Below, in pieces: positions 1 to 64,000 of a DNA stretch of 64,000 bases. Within the stretch, counting starts at the first letter, position 1; every line of letters starts with the position of its first letter. The position numbers and the translations under genes were made by a program. The notes beneath the pieces are model-generated. The model was not told where the DNA came from and did no database searches. It saw only the letters and a program-made list of their open reading frames with translations. The stretch comes from an uncultured Acidobacteriota bacterium (GTDB lineage: Bacteria; Acidobacteriota; Terriglobia; Acidiferrales; UBA7541), in the NCBI GenBank assembly GCA_963807765.1, contig CAWECV010000002.1, positions 777,436-841,435 of the forward strand. Reading direction: 5' to 3'.

Positions 1-198
1 GCCTTGACTGGCAAACGAGAGGTTTACTGGGGTAGCCGGAGCGGCGAGGCCCGGATTTATCGCTGGGAATCTCTTCAACCCGGGAATCGCGTGGAAGGTT
101 GTGCGATTCTGGAGGGCGCGAGTACGACGTATTTCGTGTCCGAAGGATGGACGATGGTGCTGGACGGCTTCGGAAACGGAGATTTAAGCCGCAGCTAG
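1..198 (+). CDS. hydantoinase A/oxoprolinase-family (HyuA-type) subunit, C-terminal fragment; 5' end lies upstream of the window
   Basis: The open frame enters from the window edge. Its last ~60 aa (..VYWGS..LQPGNRVEGCAILEGASTTYFV..) parallel the C-terminus of the full-length HyuA-type protein at 624..2744 (..VYWPE..LRPGNVVEGPAVIEGEYTTVVV..). Confidence 0.65.
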   Translation, partial: ALTGKREVYWGSRSGEARIYRWESLQPGNRVEGCAILEGASTTYFVSEGWTMVLDGFGNGDLSRS

Positions 199-240
199 TT
201 GCTACAATCGCTTCGAAGCTCGATTCAAATGGGAAATTAA

Positions 241-627
241 ATGCCAGCGAAATCGCAAAATTGGATTCGAATCACCGAGCACCTTGACCTCGACCTCGAC
301 CGCGAGGAATGGCGATGCAATCGCTGTGGGCGCGTACTCGGGCCCGCGCGCGAAAACTATAAAAAGGGCTGCCTCGTTTACGATCGTGACCCGCGCGAGA
401 TTCATCCGCCAATTGTTTCAGGCTCCTTCAGCTTTTCTCCGGATCCGCTCTGGGTCCGCATCGTCGAGTTCTACTGCCCCGGCTGCGGCACTCAGATTGA
501 GACGGAATATCTGCCGCCCGGCCATCCCATCACGAATGACATCGAAATCGATCTCGACAAATTGAAAGACCGCCTCCGGAAAGGCGAATTTGTGATTCGC
601 GGTCAGCGCCTCGAGGCTGCCGAATGA
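241..627 (+). CDS. small Zn-binding subunit resembling acetone/acetophenone carboxylase gamma subunit
   Basis: 128-aa ORF with two CxxC pairs (CNRCG, CPGCG) and the size and layout of the Acetone_carb_G family. Its stop overlaps the next start (ATGA at 624-627). Confidence 0.75.
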   Translation: MPAKSQNWIRITEHLDLDLDREEWRCNRCGRVLGPARENYKKGCLVYDRDPREIHPPIVSGSFSFSPDPLWVRIVEFYCPGCGTQIETEYLPPGHPITNDIEIDLDKLKDRLRKGEFVIRGQRLEAAE

Positions 628-2744
628 ATTCAATCGACATCGACGTCGGCGGAACATTCACCGACTTGGTCCTTCATTTCGGCGGCCAGACGCTGATCAA
701 GAAAGTTTCAACGACGCCCTATGACCTTTCGGTTTGTTTCTCGCGCGTCATCGAGGAAGGCGCGAAGTCGCTCGGATTGAAAACCGAAGAGCTTTTGCCG
801 GGCATCGACATGATCCGCTATTCGACTACGATCGCGATGAACCGGCTCATCGAACGCAGAGGGCCGCGTCTCGGGCTGATTACCACAGAAGGCCACGAGG
901 ATGTGGTTCTGATCGGCCGGGGCGCGCAATGGATTGATGGGACGCGCGTCGCCGAGCGCCGCAATCTTGCCATTCAGCGCAAACCCGAGCCCTTGATTCC
1001 GCGCGACATGATCGTCGGCGTGAAGGAGCGCGTGGATTCGCGCGGCAACGTGATCCGCTCGCTCGACGAGAACAACGTGCGTGAGAAAGTGCGCTATCTC
1101 GTCTCGCGCGGCGCGCGCGGCTTTGTCGTCTCGTTTCTCTGGGGCTTCTTGAATCCCATTCACGAGCGGCGCGTGAAGGAAATCATCCGCGACGAGTACA
1201 AGGAATTTCACATCGGCTACTTGCCGGTCGTTCTCGCAGGACAAGTCGTCGGCAAGCTCGGCGAATACGAAAGGACTCTCGCCGCGATTCTTGATGCCTA
1301 TCTTCAGCGCTCAATGCAGATCGAACTCTCCGCGATGTGGGACAAGCTCCGCGAGCGCGGCTACACGCGGCCATTGCTCATGATTCAGAGCTCCGGCGGC
1401 ATCGCGGAGGTGTTTCGCACAACCGCCAGCCGCACGTTCAACAGCGGCCCGGTTTCCGGCCTGATGGGCGCGCACCACGTCGCACAGTCGCTCGGCTACC
1501 AGAACGTGGTGATGTCCGACATGGGCGGCACGAGCTTCGACGTCGGCCTCGTCGTGAAAGACAGCGTCCGCAGCTACGATTTTCGACCGATCATCGATCG
1601 CTGGATGGTTGGAATCACGATGATCAAGACGCTTTCGATTGGCGCCGGCGGCGGCTCGATCGCTTCGATCAACAAGCTGCTGCAGAATCGCGTTCAAGTC
1701 GGCCCGCGCAGCGCCGGTTCGATGCCAGGACCCGCATGCTTCAATCTCGGCGGGACGGATCCGACCGTAACCGACGCGGACGTCGTCCTCGGCTATATCA
1801 ATCCCGATTACTACTTCGGCGGCAAGATGCGACTCGAGAAAAATCGGTCGATTCAGGCGATTCGCGAGAAAATTGCCGAGCCACTCGGCGTAAGCGTCGA
1901 AGAAGCCGCGGAAATCATCCGCAAGATTGTGAACGGCAACATGTCGTCCGCCATCATGAAAGAAGTCCACTTGCGCGGGCACAGTCCCGAAGAATTCATT
2001 TTGTTTGTCGGTGGCGGCGCAGGGCCGACGCATGCCGAGGGCTTCAAGGGCGACATTCCGAAGGCGGTTACGTTTCCGTTTTCACCTGTGTTTTGCGCGT
2101 TCGGCTCGTCCACAATGGACATCATGCATGTCTACGAGGCGTCGAAAAAGCTCACGCTGTTGACGCCCGGAAGCCAGCAAGTGACGGACGAGTACGCCAT
2201 TTTCAATCACACCGTCCAATCGCTGCTCGAGCAGGCGCGCAAGGATCTTGTCGGCGACGGACTCGATCCGGCCCACGCCGCCTTCGTGCTTGAATTGGAC
2301 ATGCTCTACGGCGGACAGTTCCACGTGAAACGCGCGCTTTCGCCGCGAATGGAGCTCGCGAGCCGCGACGATGTTCTGGCCATCTGCGAGGCGTTCAAGA
2401 AAGAGTTCAGCGAAGCATTCAGCCCGTTCGTGGTGAACCCCGAAGGCGGCGTGTTCATCGAAAGTTTCATCCTCAAGGCCATCGTGCCAACGAAAAAAGT
2501 GCAATTGCCGACGATGAAGCTCGAGGGGGCGAACCCGTTCGCGGCTCGAAAAGGCGAACGCCCCGTCTATTGGCCCGAGGCGAAAGATTTTCGCACGACG
2601 CCAACATTCAGCTACGAAGCGTTGCGGCCGGGAAACGTCGTCGAGGGCCCGGCCGTAATCGAAGGCGAATATACGACCGTCGTCGTGCCGCCGCCGCTTC
2701 ATTTTCGAATTGACGAACGCGGACTTGGTATTCTGGAAGCCTGA
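624..2744 (+). CDS. hydantoinase A/oxoprolinase-family ATPase subunit (HyuA-type; acetone/acetophenone carboxylase-like)
   Basis: 706-aa ORF. It has the N-terminal IDVGGTFTD and central DMGGTSFDV sugar-kinase-fold ATPase motifs typical of Hydant_A_N/Hydantoinase_A proteins. Confidence 0.9.
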   Translation: MNSIDIDVGGTFTDLVLHFGGQTLIKKVSTTPYDLSVCFSRVIEEGAKSLGLKTEELLPGIDMIRYSTTIAMNRLIERRGPRLGLITTEGHEDVVLIGRGAQWIDGTRVAERRNLAIQRKPEPLIPRDMIVGVKERVDSRGNVIRSLDENNVREKVRYLVSRGARGFVVSFLWGFLNPIHERRVKEIIRDEYKEFHIGYLPVVLAGQVVGKLGEYERTLAAILDAYLQRSMQIELSAMWDKLRERGYTRPLLMIQSSGGIAEVFRTTASRTFNSGPVSGLMGAHHVAQSLGYQNVVMSDMGGTSFDVGLVVKDSVRSYDFRPIIDRWMVGITMIKTLSIGAGGGSIASINKLLQNRVQVGPRSAGSMPGPACFNLGGTDPTVTDADVVLGYINPDYYFGGKMRLEKNRSIQAIREKIAEPLGVSVEEAAEIIRKIVNGNMSSAIMKEVHLRGHSPEEFILFVGGGAGPTHAEGFKGDIPKAVTFPFSPVFCAFGSSTMDIMHVYEASKKLTLLTPGSQQVTDEYAIFNHTVQSLLEQARKDLVGDGLDPAHAAFVLELDMLYGGQFHVKRALSPRMELASRDDVLAICEAFKKEFSEAFSPFVVNPEGGVFIESFILKAIVPTKKVQLPTMKLEGANPFAARKGERPVYWPEAKDFRTTPTFSYEALRPGNVVEGPAVIEGEYTTVVVPPPLHFRIDERGLGILEA

Positions 2745-2770
2745 GCGCGCCGAGCGGTAGAAGGAGAGCT

Positions 2771-4831
2771 ATGCCGATTCCCACACTCGCGGAAAAACTG
2801 GAATGGCTGAAGCCGGCTCCGTCATCACCATATGAAAAAGAGTGCGCCGCCAAGGTGCGGCAAGGCGATTATGAAATCGGCGTTCAGATTACGAACGACA
2901 TACTCGACGAAGCGATGGAAGTGTTCGTCCGATCGTCACGCAGCTATTTCGGAGTTTCCGGCGATTCCATGGTGGCCATTTTTAGCGCGAATGGCGACTT
3001 GATCAACGCATCCTGCGGCACCTATCTGCATGCCATCATTCAGCCGATCGTAATCAAATTCATTCAGAAGTATTACAGGGACAACCCCGGAATTCGCGAG
3101 GGCGACATTTGGTATACGAACGACGCTCTTTACGGCGGCATCCACAATCCCGATCAGGTCGCATTAATGCCGATTTACTACAAAGGGCAGCTCCTCGCGT
3201 GGGCCTCTGCCGCGCTGCACACCACGGAAACCGGAGCGATCGAGCCCGGAGGCATGCCTGTAAGCGCGCGTTCGCGTTTCGAGGAAGGACTGAATCTTCC
3301 TCCCATCAAAATTGGGGAGAACTTCGAGCTGCGGAATGACTTTCTCGAGTTCTACTCGGTCTATGGCCTTCGCGCGCCGGCGATGTTCATTTCCGATCTT
3401 CGCGCGCGCTGCACCACGGCCGATCGTGTTCGAATTCGCATGATTGAGCTTGCGGAAAAGCGCGGGCCGGATTTCGTCGTCGGCCTGCTGCGCAAAATGT
3501 GCGACACCGCCGAGGAAGGCGCGCGAAAGAAAATCGAGGCGCTGCCTGACGGAAAATTTCGCGCCGTGGTCTTCAACGATGCGATTGGATGGACGCCCGC
3601 GCTCGTGCGCGCCTGCAACCTGACTCTCATCAAGGAAGGCGGCAAGCTCACGTTTGACTTCCATGGCACGTCGCCCGAGAATCCTTCGTCTTACAACGTC
3701 CATCCACAGGCCGTCGTCGGGCACATCGCGAATTTCATGTACGAGTACATCTTTCACGACCTTCCGATTTGCAGCACCACGTTCGCGCCGATCGATTTCG
3801 TCTTTCCCGAAGGCATCATCCTGAATCCCGACAAAATGGCGGCGACCAGTTGCTGCGTCTTCATCGGCATGCAGGCGCGCTGCGCCACCCATAATGCGTT
3901 TGCGAAAATGGCGTTTTCGAGCGCAGAGCTTTGGCGCCAGATCGCCGCGGCGCCCGGCAGCCAGCATACTTCGCAAATCTGCGCGGGGCTTTCGCAATGG
4001 AAGCTCGCGGTCGCCGACGTTCTTTCATTTTCGCTCAACACCATGGGACAGGGCGGCCGCGCTTCGAGCGACGGCATGGACGCATACGGTTTCGCGTGGT
4101 GCGCGTTCGGCCGCGCGCCCGATTCTGAACAAGTAGAAAGCGAGTTGCCGTTGACAGTGACGCTCTCGCAGCACTGGAAGGATTCCTGCGGCCACGGCCT
4201 CCATCGCGGCGGCGCCGGCGGCGTGCAACAATGGATGATTCACAAAATGCCGAATCTTGTTTCCATGTGCATGGGCAACGGCAGCAAGGTGCCGCTGGGC
4301 CAGCCGCTCTTCGGCGGTTACGCATCCGCGCCGATTCCCGGCATCAGCATTCGCAAATCGGATTTGCTGGCGAGAATGCAAGAGGGCGATTCGAGCGTCT
4401 CGCTCGATCACCGCGATATCCTGGAAAACGGCACAATTCACGGCAATTGGAATTTCGAGCTCGTTGCGCGCACGCCCAAGGTGTATGAAGAAGGCGACTT
4501 GCTTTTCGGATTCAGCGGCGGCGGGCCGGGCTACGGGGATCCCCTGGAACGCGATCCGCTGGAAATTCTTGATGACTTGCGCAAAAACATCATTTCGGAC
4601 TGGACGGCGCGAAATATTTACCGGGTCGCGTACGATCCAGAGCGCCGCAAGCTCGATGCCGAGAAGACCAAACAACTGCGCGACGCCGAACGACAGGCGC
4701 GCCTTGCTCGCGGAAAGTCCTTTGATGAGTTTGCAGCCGACTGGAATAAGCAAAGCCCGCCGACAGAAATCTTGCAGTGGTATGGCTCCTGGCCCGACGC
4801 TAAACCGCTCGGCCCCGTTTTCCGCCCTTGA
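2771..4831 (+). CDS. hydantoinase B/oxoprolinase-family subunit (HyuB-type)
   Basis: 686-aa ORF with HyuB-like blocks (GDIWYTNDALYGGIHNPD, GGAGGV...). It follows the HyuA gene after a 26-nt gap. Confidence 0.85.
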   Translation: MPIPTLAEKLEWLKPAPSSPYEKECAAKVRQGDYEIGVQITNDILDEAMEVFVRSSRSYFGVSGDSMVAIFSANGDLINASCGTYLHAIIQPIVIKFIQKYYRDNPGIREGDIWYTNDALYGGIHNPDQVALMPIYYKGQLLAWASAALHTTETGAIEPGGMPVSARSRFEEGLNLPPIKIGENFELRNDFLEFYSVYGLRAPAMFISDLRARCTTADRVRIRMIELAEKRGPDFVVGLLRKMCDTAEEGARKKIEALPDGKFRAVVFNDAIGWTPALVRACNLTLIKEGGKLTFDFHGTSPENPSSYNVHPQAVVGHIANFMYEYIFHDLPICSTTFAPIDFVFPEGIILNPDKMAATSCCVFIGMQARCATHNAFAKMAFSSAELWRQIAAAPGSQHTSQICAGLSQWKLAVADVLSFSLNTMGQGGRASSDGMDAYGFAWCAFGRAPDSEQVESELPLTVTLSQHWKDSCGHGLHRGGAGGVQQWMIHKMPNLVSMCMGNGSKVPLGQPLFGGYASAPIPGISIRKSDLLARMQEGDSSVSLDHRDILENGTIHGNWNFELVARTPKVYEEGDLLFGFSGGGPGYGDPLERDPLEILDDLRKNIISDWTARNIYRVAYDPERRKLDAEKTKQLRDAERQARLARGKSFDEFAADWNKQSPPTEILQWYGSWPDAKPLGPVFRP

Positions 4832-4834
4832 ACG

Positions 4835-5854
4835 ATGACTGAAAACATCACTCCGCGCCAAGCCGTCAAAGACCTGCTGCAAGGGATTGCGCCACAGAGC
4901 CCTCTTTTTCTCCCGATTGTCTTTTCTCTCGGCGCCCGCATCGAAAACCTTTCCTTGCGCAGCTTTCTGTCGAATCCAACGAAGATATCGAATTCTTTAC
5001 GTCAGATTCGCGCTCGCGCGCGTTCCGAAGGAATTACGTGCTACTGCGATCCGTATCTTGAAGCTCAGGCGCTCGGCGCGGTGGTCGACTGGGAATCCGA
5101 CGACCGTCCTCGCGGTGTGCGCTGGCCCGATGCCCGCCCAGGCGCCGATATTTCAAGCAGGTTGTCGTCCCCCGATGACGCCGCGAAATCGCAAGGTGTA
5201 GTCGCCGGAGTCGAAGTGATTCGCCGGCTGAAATCTCTGGTTCGAGACGGCACGCTTTTGACCGCATGCGTCACCGGACCGCGCACTCTCGTTTCGCTCG
5301 TTGTGAATGAAAATGAATCCGCTGCCGCGCAATCCGCGGCCAGCCGTGGCTCAAATGTTGAATTCGCCGCCGCGGTGGTATCACGAATCGCTTCAGCATT
5401 CGCCGAAGCTGGCGCAAACGCTGTCTTTATTCGCGAGGATGTCCTGCCGGCCGATTCTCCCGAAGCGTTCTCAAACTGGTTGCGAGCGCTCGCGACCGCA
5501 ATCAACATTATCCGATTCTATGAAGCGCTTCCGGTTCTTGTGGTCACGAATCCTGGCGTCACGACCGCCAAACGCGCCGAACTGCTCAATCAGCTTAAAG
5601 ATTGTGTGGTTTGCTTCGTATTGGGAGAGAGTGCGGGGGCCGAGACGCCGGGAAGCGCCAAGGTCGCATCATCGCGCGCTGGCCTCGCGCTGCCTCCGGA
5701 ATTATTCGACCCAGCAGGGCCCGCCTCGAACAATGAAAACCTGCGTCAACTTATTGCCGAGCAGCGTCCGGCGCTCATTACTACCGCGGGCGACGTTCCA
5801 CCTACCGCCGACGTGAAGCGCTTGAATCAGGTATGGGAAATCCTGCATTGTTGA
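4835..5854 (+). CDS. uroporphyrinogen-decarboxylase (URO-D/MtaA)-fold protein of unknown role, possible accessory subunit
   Basis: 339-aa ORF starting 3 nt after the HyuB stop. The N-terminal third resembles MtaA/URO-D family proteins (..PLFLPIVFSLGARI...DPYLEAQALGAVVDW..). Confidence 0.55.
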   Translation: MTENITPRQAVKDLLQGIAPQSPLFLPIVFSLGARIENLSLRSFLSNPTKISNSLRQIRARARSEGITCYCDPYLEAQALGAVVDWESDDRPRGVRWPDARPGADISSRLSSPDDAAKSQGVVAGVEVIRRLKSLVRDGTLLTACVTGPRTLVSLVVNENESAAAQSAASRGSNVEFAAAVVSRIASAFAEAGANAVFIREDVLPADSPEAFSNWLRALATAINIIRFYEALPVLVVTNPGVTTAKRAELLNQLKDCVVCFVLGESAGAETPGSAKVASSRAGLALPPELFDPAGPASNNENLRQLIAEQRPALITTAGDVPPTADVKRLNQVWEILHC

Positions 5855-5870
5855 TGCAGTAGAGCGATCG

Positions 5871-7811
5871 ATGAGCCAGTCGAGTCAGCCACGGGAACAC
5901 GGCGGCGCAGCCGCCAGCTCGCGCTATCGTGGAACGCATCGGCAAGAGGCCAGCGCGAAAACGAGTGAGCGCGTGCGACCGGTTCGTCTGCGCACGTCTG
6001 GCGTCACCTTGCATCGCGGCGCCGATGGCTCGTTTCTGATCCGGCCCAATGAGCCGCTGCGTCCTTATCCCAAAGTTCTTACCGATCGCGTGATGCATTG
6101 GGCTCGCGTCGCGCCGAATCGTTGCTGCATCGCGAAACGCGATTCGAATGGCGAATGGCGGCGGTTTACCTACTCGGAAGTGATGGATTCAGCCCGGCGT
6201 ATCGGCCAGGCGCTGCTCGATCGCAATCTTTCAATCGAACGTCCGGTGACTATTCTTTCGGAGAACGATCTCGAGCATTTTTTGTTGATGCTCGCGGGCC
6301 AACACGTTGGGATTCCGACCGCGCACCTCTCGCCGGTGTATTCTCTCGTCTCGCGCGATTTTGCAAAGTTGCGGCATGCTCTGAAACTGCTCACGCCGGG
6401 CCTTGTGTTTGTCTCGGACGGCGCGCGTTATCGCCGCGCAATCGAGGCCTCTGTAGACGCGGCAACGGAACTGGTCGTCGGGCAAAATCCGCCGCCGCGC
6501 TCGAACACCTCTCTCTTCGCTGATTTGCTCAAGGCCGAGCCGACATCCGATGTGGATCGCGCTCACGGAGGCATCGATCCCGATGCGCCTGCAAAATTTC
6601 TCTTCACATCCGGCTCTACTGCCGCGCCAAAGGGCGTCATCAACACGCATCGAATGATTTGCAGCAACCTCGAGATGATCGCTCAGGTTTTTGGCTTCCT
6701 CGAAGACAAGCCGCCGGTGATCGTCGATTGGCTGCCGTGGAACCACACCTTTGGCGGAAACCACAACATCGGAATCTCCCTCTACAACGGCGGCACTTTC
6801 TATATTGACGACGGCAAACCCGGCGCAGGATTTATCGATGAAACAATCCGCAATCTGCGCGAAATCTCGCCCACTGTGTACTTCAACGTGCCGAAGGGGT
6901 ACGAAGACCTCCTCCCCGCCCTGAATTCCGATTCCGCGTTGCGTCGCAATTTTTTCCGCGACCTCGATCTTCTCTTTTACGCGGGCGCCGGGCTCTCGCA
7001 GCCCGTCTGGGACGCATATCGAAATCTCGCTATCGAATCGTGCGGCGAGCGCATCATTATGGTGACGGGGCTCGGCGCAACCGAAACCGCCCCAATGGCG
7101 ATTCAGACGACCTGGGAGACGCATTACGCCGGCGTCATCGGGTTGCCGATTCCCGGAGTGGAGTTGAAGCTGGTTCCGCGCGATCACAAGCTCGAAGCTC
7201 TGGTTCGCGGCCCGAATATCACTCCCGGCTATTGGCGGCAGCCGGAGCTGACCGCAAAAGTTTTCGACGACGAAGGCTTTTACAAATTCGGCGATGCGGT
7301 GCGCTTCGTCGACCCGTCGGATGTCAGCGAAGGCTTTCTTTTTGACGGACGGTTCTCCGAGGATTTCAAGCTGGCGAGCGGCACATGGGTCAGCGTCGGC
7401 CCGTTGCGCGCGAAGATCCTGGGCCATTTTTCGCCATTTGTTCGCGACGTCGTGATCGCGGGCCACGATCGCGATGAGGTCACAATGCTCGTTTTTGCAG
7501 ACTTGATCGCGTGTTGCTCGCTCGATTGCGGACTTTCATCCGATGCCTCGCCGGCCGAGATACTCCGGCATCCTTCGGTCCGCTCACATTTTCAATCGCT
7601 GCTCGAAGGACTTGCAGCGGGCGCAACCGGCAGCTCGAATCGCGTCGTTCGCGCAATTCTCGTTGAGGAGCCGCCTTCGCTCGATGCCGGCGAAATCACG
7701 GACAAAGGTTCGCTCAACCAGCGAGCGGTGATCGAGCGACGAGCGGCTCTGATCGAACAACTCTACGCAGTTGAGCCGTCTAACACTATTCTGCGCATCA
7801 CGGAGAAGTGA
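5871..7811 (+). CDS. AMP-dependent acyl-CoA synthetase, long feruloyl-CoA-synthetase (Fcs)-like type
   Basis: Carries the AMP-binding P-loop LFTSGSTAAPKGV and a TGLGATE block. The N-terminal region (..LIRPNEPLRPYPKVLTDRVMHWA..WRRFTY..) resembles Pseudomonas-type Fcs from memory. The exact start is uncertain. Confidence 0.85.
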   Translation: MSQSSQPREHGGAAASSRYRGTHRQEASAKTSERVRPVRLRTSGVTLHRGADGSFLIRPNEPLRPYPKVLTDRVMHWARVAPNRCCIAKRDSNGEWRRFTYSEVMDSARRIGQALLDRNLSIERPVTILSENDLEHFLLMLAGQHVGIPTAHLSPVYSLVSRDFAKLRHALKLLTPGLVFVSDGARYRRAIEASVDAATELVVGQNPPPRSNTSLFADLLKAEPTSDVDRAHGGIDPDAPAKFLFTSGSTAAPKGVINTHRMICSNLEMIAQVFGFLEDKPPVIVDWLPWNHTFGGNHNIGISLYNGGTFYIDDGKPGAGFIDETIRNLREISPTVYFNVPKGYEDLLPALNSDSALRRNFFRDLDLLFYAGAGLSQPVWDAYRNLAIESCGERIIMVTGLGATETAPMAIQTTWETHYAGVIGLPIPGVELKLVPRDHKLEALVRGPNITPGYWRQPELTAKVFDDEGFYKFGDAVRFVDPSDVSEGFLFDGRFSEDFKLASGTWVSVGPLRAKILGHFSPFVRDVVIAGHDRDEVTMLVFADLIACCSLDCGLSSDASPAEILRHPSVRSHFQSLLEGLAAGATGSSNRVVRAILVEEPPSLDAGEITDKGSLNQRAVIERRAALIEQLYAVEPSNTILRITEK

Positions 7812-7814
7812 ACA

Positions 7815-9056
7815 ATGTCAGCTTCAGGCGGAATTTTCTGCGAGTACAAGGATACTTGGCTGCTGGATGGCGTGCGCACACCTTTTGCCGACTACAACGG
7901 CGTTCTTGGCCTCGTCTCGCCGATTGATCTTGGCATCAAGGCCGCGCGCGCCGTCTTCGAACGCTCCGGCATCCCTCCCGCGGACGTCGGGTCAGTAATC
8001 GCGGGCAGCGTTGCGCAGGCCAGTTTCGATGCCTACGTTCTGCCGCGTCACGTCGGAATCTATTCGGGCGTTCCGATCGATCGGCCCGCCCTGCTTGTGC
8101 AGCGCGTCTGCGGCACGGGCGTTGAAGCGATTGGTCAGGCCGCCGATGGAATTGCGCTCGGCAAGTTCGAACTCGGCCTTTGCGTCGGCGCGGAATCCAT
8201 GAGCCGGAATCCCATCGCGGCCTACACGCACCGCGGCGGATTCAAGATGGGCCAGGTGGAGTTTAAGGATTTTCTTTGGGAAGCGCTCCTCGATACCGCC
8301 CCGGGCGTCACGATGGGGCAAACGGCCGAGGCCGTGGCAAAAACCTACAAGATCAGCCGCGAAGACGCGGACCGCTTCGCCGAATTGAGCTTTTCGCGCG
8401 CGGTTGCTGCGCAGAAGGCCTGCTTCCTTTCGGGCGAAATTGTCCCGCTCGTGAACGAGAGCTTCGAGTTGCCGGGCTACAAGACTCGCGGAATTCGCCT
8501 CGCGAAAGGCACCGAGAAACTCGAGATCGACACACATATCCGCCCGTCGTCGTTCGAGGTTCTCTCCAAAATTCCTCCGGCGTTCGGCGGCGTACAAACC
8601 GGCGGCAATAGCTCGGCGATCGTCGACGGAGCTGCGGCAGCGCTTGTCGGAAGCGGCGCCTATGCGAAGTCTCGCGGGACTCGTCCACTGGCCCGCGTCG
8701 CAGCAGTTGCGGCGGTGGGCGTCCCTCCCGAAATCATGAGCATTGCCCCGGCCCCCGCGATCCGAAAACTGCTTTCCGGCGCAGGCCTCAGCCTCGATGC
8801 CATCGACCGCTTTGAAATCAACGAAGCGTTCGCCGCGCAATTGATCAGCGTGGAGCGCGAGCTCAAGCTCGATCGCGCGAAACTGAATGTCAACGGCGGC
8901 GCGATCGCCATCGGCCATCCGCTCGCTGCGACGGGCGTCCGGCTTGCCATCACTCTCGCGCGCGAATTACAGCGCTCGAAATTGCGCTACGGCGTCGCGT
9001 CCGCATGTATCGGCGGCGGTCAGGGCATCGCCATGCTCCTCGAAAATCCGCAATAA
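7815..9056 (+). CDS. acetyl-CoA C-acyltransferase (thiolase)
   Basis: Has the active-site Cys region QRVCGTGVEA and C-terminal NGGAIAIGHPLAATG and ACIGGGQGIAM thiolase signatures. Confidence 0.9.
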   Translation: MSASGGIFCEYKDTWLLDGVRTPFADYNGVLGLVSPIDLGIKAARAVFERSGIPPADVGSVIAGSVAQASFDAYVLPRHVGIYSGVPIDRPALLVQRVCGTGVEAIGQAADGIALGKFELGLCVGAESMSRNPIAAYTHRGGFKMGQVEFKDFLWEALLDTAPGVTMGQTAEAVAKTYKISREDADRFAELSFSRAVAAQKACFLSGEIVPLVNESFELPGYKTRGIRLAKGTEKLEIDTHIRPSSFEVLSKIPPAFGGVQTGGNSSAIVDGAAAALVGSGAYAKSRGTRPLARVAAVAAVGVPPEIMSIAPAPAIRKLLSGAGLSLDAIDRFEINEAFAAQLISVERELKLDRAKLNVNGGAIAIGHPLAATGVRLAITLARELQRSKLRYGVASACIGGGQGIAMLLENPQ

Positions 9057-9065
9057 GGCGGCGCG

Positions 9066-9497
9066 ATGCTCGTCAACCGAAAGGAAATTCGCATCGAGTG
9101 GGGAGATTGCGATCCCGGCGGAATCGTCTTCTTCCCCCGCTATTTCGAATATTGCGACGCCTGCACGAACGCTCTGTTCGAGCGCGCCGGCCTTCCGAAG
9201 CCCACGCTCTTCAAATCGTATGGAATCGGCGGCATCCCGCTCGTGGAAGTCCGCGCGCGATTTATGGTGCCGTCGCAATTCGGCGATACGGTCACGGTCG
9301 AGTCAAGCGTTTCGGAATGGGGGCGCAGCAGTTTCTCCGTCCGCCATCACATTTTCAAAGAGGACGTTTTGGCGCTCGAAATATTTGAAAAACGAGTCTG
9401 GGTCGCGCGGCTGGAAGGCGACGTCATTCGATTCAAGGGCCAGCCGATTCCGCAAGAAGTGAAAGATCGATTTTCGCGTTCGACGCCGCCAGCCTGA
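9066..9497 (+). CDS. hotdog-fold acyl-CoA thioesterase, 4-hydroxybenzoyl-CoA thioesterase (Pseudomonas 4HBT) type
   Basis: 143 aa. N-terminal IEWGDCDPGGIVFFPRY matches the GDCDPAGIV catalytic-Asp motif of Pseudomonas-type 4HBT as I remember it. The later SEWGRSSFSVRH block is also similar. Confidence 0.75.
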   Translation: MLVNRKEIRIEWGDCDPGGIVFFPRYFEYCDACTNALFERAGLPKPTLFKSYGIGGIPLVEVRARFMVPSQFGDTVTVESSVSEWGRSSFSVRHHIFKEDVLALEIFEKRVWVARLEGDVIRFKGQPIPQEVKDRFSRSTPPA

Positions 9498-9579
9498 CGC
9501 TGGACCCGCGGCCCTCGATGCGTCGCGGTCGTGGCGAACGCAATTTTGGTTTAGAATTCGTCTTCACACGGAGGACAAA

Positions 9580-10080
9580 ATGCCGGCAACGGATGCAGGA
9601 AGCAGCCTCGATGCGGTCGTTCGCGAATACGGACGCCCAGATTGCCACATTGGAGCCGGCGAGGACGAATCGCCTTACGTTCCCTTCGTCGAAAATGTTT
9701 ACATCCGTCACTTGGCCTTCGACGTGCGCAGCAATTCGTTCGCGAATATTCTTTGGGTGAAGAAGAATGGAGTGCTCGGCCGCCATCGGCACCGCGGCCC
9801 CGTTTGGGCCTGCACGCTCGAAGGAAGCTGGCGCTATCTCGAATACGATTGGGTTGCGCGGCCCGGCAGCTACGTGCATGAAAGCCCGGGCGTCATCCAC
9901 ACGCTCGTTTCCGACGATCCGAACGGCATGAAAACGTTTTTCTGGCTCAACGGATCGCTGGAATTCTATGACGATAAGGATAATCTGCTTCAGACCCTCG
10001 ATGTTTTTTGGTTCATCGATCACTATCTCAGTTACTGCAGCGCGCACGGACTGAAAGTGAACGAGAAAATGTTTGTGTGA
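9580..10080 (+). CDS. cupin protein of the 2,4'-dihydroxyacetophenone dioxygenase (DAD) family
   Basis: 166 aa with RHRHRGPVWACTLEGSWRYLEYDWVARPGSYVHESPGVIHTL. This is the His-rich cupin core that characterises proteins annotated as the DAD family (from memory). Confidence 0.65.
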   Translation: MPATDAGSSLDAVVREYGRPDCHIGAGEDESPYVPFVENVYIRHLAFDVRSNSFANILWVKKNGVLGRHRHRGPVWACTLEGSWRYLEYDWVARPGSYVHESPGVIHTLVSDDPNGMKTFFWLNGSLEFYDDKDNLLQTLDVFWFIDHYLSYCSAHGLKVNEKMFV

Positions 10081-10123
10081 CGCTCGCGCGAGCGGGTCGG
10101 CAATCGCACGTCCGCGCTTAAAC

Positions 10124-12607
10124 ATGATTTTGCGCCTACGGCCGGGCAGCCGTCGCCGAGATTCTCTACAGATTCGCCTCCCCTATCCACTCGCACTCGC
10201 GGTTTCGATCTGTCTCTGGACGGCGCTCAGCTGCGTTCCCGCGTTCGCCCAGACATGGCAGCACATCGGCGATGCCCAGCGGGTCGAAAGACTTCGCGAC
10301 GGCGTCGAGTTGGTTGCGGGTCAGGCGCGCGTTCGGGTTACCGCATTTCGCGACGGCGTGGTGCGTGTGCGCTTGGCGCCGAATGGAGCTTTTTCGAGAG
10401 ATTTTTCCTGGGCGGTCATTGAATCCGCCGCGCCGCCCGCGATAAAGATCGACGATTCAAAAGACGAAGTCCGAATCGTCACTCGCCGCATTACCGTTCG
10501 CATCAAAAAATCCCCCATTCTGATCGAATTTGACGATCCATCCGGCCATTCCGTTCTCGCCGACGAGCCTTCCCTTCCGATGGCGTGGGATGGCTCGCGA
10601 ATTCACGTCTGGAAGCGAATGCCTGCGGACGAAGGCTATTACGGTCTCGGCGATAAAGGCGGGCCGCTCAATCGCCGGAATCACGCCTACACCATGTGGA
10701 ACACAGACGCGTACGGCTGGATGGAATTCACCGATCCTCTCTACAAATCGATTCCGTTCTGGATCGGATTGAGGAACGGAGCCGCCTACGGCGTTTTTTT
10801 CGATAACACCTACCGCAGTGATTTCGATTTCGGAAAGGAATCGAACGATTACTATTCCTTCGGCGCCGAGGGCGGAGAGCTAAATTATTACTTTTTTGCT
10901 GGCCCCGCGCCGAAAACAGTCCTGGAAGCATATACCGCGCTGATCGGCCGCACGCCGTTGCCGCCGCTCTGGTCGCTCGGCTATCAACAAAGCCGCTACA
11001 GCTACTATCCCGAGGCTCGCGTTCGCGAAATCGCGCGATTGCTGCGCGAGAAACACATTCCAGCGGACACGATCTATCTCGACATCGACTACCAGGATAA
11101 ATATAAAGTCTTCACCGTCGACCGCGAGCGCTTCCCCACCTTCGAGCAAATGATTCACGATCTTCGCGCCGACGGCTTTCACACTATTTTGATCACCGAC
11201 CTTCACATCAAAATGGAGCCCGGCTACGCGCCCTACGATTCCGGCACGCAGGCCGATGTTTTCGTCAAGAATCCGGATGCCACGCCCTTCCTTGGCGTCG
11301 TCTGGCCGGGCCCGTGCGTGTTTCCGGATTTCACGTTGACGCGCGTCCGCGACTGGTGGGGCAATCTCTACCAGCAGTTTGTGAAAATGGGCGCAGCCGG
11401 ATTTTGGAATGACATGAACGAACCCTCCATCTTCGACCGGCCCGAAAAAACCATGCCGCTCGATACCGTTCATCGCCTGGACGACGGCACCACGCTCGAT
11501 CATCGCGCGATCCACAACGTCTACGGCATGGAAAATGTTCGCGCGACCTTCGACGGCATTCGCAAACTTCAGCCCGGCGAACGCCCCTTCGTCCTCACGC
11601 GCGCCGCGTTCGCGGGAGCGAATCGCTACGCCGCGACCTGGACCGGCGACAACAGCAGCACCTGGGATCATCTTCGCGTCAGCGTCCCGATGCTCATGAG
11701 CCTCGGTATTTCGGGTTATCCGCTGGCTGGCGACGATATTGGCGGATACGCCGGCTCGCCCAGCGCCGATCTCATGACGCGCTGGTTCGAAGTCGGCGCT
11801 CTGAATCCGATCTATCGCGATCACACGGCCAAGGACACTCCCGACAAGGAACCCTGGGTGCAGGGCCCGGAGCACGAAGCGATTCGCCGGCGGTATATCG
11901 AGCTTCGCTACCGGTTGCTGCCCTACATTTACACGGCGGTTGAAGAAATGAACCGCACGGGCCTGCCGCTCATGCGCCCCATCTTTCTCGAGTATCCGCA
12001 AGCGGAGGACTTGCGCGATGAAAGTTATGAATTTCTTTTTGGCCGCGACTTGCTTGTCGCGCCCATCTTGACTGAGGCGCCGCAAGAGCAAGATGTGCGC
12101 TTGCCTCCCGGCGACTGGTACGACTACTGGAGCGGCGCCAAACACGACTCAAGCGAGAAAATTTCCACCCGGCCTCAAATCGACGAGATGCCTCTCTTTG
12201 TTCGCGCCGGAGCGATTCTGCCTGAACAGCCGCTCGTCCAGAACACGAATGAAACGCCTGCCGGCTCGCTCGAATTGCGCGTTTATTCCGGCTCGGATTG
12301 CAACGGCGCGTTGTATCTCGATGACGGCCACACTTATGCCTATGAAAATGGCGGCTTCGCGCGCATCAGCTACTCGTGCAAGAGCTTCCCCAATTCGCTC
12401 ACGATCACCAGCGGGCCGCGCCGTGGAGGCTATCAACCCTGGTGGACCAACATCGAGCTGAACATTTTCGGGGTGCTGCAACGTCCAAAGGAAGTCCGCG
12501 CGGGCGACCGGCTGCTGAACAATTGGGACTTCAACCCTCAAAATCACACGCTTACGTTTTCCTTGCCGGATTCTCGTTCAGGTTGGATTGTGCGGGTGAT
12601 TTACTAA
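10124..12607 (+). CDS. glycoside hydrolase family 31 (alpha-glucosidase/alpha-xylosidase), secreted
   Basis: Has the GFWNDMNEPS nucleophile motif and general GH31 architecture. An N-terminal signal peptide ends ..CVPAFAQ. The ATG at 10124 is preferred over the upstream ORF start at 10073, which overlaps the previous gene. Confidence 0.9.
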   Translation: MILRLRPGSRRRDSLQIRLPYPLALAVSICLWTALSCVPAFAQTWQHIGDAQRVERLRDGVELVAGQARVRVTAFRDGVVRVRLAPNGAFSRDFSWAVIESAAPPAIKIDDSKDEVRIVTRRITVRIKKSPILIEFDDPSGHSVLADEPSLPMAWDGSRIHVWKRMPADEGYYGLGDKGGPLNRRNHAYTMWNTDAYGWMEFTDPLYKSIPFWIGLRNGAAYGVFFDNTYRSDFDFGKESNDYYSFGAEGGELNYYFFAGPAPKTVLEAYTALIGRTPLPPLWSLGYQQSRYSYYPEARVREIARLLREKHIPADTIYLDIDYQDKYKVFTVDRERFPTFEQMIHDLRADGFHTILITDLHIKMEPGYAPYDSGTQADVFVKNPDATPFLGVVWPGPCVFPDFTLTRVRDWWGNLYQQFVKMGAAGFWNDMNEPSIFDRPEKTMPLDTVHRLDDGTTLDHRAIHNVYGMENVRATFDGIRKLQPGERPFVLTRAAFAGANRYAATWTGDNSSTWDHLRVSVPMLMSLGISGYPLAGDDIGGYAGSPSADLMTRWFEVGALNPIYRDHTAKDTPDKEPWVQGPEHEAIRRRYIELRYRLLPYIYTAVEEMNRTGLPLMRPIFLEYPQAEDLRDESYEFLFGRDLLVAPILTEAPQEQDVRLPPGDWYDYWSGAKHDSSEKISTRPQIDEMPLFVRAGAILPEQPLVQNTNETPAGSLELRVYSGSDCNGALYLDDGHTYAYENGGFARISYSCKSFPNSLTITSGPRRGGYQPWWTNIELNIFGVLQRPKEVRAGDRLLNNWDFNPQNHTLTFSLPDSRSGWIVRVIY

Positions 12608-12653
12608 AGCTCGCCGCGCGAGCGTACATCTGTTTTCGCCCACAGCTCGGAGC

Positions 12654-12683
12654 TTGCTGGCGCAAGAGACCGCTTGCTACAAT
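12654..12683 (+). promoter_or_regulatory. candidate sigma70-type promoter (TTGCTG-18 nt-TACAAT) upstream of gcdH
   Basis: Hexamers read directly at 12654-12659 and 12678-12683, about 60 nt upstream of the ATG at 12744. Confidence 0.3.
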
Positions 12684-12743
12684 TCACGTTTCGGCGGCGC
12701 CTTTCGAGCGTGCCGAGTGTGCCCATCCTCAAAGGAGCTTTTG

Positions 12744-13916
12744 ATGCCTGCATTTTCCGGAGTCGATTACCTCGACTTCGATTCCCTGCTCAGCGACGAG
12801 GAAAAGCTCGCGCGCCAGACTGCTCGCCAGTTCGTCGACGATCAAATTATCCCCATCATTGAAGAGTGCAACCGCGAGGGCAAATTCCCGGCGCAGCTTG
12901 TTCCGCAACTCGGCGAACTGGGATTTTTCGGCGCGAACTTAAAGGGATACGGCTGCGCGGGCATGTCGAACGTCGAATATGGGCTCGTGACGCAGGAACT
13001 CGAGCGCGGCGATTCGGGCTTGCGCAGCTTCGTCTCGGTCCAGTCGGCCCTTGTGATGTATCCCATCCATTCCTATGGCTCCGAGGCGCAAAAGGACAAA
13101 TGGCTGCCGCTGCTCCAGCAAGGCAAGGCCATCGGCTGCTTTGGGCTCACCGAGCCGCAGTTCGGCTCGAATCCCGGCGGCATGCTGGCGCGTGCTGTGC
13201 GCAAGGGCAATTCCTACGTCCTCAACGGCGAAAAAATGTGGATCACCAGCGGTTCGATTGCCGATGTCGCCGTCATTTGGGCCAAGTGCGAGGATGACAA
13301 GATCCGCGGGTTCCTCGTCGAGAAGGGCACGCCCGGCTTCAAAGCTTGGGATGTTCATGGCAAGTGGTCGTTGCGCGCTTCCGTCACTTCCGGGCTCGCC
13401 ATGACCGACTGCAAAATTCCCGCCGATAATCTCCTTCCCGGCGTCGAAGGTTTGCGCGGGCCGCTCTCGTGTCTCAATCAAGCGCGCTACGGCATCGGCT
13501 GGGGCGCCATCGGCGCTGCGATGGCCTGCTACGACACGGCTCTGCGCTACGCCAAAGAACGCAAGCAGTTCGACAATAAGCCCATCGCCTCGCACCAACT
13601 CGTCCAGGAAAAGCTGGTCTGGATGATCACCGAAATCACCAAGGCGCAATTCCTTGCGCTCCAGGTCGGCCGCCTCAAGGACAAGGGCAAGGCGCATCCC
13701 GCGCACATTTCCATGCTGAAGATGAACAACGTCCGGATCGCGCTTGAAACCGCTCGCCAGGCCCGCTCGGTTCTCGGCGCGAACGGCATCGTGGACGACT
13801 ACCCGATCATGCGCCATATGAATAATCTGGAATCCGTCATCACCTACGAAGGCACCGACGACATTCACAAATTAATCATCGGGGAGCGCATTACGGGAAT
13901 TCCCGCGTTCGATTGA
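12744..13916 (+). CDS. gcdH: glutaryl-CoA dehydrogenase
   Basis: Acyl-CoA dehydrogenase with GCDH-typical blocks (GYGCAGMSNVEYGL, ERGDSGLRSFVSVQSALVM, CFGLTEPQFGSNPGGM). The ATG at 12744 is preceded by AAAGGAG. Confidence 0.85.
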   Translation: MPAFSGVDYLDFDSLLSDEEKLARQTARQFVDDQIIPIIEECNREGKFPAQLVPQLGELGFFGANLKGYGCAGMSNVEYGLVTQELERGDSGLRSFVSVQSALVMYPIHSYGSEAQKDKWLPLLQQGKAIGCFGLTEPQFGSNPGGMLARAVRKGNSYVLNGEKMWITSGSIADVAVIWAKCEDDKIRGFLVEKGTPGFKAWDVHGKWSLRASVTSGLAMTDCKIPADNLLPGVEGLRGPLSCLNQARYGIGWGAIGAAMACYDTALRYAKERKQFDNKPIASHQLVQEKLVWMITEITKAQFLALQVGRLKDKGKAHPAHISMLKMNNVRIALETARQARSVLGANGIVDDYPIMRHMNNLESVITYEGTDDIHKLIIGERITGIPAFD

Positions 13917-13927
13917 GGATCCGCGCG

Positions 13928-15271
13928 ATGGCCCTTTCCTCGCGCCGCACTCTGCTTCTTGCCGCACTCGCGGCCTTCGCCGGTGCCGCGCTCTCGGCGA
14001 CGCCGCCGCAGGACGCAAAAGCCCCGCCGCAGCAGACCGCTCCTCAGAAATCCGCTCCGTCATCCAAGCCGGCTGAGGCGGCTTCGGAGGCGCCTGCAGC
14101 CCGAACGTATTCGAAACCAAAAATTCGTACCATCACCGCATTCATTCGTCTCGATCCCTCGCTCTATCCGCAGCAATTCGCCGATACCTTGGATTTCCTC
14201 CACAAAGCCAAGGCCGCCTTCGAACATTCCGGCTACGAGGTCCAAACTCTTCGCATCGCCACGCAGCCGTTCCCGGAATACACCCGCGATCTCTCGCCCG
14301 TCGAGGTATTCAAATTCCTTCGAACTCTCGACCATCTCGCCGAGGCGCAGGATTTTCTTCTTGCCGTCGGTCCCGCAATGCAAAAGCCCGGCGATGATCC
14401 TCACTGGGCCGAACTTCTCGCCAACGCCCTTGCGCCCGCTACACATATGAACGGAAGTGTCGTGATTGCCGCCGACGATGGAATTCACTGGGAAGCCGTT
14501 CAAGCTTCCGCCCGCGTCATGGAATTTCTTTCGATCCACTCGCCGAAAAGCATCGCAAATTCCAATTTCGCGGCAACCGCGATGGTCCCGCCGGGCACTC
14601 CGTTCTTCCCCGCCGCTTACGCTTCCGGCGTCGGCCATGAGTTCGCGATCGGCCTGCAATCCGCAGACGTCATCGCCGAAGCGCTTGCAACCACTCACGA
14701 TCCCTCGGTCGCCGTGCAAGCCATCATCGATAAGCTAGGCGTCCATGCGAAAAATATTGAGGAAACCAGCCACGAAGTCGCGCAGCAAACTGGCTGGCAA
14801 TACTCGGGAATTGACCTCTCTCCCGCGCCGCTCAAGCGCGAATCGATCGGCGCAGCCATCGAGTCCTTTAATGGCGCATGGCTCGGCTCGAGCGGTACGC
14901 TTTCCACCGCCGAGATGATCACCCACGCCATTCAATCCATTCCCGTCACCCGTACCGGTTATTCCGGCCTGATGTTGCCCGTGATGGAGGATTCCGTGAT
15001 CGCCCGGCGCTGGAGCGAAGGCTCTCTCACTCTCGATAGCCTTCTCTCTTACTCCGCCGTCTGCGGCACCGGCCTCGACGTCGTTCCTCTTCCCGGCCGC
15101 GTCAGCCATGAACAGCTCGTCCGCATCATCGGCGATGTCGCGAGTCTCGCCGTGAAATGGCACAAGCCTCTCTCGGCCCGGCTCTTGCCCATCGCTGGAA
15201 AAGATGCGGGCGATCGCACGGAGTACGACGATCCTAAACTCGTAAATGTAATGATCCGGCCGCTCCCGTGA
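13928..15271 (+). CDS. DUF711 (UPF0210)-family protein with N-terminal twin-arginine-type signal peptide and Pro/Gln/Ala-rich linker
   Basis: The core starts [12 protein letters not shown].. and runs ~380 aa, like UPF0210 proteins. The N-terminus [24 protein letters not shown] is followed by a low-complexity PPQ/APQ stretch. Confidence 0.7.
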
Positions 15272-15356
15272 TCCGCCACGCGCATTTGCAGCTACCATCG
15301 CTCTCGAAATTCATTATGATACCGTCCTCGAATCACAGCCCACGCCAGGAGTCGCC

Positions 15357-16343
<987 letters not shown>

Positions 16344-16416
16344 ACCGCGGCTGCGAATGAAACATTTCGGGCAGCGAGCGCGTATATCTATCTAGAGAAC
16401 GGCGTAGAGGTGTCCG

Positions 16417-17010
16417 ATGTCAGCAGCACCAGCACCGCCAGGACCGCCAGCTGCACCGCCGCGGCCCCAGCCCAACACCGCCATTTTTTGGATTCTTGGG
16501 ATTATCGCCGGGGGAATCCTCGTTCTTGTCCTCGGCGCGCTGTCCCTGGCCGCATTCATCATTCACCGCATCCATGTCACCCAGAACGCCGAACACGTCG
16601 AAATTGAAACGCCCGTTGGCGGCATCAAGGTCGGCCAGGATCAGCCCGGTTCCACCGGGTTGCCGGTTTATCCGGGCGCGACGATTCGCAAATCCGATGG
16701 CGCGAGTTTTGAAATCACGGCGAATGACACCCACGCGGGTCTCGTCATCGTCAAGTATCACTCCCCGGATTCACGCGATGTCGTAAGGGACTGGTATGCC
16801 AAGCGCCTTGGCCCATCTTTCAAAATTAAGTCAGGGAACTACGACTCCGATAAGGACATTCCTGGCTTCCCGGACGTGGACTTGAAAACGGGAGATGTCG
16901 CGTTTGAGAGCAAGAACAGCGGGCACAACACGAGGGTCGTCGCCATCGAGGAAATGGACGGCGGTTCGGATATCGTCCTCATCCGTGTTGGAAAGTCTGA
17001 GCCGCAATAA
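16417..17010 (+). CDS. hypothetical single-pass membrane protein
   Basis: Pro-rich N-terminus, one clear TM helix (IFWILGIIAGGILVLVLGALSLAAFII) and a soluble C-terminal domain. An AGAGG lies 8 nt upstream of the ATG. No family recognised. Confidence 0.6.
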   Translation: MSAAPAPPGPPAAPPRPQPNTAIFWILGIIAGGILVLVLGALSLAAFIIHRIHVTQNAEHVEIETPVGGIKVGQDQPGSTGLPVYPGATIRKSDGASFEITANDTHAGLVIVKYHSPDSRDVVRDWYAKRLGPSFKIKSGNYDSDKDIPGFPDVDLKTGDVAFESKNSGHNTRVVAIEEMDGGSDIVLIRVGKSEPQ

Positions 17011-17258
17011 GAGTATTGGTGAACTGTCTCGGAGTGGAAACTTGAGGTGGGTCCTGGCCGCGGCAGCGGCTTCGGTAAAGCCACCGGTAGCGTCAGCCAG
17101 TCAGCCTTAGCCCAACAACCCGTCCACACGCACGCCTGCGCCAATCAGCAGCAACCAGCCCACCGCAAGCGCCCGGTCGCCCATCGCATCCCACTCGGAC
17201 CGCCCGGGAGCCCTAATCGGCTCTCCGGGCCCTTTGGAGGAATTCTCCGAGCGTCCTC

Positions 17259-17921
17259 TTATCGGTGAACTGCTGTTGTTGGATGTCCGGTATGTCGCCG
17301 CTGGAATTGCGACATCCGGTCGGTCTGCTGCGTCGTCGGCGGCCGGAGCGGGGCCGTCGTTACGTTGGATGTGCTCACGTGCTCGCTGATCGCCTGCAGT
17401 CTCTTCAGAATCGACTGCCACTGCGCCCAATCGAGTTGCCGCAAATATGGCCGCAAGCCCTGAATGAACGGATCCTCAAGTACGGTTTCCCCGTTCGATT
17501 CCGGCACGAAGAAGCGGTTTAGTCCTACCCCCAATGCCTCCGCTATCTTCTCGAGCGTGCCCAAGCTCGGCGTCATCTGCCCGCTCTCAATCCGTGAGAG
17601 ATACGAGCGTGAGACGCGCGAACGAGCCTGTAGCTGGCTCTGCGTCATCCCGCGCGATTCCCGCAACTGCCGGATCCGCTGGCCAATGTTTTCCACGGTC
17701 TCCCGGTTTGGCCAATTTTCGAAGAGCTGGCGGTCGTCACCCGGCAAATCCTGCGGCGAAGGCGTCGGAATCACAAACGTCACCTTCGGCGGCAGAAGTC
17801 GCAGGCAACGGCGGCAATTGCCCGTTCGCGTGCGGTACTGCACCAATCCGCATACCTGGCAGCGGATCACTTCACGATCCATATCTACTGAACTGGAAGC
17901 ATTGACATTCTTATCGGACAA
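17259..17921 (-). CDS. XRE-family helix-turn-helix transcriptional regulator with N-terminal zinc-ribbon
   Basis: N-terminal CQVCG..13..CRRC, then the XRE HTH (IGQRIRQLRESRGMTQSQLQARSRVSRSYLSRIESGQ). Confidence 0.8.
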   Translation of the reverse strand: MSDKNVNASSSVDMDREVIRCQVCGLVQYRTRTGNCRRCLRLLPPKVTFVIPTPSPQDLPGDDRQLFENWPNRETVENIGQRIRQLRESRGMTQSQLQARSRVSRSYLSRIESGQMTPSLGTLEKIAEALGVGLNRFFVPESNGETVLEDPFIQGLRPYLRQLDWAQWQSILKRLQAISEHVSTSNVTTAPLRPPTTQQTDRMSQFQRRHTGHPTTAVHR

Positions 17922-18015
17922 CGATCTCCTCGCAGACTATTCAGACGCTGCGGAAGGGAGGGACTGCACTGAGAGGAAGGCAGAGAACTGGCGCGGACGA
18001 GACTTTCCCATAATG

Positions 18016-18030
18016 TGACACTTTGTGTCA
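18016..18030. promoter_or_regulatory. perfect palindrome TGACAC-TTT-GTGTCA, candidate operator in the XRE / HD-gene divergent intergenic region
   Basis: Read directly. It lies 95 nt upstream of the XRE regulator start. Confidence 0.3.
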
Positions 18031-18425
18031 AGTTTTTTCTTCTCGCGACAAAAGTCGCCTGCACAGCCAATCCTTGTCGTCGTAAATGCTGCTGACGAAG
18101 TCCTATCCGTCTTAGCCTTGTGGAAAATTCCTTAGCCGTATTCTTCTTCGTGGCGCCGACATCCTTGCCCGCGTCCTCACGTCGCATTTGCTTTCGGCCG
18201 CCCACTCATCGCTGTCATTTGCGCCGTTTGCATCCCGATTCATCGGGACTGAGCGGAGCGTCCCGGCGCCTTTCTTCCTTTGTGATTGCGTCTGTCAATC
18301 TCCGGACGGGAAGCGCAGTCGAAGAATCTGCTTTCTCCGTTGCCGCGGCCGCTGCCGTTGCCCTTCGTCGTTTGCCGCCCCCATGCCTGTTTTGCTAAAT
18401 TCATTCCTCGCCACTCGGAGGCCCG

Positions 18426-18995
18426 ATGCCTACTCGCGACGATGCCTGGAAGCTGCTCTGTGAATACACCGCCAGCGAAAGCCTTCGTAAGCACGCGCTC
18501 GCCGTCGAAGCCTGCGTCCGCGCCTACGCCCGCAAGAATGGTGCCGACGAAGAGCTCTGGGGTAATGCTGCCCTGCTTCACGATTTCGACTACGAGCGCT
18601 GGCCAAATCTCGAGCATCATCCCACCGCGGGCCATCCCTACAAAGGCTCGGGAATCCTGCGCCAGGCCGGATATCCCGAGGAAATGATCCGCGCGATCCT
18701 CAGTCATGCCGATTACTCCGGCGTCGCGCGCTCCTCGGCGCTCGAACACACTCTCTTCGCCTGCGACGAACTCTCCGGCTTCCTCACCGCCTGCGCTCTC
18801 GTCAAGCCTTCCAAGAAAATCGCCGACGTCGAGACCGCCTCGGTGAAGAAAAAGCTGAAAGACAAGGCCTTCGCGCGCGGCGTCAATCGCGATGACGTCG
18901 TCAATGGCGCCGCGGAACTCGGCATCCCGCTCGACGACCATATTGCCTTCTGCATCGAGGCCATGCGCGCCGCCGCCGATTCCCTCGGCTTGTAG
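18426..18995 (+). CDS. HD-domain metal-dependent phosphohydrolase
   Basis: 189 aa with the H...HD...D pattern (LRKHALAVE.., AALLHDFDY, ILSHADY). Confidence 0.8.
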   Translation: MPTRDDAWKLLCEYTASESLRKHALAVEACVRAYARKNGADEELWGNAALLHDFDYERWPNLEHHPTAGHPYKGSGILRQAGYPEEMIRAILSHADYSGVARSSALEHTLFACDELSGFLTACALVKPSKKIADVETASVKKKLKDKAFARGVNRDDVVNGAAELGIPLDDHIAFCIEAMRAAADSLGL

Positions 18996-19045
18996 TGCCG
19001 GGCATCTATATCAACGATCTTGCTTTTCGGCTTGGGTCTGCCGGA

Positions 19046-20155
19046 TTAGTGGTGCGGAAGATGCGGCGTCAGCTTCGTGACCAGGAACTCTTCAAATAGA
19101 TTGCTTACTGCGTTTTCGCCAATCCCAACCAGTGTATTTTCGAACGTCAAGTCCACTCCGCGATTTTCCGGCGGGTAGTAAAGATTTGAAATCCCGCCGG
19201 ATGCGAGCCCTCCGAGAATCGCTGAATAATTTGGCTGCCATTTTCCGTTGTCGCCTTTGCAGATCACCGCGTTGGCGAGGGCATACATAGCCCGCGATCG
19301 CGTGCTTCCTTTGCCCTTGTAAAAATAGCGCGGGTCTTGTTTCAAGAGCGTCGGCAGAAGGTCGGCTCCGATGAATGTGCTGGTTGTGAGATCCGCGTAA
19401 GACGCGCCGTAGCGCTTCGCATATCCCTCCGCGCCTCCTCCATATTCGCCGAACTCGCCTCCCGCCTGTTCGAGCCCGGCGACCGCCCCGGTGAACCCAA
19501 ACGTGACGGGATCCAGAGTTGACTTCCAGGCCAGCTCGAATTTCTGCTTCGGACTAAGAGGCTCCGGATGAGGATCGTAAGTGACGTAGAAATTGGGAAT
19601 CAACCCCAGCACGCGCTGATGCTCTTCCACTTTGATTTGCTCTTCAGCGATCTCGGTTCGCGGGACGGCCACTACCACATTCGTCACCGCCGTGGCGACA
19701 GCCAGTTCGATCGCCGGGACAACGCAATATTCGCCCGGATGCAAAGTTCCAGAATAAGTCTGAGGCGCGAAACTCGCGGATGTAACCGTCAATTGGAACG
19801 GGCCCGGCGAGATGTTGTCAAACGAGAATTCCCCGTCGTCGCCTGAAAGCACTTCGCGATTTTGCGCCGGGTTCGAGCTCGTCAGCTTCACGTGGGCCCC
19901 GGCCACGGCTGCCCCCGTTCCATCAACAATCGTTCCGTTGATGTTTCCCAGCATTTGATCCGGCGATAGCCCGCCGCTCGCTGACGGTGATGGAAGGTCG
20001 GGCGCGGGCATTTGCGCCCAAGCGTAGGCTGGAAACACGAAAAGCAGGATGCTCAGCCCTAGCCAGACGAAGCCCTCACCGCTGAAAGGCGAGCGCCGGA
20101 CTCTCCCGCGGAGACCTTTCCCTGATAATTCTGTCCAGGCAGAAATCATTTGCAT
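19046..20155 (-). CDS. secreted protein with carboxypeptidase-regulatory-like (CarboxypepD_reg) N-terminal domain
   Basis: Signal peptide (..LLFVFPAYAWAQ), then INGTIVDGTGAAVAGAHVKLTS..FSFDNISPGPFQLTV, typical of the CarboxypepD_reg fold. The C-terminal part is unassigned. Confidence 0.65.
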   Translation of the reverse strand: MQMISAWTELSGKGLRGRVRRSPFSGEGFVWLGLSILLFVFPAYAWAQMPAPDLPSPSASGGLSPDQMLGNINGTIVDGTGAAVAGAHVKLTSSNPAQNREVLSGDDGEFSFDNISPGPFQLTVTSASFAPQTYSGTLHPGEYCVVPAIELAVATAVTNVVVAVPRTEIAEEQIKVEEHQRVLGLIPNFYVTYDPHPEPLSPKQKFELAWKSTLDPVTFGFTGAVAGLEQAGGEFGEYGGGAEGYAKRYGASYADLTTSTFIGADLLPTLLKQDPRYFYKGKGSTRSRAMYALANAVICKGDNGKWQPNYSAILGGLASGGISNLYYPPENRGVDLTFENTLVGIGENAVSNLFEEFLVTKLTPHLPHH

Positions 20156-20307
20156 TGCTTCCGGCGCTGTCCGCTCGCTACCAATAATGTTGGAACGAAT
20201 TTGGCGTCTTGAGGTTGTCCGATACGCCGGGCGGCATCCTTGGAGTTACTACCGCTTTCTGTCGGAAGATTTCCCGCTCGCGCGCATCGGCACGCGCAAA
20301 TCGTCTG

Positions 20308-20316
20308 TGTTAGAAT
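20308..20316 (+). promoter_or_regulatory. extended -10-like element TGTTAGAAT, 10 nt upstream of the ATG at 20327
   Basis: Read directly. No convincing -35. It would give a very short or absent leader. Confidence 0.3.
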
Positions 20317-20326
20317 CAGTTTTCCC

Positions 20327-20725
20327 ATGAAACGAATCAGCGAATTTCTTGCACCCGCGCTCCGTCGCGCGACCTCGCAGCGTTCTTCCTTCGCTTGGCT
20401 CGCCGGTACCTGGCCTGCCATTGTCGGCAAGCGCCTCGCCGGCCACACGCGCCCATCCAAGATCGCAAATGGCGTCCTCGAAATCGCCGTCAGCGGCAAG
20501 GAATGGCGCGCTGGCCTCGAAGATGCTGCCGGTGAATTTCGCACTCGCGTCAACGAAGCTTGGGGCGGCTCATTCATCCGTGAAGTGCGCTTCGCGGAAG
20601 ACCGCAAGGGGCGCCCGCGGCTGCGCCACGAACACGATAACGAACACACGCCGTTCGTGCGCGCGCGCAAAATCTCCGCGCAGCCTCGCTCTCCTTCTGC
20701 TCCCGACGGAGGCCGCCCCAAATGA
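20327..20725 (+). CDS. DUF721-like small protein
   Basis: The MKRISEFLAP.. start is chosen within ORF 20240..20725. The sequence (WLAGTWPAIVGKRLAGHTRPSKIANGVLEIAV..) resembles DUF721 proteins. The stop overlaps the gatC start (ATGA). Confidence 0.55.
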   Translation: MKRISEFLAPALRRATSQRSSFAWLAGTWPAIVGKRLAGHTRPSKIANGVLEIAVSGKEWRAGLEDAAGEFRTRVNEAWGGSFIREVRFAEDRKGRPRLRHEHDNEHTPFVRARKISAQPRSPSAPDGGRPK

Positions 20726-21027
20726 AGATTTCGCGCGAAGAAGTTCTCCGCGTCGCCGAACTTGCTCATCTCGAGCTCTCCCCGACCGAGGCCGAAACCT
20801 ATCGCGGCCAGCTCGATTCGATCCTCGAATACGTCGACAAGCTCAACGCCCTCGATCTCTCCGGCGTTGATCCCATGGCCCAGGTTCTTTTCGCCGCGGA
20901 GTCAACCGGCGAGACGCCCATGCGCGAAGACCTCGTCCAACCTTGCGACGTTGGCCAAGCGATCCTCGATCAAGCTCCCAATGCCCGGAAGCCCTACTTC
21001 CGCGTCCCCAGGGTCATCGACCGATGA
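20722..21027 (+). CDS. gatC: Asp-tRNA(Asn)/Glu-tRNA(Gln) amidotransferase subunit C
   Basis: 101 aa, with MKISREEVLRVAELAHLELSPTEAE..LDSILEYVDKL typical of GatC. Confidence 0.9.
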   Translation: MKISREEVLRVAELAHLELSPTEAETYRGQLDSILEYVDKLNALDLSGVDPMAQVLFAAESTGETPMREDLVQPCDVGQAILDQAPNARKPYFRVPRVIDR

Positions 21028-22469
21028 GCACGCAGGCCACTTGGACGGTTGCATCCATCCGCGATGCGCTGACGGCCAGAAAAATATCCGCGCGCGAACT
21101 CACCGACGACTATTTCTCAAGAATTGACCACTACAATCCGGGCCTGAACGCCTTTTTAACGCTCTCAAAAGACAGGTCTTACGCTCAGGCCAATAGGATA
21201 GACGCACTGGTCGCCCGGGGCGTTTCCCTGCCACGTCTCGCGGGAGTTCCGCTCGCCGTAAAGGATGTCCTTAGCACCGCCGGCGTCCGCACCACCTGCG
21301 GCTCGAAGATTCTCGAGACCTACGTTCCGCCTTACGACGCTACGGCCGTTGAGCGCCTCGAAGCTGCGGGTGCCGTCATTCTCGGCAAGACCAACTGCGA
21401 CGAATTTGCCATGGGCAGCTCGAACGAAAACTCGGCCTACGGACCCGTTCAAAACCCCGCGGCGCCGGGACGCGTACCCGGCGGTTCGAGCGGCGGCTCG
21501 GCCGCTGCTGTGGCTGCTGGACTCGCGGTAATATCGCTCGGCACCGACACGGGCGGTTCGATTCGCCAGCCCGGCGCCTGCTGTGGAATTCCGGCCATGA
21601 TGCCGACCTACGGCCGCGTTTCGCGATACGGCCTGATCGCGTTTGCGTCCTCGCTCGACCGCATCGGGCCTTTTGCCAAGACCGTGCCCGACATCGCCGA
21701 AGTCTTTTCCGTGATTGCCGGATGGGATCCGAACGATTCGACGTGCGCAAACGTCCCCCGCCCGGACTACGCCGCCGATCTCGGCAAGCCCATTGCGGGA
21801 ATGCGCATTGGAGTTCCGGAGGAATATTTCGCGGCCGGTCTCGATGACGACATACGTAGGAAGATTGAACTGGGAATCGAACTGCTCGAAAAAATCGGCT
21901 GCGAGCGCGTGTCAATTCGCCTTCCTCACACCGAATACGCGATCGCAACCTACTACATCATCGCCACCGCTGAAGCCAGTTCGAATCTGGCCCGCTACGA
22001 CGGCGTGCGCTACGGCTTGCGCAGCGATGCCTCGACGCTCACCGAGATGTACCGCAAGACTCGCCACAATGGCTTCGGCGCCGAGGTGAAACGCCGCATC
22101 ATGCTCGGCACCTACGCGCTTTCATCGGGCTACTACGATGCCTATTATTTGCGCGCGCAAAAAGTCCGCTCGCTCGTCGCGCGAGATTTTTCCGAGGCGT
22201 TCCAAAACGTTGACGCGATCATCACTCCCACTTCACCGGTCCCGGCATTCAAACTCGGCGAGCGCACTGCTGATCCATTGCAGATGTATCTTGCTGATAT
22301 ATATACAGTTACTGGATCGTTGGCGGGCTTGACGGGGATCAGCGTGCCCTGCGGCGTGACCTCCGAAAACCTGCCGATCGGAATGCAGATTCTCGGCCCT
22401 CATTTCAGCGAAGGGCGCGTTCTTCAAATCGCTCACGCTTTCGAACAGGCTGGCGGTTTTACGGTCTGA
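21024..22469 (+). CDS. gatA: Asp-tRNA(Asn)/Glu-tRNA(Gln) amidotransferase subunit A
   Basis: Amidase signature GGSSGGSAAAVAAG. The ATG at 21024 overlaps the gatC stop (ATGA). The ORF-track start at 20943 would overlap gatC. Confidence 0.95.
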   Translation: MSTQATWTVASIRDALTARKISARELTDDYFSRIDHYNPGLNAFLTLSKDRSYAQANRIDALVARGVSLPRLAGVPLAVKDVLSTAGVRTTCGSKILETYVPPYDATAVERLEAAGAVILGKTNCDEFAMGSSNENSAYGPVQNPAAPGRVPGGSSGGSAAAVAAGLAVISLGTDTGGSIRQPGACCGIPAMMPTYGRVSRYGLIAFASSLDRIGPFAKTVPDIAEVFSVIAGWDPNDSTCANVPRPDYAADLGKPIAGMRIGVPEEYFAAGLDDDIRRKIELGIELLEKIGCERVSIRLPHTEYAIATYYIIATAEASSNLARYDGVRYGLRSDASTLTEMYRKTRHNGFGAEVKRRIMLGTYALSSGYYDAYYLRAQKVRSLVARDFSEAFQNVDAIITPTSPVPAFKLGERTADPLQMYLADIYTVTGSLAGLTGISVPCGVTSENLPIGMQILGPHFSEGRVLQIAHAFEQAGGFTV

Positions 22470-22483
22470 GCACGGCTGAATTC

Positions 22484-23002
22484 GTGAGAGACATCGATCC
22501 CATCCTGCAACTCCTCGCCTCTTCACGCGCGCGTTTTCTCGCGACGCTCAATACGGTTCCCGAGAATCGCTGGCGGCAAAACTCTCGACCCGGCGCCTGG
22601 TCCGCCGCCGAACTCGCGGCCCACGTCACCATGGTTGAACGCTCCGTAAACAAGAATGCGCTCCGTATTCTGGGCGCGGCTCCCGCATCGGTGCCGTTTC
22701 TCAGGCGAATTCACCTTCCCGTTTGGATTTCGAGCTATCGCTTGTTCAAGATCAAATCGCCGTTTCAAATGAGGCAGGAACTTCTCGGAGATAAACCCAA
22801 ACACCTCGAATTGCTCGCCGACTCTCGCAGATTGACCATCGATTTTCTCGAGGGCAACCGCCAGCGGGATCTGACTGCATATCGCGCTGCGCATCCGTTG
22901 CTCGGCTGCATCAATCTCTACGATTGGTATAAGTTCATCGCGTACCACGAGGAACGGCACCGGAAACAATTACGCGATGTTGTAGAATCGTTCCGAATCT
23001 AG
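22484..23002 (+). CDS. DinB-superfamily protein
   Basis: 172 aa with the four-helix DinB_2-like pattern (..WSAAELAAHVTMVE.. and C-terminal ..YHEERHRKQL). GTG start. Confidence 0.7.
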   Translation: MRDIDPILQLLASSRARFLATLNTVPENRWRQNSRPGAWSAAELAAHVTMVERSVNKNALRILGAAPASVPFLRRIHLPVWISSYRLFKIKSPFQMRQELLGDKPKHLELLADSRRLTIDFLEGNRQRDLTAYRAAHPLLGCINLYDWYKFIAYHEERHRKQLRDVVESFRI

Positions 23003-23117
23003 ACAATTTTTTCCATTCCGATACACATTTTTCATCTCCCTGCATTCCTTCCCGCCGACTATAAAAGCGCGAAAAACCGGCTCTTTTGCCGTGTTTCGAA
23101 TGATTCAGCACTCTAAA

Positions 23118-23193
23118 GTTCTATGCCCGGTAGAACGGTCGTTCTATTGCAAGGAAATTTATGCAGCGTCTACCATGCATTTTGCATCGTAGA
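23118..23193. repeat. cluster of short palindromes upstream of small ORF 23215: GTTCTA-N7-TAGAAC-N4-GTTCTA and TCTACCATGCA-TTT-TGCATCGTAGA
   Basis: Read directly at 23118-23146 and 23169-23193. Confidence 0.5.
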
Positions 23194-23214
23194 GGAACGT
23201 AGAGAGGCCCAGCC

Positions 23215-23433
23215 ATGCTGACGATCAGGTCGAGCCAAAAGCTGTTCACTGAAGACGAGGTTTGCGGTCTCACCGGAATCTGCGCGGACCACCTTCGGAA
23301 CTTTGCCCGCAGCCGCCACTTGGGCTTCATTGCGCGGGCCGCGGAAGCTGCTGGCGCAGAAGCGGATAAGTGGCTTTTCACGAACTCCGATTTGCTGGTT
23401 CTCGCGGTCCTTGTTGAGCGCTGCGACCACTAA
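23215..23433 (+). CDS. hypothetical small protein (72 aa), possibly HTH-like
   Basis: The ATG is preceded by AGAGAGG 8 nt upstream. The segment FTEDEVCGLTGICADHLRNFARSRHLG looks like a short HTH. No family recognised. Confidence 0.4.
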   Translation: MLTIRSSQKLFTEDEVCGLTGICADHLRNFARSRHLGFIARAAEAAGAEADKWLFTNSDLLVLAVLVERCDH

Positions 23434-23614
23434 ACTTTCTCGGACGAACACCACCTGAAATTTCGTCTCCCTCCTGGCCGCCGAGTTGGCGCCCTTTTTT
23501 TTCTCGACTCCATTTGCTGCCGTGGCGACGCGGAGCTATCCTGTGTCTTCGCGGCCATACTTCCACCGCGTTTGCGCATCCCAATCTTGGACGGGCAAGG
23601 AACTCCAGACGGCC

Positions 23615-24538
23615 ATGGGCCAGCATCAAGATCGCAGGTTCGCGCGGCTAGCGAGGTGGTTGTGCCTGCTCGCTCTGGCGGCGGCCGTCGTTTTGACCGC
23701 CCAGGCAGGCCCGCAATCTCAAACTCCTCCGGCCCAAAATCAGACCGATTCCAAATCCGACGCTTACCTCGCGCGCGGTAAGAAGCTTTACCTGAAGGAT
23801 GGGTCGTTCCATCTCGTTCGCGAGTACAAAATCGAAGGCGATCGCGTGCGCTACTACAGCGTCGAGCGCTCGGCGTGGGAGGAAGTTCCGAGCGATCTGG
23901 TCGATTGGGACGCGACGCACAAAGCGGAAGTGGCGCAAACGCAGGAAAATGCCGCGCTGGTAGCGAAAGTCCACAATGACGACGAGGTGGCTCGCAACGC
24001 CGTCATGGTCGACGTGGACGCGAGCGTCGAAGTCGCCCCGGGGACATTTCTACCCGAAGGCGAAGGCTTGTTCCTGCTTGATCACTCCGACGTGAAGCTG
24101 CTGAAGCAGGCCGATACGGACATCACCTTCGATAAGGGCCAGATCCTCAAACAAGTTCTGATTCCGATTCCAATCGTTCCGACGCGCCACACAGTTGCGC
24201 TTCCCGGGACTCGCGCGAAACTTCGGCTCACCAACAACCAGCCCGAGTTCTACCGCCGAAGACCCGACGGCCATGAGCCTGAGATCTATCTAATTCCAGC
24301 CACGGTGCGCAACGGCAAACGGCAAATCGAAAAAATCGATACGCTCTTTGACATGGAGGTCGCCAAGCGCAACTCCATCTCCATCGAAAAATGGGAATTG
24401 GTGAAGGGCGTTTACCGCATTACGCTTTCTCAGACGCTTCCGCCGGGCGAGTACGCGTTCGCCGAAGTGGCCAAGCCGGATGATCAGGCGCTTTACGTCT
24501 GGGATTTTGGCGTGGACGCGGCTCCCTCCAAAAAATAG
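23615..24538 (+). CDS. hypothetical secreted protein
   Basis: Internal ATG at 23615 gives MGQHQDRRFARLARWLCLLALAAAVVLTAQAG (signal peptide). No family recognised. Confidence 0.65.
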   Translation: MGQHQDRRFARLARWLCLLALAAAVVLTAQAGPQSQTPPAQNQTDSKSDAYLARGKKLYLKDGSFHLVREYKIEGDRVRYYSVERSAWEEVPSDLVDWDATHKAEVAQTQENAALVAKVHNDDEVARNAVMVDVDASVEVAPGTFLPEGEGLFLLDHSDVKLLKQADTDITFDKGQILKQVLIPIPIVPTRHTVALPGTRAKLRLTNNQPEFYRRRPDGHEPEIYLIPATVRNGKRQIEKIDTLFDMEVAKRNSISIEKWELVKGVYRITLSQTLPPGEYAFAEVAKPDDQALYVWDFGVDAAPSKK

Positions 24539-24696
24539 ATGCAACCCTGAATCCGCACCCGCAATCACATTAACGAGCGCCTAGCCCCAGAAGGATCGCG
24601 CACCCCGTCGCGATGCCGCCCGTACTGGCTTGACTACTTCAGGCGTCCCACGCGAGGAGTTGTCCGCATCCGCTGCGGCGCAACTCGCTGAACACT

Positions 24697-24906
24697 ATGA
24701 GAGAAGACTCATCCAAGCGCACTCACGTTTGTCCGAACTGCGGAAGCCAAGACGTCCGTCGCTCCACTCGTCACGGAATTGTGGAAAGTATCGTGTTCCG
24801 GGTCGTTTTTGTGGGCCCTTACCGGTGCAAGTCCTGCGACAAGAGATTTTTCGATCGAAGGATCGGCTCCGCGATACCAGCGTCCCAGAGTCAGAACGCC
24901 GCGTGA
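24697..24906 (+). CDS. small zinc-ribbon protein (69 aa)
   Basis: CPNCG..36..CKSC arrangement. Preferred over the overlapping 94-aa frame 24630..24914, which has an Arg/Ser-rich composition. Confidence 0.45.
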   Translation: MREDSSKRTHVCPNCGSQDVRRSTRHGIVESIVFRVVFVGPYRCKSCDKRFFDRRIGSAIPASQSQNAA

Positions 24907-24929
24907 CCGACTGAATTTGGACTGGTCGG

Positions 24930-27512
24930 CTAGGCGGACTTTACGGGCTGGGCTTCCAACACTTCGGTGAGAATGGCGGCGAGGCCGGAAAGCTGGAATG
25001 GTTTCTGAATCGCGCGGGCTCCGAGAGAGCGGTAGCGATCCATCGCGGCGGAATCAAGCATGTCGCCGGTCATGAAAACGAATCGCGCGGGGCTCGAACC
25101 GCGGCTGTGCAGCCGCGCGAACAATTCCTCGCCGTTCAGTCCCGGCAAATTGTAGTCGCACAGCACAACATCAAACTGGCGCATCGCCAGAATGGCCAGA
25201 GCCTCTTCGCACGAAGCGACCGTTTCCACCGCCATGCCGCGCGCGCCAAGCCCTTCGGACACCAGCTCGCGGATGCCGTCCTCGTCGTCCACCACCAAAA
25301 GCGAATGCCCCTGCAAACCGGGAATCACCTGCTTGGTTTGAGCCGAAACCGTTGAGGTGCCGCTGACCCCCGGCGCGAGCGTCATGGAGGCCGCAACCGG
25401 AAGAATCATCTTGATTGAGGCGCCGCGGCCCGGCACGGAGTGCGCTTCGAGCGTTCCGCCGTGCTCGCGGATGATGGCCATTGAAATCGTCAAACCGAGG
25501 CCCGTGCCGCCGCCGGGACGCTTCGTGGTAAAGAAGGGATCGAACACCCGGCCAAGGATTTCCGGCGGAATTCCTGGGCCATCGTCATCAATGGAAACCA
25601 CGACATTCCCTTCGAGCCGGATAGCGGTGATCTGAATCTTGCCGTGATCGCGGACCGCCGATATGGCCTGCTCGGCATTCACAACCACGTTCAGCAGAAC
25701 CTGCAAAAGGAGGCTTGGGTCGCCCTGGACCGGCGGCAAATCGGGCGTCGGTTGGAATTCGAGCGCGATGTGCTTTTTGTTGAGGGTGACGCCATGAAGC
25801 TGAAGCAAGCGTTCGACGAGCTGGTCGACGTGCACCGGCGTGCGTCCCGGCGCGGCCCGGCGCGAAAACGCCAGAAGGCTCTGTACGATGTCCGCGGCGC
25901 GGCGAGCCTGCTGCCGGACGAGTTCGGTCTGGCGGCGCGTGGAATCATCGGTGGCGCGTTCGCGCAGAAGGTCGGAAACGCCGAGGATGGCCGTGAGCGG
26001 ATTATTCAACTCGTGCGCCACTCCAGCGAGCATCTGGCCCATGGCCGCGAATTTTTCGGCCTGGATGAGTTGTTCCTGGAATTGCCTCTCGTCGGTAACG
26101 TCGCGCGCGGATGCAACCACGCCGCTGGTTTGCCCGTCGGCGCCCATCAATGGACTGGCGGTGACGCGCACCATCCGCCAGCTCCCCTTGGCATGGCGAA
26201 CGCGATATTCAAAGCGGGCGAAACGCGAGGCTCCGCTGACCAGATTCCGGAACTCCTGCTGCAGGTGCTCGATATCTTCAGGATGGGCTCGCGTCCCGAT
26301 CGTCTCTCCGATCAGCTCGGACGGAGGTACGCCAATGAGTTCTTCGCAGCGCGGGCTGATGAAAGTGAATTTGCCGGTGGCGTCCAGCGCGACGATCATA
26401 TCCGGGAAGCACTCGACCAGGCGGCGGCCGAATTCCTGCTCCTGCAGCAGGCGCCGCTCGATTTCGACGCGCTCGGTGATATCGACGAGCGTGCCTTGAA
26501 TCCTCGAGATCTTTCCCGCGCCATCGCGGATCGCCGAGCAGGAATCGATGCAGCGAATTTTCTTGCCGTCTTTTCGAACCAGCGTGACTTCGAAGTTCCG
26601 CACCGTGCCGGTTTTTTCTAATTCGTTGATCTTCCAGGACCGGATCTGAGGATCGTCGTAGAAGGCGGACTTGTTGAGCAGCATGACTTCCTCTTTGTGG
26701 TCGTATCCCAGCATGCGAACCAGAGCTGGATTGCATTCGAGGAGCTTGCCTGCGGCCGTGCTGAAATACACGCCTTCCTGAAGCGATTCGAAAAGTTCGG
26801 TGAAGCGCAGCTCGGATTCGCGTTGCGAGGTGACGTCGCGGGCCACGCCGCTGATGGCGACCACGTCCTCGCTTTTGAGAATGGGCTGAAGCACCGTATC
26901 AAAGTAGCGGATGCTGCCGGTCTTCTTGATCCGGGCCTTGATGATGCCGGTCCAGGATTTCTTCTCCAGCAGAACCGGAACGATGCTTTGCGCCATCTCT
27001 TTCGTCGGCTCCGAGAAAAACTCGGCGAACGAATGGCGGACGACGTCGTTGAAAGATACATTCAGAATATCGGTGAATCGGCGATTGACCACTTTGATTT
27101 CGCCGCTGAGAGACGCGTTGAAAACAATGTGATCGAGACTGTCGATCAGCTCGCGATAGCCATGCTGCGACCGCGCCACGATATCCAAAAGCTTTTCGAT
27201 CTGCTCATCGGAAGGGGGCTTCGACGCGCCTTCCTGAATCCCGCGCGCATAGCCGCGCAGCTCCACCATCTCGCGGCGCTGCCTCCAGACGTATACGCCG
27301 AAGAGCGCCACGAGAATCACCAGGCCGATCGGCAGCGCCTCGAGGCGCAACTTGCCGGAGTGAACCGACTCCCAGGACGACACACCCAGGCCAATTGCCA
27401 GAAGAATCAGAATGATGAAACTCGAGCGCCAAAGATTGCGCTCTCGCTGTTCCATCTTCTGCCAAACGGCGTCTTTGGCCACTTTTTGTGAGTCGTCTGG
27501 TTCGTGCGCCAT
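24930..27512 (-). CDS. hybrid sensor histidine kinase/response regulator with two N-terminal TM helices and multiple PAS domains
   Basis: H-box AGVAHELNNPLTAILG, ATPase G-box GGGTGLGLTIS, and C-terminal receiver (SLLVVDDEDGIREL..VLCDYNLPGLNG). Confidence 0.9.
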   Translation of the reverse strand: MAHEPDDSQKVAKDAVWQKMEQRERNLWRSSFIILILLAIGLGVSSWESVHSGKLRLEALPIGLVILVALFGVYVWRQRREMVELRGYARGIQEGASKPPSDEQIEKLLDIVARSQHGYRELIDSLDHIVFNASLSGEIKVVNRRFTDILNVSFNDVVRHSFAEFFSEPTKEMAQSIVPVLLEKKSWTGIIKARIKKTGSIRYFDTVLQPILKSEDVVAISGVARDVTSQRESELRFTELFESLQEGVYFSTAAGKLLECNPALVRMLGYDHKEEVMLLNKSAFYDDPQIRSWKINELEKTGTVRNFEVTLVRKDGKKIRCIDSCSAIRDGAGKISRIQGTLVDITERVEIERRLLQEQEFGRRLVECFPDMIVALDATGKFTFISPRCEELIGVPPSELIGETIGTRAHPEDIEHLQQEFRNLVSGASRFARFEYRVRHAKGSWRMVRVTASPLMGADGQTSGVVASARDVTDERQFQEQLIQAEKFAAMGQMLAGVAHELNNPLTAILGVSDLLRERATDDSTRRQTELVRQQARRAADIVQSLLAFSRRAAPGRTPVHVDQLVERLLQLHGVTLNKKHIALEFQPTPDLPPVQGDPSLLLQVLLNVVVNAEQAISAVRDHGKIQITAIRLEGNVVVSIDDDGPGIPPEILGRVFDPFFTTKRPGGGTGLGLTISMAIIREHGGTLEAHSVPGRGASIKMILPVAASMTLAPGVSGTSTVSAQTKQVIPGLQGHSLLVVDDEDGIRELVSEGLGARGMAVETVASCEEALAILAMRQFDVVLCDYNLPGLNGEELFARLHSRGSSPARFVFMTGDMLDSAAMDRYRSLGARAIQKPFQLSGLAAILTEVLEAQPVKSA

Positions 27513-27692
27513 GAACTGTTCTCGATCTCCCAGGGGTTATTTCGGAGATGCCGCTCGCCCGCTTTATAAAATCTTACGGGCAGGCCGAGGCCGGAGCAAA
27601 CTGAAAGCTCAGGCTGATTTCCAGTTGCACAACAGGACGGAGGCGGAAGCTGCCCGCTGCGCGTAATCGGGCTGTCGCGAGAGGGGCGATTT

Positions 27693-27775
27693 TGTCCCGA
27701 TTAGAAATGACCTCGAGTGATTGTTTTGTTGGAGTTGCGGCGATTTCTAATAATTCGGTGTCCCGATTAGAGATG
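27693..27775 (+). repeat. pair of 17-nt direct repeats TGTCCCGATTAGA(A/G)ATG (16/17 identical) spaced 66 nt, plus inverted partial copies
   Basis: Copies at 27693-27709 and 27759-27775. The inverted TAATCGGG at 27664-27671 and ATTTCTAAT at 27743-27751 are related. Confidence 0.6.
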
Positions 27776-28125
27776 CTGCCAAGTGCGACGGCGGCAGAGA
27801 ATGTTTGCTAAATCCGCGCGTTCGAGAACTCAGATTTAAGCCGCAGGAAAAGCCAAAGAGCGAAAAACAAGGTGCCGGGCTGAAGCCCGCCGCTACGAGT
27901 GCCGCGCGGACGTGCTCGGCGCGAGGATAGGCAGGAGATGAATGGGCGTTTCGTCGCATGGCAGTTCGCTCCTTTCTCGCGGCGGCCCGATTGGAGGGAC
28001 ATAGCCGCACTAACCTGCATAACACGCGGATCAGCACTCGGCAAGTGCGCGGCGTGTAAGTGGAGTTGGAAACGGCGGCCGGCGCGTTGACACGGCACAA
28101 GCATTCATATATCACGAAACGCAAA

Positions 28126-28731
28126 ATGCAACGGTTCACACTGAAGTACATTTTGCGGCTCATAACTATCGCAGTGACGACGTTCTTTGTTGTTTTCGGC
28201 GGCATCATCTTTGGTTTGTTTGTGCAGAGCCTTCCGACCGGACGGCGAACGCAGGCATGGTGGTGGCACCGCCATCACGGCGCCACGGCTACGTATGATA
28301 ATTACTCGATTCCTGTGCCGCAGAATTGGGTGGTCGAACCACCTATGGGCGAGGTGATGGTCGTGACTAGACTGTATCCGTCGGGCCCGCCGCGGCCGTG
28401 GGGAAATGGCTTCATCGGCCAAATAAATCTCCGGCGCACGACTCGGATTCAAGATGTTGACGAATGGTCATCGGCGATGGTCACCATGCTCACGCGCCTC
28501 GGCGACGAACCCCAGGTGCTCCCCACAATTTATCTAGACGGCGAACGGATGTCGTGCCTCGAAGCTCGCTCGGTTGACTTGGTTTGCGCGACTTCCGAGA
28601 TCATCGTACGCGTCGAAACATTTCGCAATCTCCGATTAAAGACAGGCGACAGCGACTTTCGGGAAGCGTGGGACATTGTGACCGGGATCCGACGGAAGTC
28701 CGGGGCTGGTGCTAAGGCTCCGACTCCCTGA
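28126..28731 (+). CDS. hypothetical membrane-anchored protein (orphan)
   Basis: The ATG at 28126 gives MQRFTLKYILRLITIAVTTFFVVFGGIIFGLFV (TM anchor). TTGACA at 28087-28092 with TATATC/TATCAC lies 15-17 nt downstream. The region is visibly AT-richer. No family recognised. Confidence 0.5.
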   Translation: MQRFTLKYILRLITIAVTTFFVVFGGIIFGLFVQSLPTGRRTQAWWWHRHHGATATYDNYSIPVPQNWVVEPPMGEVMVVTRLYPSGPPRPWGNGFIGQINLRRTTRIQDVDEWSSAMVTMLTRLGDEPQVLPTIYLDGERMSCLEARSVDLVCATSEIIVRVETFRNLRLKTGDSDFREAWDIVTGIRRKSGAGAKAPTP

Positions 28732-28754
28732 AAAGCAATTTTGAGGGAGAAGCA

Positions 28755-28792
28755 AATCGGCGGCGGGCCGGGTGAGCGACCTGCCGCCGATT
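28755..28792. terminator. GC-rich hairpin (AATCGGCGGC...GCCGCCGATT) between convergent ORF 28126..28731 and rpoC; candidate bidirectional terminator
   Basis: Perfect 10-bp arms read directly, with short T-rich stretches on both sides. Confidence 0.4.
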
Positions 28793-28860
28793 CGGTTTGA
28801 GTTGGGCCGCCCGCCCCAGGAGAGCCCGAGGCGGGGTACAGAAAACGCGATGGTGCTGGC

Positions 28861-33054
<4,194 letters not shown>

Positions 33055-33173
33055 GGGCGAACCTCCCGTCCCGGCCTTACCGGGACAAAAACTTGAAGAA
33101 AACCGTTAAACCAGCTTAAGCGGCGTCATCGGAAGAGCCGAGATGTCCGGCGTTCCGACGACGCGCTCTCATG

Positions 33174-37613
<4,440 letters not shown>

Positions 37614-37745
37614 TCTGAGTTACCTCTCCCCCTTAGGGGTTGGCCGGCGCCGGCAGTCGGATAGGACACCCGTACTGGCGGCCCGGGAAGGACGTGTTAC
37701 GAGGTTGATGTTTCCGATGAAGCAAGTGTTTAGGCGAAATCCTTG

Positions 37746-37764
37746 GCGCCCGGATCGCGGGCGC
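37746..37764 (-). terminator. hairpin GCGCCCG-N5-CGGGCGC in the rplL-rpoB spacer; candidate attenuator
   Basis: 7-bp GC stem read directly, 14 nt downstream of the rplL stop. The U-tract is weak. Confidence 0.3.
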
Positions 37765-37777
37765 GATGCCGCCGCCA

Positions 37778-38164
37778 CTACTTGATCTCGACCTTGGCTC
37801 CGGCGTCTTCGAACTTCTTCTTGATGGTGGCGGCTTCGTCCTTGTTGACGCCCTCTTTGACGGTCTTGGGCGCGCCGTCGACCAAATCCTTGGCTTCTTT
37901 CAAGCCCAGGCTGGTGACTTCGCGAACCGCCTTGATGACGTTGATCTTGTTCGCGCCGACGTCGGTGAGTACGACGGTGAATTCCGTCTTTTCTTCCGCC
38001 GGTGCCGCGCCGCCGGCTGCCGCGCCGCCGCCCGCCATCATCACGGGAGCTGCCGCTGCCGCCGACACGCCGAATGCCTCTTCCATTTTCTTGACCAGCT
38101 CGGACGCTTCGAGCAGGGTCAAGCCCTTGATTTCATCCAGAATTGACTCCACTTTGCTAGCCAT
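37778..38164 (-). CDS. rplL: 50S ribosomal protein L7/L12
   Basis: 128 aa with an Ala/Gly hinge and a C-terminal ..[16 protein letters not shown]. Confidence 0.97.
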
Positions 38165-38182
38165 TGCGTTTATCCCATCCTC

Positions 38183-38713
38183 CTAAGATTGAGCAAACTT
38201 TTCGGCCTTGACCGCTTCGCTCGTGACCACGGCCATGTTCCGCGAAACGGCGGCCAGCGCGCTGGCGATGCGCTGTGCCGGAGCGCTGAGCAGAAACATC
38301 ATCTTGCTGACCAATTCTTCCTTCGACGGCAGCTGGGCGAGATTTTGAATCTCGTCGATGGAAACGACGCGACCCTCGACCCAACCAGCCTTGAATTTGA
38401 ACGCGGGCACATCCTTGGCGATTTTCGTCAGCACTTTCGCGAGCGCCACGGGATCGGTGCGCGTGTAGGAAATGGAATTTGTGCCCTCGAGATTCTTGAG
38501 CAGTCCTTCGGCCGGAGTTCCCTCACCGGCGCGCTGCGCGAGCGTGTTCTTGACCACCTGATATTTGCCGCCGGCGGCTTCGACCGCGCGGCGCAGTTTC
38601 GTGTCTTCCTCAACCTTGATTCCCTTGAACGTGGTGAGAATCACGGTCGAAACAGTCGCGAGTTCCGCGCGCAGCGTGTCCGACGCCGCTTTCTTATCCG
38701 CCTTCTTCTTCAT
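38183..38713 (-). CDS. rplJ: 50S ribosomal protein L10
   Basis: 176 aa, positioned between rplA and rplL, with an L10-like sequence. Confidence 0.95.
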   Translation of the reverse strand: MKKKADKKAASDTLRAELATVSTVILTTFKGIKVEEDTKLRRAVEAAGGKYQVVKNTLAQRAGEGTPAEGLLKNLEGTNSISYTRTDPVALAKVLTKIAKDVPAFKFKAGWVEGRVVSIDEIQNLAQLPSKEELVSKMMFLLSAPAQRIASALAAVSRNMAVVTSEAVKAEKFAQS

Positions 38714-38752
38714 CCCTTGCTCCTCGTTCGATACAGAAAATCTGCGCGCGAA

Positions 38753-39478
<726 letters not shown>

Positions 39479-39492
39479 GTCTCTCTCTTCTC

Positions 39493-39921
39493 CTACCCGA
39501 CGACTTCGATGCCCATGTTCCGCGCCGTGCCCATCACCGTCCGGACGGCGGATTCGAGCTTCGTGGTGTTCAAGTCCGGCAACTTCACCTTGGCGATTTC
39601 TTCCACTTGCTTGCGCGTAACTTTGGCGACCTTGTTGCGATTCGGCTCGGGCGAACCTTTGACGATTCCCGCGGCGCGCTTCAAGAGTTCCGAGGCCGGC
39701 GGAGTCTTGGTGATGAACGTGAACGAGCGGTCGCTGTAAATCGTGACCAGCACGGGAATGATCATTCCGTCCGGCTCTTTGGCCGTCTTGGAATTGAACT
39801 GCTTGCAAAAATCCATGATGTTCACGCCGTGCGGGCCGAGCGCCGTGCCCACGGGCGGCGCCGGAGTGGCCTTCGCCGCCGGCAATTGCAATTTCACTGT
39901 GGATTGAACTTTCTTCGCCAT
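39493..39921 (-). CDS. rplK: 50S ribosomal protein L11
   Basis: 142 aa, with [32 protein letters not shown] typical of L11. Confidence 0.97.
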
Positions 39922-39999
39922 GTCTCTTTTCCCTTTGCGCCGATTCCCGTCTTGCCGGGCGCGGGCTGTGCCAGCAGCCGCGCGCCGATTTCAAATCTC

Positions 40000-40533
40000 T
40001 TACGCGACTTTTTCGACTTGCGCGAAATCGAGTTCGACCGGAGTGGAACGGCCGAAAATCGTGACGGAAACCTTCAGCGTGCTGCGGTCCGAATTCACTT
40101 CTTCGACCACGCCGGTGAAATTCGCAAACGGCCCATCGACGATGCGCACTTGCTCGTTGCGATCGAAGCTCAGCTTCGGCTTGGGCTTCTCCGCCGTGCT
40201 CGTCGCGCGGTTCAGAATATTTTTTACCTCTTCATCCGTAAGCGGCGTCGGCGTTTGCCCGGAGCCGACGAAGCCGGTGACCCGCGGCGTCGAGCGGACG
40301 ACGTGCCAGGTGTAGTCGTCCATATCCATTTCCACAAGCAAATAGCCCGGATAGCACATCCGCGGCGAAATCACTTTTTTGCCGCCGCGCACTTCGACCA
40401 CCGACTCGGTCGGGATGATCATCTGGCCGATTTTGTCCTGCAACCCGAATGCAGCGACGCGGCCCTCGAGGCTCTCTTTGACCTTTTTCTCAAAGCCCGA
40501 GTACGTGTGAACGATGTACCACTGCTTCGACAT
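40000..40533 (-). CDS. nusG: transcription termination/antitermination factor NusG
   Basis: [18 protein letters not shown].. NGN domain plus a C-terminal KOW domain. The ATG at 40533 is preceded by AAGGAA. Confidence 0.95.
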
Positions 40534-40547
40534 TCCGGTTCCTTCGA

Positions 40548-40835
40548 TCAATGTTTGAAATGACCCATCAGCCAGTAATAAGCCATCGACAGGAGCTTGT
40601 CCGTGACGGCAAAGTACAAAGCGAAAATGGCGACGGTGACGATGACGACCGTCGTCGTGGAAATCACATCGTCGCGGCTCGGCCAGTTGACCTTGGCCAT
40701 CTCCACGCGCACTTCATGTAAAAACTGCTTCAGGCGCCGCGGGTATTCCGCAATCCGGGTCACGAAGCCCGGAACCGGAAGCGATGATCCCTCGCTGCTT
40801 GCGCCTTCCTGTCTCAACTTTGCCGCCTCGGCCAT
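40548..40835 (-). CDS. secE: preprotein translocase subunit SecE
   Basis: 95-aa product from the ATG at 40835 with a single C-terminal TM helix, positioned between tRNA-Trp and nusG. The longer ORF would run through the tRNA. Confidence 0.85.
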   Translation of the reverse strand: MAEAAKLRQEGASSEGSSLPVPGFVTRIAEYPRRLKQFLHEVRVEMAKVNWPSRDDVISTTTVVIVTVAIFALYFAVTDKLLSMAYYWLMGHFKH

Positions 40836-40894
40836 GAGCCCGCCTGTCTTGCGCCCCCGCCTGCCGCCGCTGACCCCCGCGCCAACTGCAAAAC

Positions 40895-40969
40895 TGGCAG
40901 GGGAGGAGGGATTCGAACCCCCACTCTCGGTTTTGGAGACCGATGGTCTACCGTTGAACCTACTCCCCT
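40895..40969 (-). tRNA. tRNA-Trp (anticodon CCA), 3' CCA encoded
   Basis: Reverse complement AGGGGAGTAGGTTCAACGGTAGACCATCGGTCTCCAAAACCGAGAGTGGGGGTTCGAATCCCTCCTCCCCTGCCA. It folds as a cloverleaf and is close to E. coli tRNA-Trp. Confidence 0.9.
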
Positions 40970-41028
40970 GAAATTTCGAACCGTAGGTTCGAAATTTCAC
41001 CCTGAGGGATTTACCCGAAGGGTGAAAT
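40970..41028 (-). repeat. two overlapping perfect inverted repeats directly upstream of tRNA-Trp
   Basis: Hairpin A has 13-bp arms at 40970-40982 and 40986-40998. Hairpin B has 10-bp arms at 40994-41003 and 41019-41028. The two share 40994-40998. Confidence 0.6.
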
Positions 41029-41090
41029 CTCTATCCACTCCCGAAGCAAAACCACTGTTGCTCCGCCCGGCCCATAACCGCCGAACTCCT

Positions 41091-41121
41091 GAAATAAATT
41101 CAGCGCGGCTGAATTTATTTC
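41091..41121 (-). terminator. perfect 14-bp inverted repeat (GAAATAAATTCAGC-GCG-GCTGAATTTATTTC) overlapping the rpmG stop codon; candidate terminator or processing stem
   Basis: Read directly. The 3' arm on the minus strand is U-rich. Confidence 0.35.
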
Positions 41122-41264
41122 ACCTCTTTATGCCCGGTGTGCTTCCGGCACGTGTTGCAAAACTTTTTGGTCTCCAGACGATCCGGATGCTTCTTCCGGT
41201 TCTTCATCGTCGTGTAGTTCCGGTTTTTGCATTCGCCGCACTGCAATGTAATGATTTCTCGCAT
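41115..41264 (-). CDS. rpmG: 50S ribosomal protein L33
   Basis: Not in the ORF track (49 aa). Manual translation gives [49 protein letters not shown], a typical Zn-type L33, between tuf and tRNA-Trp. Confidence 0.9.
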
Positions 41265-41270
41265 CTCGCC

Positions 41271-42457
<1,187 letters not shown>

Positions 42458-42584
42458 CGACTATCCTCGCCAGAGAGCTGCGCTGCATGGCAATGCCATC
42501 TCGCGCTCTTCTGTTAGTGGTTTGTTGTTGCCACTTCGTTGCCGGATGAAGCCTGCCCCCGCCGATCTGTTTCGCGTTGCAATC

Positions 42585-42659
42585 TGGAGCGGGGGACGGG
42601 ATTCGAACCCGCGACCATCTGCTTGGAAGGCAGAGACTCTACCCCTGAGTTACCCCCGC
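42585..42659 (-). tRNA. tRNA-Gly (anticodon UCC), CCA encoded
   Basis: Reverse complement GCGGGGGTAACTCAGGGGTAGAGTCTCTGCCTTCCAAGCAGATGGTCGCGGGTTCGAATCCCGTCCCCCGCTCCA. Confidence 0.9.
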
Positions 42660-42708
42660 TCGTCCTCGTGCTCAGTCCCGCGCCACAAACATCTTCGGCG
42701 CGGAAATA

Positions 42709-42784
<76 letters not shown>

Positions 42785-42918
42785 TCATACCGGTCAATCG
42801 CCCCACGCTTCGCGCTGCGACCCGTGCGAATTGCGGGACTGGGTAATCATCACCTCGTACGTTTGGGAACCGGTTGTTCCGCGCAGAGCGCAGGATTAGC
42901 GCTTTGCAAGCGAGACGC

Positions 42919-43007
42919 TGGTGGACGGGGGAGGATTCGAACCTCCGTAGCCCGCAAGGAGCGGCAGATTTACAGTCTGCTGGTTTTAGCCACTCACCCA
43001 CCCGTCC
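42919..43007 (-). tRNA. tRNA-Tyr (anticodon GUA), long variable arm, CCA encoded
   Basis: Reverse complement GGACGGGTGGGTGAGTGGCTAAAACCAGCAGACTGTAAATCTGCCGCTCCTTGCGGGCTACGGAGGTTCGAATCCTCCCCCGTCCACCA. Confidence 0.9.
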
Positions 43008-43061
43008 CGCGTATTCCAGTGGGACGCAACCATCGCATCCCCACGGGGAGGATCGCAACAC

Positions 43062-43092
43062 AAAAAGGGCTCGCGTCCGAAGACACCAGCCC
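43062..43092 (-). terminator. intrinsic terminator between tRNA-Thr(UGU) and tRNA-Tyr
   Basis: Minus strand reads GGGCTGGTGTC-TTCG-GACGCGAGCCC, followed by TTTTTGTGTT. That is 10 of 11 stem positions paired (one G/G mismatch), a UUCG loop and an adjacent U5 tract. Confidence 0.55.
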
Positions 43093-43155
43093 TTACCAAA
43101 TTGTCGCGAGAAATCCGTCCGTTTAACCGCAAAACTATCCGGCCCATCAATTTTC

Positions 43156-43228
43156 AGCTGGCGGAGGGAATTGAACCCCCGACCCTCTGATTACAAATCA
43201 GATGCTCTACCAGCTGAGCTACGCCAGC
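43156..43228 (-). tRNA. tRNA-Thr (anticodon UGU), no encoded CCA
   Basis: Reverse complement GCTGGCGTAGCTCAGCTGGTAGAGCATCTGATTTGTAATCAGAGGGTCGGGGGTTCAATTCCCTCCGCCAGCT, followed by GAAAA. Confidence 0.9.
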
Positions 43229-43244
43229 GCACTCAAACCGAGCA

Positions 43245-43273
43245 AAAATATCACAAAGGAATTAGAATTGCAA
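43245..43273 (-). promoter_or_regulatory. candidate sigma70 promoter TTGCAA-17 nt-TATTTT for the tRNA(-tuf) transcription unit
   Basis: Hexamers at 43273-43268 and 43250-43245 on the minus strand. The -10 ends ~16 nt upstream of the tRNA-Thr 5' end. Confidence 0.45.
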
Positions 43274-43377
43274 GCAAGTTTCTTTTGCAGGCACGCCGTG
43301 TGCCATTGCGAGACCCTGAAGTGCTGAGCCTTCAATAAGTTCCCAGCCCAAACCCTCTGCCATTCCGCTCGGCTAAC

Positions 43378-43406
43378 TTTACACCATTTCGAGGCGCCTC
43401 TATACT
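43378..43406 (+). promoter_or_regulatory. candidate sigma70 promoter TTTACA-17 nt-TATACT placed 6 nt before the ATG of 43413 (leaderless-mRNA geometry)
   Basis: Hexamers read directly at 43378-43383 and 43401-43406. No Shine-Dalgarno is possible. Confidence 0.4.
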
Positions 43407-43412
43407 CGCAAA

Positions 43413-44495
43413 ATGGAATCTACCACAAAACGCGCGCTTGTTGCTGTCGCGATTATCGTCGTTCTTCTAGCGCTCGTTGGTATCTATGCGTTTCACTCGT
43501 TCAGGTCGCGGCGCGCGGCGCCTGCATCAGGGCCGAGCGTGTCCGTCATTGTAACGCCCGCTCACACGAACGATGTGTTGAGTCTTCTTCCTTCGGGCGC
43601 GCCCGTACTCGCGTTTGCCGATGTATCCGCACTGCGGGCTTCTCCATTTGCCGCTGATCTCCAGGCGCTCGAGCCCGCGCCCGATGAAGACAAAGACTAT
43701 CGCGACTTTGTGCGCGAAACGGGATTCGACTATTCGCGCGATCTCGATCGCTTCGCGCTCGACGCGTGGATTGACCCGAATAAGCCTCTGCCGAATGGCT
43801 CGCCGCGCGTCTCGTTGATTACCGTGGCCGACGGAAAATTCGATCACGCGAAAATCACGGCCTATGCCTTGCGCTCGGGCGGCAAGGCGACCAAGTACGG
43901 CGACATTGACGTCTACGAAGTTCCCTCAAATATCCCGGGAGAAAAACTGACGTTCGCATTTCTCTCCCCGACCCGGATCGCGCTCGCGCAAGGAGTGAAT
44001 CTCAATCCAGTTCTCGCCAAGGACGGAAGCGCAAGCCTCGACTCCGCCACGCGCGACCGCATCGCGCGCGTCAACGGCTCGACGATCTTCGCCGTCGCGC
44101 AGACGAACGATCTGGCGAAAATGGTCGCGATTCCAGGAATTCAATCCGGACAATTGAATCGAATCTTGAGCTCGATTAGGGGCCTTTCGCTTGCCGGACG
44201 TCCTGACGGAAACAAGCTCGTCGCCGCGGTCCAGGCCGATTGCGATTCGTTGTCGAACGCCCTGCAGTTGAGCGCGCTGCTTGATACGCTGCGCTGGCTC
44301 GGCCGGGCGGCGCTGGCCGATCCGAAAACGCGCGCGCAAATGAGGCCGAGCGACGCCGACGCGCTGGATACTTTGCTCAAAATCTCGAAGGTGACGCGCG
44401 ACGGCAGGACAGTGAGTGTCCACGCCGAGATCCCTGCCAATATCTTGAAGGCCCCCGCTCCCGCACCCGCTGCGCGCAAGACCAGCAGGCCATAA
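43413..44495 (+). CDS. hypothetical membrane-anchored/periplasmic protein
   Basis: 360 aa with an N-terminal TM anchor (ALVAVAIIVVLLALVGIYAF). No family recognised. Confidence 0.65.
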   Translation: MESTTKRALVAVAIIVVLLALVGIYAFHSFRSRRAAPASGPSVSVIVTPAHTNDVLSLLPSGAPVLAFADVSALRASPFAADLQALEPAPDEDKDYRDFVRETGFDYSRDLDRFALDAWIDPNKPLPNGSPRVSLITVADGKFDHAKITAYALRSGGKATKYGDIDVYEVPSNIPGEKLTFAFLSPTRIALAQGVNLNPVLAKDGSASLDSATRDRIARVNGSTIFAVAQTNDLAKMVAIPGIQSGQLNRILSSIRGLSLAGRPDGNKLVAAVQADCDSLSNALQLSALLDTLRWLGRAALADPKTRAQMRPSDADALDTLLKISKVTRDGRTVSVHAEIPANILKAPAPAPAARKTSRP

Positions 44496-44626
44496 TCCGC
44501 GTTCGGTCCGTTCAGGTTCAGCCAGGGAAAATGCAGTATCTTCGCCGCACGTGGAATGACTGCGGACGAACCAGAACCGATTGGATGGGTATTGACAACA
44601 GGAAGGTTCAGTTAAATCGCGGGACT

Positions 44627-45541
44627 TCAGTCGCCGTTCGAAAGAGTGGTTCGTGCAGCCTTCAGATAGCGCCAGGGGTTGATTGGCGTGTTGTTTAGAC
44701 GAACTTCGTAGTGCACGTGCGGCCCGGTGGCATGCCCGGAAGCGCCTTCGTAACCAATTACATCACCGCGCTTTACCTGTTCGCCGGGAGCAGTGTTGAA
44801 CTGCTTCAGATGCCCGTACCAGGTGGCCACGCCGCCGCCATGGTCAATGACGACCAACCGCCCGTAGCCGGCGCGGCGCTCAACCACCGCCACAATGCCA
44901 TCCGCTGTCGCATGAACGGGATCGCCCAGATGCGAGGCAATATCCACGCCAGCATGAAACTCAATGCCTTCGCCATTGAACGGGTCAGTCCGGTCTCCAA
45001 AGCGGCCGGTGATTTCGCCAACGACAGGCCAGAGCGAGGGCATGACGGCAAGACTCGAGAGCTGGGGCGCCGTCTGCATGTGCCAATAATTCCTCGCGGA
45101 AACCGGAGTGAAACCCTGATTCGTCGCCCGATACGTCAACTCACCATTCAGGGCATCCAGGGATTGCTGATACCCGCCGTCTTCGGAGGCGTAGGCGTCG
45201 TTCATCGTGAAAGGCGACTGGCGGAGCCGCGTGATGCCGTAGGCCTCGGCCACTTCGCCGGCGAGCGATTGTAGCGAGTTCAGGTGCTGGTTGGTGTTCG
45301 TTACCTGAACCTGCAAATCCTGATATTGCTTCTTCAGGTTCGATTGCTCGCGGCGCAGCGCGTTGTAGTTGGTTACCTTCCAGAGCATCCGGCTGTAGGA
45401 GCTCAACGCAGCCGCGACCGTGATTCCACCGACCAATGAGAGAACCAGAAGAAGTTGGACCAGATAGACAGGCACGCGGACCCGGCGGACCTGCCCGGAG
45501 TCGCTTGAAGCGATAAATAGCGTATACGACTTTCGCTTCAT
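44627..45541 (-). CDS. M23-family peptidoglycan metalloendopeptidase
   Basis: C-terminal HAGVDI.., ..GRLVVIDHGGGVATWYGHL.., GPHVHYEV motifs, with a TM anchor and coiled coil upstream. The ATG at 45541 (AGGAAA upstream) is preferred over 45673. Confidence 0.85.
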   Translation of the reverse strand: MKRKSYTLFIASSDSGQVRRVRVPVYLVQLLLVLSLVGGITVAAALSSYSRMLWKVTNYNALRREQSNLKKQYQDLQVQVTNTNQHLNSLQSLAGEVAEAYGITRLRQSPFTMNDAYASEDGGYQQSLDALNGELTYRATNQGFTPVSARNYWHMQTAPQLSSLAVMPSLWPVVGEITGRFGDRTDPFNGEGIEFHAGVDIASHLGDPVHATADGIVAVVERRAGYGRLVVIDHGGGVATWYGHLKQFNTAPGEQVKRGDVIGYEGASGHATGPHVHYEVRLNNTPINPWRYLKAARTTLSNGD

Positions 45542-45770
45542 CTTTTCAATTTCCTGTCTTAAGAATACTACAGGCCAGAGTCCGCTGAACCTCGCAGCGG
45601 TTAGCCGAGACATCCCCTGGAAAGAACCGATAGACTTGGTCCGAAACGGGACGAATTGTAGGGATTCAGCCATGGCTCGTCAACCTATTTCTTCTGTTTC
45701 CTGTAGGTTCCCAAGACCTCACACCACAATCGAGCCGATCTATAATTCCAGTCTGAATTGTGGTGAGTGT

Positions 45771-46817
45771 ATGAAATTATCGCGTGGCGCAATTCCTGAT
45801 ACAACTGTACTGATGACCAGAGAAAGAGATCTGCTCGCAAGAATCACGGCAGCCGTCCCGACGGACAGGGGGGTCGCCGAACGGCTAGGTTTGCGCCTGG
45901 GAATCGGAGATGACGCCGCGCTGATCGCACCCGAACGAAATCGGGAGATTGTCCTCAGCAGCGATTTTTTCATCGAAGGTTCACATTTCCTTGTGAGCGA
46001 GCATCCGCCAGAGTCGGTCGGCTACAAATCTGTCGCACGCGCTGCGAGCGATCTCGCCGCGATGGGAGCCGAGCCGGCATTTTTCCTTCTCAATCTGGCG
46101 ATGCCCAGGGAAAGAACTGGCGCATGGCTCGATGGATATCTGCGCGGGCTCGGAAGCGCGTCGCATAGCCTGGGTATCTCACTGATAGGGGGAGACTTAG
46201 CCAAGGCCGAGCGAGTCTCCGTGTGCGTCACGGTGATTGGCTACGCGAAATCCGGAGCGGCGATTCAACGCACGGGAGCGAAACCCGGAGACTTCGTCTA
46301 CGTCAGCGGGCGGCTCGGCGCAGCGCGCTTGGGCCTTGAGATCATTCGCAAGAAACTCCAGCACGGAGCGGGCGCCAAGCGGTTGCTTCGGCCGCATCTT
46401 TATCCCGAAGTCCGGCTTCAGCTAGGAGCGTGGCTGGCGCGAAACCGGATTGCTTCGGCGATGATAGACATTTCCGACGGCCTATCGATTGATCTCGGAC
46501 GACTTTGCGAGGCGAGCCGCGTGGGCGCGACCATCGAAGCCGCTCGCGTCCCGTGCCCGAAAATTCCCAAGGAATGGACGAAGCGATTGCGCCTGAGGCC
46601 ATCGGCGGAGCTCGAATTCGCGCTGCACGGGGGAGACGACTACGAGTTGCTCTTCACCCTTCCTCCGAACCGCGCGCGAAAACTGCGCCTTGTGCCGGGC
46701 AACGCGCAAGTGACGCGCATCGGCAGAATCACCCGGGATCGTCGCCTGTCGATTGTTGAACAGGACGGCCGAACGCGGGCGCTGCCGCCGCGAGGCTGGG
46801 ATCACTTCGCGAGCTGA
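45771..46817 (+). CDS. thiL: thiamine-monophosphate kinase
   Basis: GIGDDAALIAP...LSSDFFIEGSHF and the AIR-synthase-like fold pattern. The start could be 45771 (GGTGAG upstream) or 45813. Confidence 0.8.
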   Translation: MKLSRGAIPDTTVLMTRERDLLARITAAVPTDRGVAERLGLRLGIGDDAALIAPERNREIVLSSDFFIEGSHFLVSEHPPESVGYKSVARAASDLAAMGAEPAFFLLNLAMPRERTGAWLDGYLRGLGSASHSLGISLIGGDLAKAERVSVCVTVIGYAKSGAAIQRTGAKPGDFVYVSGRLGAARLGLEIIRKKLQHGAGAKRLLRPHLYPEVRLQLGAWLARNRIASAMIDISDGLSIDLGRLCEASRVGATIEAARVPCPKIPKEWTKRLRLRPSAELEFALHGGDDYELLFTLPPNRARKLRLVPGNAQVTRIGRITRDRRLSIVEQDGRTRALPPRGWDHFAS

Positions 46818-46837
46818 ACGTGAAATTTGCTCGAAAC

Positions 46838-49135
46838 TCAGCGATGCGCAGCCGGAGGCGTCGGCTTTGAAGCAGGCGCGGGCGTGGAAACAGTGGTGAG
46901 GCCCTGCTCGGCGGCATCGGCTGGCGGCGCTGTGTCGGGCGTGTCAACCTGAATCGTTCTGGCCGACGCCACCTTTTCCAGCGGCGTCACATTCGCAAAG
47001 CCCTCCACGGGCGTTCCCTGCGTCGCTCCTTTCATGAATTCCAGCCAGATCGGCAAGGCGTCCCTTGCGCCGGTTTCCTTTTTGCCGAGCGAAATGCGTT
47101 TGTCGTCGTTGCCCACCCACACGCCTGCGGTCAGCGAGGGCGTAAAACCGATATACCAGGCATCGGTAAAATCGTTGGTCGTGCCTGTCTTTCCGGCGGA
47201 AGGACGGCCCAATTCCTTGGCGCGGACGCCGGTGCCGAACTGAACCACGTCCTCAAGCATGGCGACCATAGTCCGCGCGACGTCGGGCGGAATGACGTCG
47301 GTCACCTGCGGCTTGGCCTCTTCGAGGAGCGCGCCGTCGTAGGTGGTGACGCGCTTGATCAGGTGTGGCTCGATATGAATGCCGTCATCGGGAAAGACGG
47401 TGAAGGCGGATGTGTGCTCGAGCAGAGTCAAGTCGGCGGCGCCGAGCGCCAGCGGGAGGTAAGGCGGCAGCGGGCTGGTGATTCCGAATTGCCGCGCCAG
47501 TTCAATGACGCGCTGAACGCCGACTTCATCGAGAACGCGCACGGCCGGGATATTGCGTGAGTCGGCGAGAGCGCGGCGAAATGTGATCCGGCCTTCGAAT
47601 TTTTCGTCGTAGTTCTTTGGCGAATAGTCCTGCCCGCCGCTTCGGAAAGTCACCGGGGCATCCAGAACTGTGTCAAACGGCGTGGCGCCTTGCTCGATGG
47701 CCGCGGCGTAGACGTAGACCTTAAACGAGCTGCCGGTCTGGCGCATGGCTTGTGTCGCGCGGTTGAATTTCGATTCCTCGAAACTCGATCCGCCGACCAT
47801 CGCTTTGATCTCGCCCGTGGGATTATCAATCGCAAGAAGCGCGGCTTGCGCAGTCAACTCCTGCTCGAGCTCGACCTTTGCCGTCGAGCCGGCAATGTCG
47901 AGAATCTTGACGACGATGAGATCACCCGGCTTGAAAAGGTCGGATGCGGAGTGGCGGCCCGTCCATGCGAACGTTGAGGGGGAAACCATCGCGACATCCG
48001 GACCGATTTTGACGGTAGCGGAGGAGCCGTCGATGCTGCGCACCAGCCCGGTGACGTAAGCGCCTTTCTCGATTCTGCCGTGCCAGTCGTCGGAATCGAA
48101 CGTGTCCAGCTTTCCGCCCTGGCGAAGAATGTTCGGCTGCCCGCCGCGCCAGCCGTGCCGGCGATCGTAATCGTGGAGGCCGTCGAGAACGGCCTGGTTC
48201 GCGGCCTGTTGCATCGCGACGTTGAGCGTGGTGTAGACGCGCAGACCCTGCTCGTGGACGGCGGCGGTGCCGTAGGTTTTCTCGAGATATTGACGGATGT
48301 CTTCCACGTAATACGGGGCGAGATCGTTGTGAGGCGAAGAAAGATGGAGCGTGACGGGAGTGGCAGCAGCGGCTTCTTCCTCCGCCGGGGTGATCTTGCT
48401 CTCGTGCGCCATCAGCGAGAGAACCAGGTTGCGCCGCGAACGCGCGCGCTGCGCATGCAGAATCGGCGAATACGAAGGCCCGCGGATGATTCCAGCAAGA
48501 AGCGCGGCCTCCGGCAACGTCAATTTGCCGACCGGCTTGCCAAAATAATATTCGGACGCGGCTTCGAAGCCGTAATTTCCGTGCCCCAGATAAATCTGAT
48601 TGCAATACATCGTCAGGATTTGCTGCTTGGTGTAGTGGCGTTCGATCTGCAGAGCCAACAGTGCTTCCTGAGTCTTCCGGCGGAAGGAGCGGTTGGAACG
48701 ATCGAGGAAAAGTCCGCCGGCAAGCTGCATCGTAATCGTGCTGGCGCCCTCGGCGATCCGGCGGCGCATCACATCGCGCCACGCCGCGCCCAGAACGCGA
48801 GTGAAATCCACGCCCCAGTGCTCTTCGAAATGCTGGTCTTCGGTGGAGATGATGGCATCCTTCAAGACTTTCGGAATCTGCTCGTAGGTAAGCAAAATCC
48901 GGCGCTGAAGGGCGAAAGTTCCGATGGACTGGCCGTCGTCGGCGTAAAGCTCGGTGACCGTGTCGGGACGATAGTCTTCGAGCGCGTGAATTTCGGGAAG
49001 GTCGCTGGTATAGACGAAGAGCAAACCGGCGCAGGCGCCAAAGGCAATGGAGAGGAGCAAAAGAAAGCCGAAGGCGAGGCGGCCGAAAAGCGTGCTGCCG
49101 CTGAACCTCATCGCGTTGCTGGCAGGTTCGTCCAT
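46838..49135 (-). CDS. bifunctional penicillin-binding protein 1A (transglycosylase/transpeptidase)
   Basis: GT51 motifs (ISTEDQHFEEHWG, RKTQE) and transpeptidase motifs SSFK and KTGTT, with an N-terminal TM anchor. Confidence 0.92.
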   Translation of the reverse strand: MDEPASNAMRFSGSTLFGRLAFGFLLLLSIAFGACAGLLFVYTSDLPEIHALEDYRPDTVTELYADDGQSIGTFALQRRILLTYEQIPKVLKDAIISTEDQHFEEHWGVDFTRVLGAAWRDVMRRRIAEGASTITMQLAGGLFLDRSNRSFRRKTQEALLALQIERHYTKQQILTMYCNQIYLGHGNYGFEAASEYYFGKPVGKLTLPEAALLAGIIRGPSYSPILHAQRARSRRNLVLSLMAHESKITPAEEEAAAATPVTLHLSSPHNDLAPYYVEDIRQYLEKTYGTAAVHEQGLRVYTTLNVAMQQAANQAVLDGLHDYDRRHGWRGGQPNILRQGGKLDTFDSDDWHGRIEKGAYVTGLVRSIDGSSATVKIGPDVAMVSPSTFAWTGRHSASDLFKPGDLIVVKILDIAGSTAKVELEQELTAQAALLAIDNPTGEIKAMVGGSSFEESKFNRATQAMRQTGSSFKVYVYAAAIEQGATPFDTVLDAPVTFRSGGQDYSPKNYDEKFEGRITFRRALADSRNIPAVRVLDEVGVQRVIELARQFGITSPLPPYLPLALGAADLTLLEHTSAFTVFPDDGIHIEPHLIKRVTTYDGALLEEAKPQVTDVIPPDVARTMVAMLEDVVQFGTGVRAKELGRPSAGKTGTTNDFTDAWYIGFTPSLTAGVWVGNDDKRISLGKKETGARDALPIWLEFMKGATQGTPVEGFANVTPLEKVASARTIQVDTPDTAPPADAAEQGLTTVSTPAPASKPTPPAAHR

Positions 49136-49242
49136 AGAGAATTTATTATTTTAGCGCACGCGGCGCGATCGTGCAGGAAGTCTGCCGCCGAAGTGAACAC
49201 AAGCACCGCGATCGGAATGACGGCACCCGCGCGCGACGGCGC

Positions 49243-49635
49243 TCAGGCCTTGCCGACGTAGGCGTCAGCTTCGATTTCGAGAAGCATATCGGCTGAAACG
49301 AATCCGCTGACCTGGACCATCGTGGCGACGGGACGAATGTCGCGAAACACTTCGCCGTGCACGCGGCCAATTTTTTCCCAATCGGCAATGTTGATAACGA
49401 ACGTGCGAGTGCGGATGACGTCGCTCATCTTTGCGCCGGCCTTCGCGAGCGCCGCTTCGATATTGAGCAGAATTTGCCGCGCCTGAGCGACGGGATCGCC
49501 CTTGCCGACAATTTCGCCTTTCGCGTTTGTCGCGGTGGTGCCGGAAACGTGAACGTAGTCGCCGACGCGAACTGCGCGGGAATAGCCGACAATCGGTTCC
49601 CACGGCGTGCCGCTCGAAATGTTTTGTCTTGGCAT
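49243..49635 (-). CDS. RidA/YjgF-family protein
   Basis: 130 aa with [15 protein letters not shown]..., matching RidA/endoribonuclease L-PSP family architecture. Confidence 0.8.
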
Positions 49636-49806
49636 GATTTCCCCCAGCGGGAATCTGCAAGATTACTATTCAACACCGCTGAACGGTGAACGATATTGTC
49701 GCGCGGCGCGGAGGGTAAGGCCATCGCGACCTGTGCGAAACTGCCGCTGGACAGCGATTGGCGAACTCTCTAATCTAAGTTCAGCGCAAAGTGCGAGTGC
49801 ACGATA

Positions 49807-51195
49807 TTGAAATGCGACAACATCCTCGAAGCGGTCGGTAACACTCCGCTGATCCGCTTGAACCGCCTTACGAAAGGTTTGAAGGCGGAAGTGTACGTGA
49901 AAGCCGATTATTTGAATCCCGGCGGATCGGTGAAAGACCGCATCGGCATCTCGATGATTGATGAAGCCGAGCGCAAAGGCTTGCTCAAGCCCGGCGGCAC
50001 AATTATCGAAGGCACATCTGGAAACACGGGAATGGGCCTGGCGCTGGTCGCCGTGGTGCGCGGATATAAAGTCGTGTTCACCATCACCGACAAGCAATCC
50101 CGCGAAAAGATTGATCTCCTGAAAGCGTTCGGAGCGGAAGTGATCGTTTGCCCGACGGCCGTCGAGCCCGACGATCCACGCAGCTATTACTCGGTGGCAA
50201 AGAAACTGGCGCGCGAAATTCCGAATTCTTTCTATCCGAATCAATACGAAAACCCGATGAATCCCGAAGCGCACTACCGCACGACCGGACCTGAAATCTG
50301 GAAAGATACCGAAGGAAAAGTTACGCATTTCGTTTGCGGAATGGGAACGGGCGGAACGATCAGCGGCGTCGGGCGCTACTTGAAGGAACAAAATCCAAAA
50401 GTCAAAGTGATCGGCGTGGACCCGTACGGCTCGCTCTATTACGAGTACGTGAAGACGGGAAAAATCGGAAAGGCGCTGACCTACGTGGTGGAAGGCATCG
50501 GCGAAGATATTTTCCCGAAGACGATGGACTTCAGCATCCTCGACGATGTGATACAGGTGAAGGACGAAGAGTGCTTTGTCTGGGCTCGAAGGCTGGCCAA
50601 GCAGGAAGGAATCTTTACGGGCGGCTCGGGCGGCGGCTGCATTTCCGGCGCGATTCGCGTGGCGAAAAACTGTGCCAAGGGAGACGTTGTCGTCGCGTTC
50701 CTGCCGGACACCGGCTCGCGCTATTTGAGCAAGATTTACAATGACGCATGGATGCGCGAGTACGGCTACGTGGAATCGGAATTGCCGCTTACGGCGGCGG
50801 ACATCGTCCGCGTGAAGCGCGAAAACGGAAAGACGCGCGAATTGATCATCGCGCGGCCCTATCAGACCGTGTTCCATGCGTTGCACACAATGCAGCAGCA
50901 GGATATTTCTCAGCTTCCGGTCTTCGAGGAAGATGCGCCGATCGGCACGATCTATGAGGACCAGATCCTGAACCTCGCGCTGCAGGGAAAAGACCTGCGA
51001 AAGCTAGTGATCCGGGAAGTGATGGCTCCGTCGCTGCCGGAGGTGTCCGGCAACGCGCCAGTGGAGCGCGTGACGCACATCCTCAGCCACGAACGCCCGG
51101 CCGTATTCGTGGAGATGGGAAACGGCAAGCACGAGATCCTGACGAAATTCGATTTGATGGACACGATCGCGGGCCTGGTCGAGGTGAAACGTTGA
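49807..51195 (+). CDS. cystathionine beta-synthase (PLP domain plus C-terminal CBS pair)
   Basis: IGNTPLIRL and PLP-lysine region NPGGSVKDR, GTSGNTGMGLA, with C-terminal tandem CBS domains. Apparent TTG start. Confidence 0.88.
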   Translation: MKCDNILEAVGNTPLIRLNRLTKGLKAEVYVKADYLNPGGSVKDRIGISMIDEAERKGLLKPGGTIIEGTSGNTGMGLALVAVVRGYKVVFTITDKQSREKIDLLKAFGAEVIVCPTAVEPDDPRSYYSVAKKLAREIPNSFYPNQYENPMNPEAHYRTTGPEIWKDTEGKVTHFVCGMGTGGTISGVGRYLKEQNPKVKVIGVDPYGSLYYEYVKTGKIGKALTYVVEGIGEDIFPKTMDFSILDDVIQVKDEECFVWARRLAKQEGIFTGGSGGGCISGAIRVAKNCAKGDVVVAFLPDTGSRYLSKIYNDAWMREYGYVESELPLTAADIVRVKRENGKTRELIIARPYQTVFHALHTMQQQDISQLPVFEEDAPIGTIYEDQILNLALQGKDLRKLVIREVMAPSLPEVSGNAPVERVTHILSHERPAVFVEMGNGKHEILTKFDLMDTIAGLVEVKR

Positions 51196-51204
51196 AGAAT
51201 TGCC

Positions 51205-51228
51205 GCCCCGCAGATCTGAGGCCGGGGC
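51205..51228 (+). terminator. hairpin GCCCCG...CGGGGC after the CBS gene
   Basis: Read directly, 10 nt after the stop. It is followed by only a weak A/T tract (CAAAATTCT). Confidence 0.35.
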
Positions 51229-51236
51229 CAAAATTC

Positions 51237-51315
51237 TGTGGCGATTAGAAATTCCTAACCCTCAGGTTATCAGTCAGATATAAACTTACGACTCGAAACT
51301 TTGTGGCGATTAGAA
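51237..51315 (+). repeat. pair of exact 14-nt direct repeats TGTGGCGATTAGAA spaced 65 nt, upstream of the methyltransferase/MTHFR gene
   Basis: Copies at 51237-51250 and 51302-51315. A third GGCGATT occurs at 51318-51324. Confidence 0.6.
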
Positions 51316-51343
51316 TTGGCGATTTTGGCCATGTTTGGATCCG

Positions 51344-53176
51344 ATGAAAATCGAAGAATTGAACGAGAGGCTGAAGAACTCGATCGTCGCCGCGGACGGC
51401 GCGATGGGCTCGATGTTGTACGAGCTCGCGGGCGCGCAGCGATGCCTCGAGGAGCTGAACGTCACGCAGCCGGAGGCCGTTTTCCGGATTCACCAGGCAT
51501 ATCTGGACGCCGGAGCGCAGATCCTCGAGACCAACACGTTCGGCGCGAACCGGAACAAGCTCACGGCGCTGGGCCTGGGCGACCGCGTAACCGAGCTGAA
51601 TCACCGCGGAGTGAAAATCGCGCGAGAGGCGCGGGAGGCGGCGCGGCACGAGGTTTTTCTCGCGGGTTCGATCGGGCCGCTCGGCATACAGCATCAAATG
51701 CGGCCGCTGCCCGCCGCAGAGATGGTGGAAATTTTCCGCGAGCAGGGCGGCGCGCTGGAAGAACGAGGCGTCGATCTATTCATTCTGGAGACCTTCAGCG
51801 ACCTCGATGAACTCTGTGCGGCTGTGGATGCGATCCGGTCGTTTTCGAAGCTGCCGATCGTGGCGCAGCTCACATACTCGGAGGAAGGCACGACGATCGG
51901 AGGGACGCGGCCCGGCGAAGCCTGGTCGAGACTGAAAGATAAAAGCGTTCAAGCGATCGGGGCGAATTGCACGATTGGTCCGCAACTGCTGCTGCCGGTA
52001 TTGCGCGAGCTGGGCGCCGCAGCCAAATTGCCACTGAGCGCGATGCCCAACGCGGGCTTCCCGCACCGCATGGGCGACCGCACCGTTTATCCCAAATCAT
52101 CGCCGGAATATTTCGCGCTGTTCGCGCGAGAAGCAGTGGAGGTGGGTGTCCGGCTGTTGGGCGGATGCTGCGGCACAACGCCGGAACATATCCGGGCGAT
52201 GGTCAACGCGACGAAGCGATTGCACGCGACGAAACGCGTGAGCGTCGCTGCGCCGGCCGAGGCGGTCGCGGAGAAAACGCGGCAGGTTGCGGCGCGCGAA
52301 CCCGAAAGCAAACTCTGGAAGAAAATTCAGGCGAAGAAGTTTGTAGTGTCGGTGGAAATCGATCCACCGAAGGGAATTTCGACGGAAAGAATTCTCGAGC
52401 AGGCCGGGCGCGTGATGGCGGACGGAAGAGTGGACTCGCTGGACATCAACAGCGGAACGCTGGCGCGAGTGGGAATGGACGCACTGGTGCTGGCGGGATT
52501 GCTCGAAGCGCATGGATACGAAACGATTCCACACCTGACGTGTCGCGACGCGAATGTGATCGGCTTGCAGGCAATGCTGCTGGGAGCGTGGGCGGTGGGC
52601 GGCGTGCGCAACGTGCTGGCGATCACGGGCGATCCGCCGTCGCTCGGCGATCATCCTGAAACGTCGGGCGTGTACGAAGTGGATTCTACGGGACTGGTGA
52701 AAATTCTTTCGAGACTGAATGAGGGGACCGACTGGGCCGGAAAGAGCCTCGGCGGCGCAACGAACTTCACGATCGGGGTCGCGGTGAATCCGGTGGCGGA
52801 AGACTTGAAGACCGAGATTCAACGTTTCGAAAACAAGATTGCGGCGGGCGCGCACTTCGCGATGACGCAGCCGATCTTCGATCCCTCCTACTGGCACGCA
52901 TTCTTGAAAGCGATTGGCGGCAAATGTCCGGTGCCGGTGCTGGTGGGCGTCTGGCCGCTTGGAAGCTATAAGCAGGCGCTGCGTCTCAACAACGAAGTGC
53001 CGGGAATTGTGATTCCGGAACGCACGCTCAGCGAACTGGAGCAGGCAGGCACGAGCGCGCGAGACCACGGGTTTGCGCTGGCGAAGCGGATGCTGGATTG
53101 GGCGAGGACGGAAGTTGCGGGCGCGTATTTGATTCCACCGTTTAAGCGATATGAAGAAGTTTTGGAATTGCTGTAG
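51344..53176 (+). CDS. bifunctional homocysteine S-methyltransferase / 5,10-methylenetetrahydrofolate reductase (YitJ-like fusion)
   Basis: The N-terminal S-methyl_trans domain (DGAMGSMLYE.., ETNTFGAN, GANCT, GGCCGTTPEHI) is fused to a C-terminal MTHFR-like domain (VEIDPPKG.., ITGDPP). The ATG at 51344 is preferred over the TTG at 51335. Confidence 0.85.
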   Translation: MKIEELNERLKNSIVAADGAMGSMLYELAGAQRCLEELNVTQPEAVFRIHQAYLDAGAQILETNTFGANRNKLTALGLGDRVTELNHRGVKIAREAREAARHEVFLAGSIGPLGIQHQMRPLPAAEMVEIFREQGGALEERGVDLFILETFSDLDELCAAVDAIRSFSKLPIVAQLTYSEEGTTIGGTRPGEAWSRLKDKSVQAIGANCTIGPQLLLPVLRELGAAAKLPLSAMPNAGFPHRMGDRTVYPKSSPEYFALFAREAVEVGVRLLGGCCGTTPEHIRAMVNATKRLHATKRVSVAAPAEAVAEKTRQVAAREPESKLWKKIQAKKFVVSVEIDPPKGISTERILEQAGRVMADGRVDSLDINSGTLARVGMDALVLAGLLEAHGYETIPHLTCRDANVIGLQAMLLGAWAVGGVRNVLAITGDPPSLGDHPETSGVYEVDSTGLVKILSRLNEGTDWAGKSLGGATNFTIGVAVNPVAEDLKTEIQRFENKIAAGAHFAMTQPIFDPSYWHAFLKAIGGKCPVPVLVGVWPLGSYKQALRLNNEVPGIVIPERTLSELEQAGTSARDHGFALAKRMLDWARTEVAGAYLIPPFKRYEEVLELL

Positions 53177-53264
53177 ATGCGGTGACGCAGGCGAATACGG
53201 AATCAAAGGGCGCGGGCGAAACTCCCACGCCACGAAGAGCGCACCGCGGAGCGTTCGACGCGAA

Positions 53265-53783
53265 TCAGCTTGGCTTTCGGAGACGATCGAGGGCAGCGAA
53301 GAGCAGGACGCCGACGCCGGCGTTCACGACCGAGGCCACCAGAAGTTTCCAACTGAAGTAGGGAGCCGTGCGCGCGAGGAGCAGACGATCGAGAAGCGTC
53401 AGCACGATTCCATGAAAATGAAAAAAGATTACGACCGTGAAAAAGCGGCTGACGGGATGCTCGGTGTCCATCCGGCCGCCGATCGATGAGGCGGCGTAGC
53501 CGACGAGAGTCTTGGCGATGCCGTAGTAGCCGATGGGCATGTGGCTGACGGCGTCCTGTAGAATTCCGATCGACGCTCCAAGAAGAAGACCGGTCGAAGG
53601 ATTCCGCCGGCTCAGCGAAAAATAAATCGTGATGAGCAGCGGAAGTTCAAGGGCGCCGGCCCAGCCGCCGTACTTGTTGAGGAACGCCTGGACGACCAGC
53701 GCCAGAAACGTAACGGCGACGGTGGCGCCGCCATAGAACTTGTGAACCTCGATGTGCTGCTCGGCCTGTGCTCGCGTGCTCAT
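53265..53783 (-). CDS. mreD: rod shape-determining protein MreD
   Basis: Polytopic membrane protein immediately downstream of mreC. The ATG at 53783 avoids overlap with mreC. Confidence 0.8.
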   Translation of the reverse strand: MSTRAQAEQHIEVHKFYGGATVAVTFLALVVQAFLNKYGGWAGALELPLLITIYFSLSRRNPSTGLLLGASIGILQDAVSHMPIGYYGIAKTLVGYAASSIGGRMDTEHPVSRFFTVVIFFHFHGIVLTLLDRLLLARTAPYFSWKLLVASVVNAGVGVLLFAALDRLRKPS

Positions 53784-53808
53784 GGCAATCGAAAGCGAAA
53801 CATCCCCC

Positions 53809-54720
53809 TCAGGGCTTGGTTGCAAGCTGTTGCGGCGGCGGCGCACCCGGAGCCGAACTTTGCAAACTGGCCGGCGGCAATTCCGCGCCTTTTTTCGGAG
53901 CGATTTCCTGCTGAGTTAAAAGGATGATGATTTCTTCCAGCCGGTCCAGGCGCGCGGAGGGCTGAACCGTGATGCGCTGGAAAGGATTCCCCTGCTTGGC
54001 TTCCGTCACGGTGCCGACGGGAAAATCCTTCGGATAGATGCGGTCGTCGCCGGAGGTGAAGACGAGTTCTCCGGGATGCACTTTCTCGTCATTCGAGATG
54101 TAATCGAGATGAAGAGTGGGCTCGCCGTAACCCTTGACGACGCCGTGAGTGCGGGTGTCGGCGAGAAGCGCGCCGACGCCGCTGTCCTTGTCGTCAATCA
54201 ACAGGATTTGAGATGTGCCGGGAAATACTTCGACAATTTTGCCGACTACGCCATCGGGGGTGATGACCGCCATATTGCGGCGAATGCGATCATGCTCGCC
54301 GCGATTGATGAAGATGGTGCGACTGACGGAATCGGCGCCCGCGCCGATGACCTGGGCGGCTATCATCGGAACTTCGGCGCGCGAATCGCGGAAGTCGAGA
54401 AGTTTCGAGAGGCGATCGGCTTCGGCGGAACGGCTTTCGAGTTCGCGATTGCGCAATTCGAGGCGATCGAGTTCCGAGTGGAGTTGTTCGTTTTCCGCGC
54501 GCGCGTGGCGCAGATCAATGTAATTGCGCCAACCGCCGCGAACCGTGGAAATGGACCAAGTGCCGGCGCGCTGCAAGGGAGTGAGAACTTCAACGGCCCA
54601 GAGGCGAATCAGGCGGACGTCGCGATCGCGCTTGATCTGGAAAGCGAGCAACAGAACCTGCGCCACCACCACCGCGGTGAGAAGCGTAAAGGGGCGCTGA
54701 CGAGTTGGGAAATCGAGCAT
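53809..54720 (-). CDS. mreC: rod shape-determining protein MreC
   Basis: N-terminal TM anchor, coiled coil (NEQLHSELDRLELRNRELE) and beta-barrel domains, positioned between mreB and mreD. Confidence 0.88.
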   Translation of the reverse strand: MLDFPTRQRPFTLLTAVVVAQVLLLAFQIKRDRDVRLIRLWAVEVLTPLQRAGTWSISTVRGGWRNYIDLRHARAENEQLHSELDRLELRNRELESRSAEADRLSKLLDFRDSRAEVPMIAAQVIGAGADSVSRTIFINRGEHDRIRRNMAVITPDGVVGKIVEVFPGTSQILLIDDKDSGVGALLADTRTHGVVKGYGEPTLHLDYISNDEKVHPGELVFTSGDDRIYPKDFPVGTVTEAKQGNPFQRITVQPSARLDRLEEIIILLTQQEIAPKKGAELPPASLQSSAPGAPPPQQLATKP

Positions 54721-54816
54721 CCTAAAAGACCGAAGAGAGATTCTTCAGCGCGCGTCCCGTCGAGGGCGCTCCGCTCAGAATGAGCTACACAATCCAAATC
54801 CTCGAATCCAGGCTTC

Positions 54817-55923
<1,107 letters not shown>

Positions 55924-57201
55924 CTAAGGAATAAGAATCGAGACGCGCTTAATGGCGGTCCCGCCGCGCCGATTCTGCCCGGTGATTACGATGGTCTGGC
56001 TGCCGGGCGTCATCGGCGGGGTAAAATAATGGAACGTACCGTCGGTGCGGACATCGGCCACTTTTTCGCCGTTGATAATGAGCGTCGCGCCCGGCTCGGT
56101 CTTGCCTGTGACTTCCACCATATTACCGTGAAGTTCCGTGCCGTCCACCTCGAGGAACATTTCCTGTTCCTTGCCCTGAGCCACGAGGGTGAATTTGTAG
56201 GGATCGCTGAGATCGCTCATGGCGTCTTTCGCGTCCACGGCGCGGACTTTCCAAAAGTATTCGCCGGGATCGAGTCCGGCGACGTCCATCGAAGTCTCGG
56301 CGGTGCGCCGCTCGAATAGAATCTTGTTGAACAAGGTGGATTTGCTGACTTGAAGCACGTAGGCCTTGGCGGTGGCGACCGACTGCCAGGCGAAATGAAC
56401 CGGATCCTTCTTCAGATCGGCCACGATAATCGGTTGAAGATTCAGGGGCGCGATCAAACTAGGCGGGGCAAGAACCTGCTGGGTGGTGATGGCTCCGCCT
56501 GTCGGAAAGGTCACGCGTTCCCACTGGCCGACGTCGAGGTGCTGGCCGCCGCGGTTCATCTCGGCGCTACCTGCGTTCACGGTGAACTGCTGCTGCTGAG
56601 TGCTCGGATCGCTGCGGACCTCGGCGCGGCTGTTCTCGCGCAGAGAAGCAAGAGCATCTTCGAACGAAATGTCCGCCTTCGATCCGGGATTGTTCCATGT
56701 GGGTGTTGCCAGATCCACTTGACCGGCCTGAATGTGCATGCCGACGCGCGTGGCGCGATCCTGTTCGACGGCGTTCTCTTCCACGGTGACGAGGGTATCG
56801 CCCTTGACGGTATAGGTGGTGCCGTCGGCGAAGGCGATTCGAGCGACGCCCTCGGTGTCCGTGCGGATCTGATCGCCCTTGTCGAGCTGCAACTGATAGT
56901 CAGCGTTGGCCCACTGAACCGAGCTGACTTTCTTAACCTGAACTTTGCCATCGAGATTGACAAAGCGGGCCTCGCGAGCGGTGGCCGAAGCGCCTGGATT
57001 GGAGGGCCTCGTCAGAGCATCGGAGATTTTCTTGGCGACAGCCGCCGAGCGTTCCGGGAAAGCAAAATATCCGGCGCCGAGAATGACCGCAAAAGCGATG
57101 ACGACATAAATCGCAATGGTCTTGTAGGTGACGGTGTGCCAATACACCTCGACCTTTTGGATTTTGGGCTTCGGCTGAACGGGGATTCGCGTGTCTATCA
57201 T
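55924..57201 (-). CDS. FecR-domain membrane protein with C-terminal Ig/FN3-like repeats
   Basis: TM anchor, then a FecR-like segment (LDKGDQIRTDTEGVARIAFADGTTYTVKGDTLVTV). The ATG at 57201 was chosen. Confidence 0.65.
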   Translation of the reverse strand: MIDTRIPVQPKPKIQKVEVYWHTVTYKTIAIYVVIAFAVILGAGYFAFPERSAAVAKKISDALTRPSNPGASATAREARFVNLDGKVQVKKVSSVQWANADYQLQLDKGDQIRTDTEGVARIAFADGTTYTVKGDTLVTVEENAVEQDRATRVGMHIQAGQVDLATPTWNNPGSKADISFEDALASLRENSRAEVRSDPSTQQQQFTVNAGSAEMNRGGQHLDVGQWERVTFPTGGAITTQQVLAPPSLIAPLNLQPIIVADLKKDPVHFAWQSVATAKAYVLQVSKSTLFNKILFERRTAETSMDVAGLDPGEYFWKVRAVDAKDAMSDLSDPYKFTLVAQGKEQEMFLEVDGTELHGNMVEVTGKTEPGATLIINGEKVADVRTDGTFHYFTPPMTPGSQTIVITGQNRRGGTAIKRVSILIP

Positions 57202-57543
57202 GCGAAAAATGCACCAATTCTGGAATCTAGCATAGGGGTATGGGCCTTTCAACAAACCACGGGCGGCGTTGCGAAATCGCCAACCCCATCGAATGCGAGC
57301 CGGCCCCTATTGAAGTCAGATGCGGCGCAACAGCATCGAGCAATTCGGGCATCCCATTTATGCCGGAAGTCCTTATAATCAATGCTGGGGTCGGGCGCCG
57401 AAGAGAAGAGACTGATTCCATCCAGATTGGCGTTACCTTTCGGACCGCATCAGCACCGAAATTACGATGCGCTTACCTTTCATTTGAAATACTGAGGCCA
57501 GTGCGGAAGGGTGACAGACTGACCTTGCGAGGGACGTTCACTC

Positions 57544-58698
57544 ATGTGCCGTAGCCGGCTTTCTTTTTTCAACGCGCAACCCAACATTGCCACCGAGTAT
57601 CGCGCTGCGGCATCTCTCCACAGCCACACTCACCACTCGAAGGAAAGTCTTCAATTCATTCGGCAATTCGCGGAGAAATACCCGGTGCTGAAATGGGCGC
57701 TCGACCGCTGGTGCAAAACGGCGGCGATTCCGGTGGACTTTGAGCGGGCGTATTGGACGCCGCCGCTGAATGCGGAAATGTCGCTGCGAGTGGAGAAAGA
57801 TCAAATCGAAGAAAAGCTTGGACGCGCAAGCTTTGTTTCACTGACGGATCACGACACGATCGAAGCGCCGCTGTTACTGAGAGCCCTGCCGGATACGAAG
57901 GATGTGCCGATCTCGCTCGAGTGGAGCGCGCCATTCGGCGGAACTTTATTCCATTTCGGCATCCACAATTTGCCGGACAAGTGCGCGCAATCGAGCGTCG
58001 CGAATCTTGCGCAATACACAAAGAACCCATCGGAAACCGAGCTATACCAACTGCTGGCGGCGCTGAACGAATTCCCGGACGTGCTGATTGTTTTCAATCA
58101 CCCGCTCTGGGATCAGTGCGAAGTCGGGCAAAACCTGCACGAGCAAGCGGTTCAGCAGTTCATGGAAACGGGCGGGCGATTCGTGCATGCCGTGGAGATT
58201 AATGCGACGCGAGTTTGGAGCGAGAACAATCGTGTGAAGGGGATGGCGGAACAGTGGAAGCTCCCGAGTGTCGCGGGCGGGGACCGGCACGGCTGCGATC
58301 CAAGCAGCGCTCTCAATCTTACGAATGCGAAGTCGTTTCCCGAACTCGTGAACGAAATACGGTACGCGCAACGCTCGCACGTACTGATGATGCCGCAGTA
58401 TGACGAGCCACGATTCATCCGTATCACGCAAATGCTGCTCGACGTGATCCGTGAATATCCGGAGCATCCTTTTGGAACGCGCCGGTGGGACAACCGCGTT
58501 TTTCATCCGGGGCGCAAGACGCCGGAGGACACTCCGGTTTCGACGTTGTGGGGAACGCCGCCGGTGTTTCTGGAAATTCTTTTCTCGTCGTTGCGGCTGC
58601 TGGAATACACGGCCGTGAAGAACGCGCTGACGCAAGCGATGCCGAGAGAAACAGTGGGGCGCGTCGCCACCGATGTCTCGTACGAGGCGACTTCGTGA
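57544..58698 (+). CDS. PHP-domain (polymerase/histidinol-phosphatase-like) metal-dependent phosphoesterase
   Basis: LHSHTHHS and SLTDHDT motifs near the N-terminus. Confidence 0.6.
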   Translation: MCRSRLSFFNAQPNIATEYRAAASLHSHTHHSKESLQFIRQFAEKYPVLKWALDRWCKTAAIPVDFERAYWTPPLNAEMSLRVEKDQIEEKLGRASFVSLTDHDTIEAPLLLRALPDTKDVPISLEWSAPFGGTLFHFGIHNLPDKCAQSSVANLAQYTKNPSETELYQLLAALNEFPDVLIVFNHPLWDQCEVGQNLHEQAVQQFMETGGRFVHAVEINATRVWSENNRVKGMAEQWKLPSVAGGDRHGCDPSSALNLTNAKSFPELVNEIRYAQRSHVLMMPQYDEPRFIRITQMLLDVIREYPEHPFGTRRWDNRVFHPGRKTPEDTPVSTLWGTPPVFLEILFSSLRLLEYTAVKNALTQAMPRETVGRVATDVSYEATS

Positions 58699-59906
58699 AC
58701 AGAACAGACCTGAGGGTCGCGTTTTTTCCCGATGCGTATTACGAAGTAGACGGCGTCGCCAACACGAGCCGGCAATTTGAGGCGTTTTCGAGACGCAGAG
58801 GCCTGCCGTTTCTGGTGGTGCATGCTGGTCCGCGAAATGAAGTCGCGAGCAATGGCAGCGTAAAGCGGGTTCAAATTCGCCGCGGGCCGATTGGATTTCG
58901 GCTCGACCGAGCGCACTCGTTTGACCTTGCCATGCTTACGCGACTCGGCAAAGTTCAGGAGCACGTGGATCGGTTCAAGCCGGACGTGGTTCACATCACG
59001 GGACCGAGCGACATTGGAATTCTCGGAGCGTTGATCGCCCACAGGCTGCATATTCCGCTCGTCGCCGCGTGGCAAACGAACCTTCACCAATACGCGCGGA
59101 GCCGCGCGATGGCAGGAACCAGATTCCTGCCTCGTGCGTGGCGCGAAGCGCTGGGCGGCATCGCCGAGCATTGGAGCTTTCGCGCGACGTCGAGGTTTTA
59201 TAGGATTCCCCGGCTACTCTTCGCTCCGAATCCAGAAATGGTGAACTTGCTGAGGCGCGTGACGGGCAAACCGTGTTTTCTGATGGCTCACAGCGTGGAT
59301 ACTGCGTCGTTTCATTCCGCGCTGCGCGTGCGAAGCGATTCGGTATTTCGAATCGGCTATGTAGGGCGGATGACGCCGGAGAAAAACGTTCGGGCGCTCG
59401 CGCAGATTGAACGCGACTTGATCTCGAGCGGCCAAACGAATTTCGGCTTCACGATTGTAGGTGACGGCGCAGAACGAGAGTGGCTTGAGCGCCACATGAC
59501 GAGCGCGGAGTTCACCGGACAGCTGACGGGATCTGACTTGGCGCGGGCTTTTGCAAATCTCGACGTGCTGGTGTCTCCCTCGGAGACCGAAACGTTCGGC
59601 CTTGTGGTTCTGGAGGCGCTCGCGTCCGGGGTTCCCGCAATCGTTACGTCGCGCGGCGGGCCGAAATTTACGGTGCAGCCCGGCAAGACTGGGTTCATCG
59701 CCGAGAACATCGGCGATTTCGCCCGGCATGTGACTACGCTGATGGAGCAGCCGGACCTGCTTGCCGCGATGCGGATTTCGGCGCGTGAGTACGCTCTCTC
59801 AACGTCGTGGGATCGCATCTTCGACGGGATGTACGATGCGTACGAGCGGTATTTACATGCTGCGAACACGGTCCGCACGGGAGTTCTAGACATCGCCGTA
59901 AGCTAG
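58695..59906 (+). CDS. glycosyltransferase family 4 (GT-B, retaining type)
   Basis: SETETFGLVVLEALASGVP (EX7E motif). The GTG start overlaps the previous stop (GTGA). The upstream part of ORF 58485.. is out-of-frame overlap with the PHP gene. Confidence 0.85.
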   Translation: MNRTDLRVAFFPDAYYEVDGVANTSRQFEAFSRRRGLPFLVVHAGPRNEVASNGSVKRVQIRRGPIGFRLDRAHSFDLAMLTRLGKVQEHVDRFKPDVVHITGPSDIGILGALIAHRLHIPLVAAWQTNLHQYARSRAMAGTRFLPRAWREALGGIAEHWSFRATSRFYRIPRLLFAPNPEMVNLLRRVTGKPCFLMAHSVDTASFHSALRVRSDSVFRIGYVGRMTPEKNVRALAQIERDLISSGQTNFGFTIVGDGAEREWLERHMTSAEFTGQLTGSDLARAFANLDVLVSPSETETFGLVVLEALASGVPAIVTSRGGPKFTVQPGKTGFIAENIGDFARHVTTLMEQPDLLAAMRISAREYALSTSWDRIFDGMYDAYERYLHAANTVRTGVLDIAVS

Positions 59907-59989
59907 GATAAAATTGCAGTACGGATGAGCGACGGCGACCCGCCTCGTCAATTCAGCAAAAACATCCGGCTTGGAGCAACGGGATCATC

Positions 59990-60760
59990 ATGGCCCTTGG
60001 ACCACACAGGTTTGCCGTCTCAATGCTGGCAATTGGGACGTGCTTTGTCTTCGCGCCGGGCCGGGCGGCGGCTCAAGGACCCACTCAAGTTACCGCCGAG
60101 CAGCTCACCTTGCCGCAAGTAGTTGCCAAACTCGTCGAAAAAAACGAAGAGAGAGCCAAGGCGCTCGAGAGCTACAAAGACAAGCGCGTGTATACGCTGA
60201 ATTACGTCGGCCTGCCGAGCCAGCTTCACGCGGATATGACCGTGGACATGAGCTACAACGCGCCCGCGACCAAGGAGTTCCACGTCGTTTCGGAGAACGG
60301 ATCACATTGGATCGTGAACCACGTACTGAAAAGGCTGATCGATACGGAGCAAGAAGCGCTCGAAGAGGCAAACCGCAGCGGAGTGGAGTTGAATCCAGAC
60401 AACTACATTTTTACAGCGCTGGAGTATGATCGCAGTGAAACGGGATGTAGATACGTTCTGAGCGTGCAGCCCAAGATCGCCACAAAGTTTCTCTATCGGG
60501 GACGCATCTGGGTGGATGACAAAGATTTCGCCGTGTGCCGAGTCGAAGCCGAGCCCGCAAAAAATCCCTCTTTCTGGATTAAGAAGACGCAGATCCGCCA
60601 TTCGTATCAGAAGGTCGGCGATTTTTGGCTTCCGGCAGAGAACGAAAGCATTTCGAATCTTCGCTTCGACGGGCGGGCCACGCTGACAATCAAGTACAAG
60701 GAATACGAAATTCAAAGAGCGCCCGCTCACACCGCCGACAACATCACTCAAGGTCACTAA
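59990..60760 (+). CDS. LolA-fold outer-membrane-lipoprotein-sorting-like protein, secreted
   Basis: Signal peptide (..FAPGRAAAQ). The C-terminal FLYRGRIWVDDKDFAV..VEAEPAKNPSFWIKK pattern resembles LolA-like/DUF1571-type proteins. Confidence 0.55.
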   Translation: MALGPHRFAVSMLAIGTCFVFAPGRAAAQGPTQVTAEQLTLPQVVAKLVEKNEERAKALESYKDKRVYTLNYVGLPSQLHADMTVDMSYNAPATKEFHVVSENGSHWIVNHVLKRLIDTEQEALEEANRSGVELNPDNYIFTALEYDRSETGCRYVLSVQPKIATKFLYRGRIWVDDKDFAVCRVEAEPAKNPSFWIKKTQIRHSYQKVGDFWLPAENESISNLRFDGRATLTIKYKEYEIQRAPAHTADNITQGH

Positions 60761-60835
60761 AAAATCGATGGCAATCCAGGGAAGCGCACAGGCCACGGAA
60801 GACGCGCCCTTGCGCGAGACCGGGGACGAAAGCCG

Positions 60836-60864
60836 TTGTGGGCCGGCGGAACGTGCTCTATAAT
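60836..60864 (+). promoter_or_regulatory. candidate sigma70 promoter TTGTGG-17 nt-TATAAT upstream of ppiD
   Basis: Hexamers read directly, ~39 nt upstream of the ATG at 60903. Confidence 0.4.
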
Positions 60865-60902
60865 CGAGCGTTTGGAAACTCTCTGAAAGCCCCTAAAACA
60901 GC

Positions 60903-62828
60903 ATGCTGGAGATAATTCAAAGAAGACAAGCCGGCGTCAAGATTTTGATGGGCGTGATATTGAGCCTGATTTGCCTCGCCATGGTGATCACGCTGGTGCC
61001 CGGTTTGATCCCCGGAACGACGACGGGGATGACCAGCCCTGACGGCGTGGCTCGAGTAGGCAACGAGCAAATTACGCGCCAGGACGTTCAGGCATTGCTC
61101 AATCGCGAATTGCGCGGTCAGCAGCTTCCGCCTTCATTCAAGAGTCTTTATGCAAAACAGGTTCTGGATCAGCTGATCCTCGAAAAGGCGCTCGATCTCG
61201 AAGGGCAGCGCATCGGCCTGAAGGTAACGCCGCAGGAAGAAACCGATCGAATCAAGAAATATCTTCCGACCGCCTTCAACGGCAACACCTGGGTCGGCCA
61301 AGAGCGCTACACGGCCGAAGTCGAATCGAAAACGGGAATGAGCGTCCAGGATTTCGAGGATTTTGTGCGCCAGCAGATTCTCGAGGAGAAATTCCGCTCA
61401 CTCCTGACGGATGGAATTACCGTTTCTGACGGCGAAATCCTAAATGAGTTTCGCCGGCGCAACGAGAAGGTGACGATCGAATACGCGCTGCTCAAGCCGG
61501 CGGAGCTGGCTGCGAAAATCGATCCGAGCGAAGCGGAACTTTCTCAGTATTTCGCGAAGAACATGAGCAAGTACCAGATACCGGAGAAGCGTTCCGCGAA
61601 TTTTGCTTTGCTCGATCTGAATGTGTTGAAACAGCGCGCGCAGGTCAGCGACGACGAACTTCGCGGCTACTACAATCAACATATCGACGAGTTCAAAGTC
61701 GAAAATCGCGTTCACGTGGAGCACATCCTTTTCAAGACGCTGGGCAAGACGGATGCGGAAGTCGCGGAAATCCAAAAGAAAGCCGAGGATGTGCTGAAAA
61801 AGGCGAAAGCCGGCGCGAATTTCGAAGATCTGGCGAAGAAATATTCGGAAGATACGACGGCTTCCAAGGGCGGCGATCTGGGCTGGATCGTCGAAGGGCA
61901 GACGGTGCCGGAATTCGAACATGCGGCCTTCAGCCAGCCGAAGGGCACGATCTCCGATCTCGTGAAAACTCAGTACGGCTTCCACATCATCAAGGTCCTC
62001 GACAAGGAAACGGCTCGCACGAAAAGTTTTGACGAAGTGCGCGCGCAGATTTTGCCGATCGTTCTCGAAGACAAGGTAAACACGGAAGCGAATCAGCTTT
62101 CGGATCAAATCGCGTCCGCGGTGCGGCAGTCGAATCGCCAATCGCTCGACGCGATCGCGAAGAAATTCAATCTGGTTCAGGGTACCACGCCTCCCGTTAC
62201 GGGCACGGAACCGGTGGGCGAACTCGGCAATTCCGCCGATCTGCAGCAAACCCTATTCGCCTTGCGACCGGGTGAGATCAGCTCGCCGCTTCGAATCGAA
62301 CGAGGCACTGTGATTTTGTCGTTAAAGGACGTGCTCGCGGCGCATCAAGCGACGCTCGCCGAAGTGCATGACACGGTTCTGGCAGACTATCGCAAGGATA
62401 ATTCGGTTTTGCTGGCACGGTCGCGAGCGGATGAGTTGGCCAAGCGGATTCACGCGGGCGAATCGCTGGACAAAGCCGCAAAGGATCTCGGAATCACGGT
62501 GGCTACGAGCCAGTCGTTCGCTCGAGTCGGCCAAGTGGGCGATCTGGGTTCCGCAAGCCAGTTCGAGGCGGCATTCTCAATGCCCGTAAATAAGGCGAGC
62601 GATGCCATGGCGGTTGGCGGAAACTGGGTTGTCTACGAGGTGACCGCTCATGAGGACCCGAAGCCCGAAGAGCTCATACTTCAGAGAGCGCAACTCGAAC
62701 AGCAGCTTCTCCAAACCAAGAAGTCCGGGGTGTTTGAAGCATTTGAGACAGCCTTGAAGGATCGCCTGACGAAAGACGGAAAACTTGTAATCGATCAGAC
62801 GAACCTGAAGGCGCTCTCCGGCTCGTAA
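60903..62828 (+). CDS. ppiD: periplasmic chaperone/peptidyl-prolyl isomerase PpiD (SurA-like with N-terminal TM anchor)
   Basis: N-terminal TM helix and a parvulin domain (..GGDLGWIVEGQTVPEFEHAAF..GFHIIKV). Confidence 0.85.
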   Translation: MLEIIQRRQAGVKILMGVILSLICLAMVITLVPGLIPGTTTGMTSPDGVARVGNEQITRQDVQALLNRELRGQQLPPSFKSLYAKQVLDQLILEKALDLEGQRIGLKVTPQEETDRIKKYLPTAFNGNTWVGQERYTAEVESKTGMSVQDFEDFVRQQILEEKFRSLLTDGITVSDGEILNEFRRRNEKVTIEYALLKPAELAAKIDPSEAELSQYFAKNMSKYQIPEKRSANFALLDLNVLKQRAQVSDDELRGYYNQHIDEFKVENRVHVEHILFKTLGKTDAEVAEIQKKAEDVLKKAKAGANFEDLAKKYSEDTTASKGGDLGWIVEGQTVPEFEHAAFSQPKGTISDLVKTQYGFHIIKVLDKETARTKSFDEVRAQILPIVLEDKVNTEANQLSDQIASAVRQSNRQSLDAIAKKFNLVQGTTPPVTGTEPVGELGNSADLQQTLFALRPGEISSPLRIERGTVILSLKDVLAAHQATLAEVHDTVLADYRKDNSVLLARSRADELAKRIHAGESLDKAAKDLGITVATSQSFARVGQVGDLGSASQFEAAFSMPVNKASDAMAVGGNWVVYEVTAHEDPKPEELILQRAQLEQQLLQTKKSGVFEAFETALKDRLTKDGKLVIDQTNLKALSGS

Positions 62829-62857
62829 CCCGCGCTATTTTCCAGCCCTCACTCGCG

Positions 62858-63139
62858 CTACTTCGCACGAATCAAGACTTCACCGCCGCCAATCAGTTGA
62901 TCGTTTAGAAAGAGGCGATACTTGTAGGAGCCCGGATTGACGCCGGCACGAGGCGGACCGCTTTGAAGGCGCGTTCCTGCCGGCGCCTGAAACACGTTGG
63001 ACGAGAATGGACAGCGTTGCGGGTCGAACTCAACGCGCACGTTCCCGGCAAGCGGCTGCCAGACGACCTGATCGCCCGGGTCGATCACGACAGTATCAGG
63101 ATGAATTCCCACCAGGATTATTTTTTCGGACATCGCCAA
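62858..63139 (-). CDS. hypothetical small protein (93 aa)
   Basis: The start codon directly abuts the stop of the upstream transketolase-subunit gene. Beta-rich sequence with no family recognised. Confidence 0.5.
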   Translation of the reverse strand: MAMSEKIILVGIHPDTVVIDPGDQVVWQPLAGNVRVEFDPQRCPFSSNVFQAPAGTRLQSGPPRAGVNPGSYKYRLFLNDQLIGGGEVLIRAK

Positions 63140-64000
63140 TCAGGATCCAATTTCTTTCACAGCGTCCACGATGTGGGGCGCCGAGAGACCAAACGCATTG
63201 AGAAGTTCATCCGGCTTGCCCGAATGGGGCATGCCATGCACCGCGAGCCGCTTCGACTTTGAAGGCGCCACGCCTTCGTCGAGGAGTGCGGTGATGACCG
63301 CTTCGCCGAGGCCGCCTTCTTCAAAGTGATCCTCGACGGTGACGAGGCGGCCGCCCGTGGCCTTTAGCTCTGCGGCAATGGCTTTGCCGTCGAGCGGCTT
63401 CACGCAATAAAGGTCGATCACGCGAATTGCAATTCCCTGCCCTTTCAATTCGTCAGCCGCTTTGAGCGCTTCATGAAGCGTAATGCCCGCGCCGATCACG
63501 GTCACACGGTCGTTGTCGGAGCGGCGAACGACCTTGAAGCCCGGAATCGGAAACTTTTCGTCGATTGAATAAATAATCGGCGTTTTCGGGCGCGAAGTCC
63601 GAATGTAGCTGATGCAATCGGCGCGCGCGGCCGCTTCTGTGAGCCGCTCGGCTGAAACGGCGTCCGAGGGATACAAGACAATCGAGCCATTCACCGCCCG
63701 GAACATAGATATGTCCTCAAGCGCCATCTGCGAAGGGCCATCGTCGCCTATGGATACGCCGCAATGCGAACCGCACAGCTTGATGAAGCTGCGGCTGATC
63801 GCGGCCATGCGGACTTGATCGTAAGCGCGCGAGAGGAAGCATGCGAACGTGTCCACAAATGGGACCCTGCCGCGCGCCCCGAGGCCCACGCCAGCACTGA
63901 CCATATTCTGTTCGGCAATGTAGGCTTGAAAGAAACGGTCCGGGTAGGCGTCGCCGAAAATTTGGGAAAACGTGGAATTTTTGACGTCGCCGCTCATCGC
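63140..64000 (-). CDS. transketolase family protein, C-terminal (pyrimidine-binding plus C-terminal domain) subunit; N-terminus lies beyond the window end
   Basis: FPDRFFQAYIAEQNMVSAGVGLG.., SHCGVSIGDDGPSQMALEDI.. blocks of split transketolase subunit B. The frame is open to position 64000. Confidence 0.88.
   Translation of the reverse strand, partial: AMSGDVKNSTFSQIFGDAYPDRFFQAYIAEQNMVSAGVGLGARGRVPFVDTFACFLSRAYDQVRMAAISRSFIKLCGSHCGVSIGDDGPSQMALEDISMFRAVNGSIVLYPSDAVSAERLTEAAARADCISYIRTSRPKTPIIYSIDEKFPIPGFKVVRRSDNDRVTVIGAGITLHEALKAADELKGQGIAIRVIDLYCVKPLDGKAIAAELKATGGRLVTVEDHFEEGGLGEAVITALLDEGVAPSKSKRLAVHGMPHSGKPDELLNAFGLSAPHIVDAVKEIGS

Follow-up and report, generated by a model that had tools for sequence, protein, structure and literature searches.

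We asked what reaction is encoded by nine close-spaced genes at the start of a 64,000-nt stretch of DNA (the window) from an uncultured member of the Acidobacteriota (Acidiferrales/Acidoferrales). The initial annotation had read positions 1-10080 as nine co-directional, tightly packed genes. The open reading frame listing and translation reproduced this layout, with all genes on the + strand and a real 4-nt ATGA overlap at 624-627; the profile search that had been proposed was performed with Pfam and backed every domain call in all nine genes. The features are as follows (names of Weidenweber et al. for the subunits in brackets):

1..198, + strand: 3' end of an apcA-like gene, 65 codons (1-195) and stop codon (196-198); Hydant_A_C
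241..627, + strand: apcB-like small Zn-ribbon subunit (gamma), 128 aa; Acetone_carb_G
624..2744, + strand: apcC-like large HyuA-type subunit (alpha), 706 aa, putative ketone kinase; Hydant_A_N, Hydantoinase_A, Hydant_A_C
2771..4831, + strand: apcD-like HyuB-type core subunit (beta), 686 aa; Hydantoinase_B
4835..5854, + strand: apcE-like fifth subunit, 339 aa, URO-D/MtaA-like fold; URO-D
5871..7811, + strand: feruloyl-CoA-synthase (Fcs)-type AMP-forming acyl-CoA ligase, 646 aa, predicted aroylacetate-CoA ligase; AMP-binding
7815..9056, + strand: thiolase, 413 aa, predicted aroylacetyl-CoA cleavage; Thiolase_N, Thiolase_C
9066..9497, + strand: hotdog thioesterase of the 4-hydroxybenzoyl-CoA thioesterase type, 143 aa; 4HBT_2, 4HBT
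9580..10080, + strand: cupin, 2,4'-dihydroxyacetophenone dioxygenase-like, 166 aa; Cupin_7

After the overlap, the intergenic gaps measured 26, 3, 16, 3 and 9 nt in order, then 82 nt ahead of the cupin gene. In the gaps of 1-10080, sites resembling terminators or promoters did not exceed chance, which fits a single operon but falls short of proof. Base composition of the region was uniform with the remainder of the window.

The first five genes had been proposed to form a set like that of acetophenone carboxylase (Apc), and all five products matched Apc best by a wide margin in both NCBIfam and the PDB. These matches far exceeded those to acetone carboxylase, caprolactamase, oxoprolinase and N-methylhydantoinase, and all five subunits missed the NCBIfam equivalog cut-offs. 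Identity to the Aromatoleum-type proteins was 38, 63, 60, 53 and 27% for ApcA, B, C, D and E, respectively. The apcC-like protein carried three Hydantoinase_A-type domains and scored 1071 bits for ApcC versus 444 for caprolactamase; its best structure, 5L9W_B, scored 994 bits versus 340 for acetone carboxylase and at most 340 for the other families compared. The apcD-like protein (Hydantoinase_B, E = 1.2e-77) scored 899 bits for ApcD versus 130 for caprolactamase beta, and 855 bits for 5L9W_A versus 146 for acetone carboxylase and at most 146 for the other families compared. By these PDB bit scores, which NCBIfam ranked alike, the HyuA and HyuB proteins group with Apc and not with oxoprolinase, N-methylhydantoinase or caprolactamase.

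The smaller subunits agreed with this placement. The 128-aa protein, described at the outset as gamma-like, matched Acetone_carb_G (E = 4.9e-36) and, better still, ApcB (192 bits, cut-off 250; 63–64% identity). In the PDB it scored 174 bits for 5L9W_C, whereas gamma of acetone carboxylase reached 31; its translation contained two CxxC pairs, CNRC and CPGC. The ~35-kDa fifth protein (URO-D, E = 6e-10) was likewise of the Apc type: its top NCBIfam match was ApcE (90 bits, cut-off 450; 27% identity over 234 aa), and in the PDB its sole significant match, scoring 70 bits, was the epsilon subunit of acetophenone carboxylase (9FOU).

Gene 1 is truncated in the window, where the fragment gave Hydant_A_C (E = 9.7e-14) with ApcA as its top NCBIfam match. 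A metagenome contig that overlapped the window by 1178 nt with 0 mismatches added 1296 nt upstream. The best solved structure for the extended 497-aa product was the Apc alpha subunit 5L9W_b (354 bits), compared with 210 bits for the Apc gamma subunit encoded by apcC. (The apcA product is the alpha subunit of the solved structure, and alpha' in the naming of Weidenweber et al.) Full-length apcA-like proteins in relatives were 663–668 aa as called, and we concluded that gene 1 is a genuine second HyuA paralogue. Residues E248, D274 and K281 and the motifs DxGGT and GxxPGP were kept in the PDB alignment of this subunit, a putative bicarbonate kinase. Across the five-gene set the Cys4 site, the ASKHA motifs of both kinase subunits and the alpha-subunit fingerprint KERxDSxG (KERVDSRG in the apcC-like protein) were kept, and the order alpha'-gamma-alpha-beta-epsilon and the subunit lengths agree with published annotation criteria (PMC5214803). 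Judged by its sequence, the locus is the closest known relative of ATP-driven acetophenone carboxylase.

An ATP-dependent hydrolase of the lactamase, hydantoinase or oxoprolinase type with extra subunits would belong to the same superfamily. Genes for a RutB-like (isochorismatase-family) hydrolase and an alpha/beta-hydrolase, typical amide or ester hydrolases, also lie directly ahead of apcA in many relatives. We consider such a non-carboxylase function very improbable: hydrolase members are two-gene hyuAB systems lacking gamma, alpha' and epsilon subunits (PMC5214803), caprolactamase, oxoprolinase and N-methylhydantoinase scored 2- to 9-fold below Apc, and a beta-keto acid product would account for the tight linkage to genes for a CoA ligase and a thiolase. 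Acetone carboxylase (AcxABC) shares with the locus the superfamily, an Acetone_carb_G gamma subunit and the ATP-dependent ketone carboxylation predicted here, but has three genes with longer subunits and neither a second HyuA paralogue nor an epsilon subunit.

Weidenweber et al. 2017 (PMC5214803) had earlier pointed to Apc-like apcABCD(E) clusters in bacteria other than Aromatoleum. Our genome scan found a relative in 304 species genomes, and the best 80 of the 304 were all Acidobacteriota metagenome-assembled genomes. In a neighbour-joining tree the acidobacterial ApcD clade was sister to the proteobacterial Apc clade; lineages beyond these two reached at most 44% ApcD identity. Among the representatives of a library clustered at 50% identity, none scored between P0241 (82% identical, 1360 bits) and the relatives at or below 44%, a gap which indicates that the ApcD proteins of Acidobacteriota and Proteobacteria fall into a single cluster. 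The apcE-like gene followed apcD in all 68 related loci. The comparisons show synteny across about 70 species, and they establish family membership, the subunit set and the conserved motifs.

From these comparisons we infer a carboxylase activity, a reaction order, a substrate and co-transcription of the genes. The predicted enzyme is an Apc-type ketone carboxylase with five subunits, dependent on ATP but not on biotin, and the genes after it would shorten its product. If the proteins work as in Aromatoleum, two phosphorylations would supply the activated reactants: the ApcC-like subunit would act on the enol of an aryl methyl ketone, the ApcA-like subunit on bicarbonate. These would then combine on the ApcD-like core, together with the Zn-ribbon ApcB-like and the ApcE-like subunits, and yield a beta-keto acid, an aroylacetate, for 2 ATP spent. 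The Fcs-type ligase may then convert aroylacetate to its CoA thioester, the thiolase may split aroylacetyl-CoA into acetyl-CoA and aroyl-CoA, and the thioesterase would free the aromatic acid, whose ring would then be broken down with the use of oxygen.

The designation of the ligase as Fcs-type was right: it was 51–54% identical to annotated feruloyl-CoA synthases, including a member of a Ralstonia ech-vdh-fcs cluster, and scored 761 bits for NCBIfam PRK12582 against a cut-off of 777. A bal-like layout had also been suggested. A CoA ligase does directly follow the apc genes, as in Aromatoleum aromaticum EbN1, but Bal orthology is ruled out, Bal being a 464-aa PaaK-type ligase with non-significant similarity (E = 0.37) to the 646-aa protein of the window. 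The thiolase exceeded the TIGR01930 cut-off (372 versus 240 bits), with BktB-like and PcaF-like models next best, and its translation contained VCGTG, GNSS, GHP and CIGGG. The initial annotation's claim of an undescribed variant with a built-in thiolase must be narrowed, for the apc-bal cluster of Bradyrhizobium sp. CB1015 (locus L088) has apcABCDE followed by ligase and thiolase in one operon. That cluster has a Bal-type ligase, a different thiolase (27% identical to the window's) and an ApcD with 85% identity to that of Aromatoleum but only 52% to ours; it lacks thioesterase, cupin and pobA. The downstream module is an independent recruitment.

Related loci varied in this module. A CoA ligase was present in 56 of the 68, of the Fcs type in 51 and the PaaK type in six (35% identical to Bal, full length), an interchange that fits a conserved need for activating the acid product; a thiolase was present in 40. 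Twelve loci lacked a ligase, and 11 lacked any downstream genes. Upstream of the cluster in most relatives was a TonB-dependent receptor, which would import the substrate. The RutB-like and alpha/beta-hydrolase genes have no role in the carboxylation scheme, and we count them against our best reading, as we do the missed equivalog cut-offs, the low (27%) identity of ApcE and the loci that lack a ligase or the whole module.

Which ketone is used is suggested by the accessory genes. Three of the best four PDB matches of the thioesterase were deposited as 4-hydroxybenzoyl-CoA thioesterases (top 1BVQ, 72 bits; 41% identity over 91 aa), and it kept the GDCDP motif, which contains the catalytic Asp17. 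The cupin best matched 5BPX and 4P9G (88 bits), structures of the Alcaligenes sp. 4HAP 2,4'-dihydroxyacetophenone dioxygenase, with 40% identity over 132 aa and the HxH...H motif of His ligands kept. The Alcaligenes enzyme yields 4-hydroxybenzoate from a 4-hydroxyacetophenone derivative; the window's cupin, in contrast embedded in a carboxylase operon, may likewise form 4-hydroxybenzoate, from an alpha-hydroxylated ketone. Between the thioesterase and cupin genes, where the window has its 82-nt gap, the nearest relatives carry pobA. One contig (L003, identical with L009) had pobA at this position, and its product passed the TIGR02360 equivalog cut-off (544 versus 538.7); L008 and L010, with 92% ApcD identity to the window, had a tblastn match there 77–78% identical to that pobA. 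Mapped against L008 (16770-18076), the thioesterase-cupin junction of the window (9475-9568) was without pobA.

Thioesterase type, cupin type, pobA in the nearest relatives and a ligase family that normally acts on 4-hydroxyphenyl C3 acids together suggest that the physiological substrate is a 4-hydroxyphenyl ketone (4-hydroxyacetophenone, perhaps also acetovanillone-type ketones) and the product 4-hydroxybenzoate. Because thioesterase, cupin and pobA occurred in just 18, 10 and 5 of 68 related loci, this 4-hydroxy reading rests on a minority sub-lineage. Moreover, A. aromaticum handles 4-hydroxyacetophenone by a different, biotin-dependent carboxylase (PMC9618137), which also counts against it.

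The locus could instead be a functional orthologue of Aromatoleum Apc, taking unsubstituted acetophenone (e.g. from ethylbenzene, 1-phenylethanol or plant volatiles) through benzoylacetate and benzoyl-CoA to benzoate. Its clade is sister to the only characterised Apc, all subunits and motifs are kept, and the proposed ketone pocket of the apcC-like subunit is near-identical (5/7 residues; changes L81M and Q344K), so specificity is unreadable from the pocket. We nevertheless regard this as unlikely. Lys at position 344 was invariant in 77/77 acidobacterial ApcC orthologues, equivalog scores fell short, and no ethylbenzene or 1-phenylethanol dehydrogenase genes were present in the cluster or the examined related loci. 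The accessory genes, ligase type included, point to a para-hydroxylated aryl ketone over acetophenone itself. The A. aromaticum EbN1 system (5L9W core complex, 9FOU epsilon) shares gene order and similar subunit sizes with the locus, as well as the Cys4 Zn site, both kinase sites and the fingerprint. The locus, from a different phylum, differs in adding thiolase, thioesterase and cupin (its nearest relatives also pobA, and most relatives the upstream receptor) and in lacking the adiRS two-component regulator, both dehydrogenases and CobW neighbours.

Were the substrate another ketone, for instance a methyl ketone of the aliphatic or alicyclic kind or a lignin ketone with methoxy groups (acetovanillone, acetosyringone), the ligase and thiolase would form a generic beta-keto acid cleavage module. 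Relatives with ligase and thiolase alone, without an aromatics-specific gene, were indeed numerous (25/68); MetE-like and MTHFR genes preceding the cluster in 8–9 of 69 relatives hint at methyl-group handling; and Weidenweber et al. caution that the roles of enzymes in the wider Apc branch are not certain (PMC5214803). We hold this to be distinctly unlikely, given a ligase of the hydroxycinnamate (Fcs) and not the acetoacetyl-CoA-synthetase family, and aromatic-specific best matches of the window's thioesterase and cupin.

The reading we favour, and consider fairly probable from the gene content, is an Apc-type carboxylase with a shortening pathway that would take an aryl methyl ketone, probably 4-hydroxyacetophenone-like, to 4-hydroxybenzoate. 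The same overall chemistry is known from Hpe (Rhodococcus rhodochrous GD02), Acv with VceAB (Sphingobium lignivorans SYK-6) and Xcc (A. aromaticum): hydroxyphenylethanone pathways run from aryl methyl ketone to aroylacetate and, by CoA-dependent cleavage, to vanillate or 4-hydroxybenzoate, and the window's aroyl-CoA thioesterase parallels VceB. Those systems use a phenol kinase first, then a biotin-dependent carboxylase and phosphatase, none of which is encoded in this locus; its biotin-independent enzyme is unrelated to their carboxylases. The locus looks like a widespread route for plant-derived aromatic ketones in soil Acidobacteria.

The nine co-directional genes that the initial annotation placed at window positions 1–10080 were recovered exactly in the ORF list and translations, and each domain call was backed by Pfam. 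We named the five carboxylase proteins ApcA- to ApcE-like after the alpha', gamma, alpha, beta and epsilon subunits, respectively, of acetophenone carboxylase (Apc) from Aromatoleum aromaticum EbN1.

Genes of the cluster and the gene adjoining it (window coordinates, strand, product, Pfam match)
1–195, +, 3' end (last 65 codons) of the apcA-like gene; Hydant_A_C
241–627, +, ApcB-like, 128 aa; Acetone_carb_G, E 4.9e-36
624–2744, +, ApcC-like; three HyuA-type domains
2771–4831, +, ApcD-like, 686 aa; Hydantoinase_B
4835–5854, +, ApcE-like; URO-D
5871–7811, +, feruloyl-CoA synthase (Fcs)-type ligase, 646 aa; AMP-binding
7815–9056, +, thiolase; Thiolase_N and Thiolase_C
9066–9497, +, thioesterase; 4HBT_2 and 4HBT
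9580–10080, +, cupin; Cupin_7
10073–12607, +, GH31 alpha-glucosidase, adjoining the cupin gene on its 3' side

The ORF list and translations show that the apcB-like and apcC-like genes share an ATGA at 624–627; the remaining gaps are, in order, 26, 3, 16, 3 and 9 nt, with 82 nt ahead of the cupin gene. A promoter and terminator consensus scan performed no better inside the cluster than on shuffled sequence. Composition was uniform, and horizontal transfer was rejected on this basis because the GC fraction of the cluster (0.58–0.60) falls inside the range of the whole window (0.54–0.62). Core genes surround the cluster (rpoBC, nusG, secE, mreBCD, glpX), and the window outside it is core chromosome, which also carries genes for the GH31 enzyme, an acyl-CoA dehydrogenase, a DUF711 protein and a PBP1-type penicillin-binding protein. 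The GH31 gene lies next to the cupin gene in the two nearest related loci (L008 and L010) as well. As listed, it begins at a TTG within the cupin gene (8-nt overlap); a more plausible start is the ATG at 10124, which precedes a signal-peptide-like stretch, and the enzyme probably has nothing to do with the ketone pathway. Elsewhere, a 613-aa fusion of homocysteine S-methyltransferase and MTHFR domains (51335–53176, + strand) sits amid housekeeping genes, and an 860-aa hybrid sensor histidine kinase with multiple PAS domains plus a receiver domain (24930–27512, − strand) lies ~15 kb from the cluster, with nothing to tie the two together. Between rpoB and nusG (37743–39739), the greedy ORF picker took + strand ORFs that have no Pfam match; these are probably shadow ORFs, because we presume that rplK, rplA, rplJ and rplL lie there on the − strand.

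For all five carboxylase proteins, the best NCBIfam model was the matching acetophenone carboxylase subunit. The margins over caprolactamase were wide: 1071 versus 444 bits for ApcC (alpha) and 899 versus 130 bits for ApcD (beta). Comparison with solved structures gave the same assignment. The ApcC-like protein matched 5L9W_B at 994 bits and the ApcD-like protein matched 5L9W_A at 855 bits, the next family in both cases being acetone carboxylase (340 and 146 bits). The ApcB-like protein matched 5L9W_C at 174 bits (acetone carboxylase gamma, 31 bits), and the sole significant match of the ApcE-like protein was the epsilon subunit 9FOU (70 bits). As an Aromatoleum-type reference we used L086, a locus located by searching proteins with 5L9W_A and then looking up the contig; its ApcD and that of EbN1 are 97% identical. 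Identities to this reference were 38, 63, 60, 53 and 27% for A to E. The HyuA- and HyuB-type proteins do not belong to the oxoprolinase, N-methylhydantoinase or caprolactamase groups, their scores for these lying far below those for Apc in both NCBIfam and PDB comparisons.

The gene truncated at the window start had been claimed as a second HyuA paralogue. This was borne out by L001, a metagenome contig that agrees with the window over 1178 nt with 0 mismatches and adds 1296 nt upstream. Together they give 497 aa of the ApcA-like protein, which scored 354 bits against the ApcA product, 210 against the ApcC product and 152 against the next family. Full-length ApcA-like proteins in related loci are 663–668 aa as called.

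We took our annotation criteria for Apc from Weidenweber et al. 2017 (PMC5214803). The gene order is apcABCD(E) in the window and in full-length relatives, and each subunit is closer to Apc than to acetone carboxylase or the hydantoinase/oxoprolinase/caprolactamase group by PDB bit score and NCBIfam, with which the neighbour-joining tree agrees. At 686 and 128 aa, the HyuB-type and Zn-ribbon subunits have the lengths specified for Apc (~680 and ~130 aa), whereas the acetone carboxylase (Acx) chains are longer (776 and 168 aa). The small subunit carries a Cys4 set in two CxxC pairs, CNRC and CPGC. The fingerprint R/KERiDsxG is specified for the larger HyuA-type subunit (apcC) only; the ApcC-like protein contains KERVDSRG along with the ASKHA motifs DVGGTFTD, DMGGTS and GSMPGP, and in the ApcA-like protein, which has no such fingerprint, the motifs read DIGGTT and GSFPGP. 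The ApcA-like protein also keeps the polar site formed by E248, D274 and K281. An apcE-like gene lies 3' of apcD and scored 90 bits against NCBIfam ApcE, although its identity is just the 27% noted for the reference. As the initial annotation had argued, the layout is thus neither that of three-gene Acx, given five genes, two HyuA paralogues and an epsilon subunit, nor that of two-gene hyuAB, given the gamma subunit and scores for caprolactamase, oxoprolinase and N-methylhydantoinase that are much lower than for Apc.

All subunits fell short of the NCBIfam equivalog cut-offs: ApcB 192 of 250 bits, ApcC 1071 of 1500, ApcD 899 of 1500 and ApcE 90 of 450, with ApcA of the acidobacterial relative L003 at 672 of 1250. 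By the NCBI standard, therefore, same-function status is not established. Judged by its sequence, we regard the carboxylase as an uncharacterised new sister lineage of the known enzyme Apc, which converts acetophenone to benzoylacetate in an ATP- and bicarbonate-dependent reaction, turning 2 ATP into 2 ADP, and has been characterised from A. aromaticum alone (PMC5214803).

The protein search with ApcD returned more than 857 relatives, and the best 120 were all at least 81% identical; the named sources among these 120 were Candidatus Acidiferrales, Acidoferrales and Acidoferrum MAGs. When GTDB species were scanned, each represented by a single genome, 304 genomes proved to have a relative. Of these 304, the best 80 were 80–92% identical and nearly all titled as Acidobacteriota (Acidiferrales/Terriglobia) MAGs, two being labelled otherwise (Polarisedimenticolia and Limnocylindrales); their habitats were Danish soils, SPRUCE peat, other soils and a permafrost palsa. 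The top ApcD protein matches and these 80 genomes included no cultured organism, and the 80 loci kept from the scan were close acidobacterial relatives only, although its alignment included Aromatoleum ApcD. In a library clustered at 50% identity, the top representative had 82% identity (1360 bits) and the second just 44% (600 bits); the Aromatoleum protein, at 855 bits to the window protein, therefore belongs under the first. In the neighbour-joining tree, which has no bootstrap support, the acidobacterial ApcD clade and a proteobacterial clade (Aromatoleum, Bradyrhizobium, Comamonas, Steroidobacteraceae) were sisters on a long common stem; over 30 further Apc-like lineages, together with the longer proteins of Acx type, fell outside. 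From this placement and the clustering result, we concluded that the window enzyme is the nearest known relative of the sole characterised Apc. The literature on Apc in Acidobacteria or Acidoferrales yielded nothing beyond passing mentions in automated annotation; apcABCD(E)-like clusters in other bacteria were reported in 2017, with caution on assigning function (PMC5214803).

Gene content was compared across the 68–69 related loci that had enough flanking sequence. Counts were made by tblastn with reference proteins, since the greedy ORF caller picked wrong-strand ORFs in G+C-rich DNA.

Genes found at related loci
ApcABC upstream of apcD, 69/69
ApcE downstream of apcD, 68/68
TonB-dependent receptor upstream, 55/69
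RutB-like isochorismatase-family hydrolase, 43/69
alpha/beta-hydrolase, 30/69
Fcs-type ligase, 51/68
PaaK-type ligase (35% identical to the A. aromaticum benzoylacetate-CoA ligase, Bal; E 2e-99), 6/69
any ligase, 56/68
thiolase, 40/68
thioesterase, 18/68
cupin, 10/68
pobA, 5/68

No ligase was found in 12/68 loci and no downstream gene at all in 11/68. The nearest relatives, L008 and L010 (ApcD 92% identical to that of the window), share the order receptor, (hydrolase), isochorismatase-like, ApcABCDE, ligase, thiolase, thioesterase, PobA, cupin, GH31. Their pobA copies are tblastn matches, 77–78% identical to the PobA of L003/L009 (one and the same contig), which exceeds the TIGR02360 equivalog cut-off (544 versus 538.7). 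In a nucleotide alignment, 93 nt of the window (9475–9568) lie opposite 1306 nt of L008 that bear the pobA match; the window therefore holds a pobA-less version of the same cluster. Neither pobA nor the TonB-dependent receptor, the isochorismatase-like gene or the alpha/beta-hydrolase occurs elsewhere in the 64 kb, and window content upstream of the added 1296 nt (regulator, receptor) is taken from relatives. Four loci have, in addition, an AraC/FeaR-like regulator upstream of the receptor.

Several loci carry further genes. In L003 (3949–5411), the alpha/beta-hydrolase and RutB-like hydrolase genes lie directly 5' of apcA with a 7-nt gap; the latter scored 275 bits to TIGR03614, under its cut-off, and the pair is the one seen in 30–43/69 loci. 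Three same-strand genes of L017 (9–3572) sit just 5' of its hydrolase genes and apcA; their products are a 406-aa protein without Pfam match, a short protein resembling MetE (Meth_synt_2) and one with MTHFR and DUF5981 domains. This pattern recurs in 8–9/69 loci (also L018, L019, L022, L024, L025, L027, L062 and L004:1–37) and hints at methyl-group transfer or O-demethylation tied to the cluster. ApcE itself has a URO-D/MtaA-like fold, which shares a fold clan with the catalytic domain of MetE. In L057 (15607–19783), genes for a MetE-like protein, an AprA-like methyltransferase (PF23525, PF23526) and a pyridine nucleotide-disulfide oxidoreductase follow the thioesterase gene. Between apcE and the ligase gene, L003 (13176–14672), L028 and L032 encode a 498-aa Amidohydro_2 protein (PF04909) without NCBIfam match; this family includes aromatic-acid decarboxylases and hydratases.

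The genes downstream of apcE differ from those of the prototype. At the Aromatoleum-type locus, the genes after apcE are bal (a 464-aa PaaK-type ligase), short-chain dehydrogenase genes and a CobW-like gene, with the adiRS regulator genes divergently transcribed. The window, in contrast, has no Bal-type ligase (~460 aa) 3' of apcE, and its own ligase showed no significant similarity to Bal (E 0.37). The acidobacterial clusters also lack the CobW-family GTPase gene that lies 3' of apc-bal in the Aromatoleum-type locus (L086:14993–16051) and in Bradyrhizobium sp. CB1015 (L088:16342–17406); metal chaperones are among the CobW proteins, and Apc is a Zn-containing enzyme. The Fcs-type call made for the window ligase was upheld by full-length similarity to Fcs of hydroxycinnamate clusters: it is 51–54% identical to annotated feruloyl-CoA synthases over 94–98% of its length, one of them from a Ralstonia solanacearum cluster (MarR, hydroxycinnamoyl-CoA hydratase/lyase, aldehyde dehydrogenase, fcs), and it scored 761 bits against an NCBIfam PRK12582 cut-off of 777. 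Among solved structures it matched distant ANL enzymes only, malonyl-CoA ligase being best at 77 bits, which has no bearing on substrate.

The initial annotation proposed an undescribed pathway variant with a built-in thiolase. The architecture does differ from the prototype; the thiolase itself is not unique to this locus, since one also lies inside the Bradyrhizobium apc-bal cluster, at just 27% identity. The best matches of the thioesterase were 4-hydroxybenzoyl-CoA thioesterases (top 1BVQ, 72 bits, E 6e-19, 41% identity), and it keeps the GDCDP motif, which holds the catalytic Asp17 in 1BVQ/1LO7; by similarity and motif, we assign it to the 4-hydroxybenzoyl-CoA thioesterase (Pseudomonas CBS3 hotdog) type. 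The cupin best matched 2,4'-dihydroxyacetophenone dioxygenase (5BPX, 4P9G; E 5e-24, 40% identity), with HxH...H kept. Compared with the prototype, the distinguishing features are an Fcs-type ligase, a thiolase, a thioesterase of the 4-hydroxybenzoyl-CoA type and a cupin resembling a dioxygenase, plus the TonB-dependent receptor and, in some relatives, pobA. The downstream module was recruited independently. Overall, the interpretation first given to the cluster was supported, with these refinements.

Five of the seven residues proposed to form the acetophenone pocket are identical in the ApcC-like protein; L81 is replaced by Met and Q344 (A. aromaticum ApcC numbering) by Lys, residue 335 of the 624–2744 product. 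Lys occupies this position in 77/77 acidobacterial orthologues, whereas the proteobacterial proteins have Gln, and the difference may set substrate specificity. By analogy with the Aromatoleum enzyme (PMC5214803), the ApcC-like subunit would phosphorylate the ketone enol and the ApcA-like subunit bicarbonate; the two activated compounds would then be joined, for 2 ATP in all, into a beta-keto acid. Judging from gene family, the ligase would form an aroylacetyl-CoA, the thiolase would cleave it to aroyl-CoA and acetyl-CoA, and the thioesterase would release the free aromatic acid. That two ligase families alternate at the locus supports the view that the carboxylase product must be CoA-activated.

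The Fcs ligase family normally handles 4-hydroxyphenyl C3 acids. This family, the thioesterase type, the dioxygenase-like cupin and pobA in the closest relatives point to 4-hydroxybenzoate as the product, which in turn suggests 4-hydroxyacetophenone-like substrates. The 4-hydroxybenzoate signal belongs to a minority sub-lineage of the related loci, the pocket is almost as in the acetophenone enzyme, and the two upstream hydrolases fall outside the scheme. We suggest only tentatively, and with less than even confidence, that abundant, uncultured soil Acidiferrales/Acidoferrales degrade plant or lignin hydroxyphenylethanones via ATP-dependent Apc-type carboxylation, Fcs-type ligation, thiolysis and hydrolysis to 4-hydroxybenzoate. 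The substrates would be 4-hydroxyacetophenone and possibly acetovanillone, carboxylated directly and without biotin by a previously undescribed route. The likely substrate class, like the pathway architecture, appears to differ from that of the Aromatoleum prototype.

Hydroxyphenylethanones are metabolised by alpha-hydroxylation/dioxygenase in Alcaligenes sp. 4HAP. Other known routes are Baeyer-Villiger oxygenation, ring hydroxylation, and a kinase, biotin-dependent carboxylase and phosphatase (Hpe of Rhodococcus rhodochrous GD02, Acv of Sphingobium lignivorans SYK-6, Xcc of A. aromaticum), followed by a ligase and a beta-keto hydrolase or VceA/VceB (PMC13101465, PMC9618137, bioRxiv 10.1101/2022.04.28.489975). 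None of the described routes has an Apc-type enzyme, and the SYK-6 authors expressly called Apc unrelated to their carboxylase. The Hpe, Acv and Xcc routes need a phenol kinase, a three-subunit biotin-dependent carboxylase and a phosphatase, whereas the window cluster has none of these: Pfam found no biotin-carboxylase, carboxyltransferase, BCCP or kinase domain in its nine genes, nor in the called genes of L003–L005 and the recurrent extra genes scanned.

The sole characterised Apc-type enzyme is from a denitrifying betaproteobacterium, and its closest sister lineage is widespread (304 species-level genomes with a relative). In A. aromaticum, the thiolase that completes the Apc pathway is yet to be found (PMC4729919). 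The putative operon is complete and self-contained in that each later step is predicted from its genes, and its ligase, thiolase and thioesterase are natural candidates for the missing steps. Growth on lignin ketones of this kind has been reported for four strains only (PMC13101465). Should 4-hydroxyacetophenone or a lignin ketone related to it be the substrate, the operon would offer a biotin-independent alternative to Hpe/Acv, now being engineered for lignin valorisation, and a third type of mechanism next to the kinase/biotin-carboxylase and the Baeyer-Villiger/dioxygenase routes. The proposal, if true, would be the first to assign a function to the acidobacterial sister clade of Apc and would give soil Acidobacteria a concrete role in the turnover of plant aromatic ketones.
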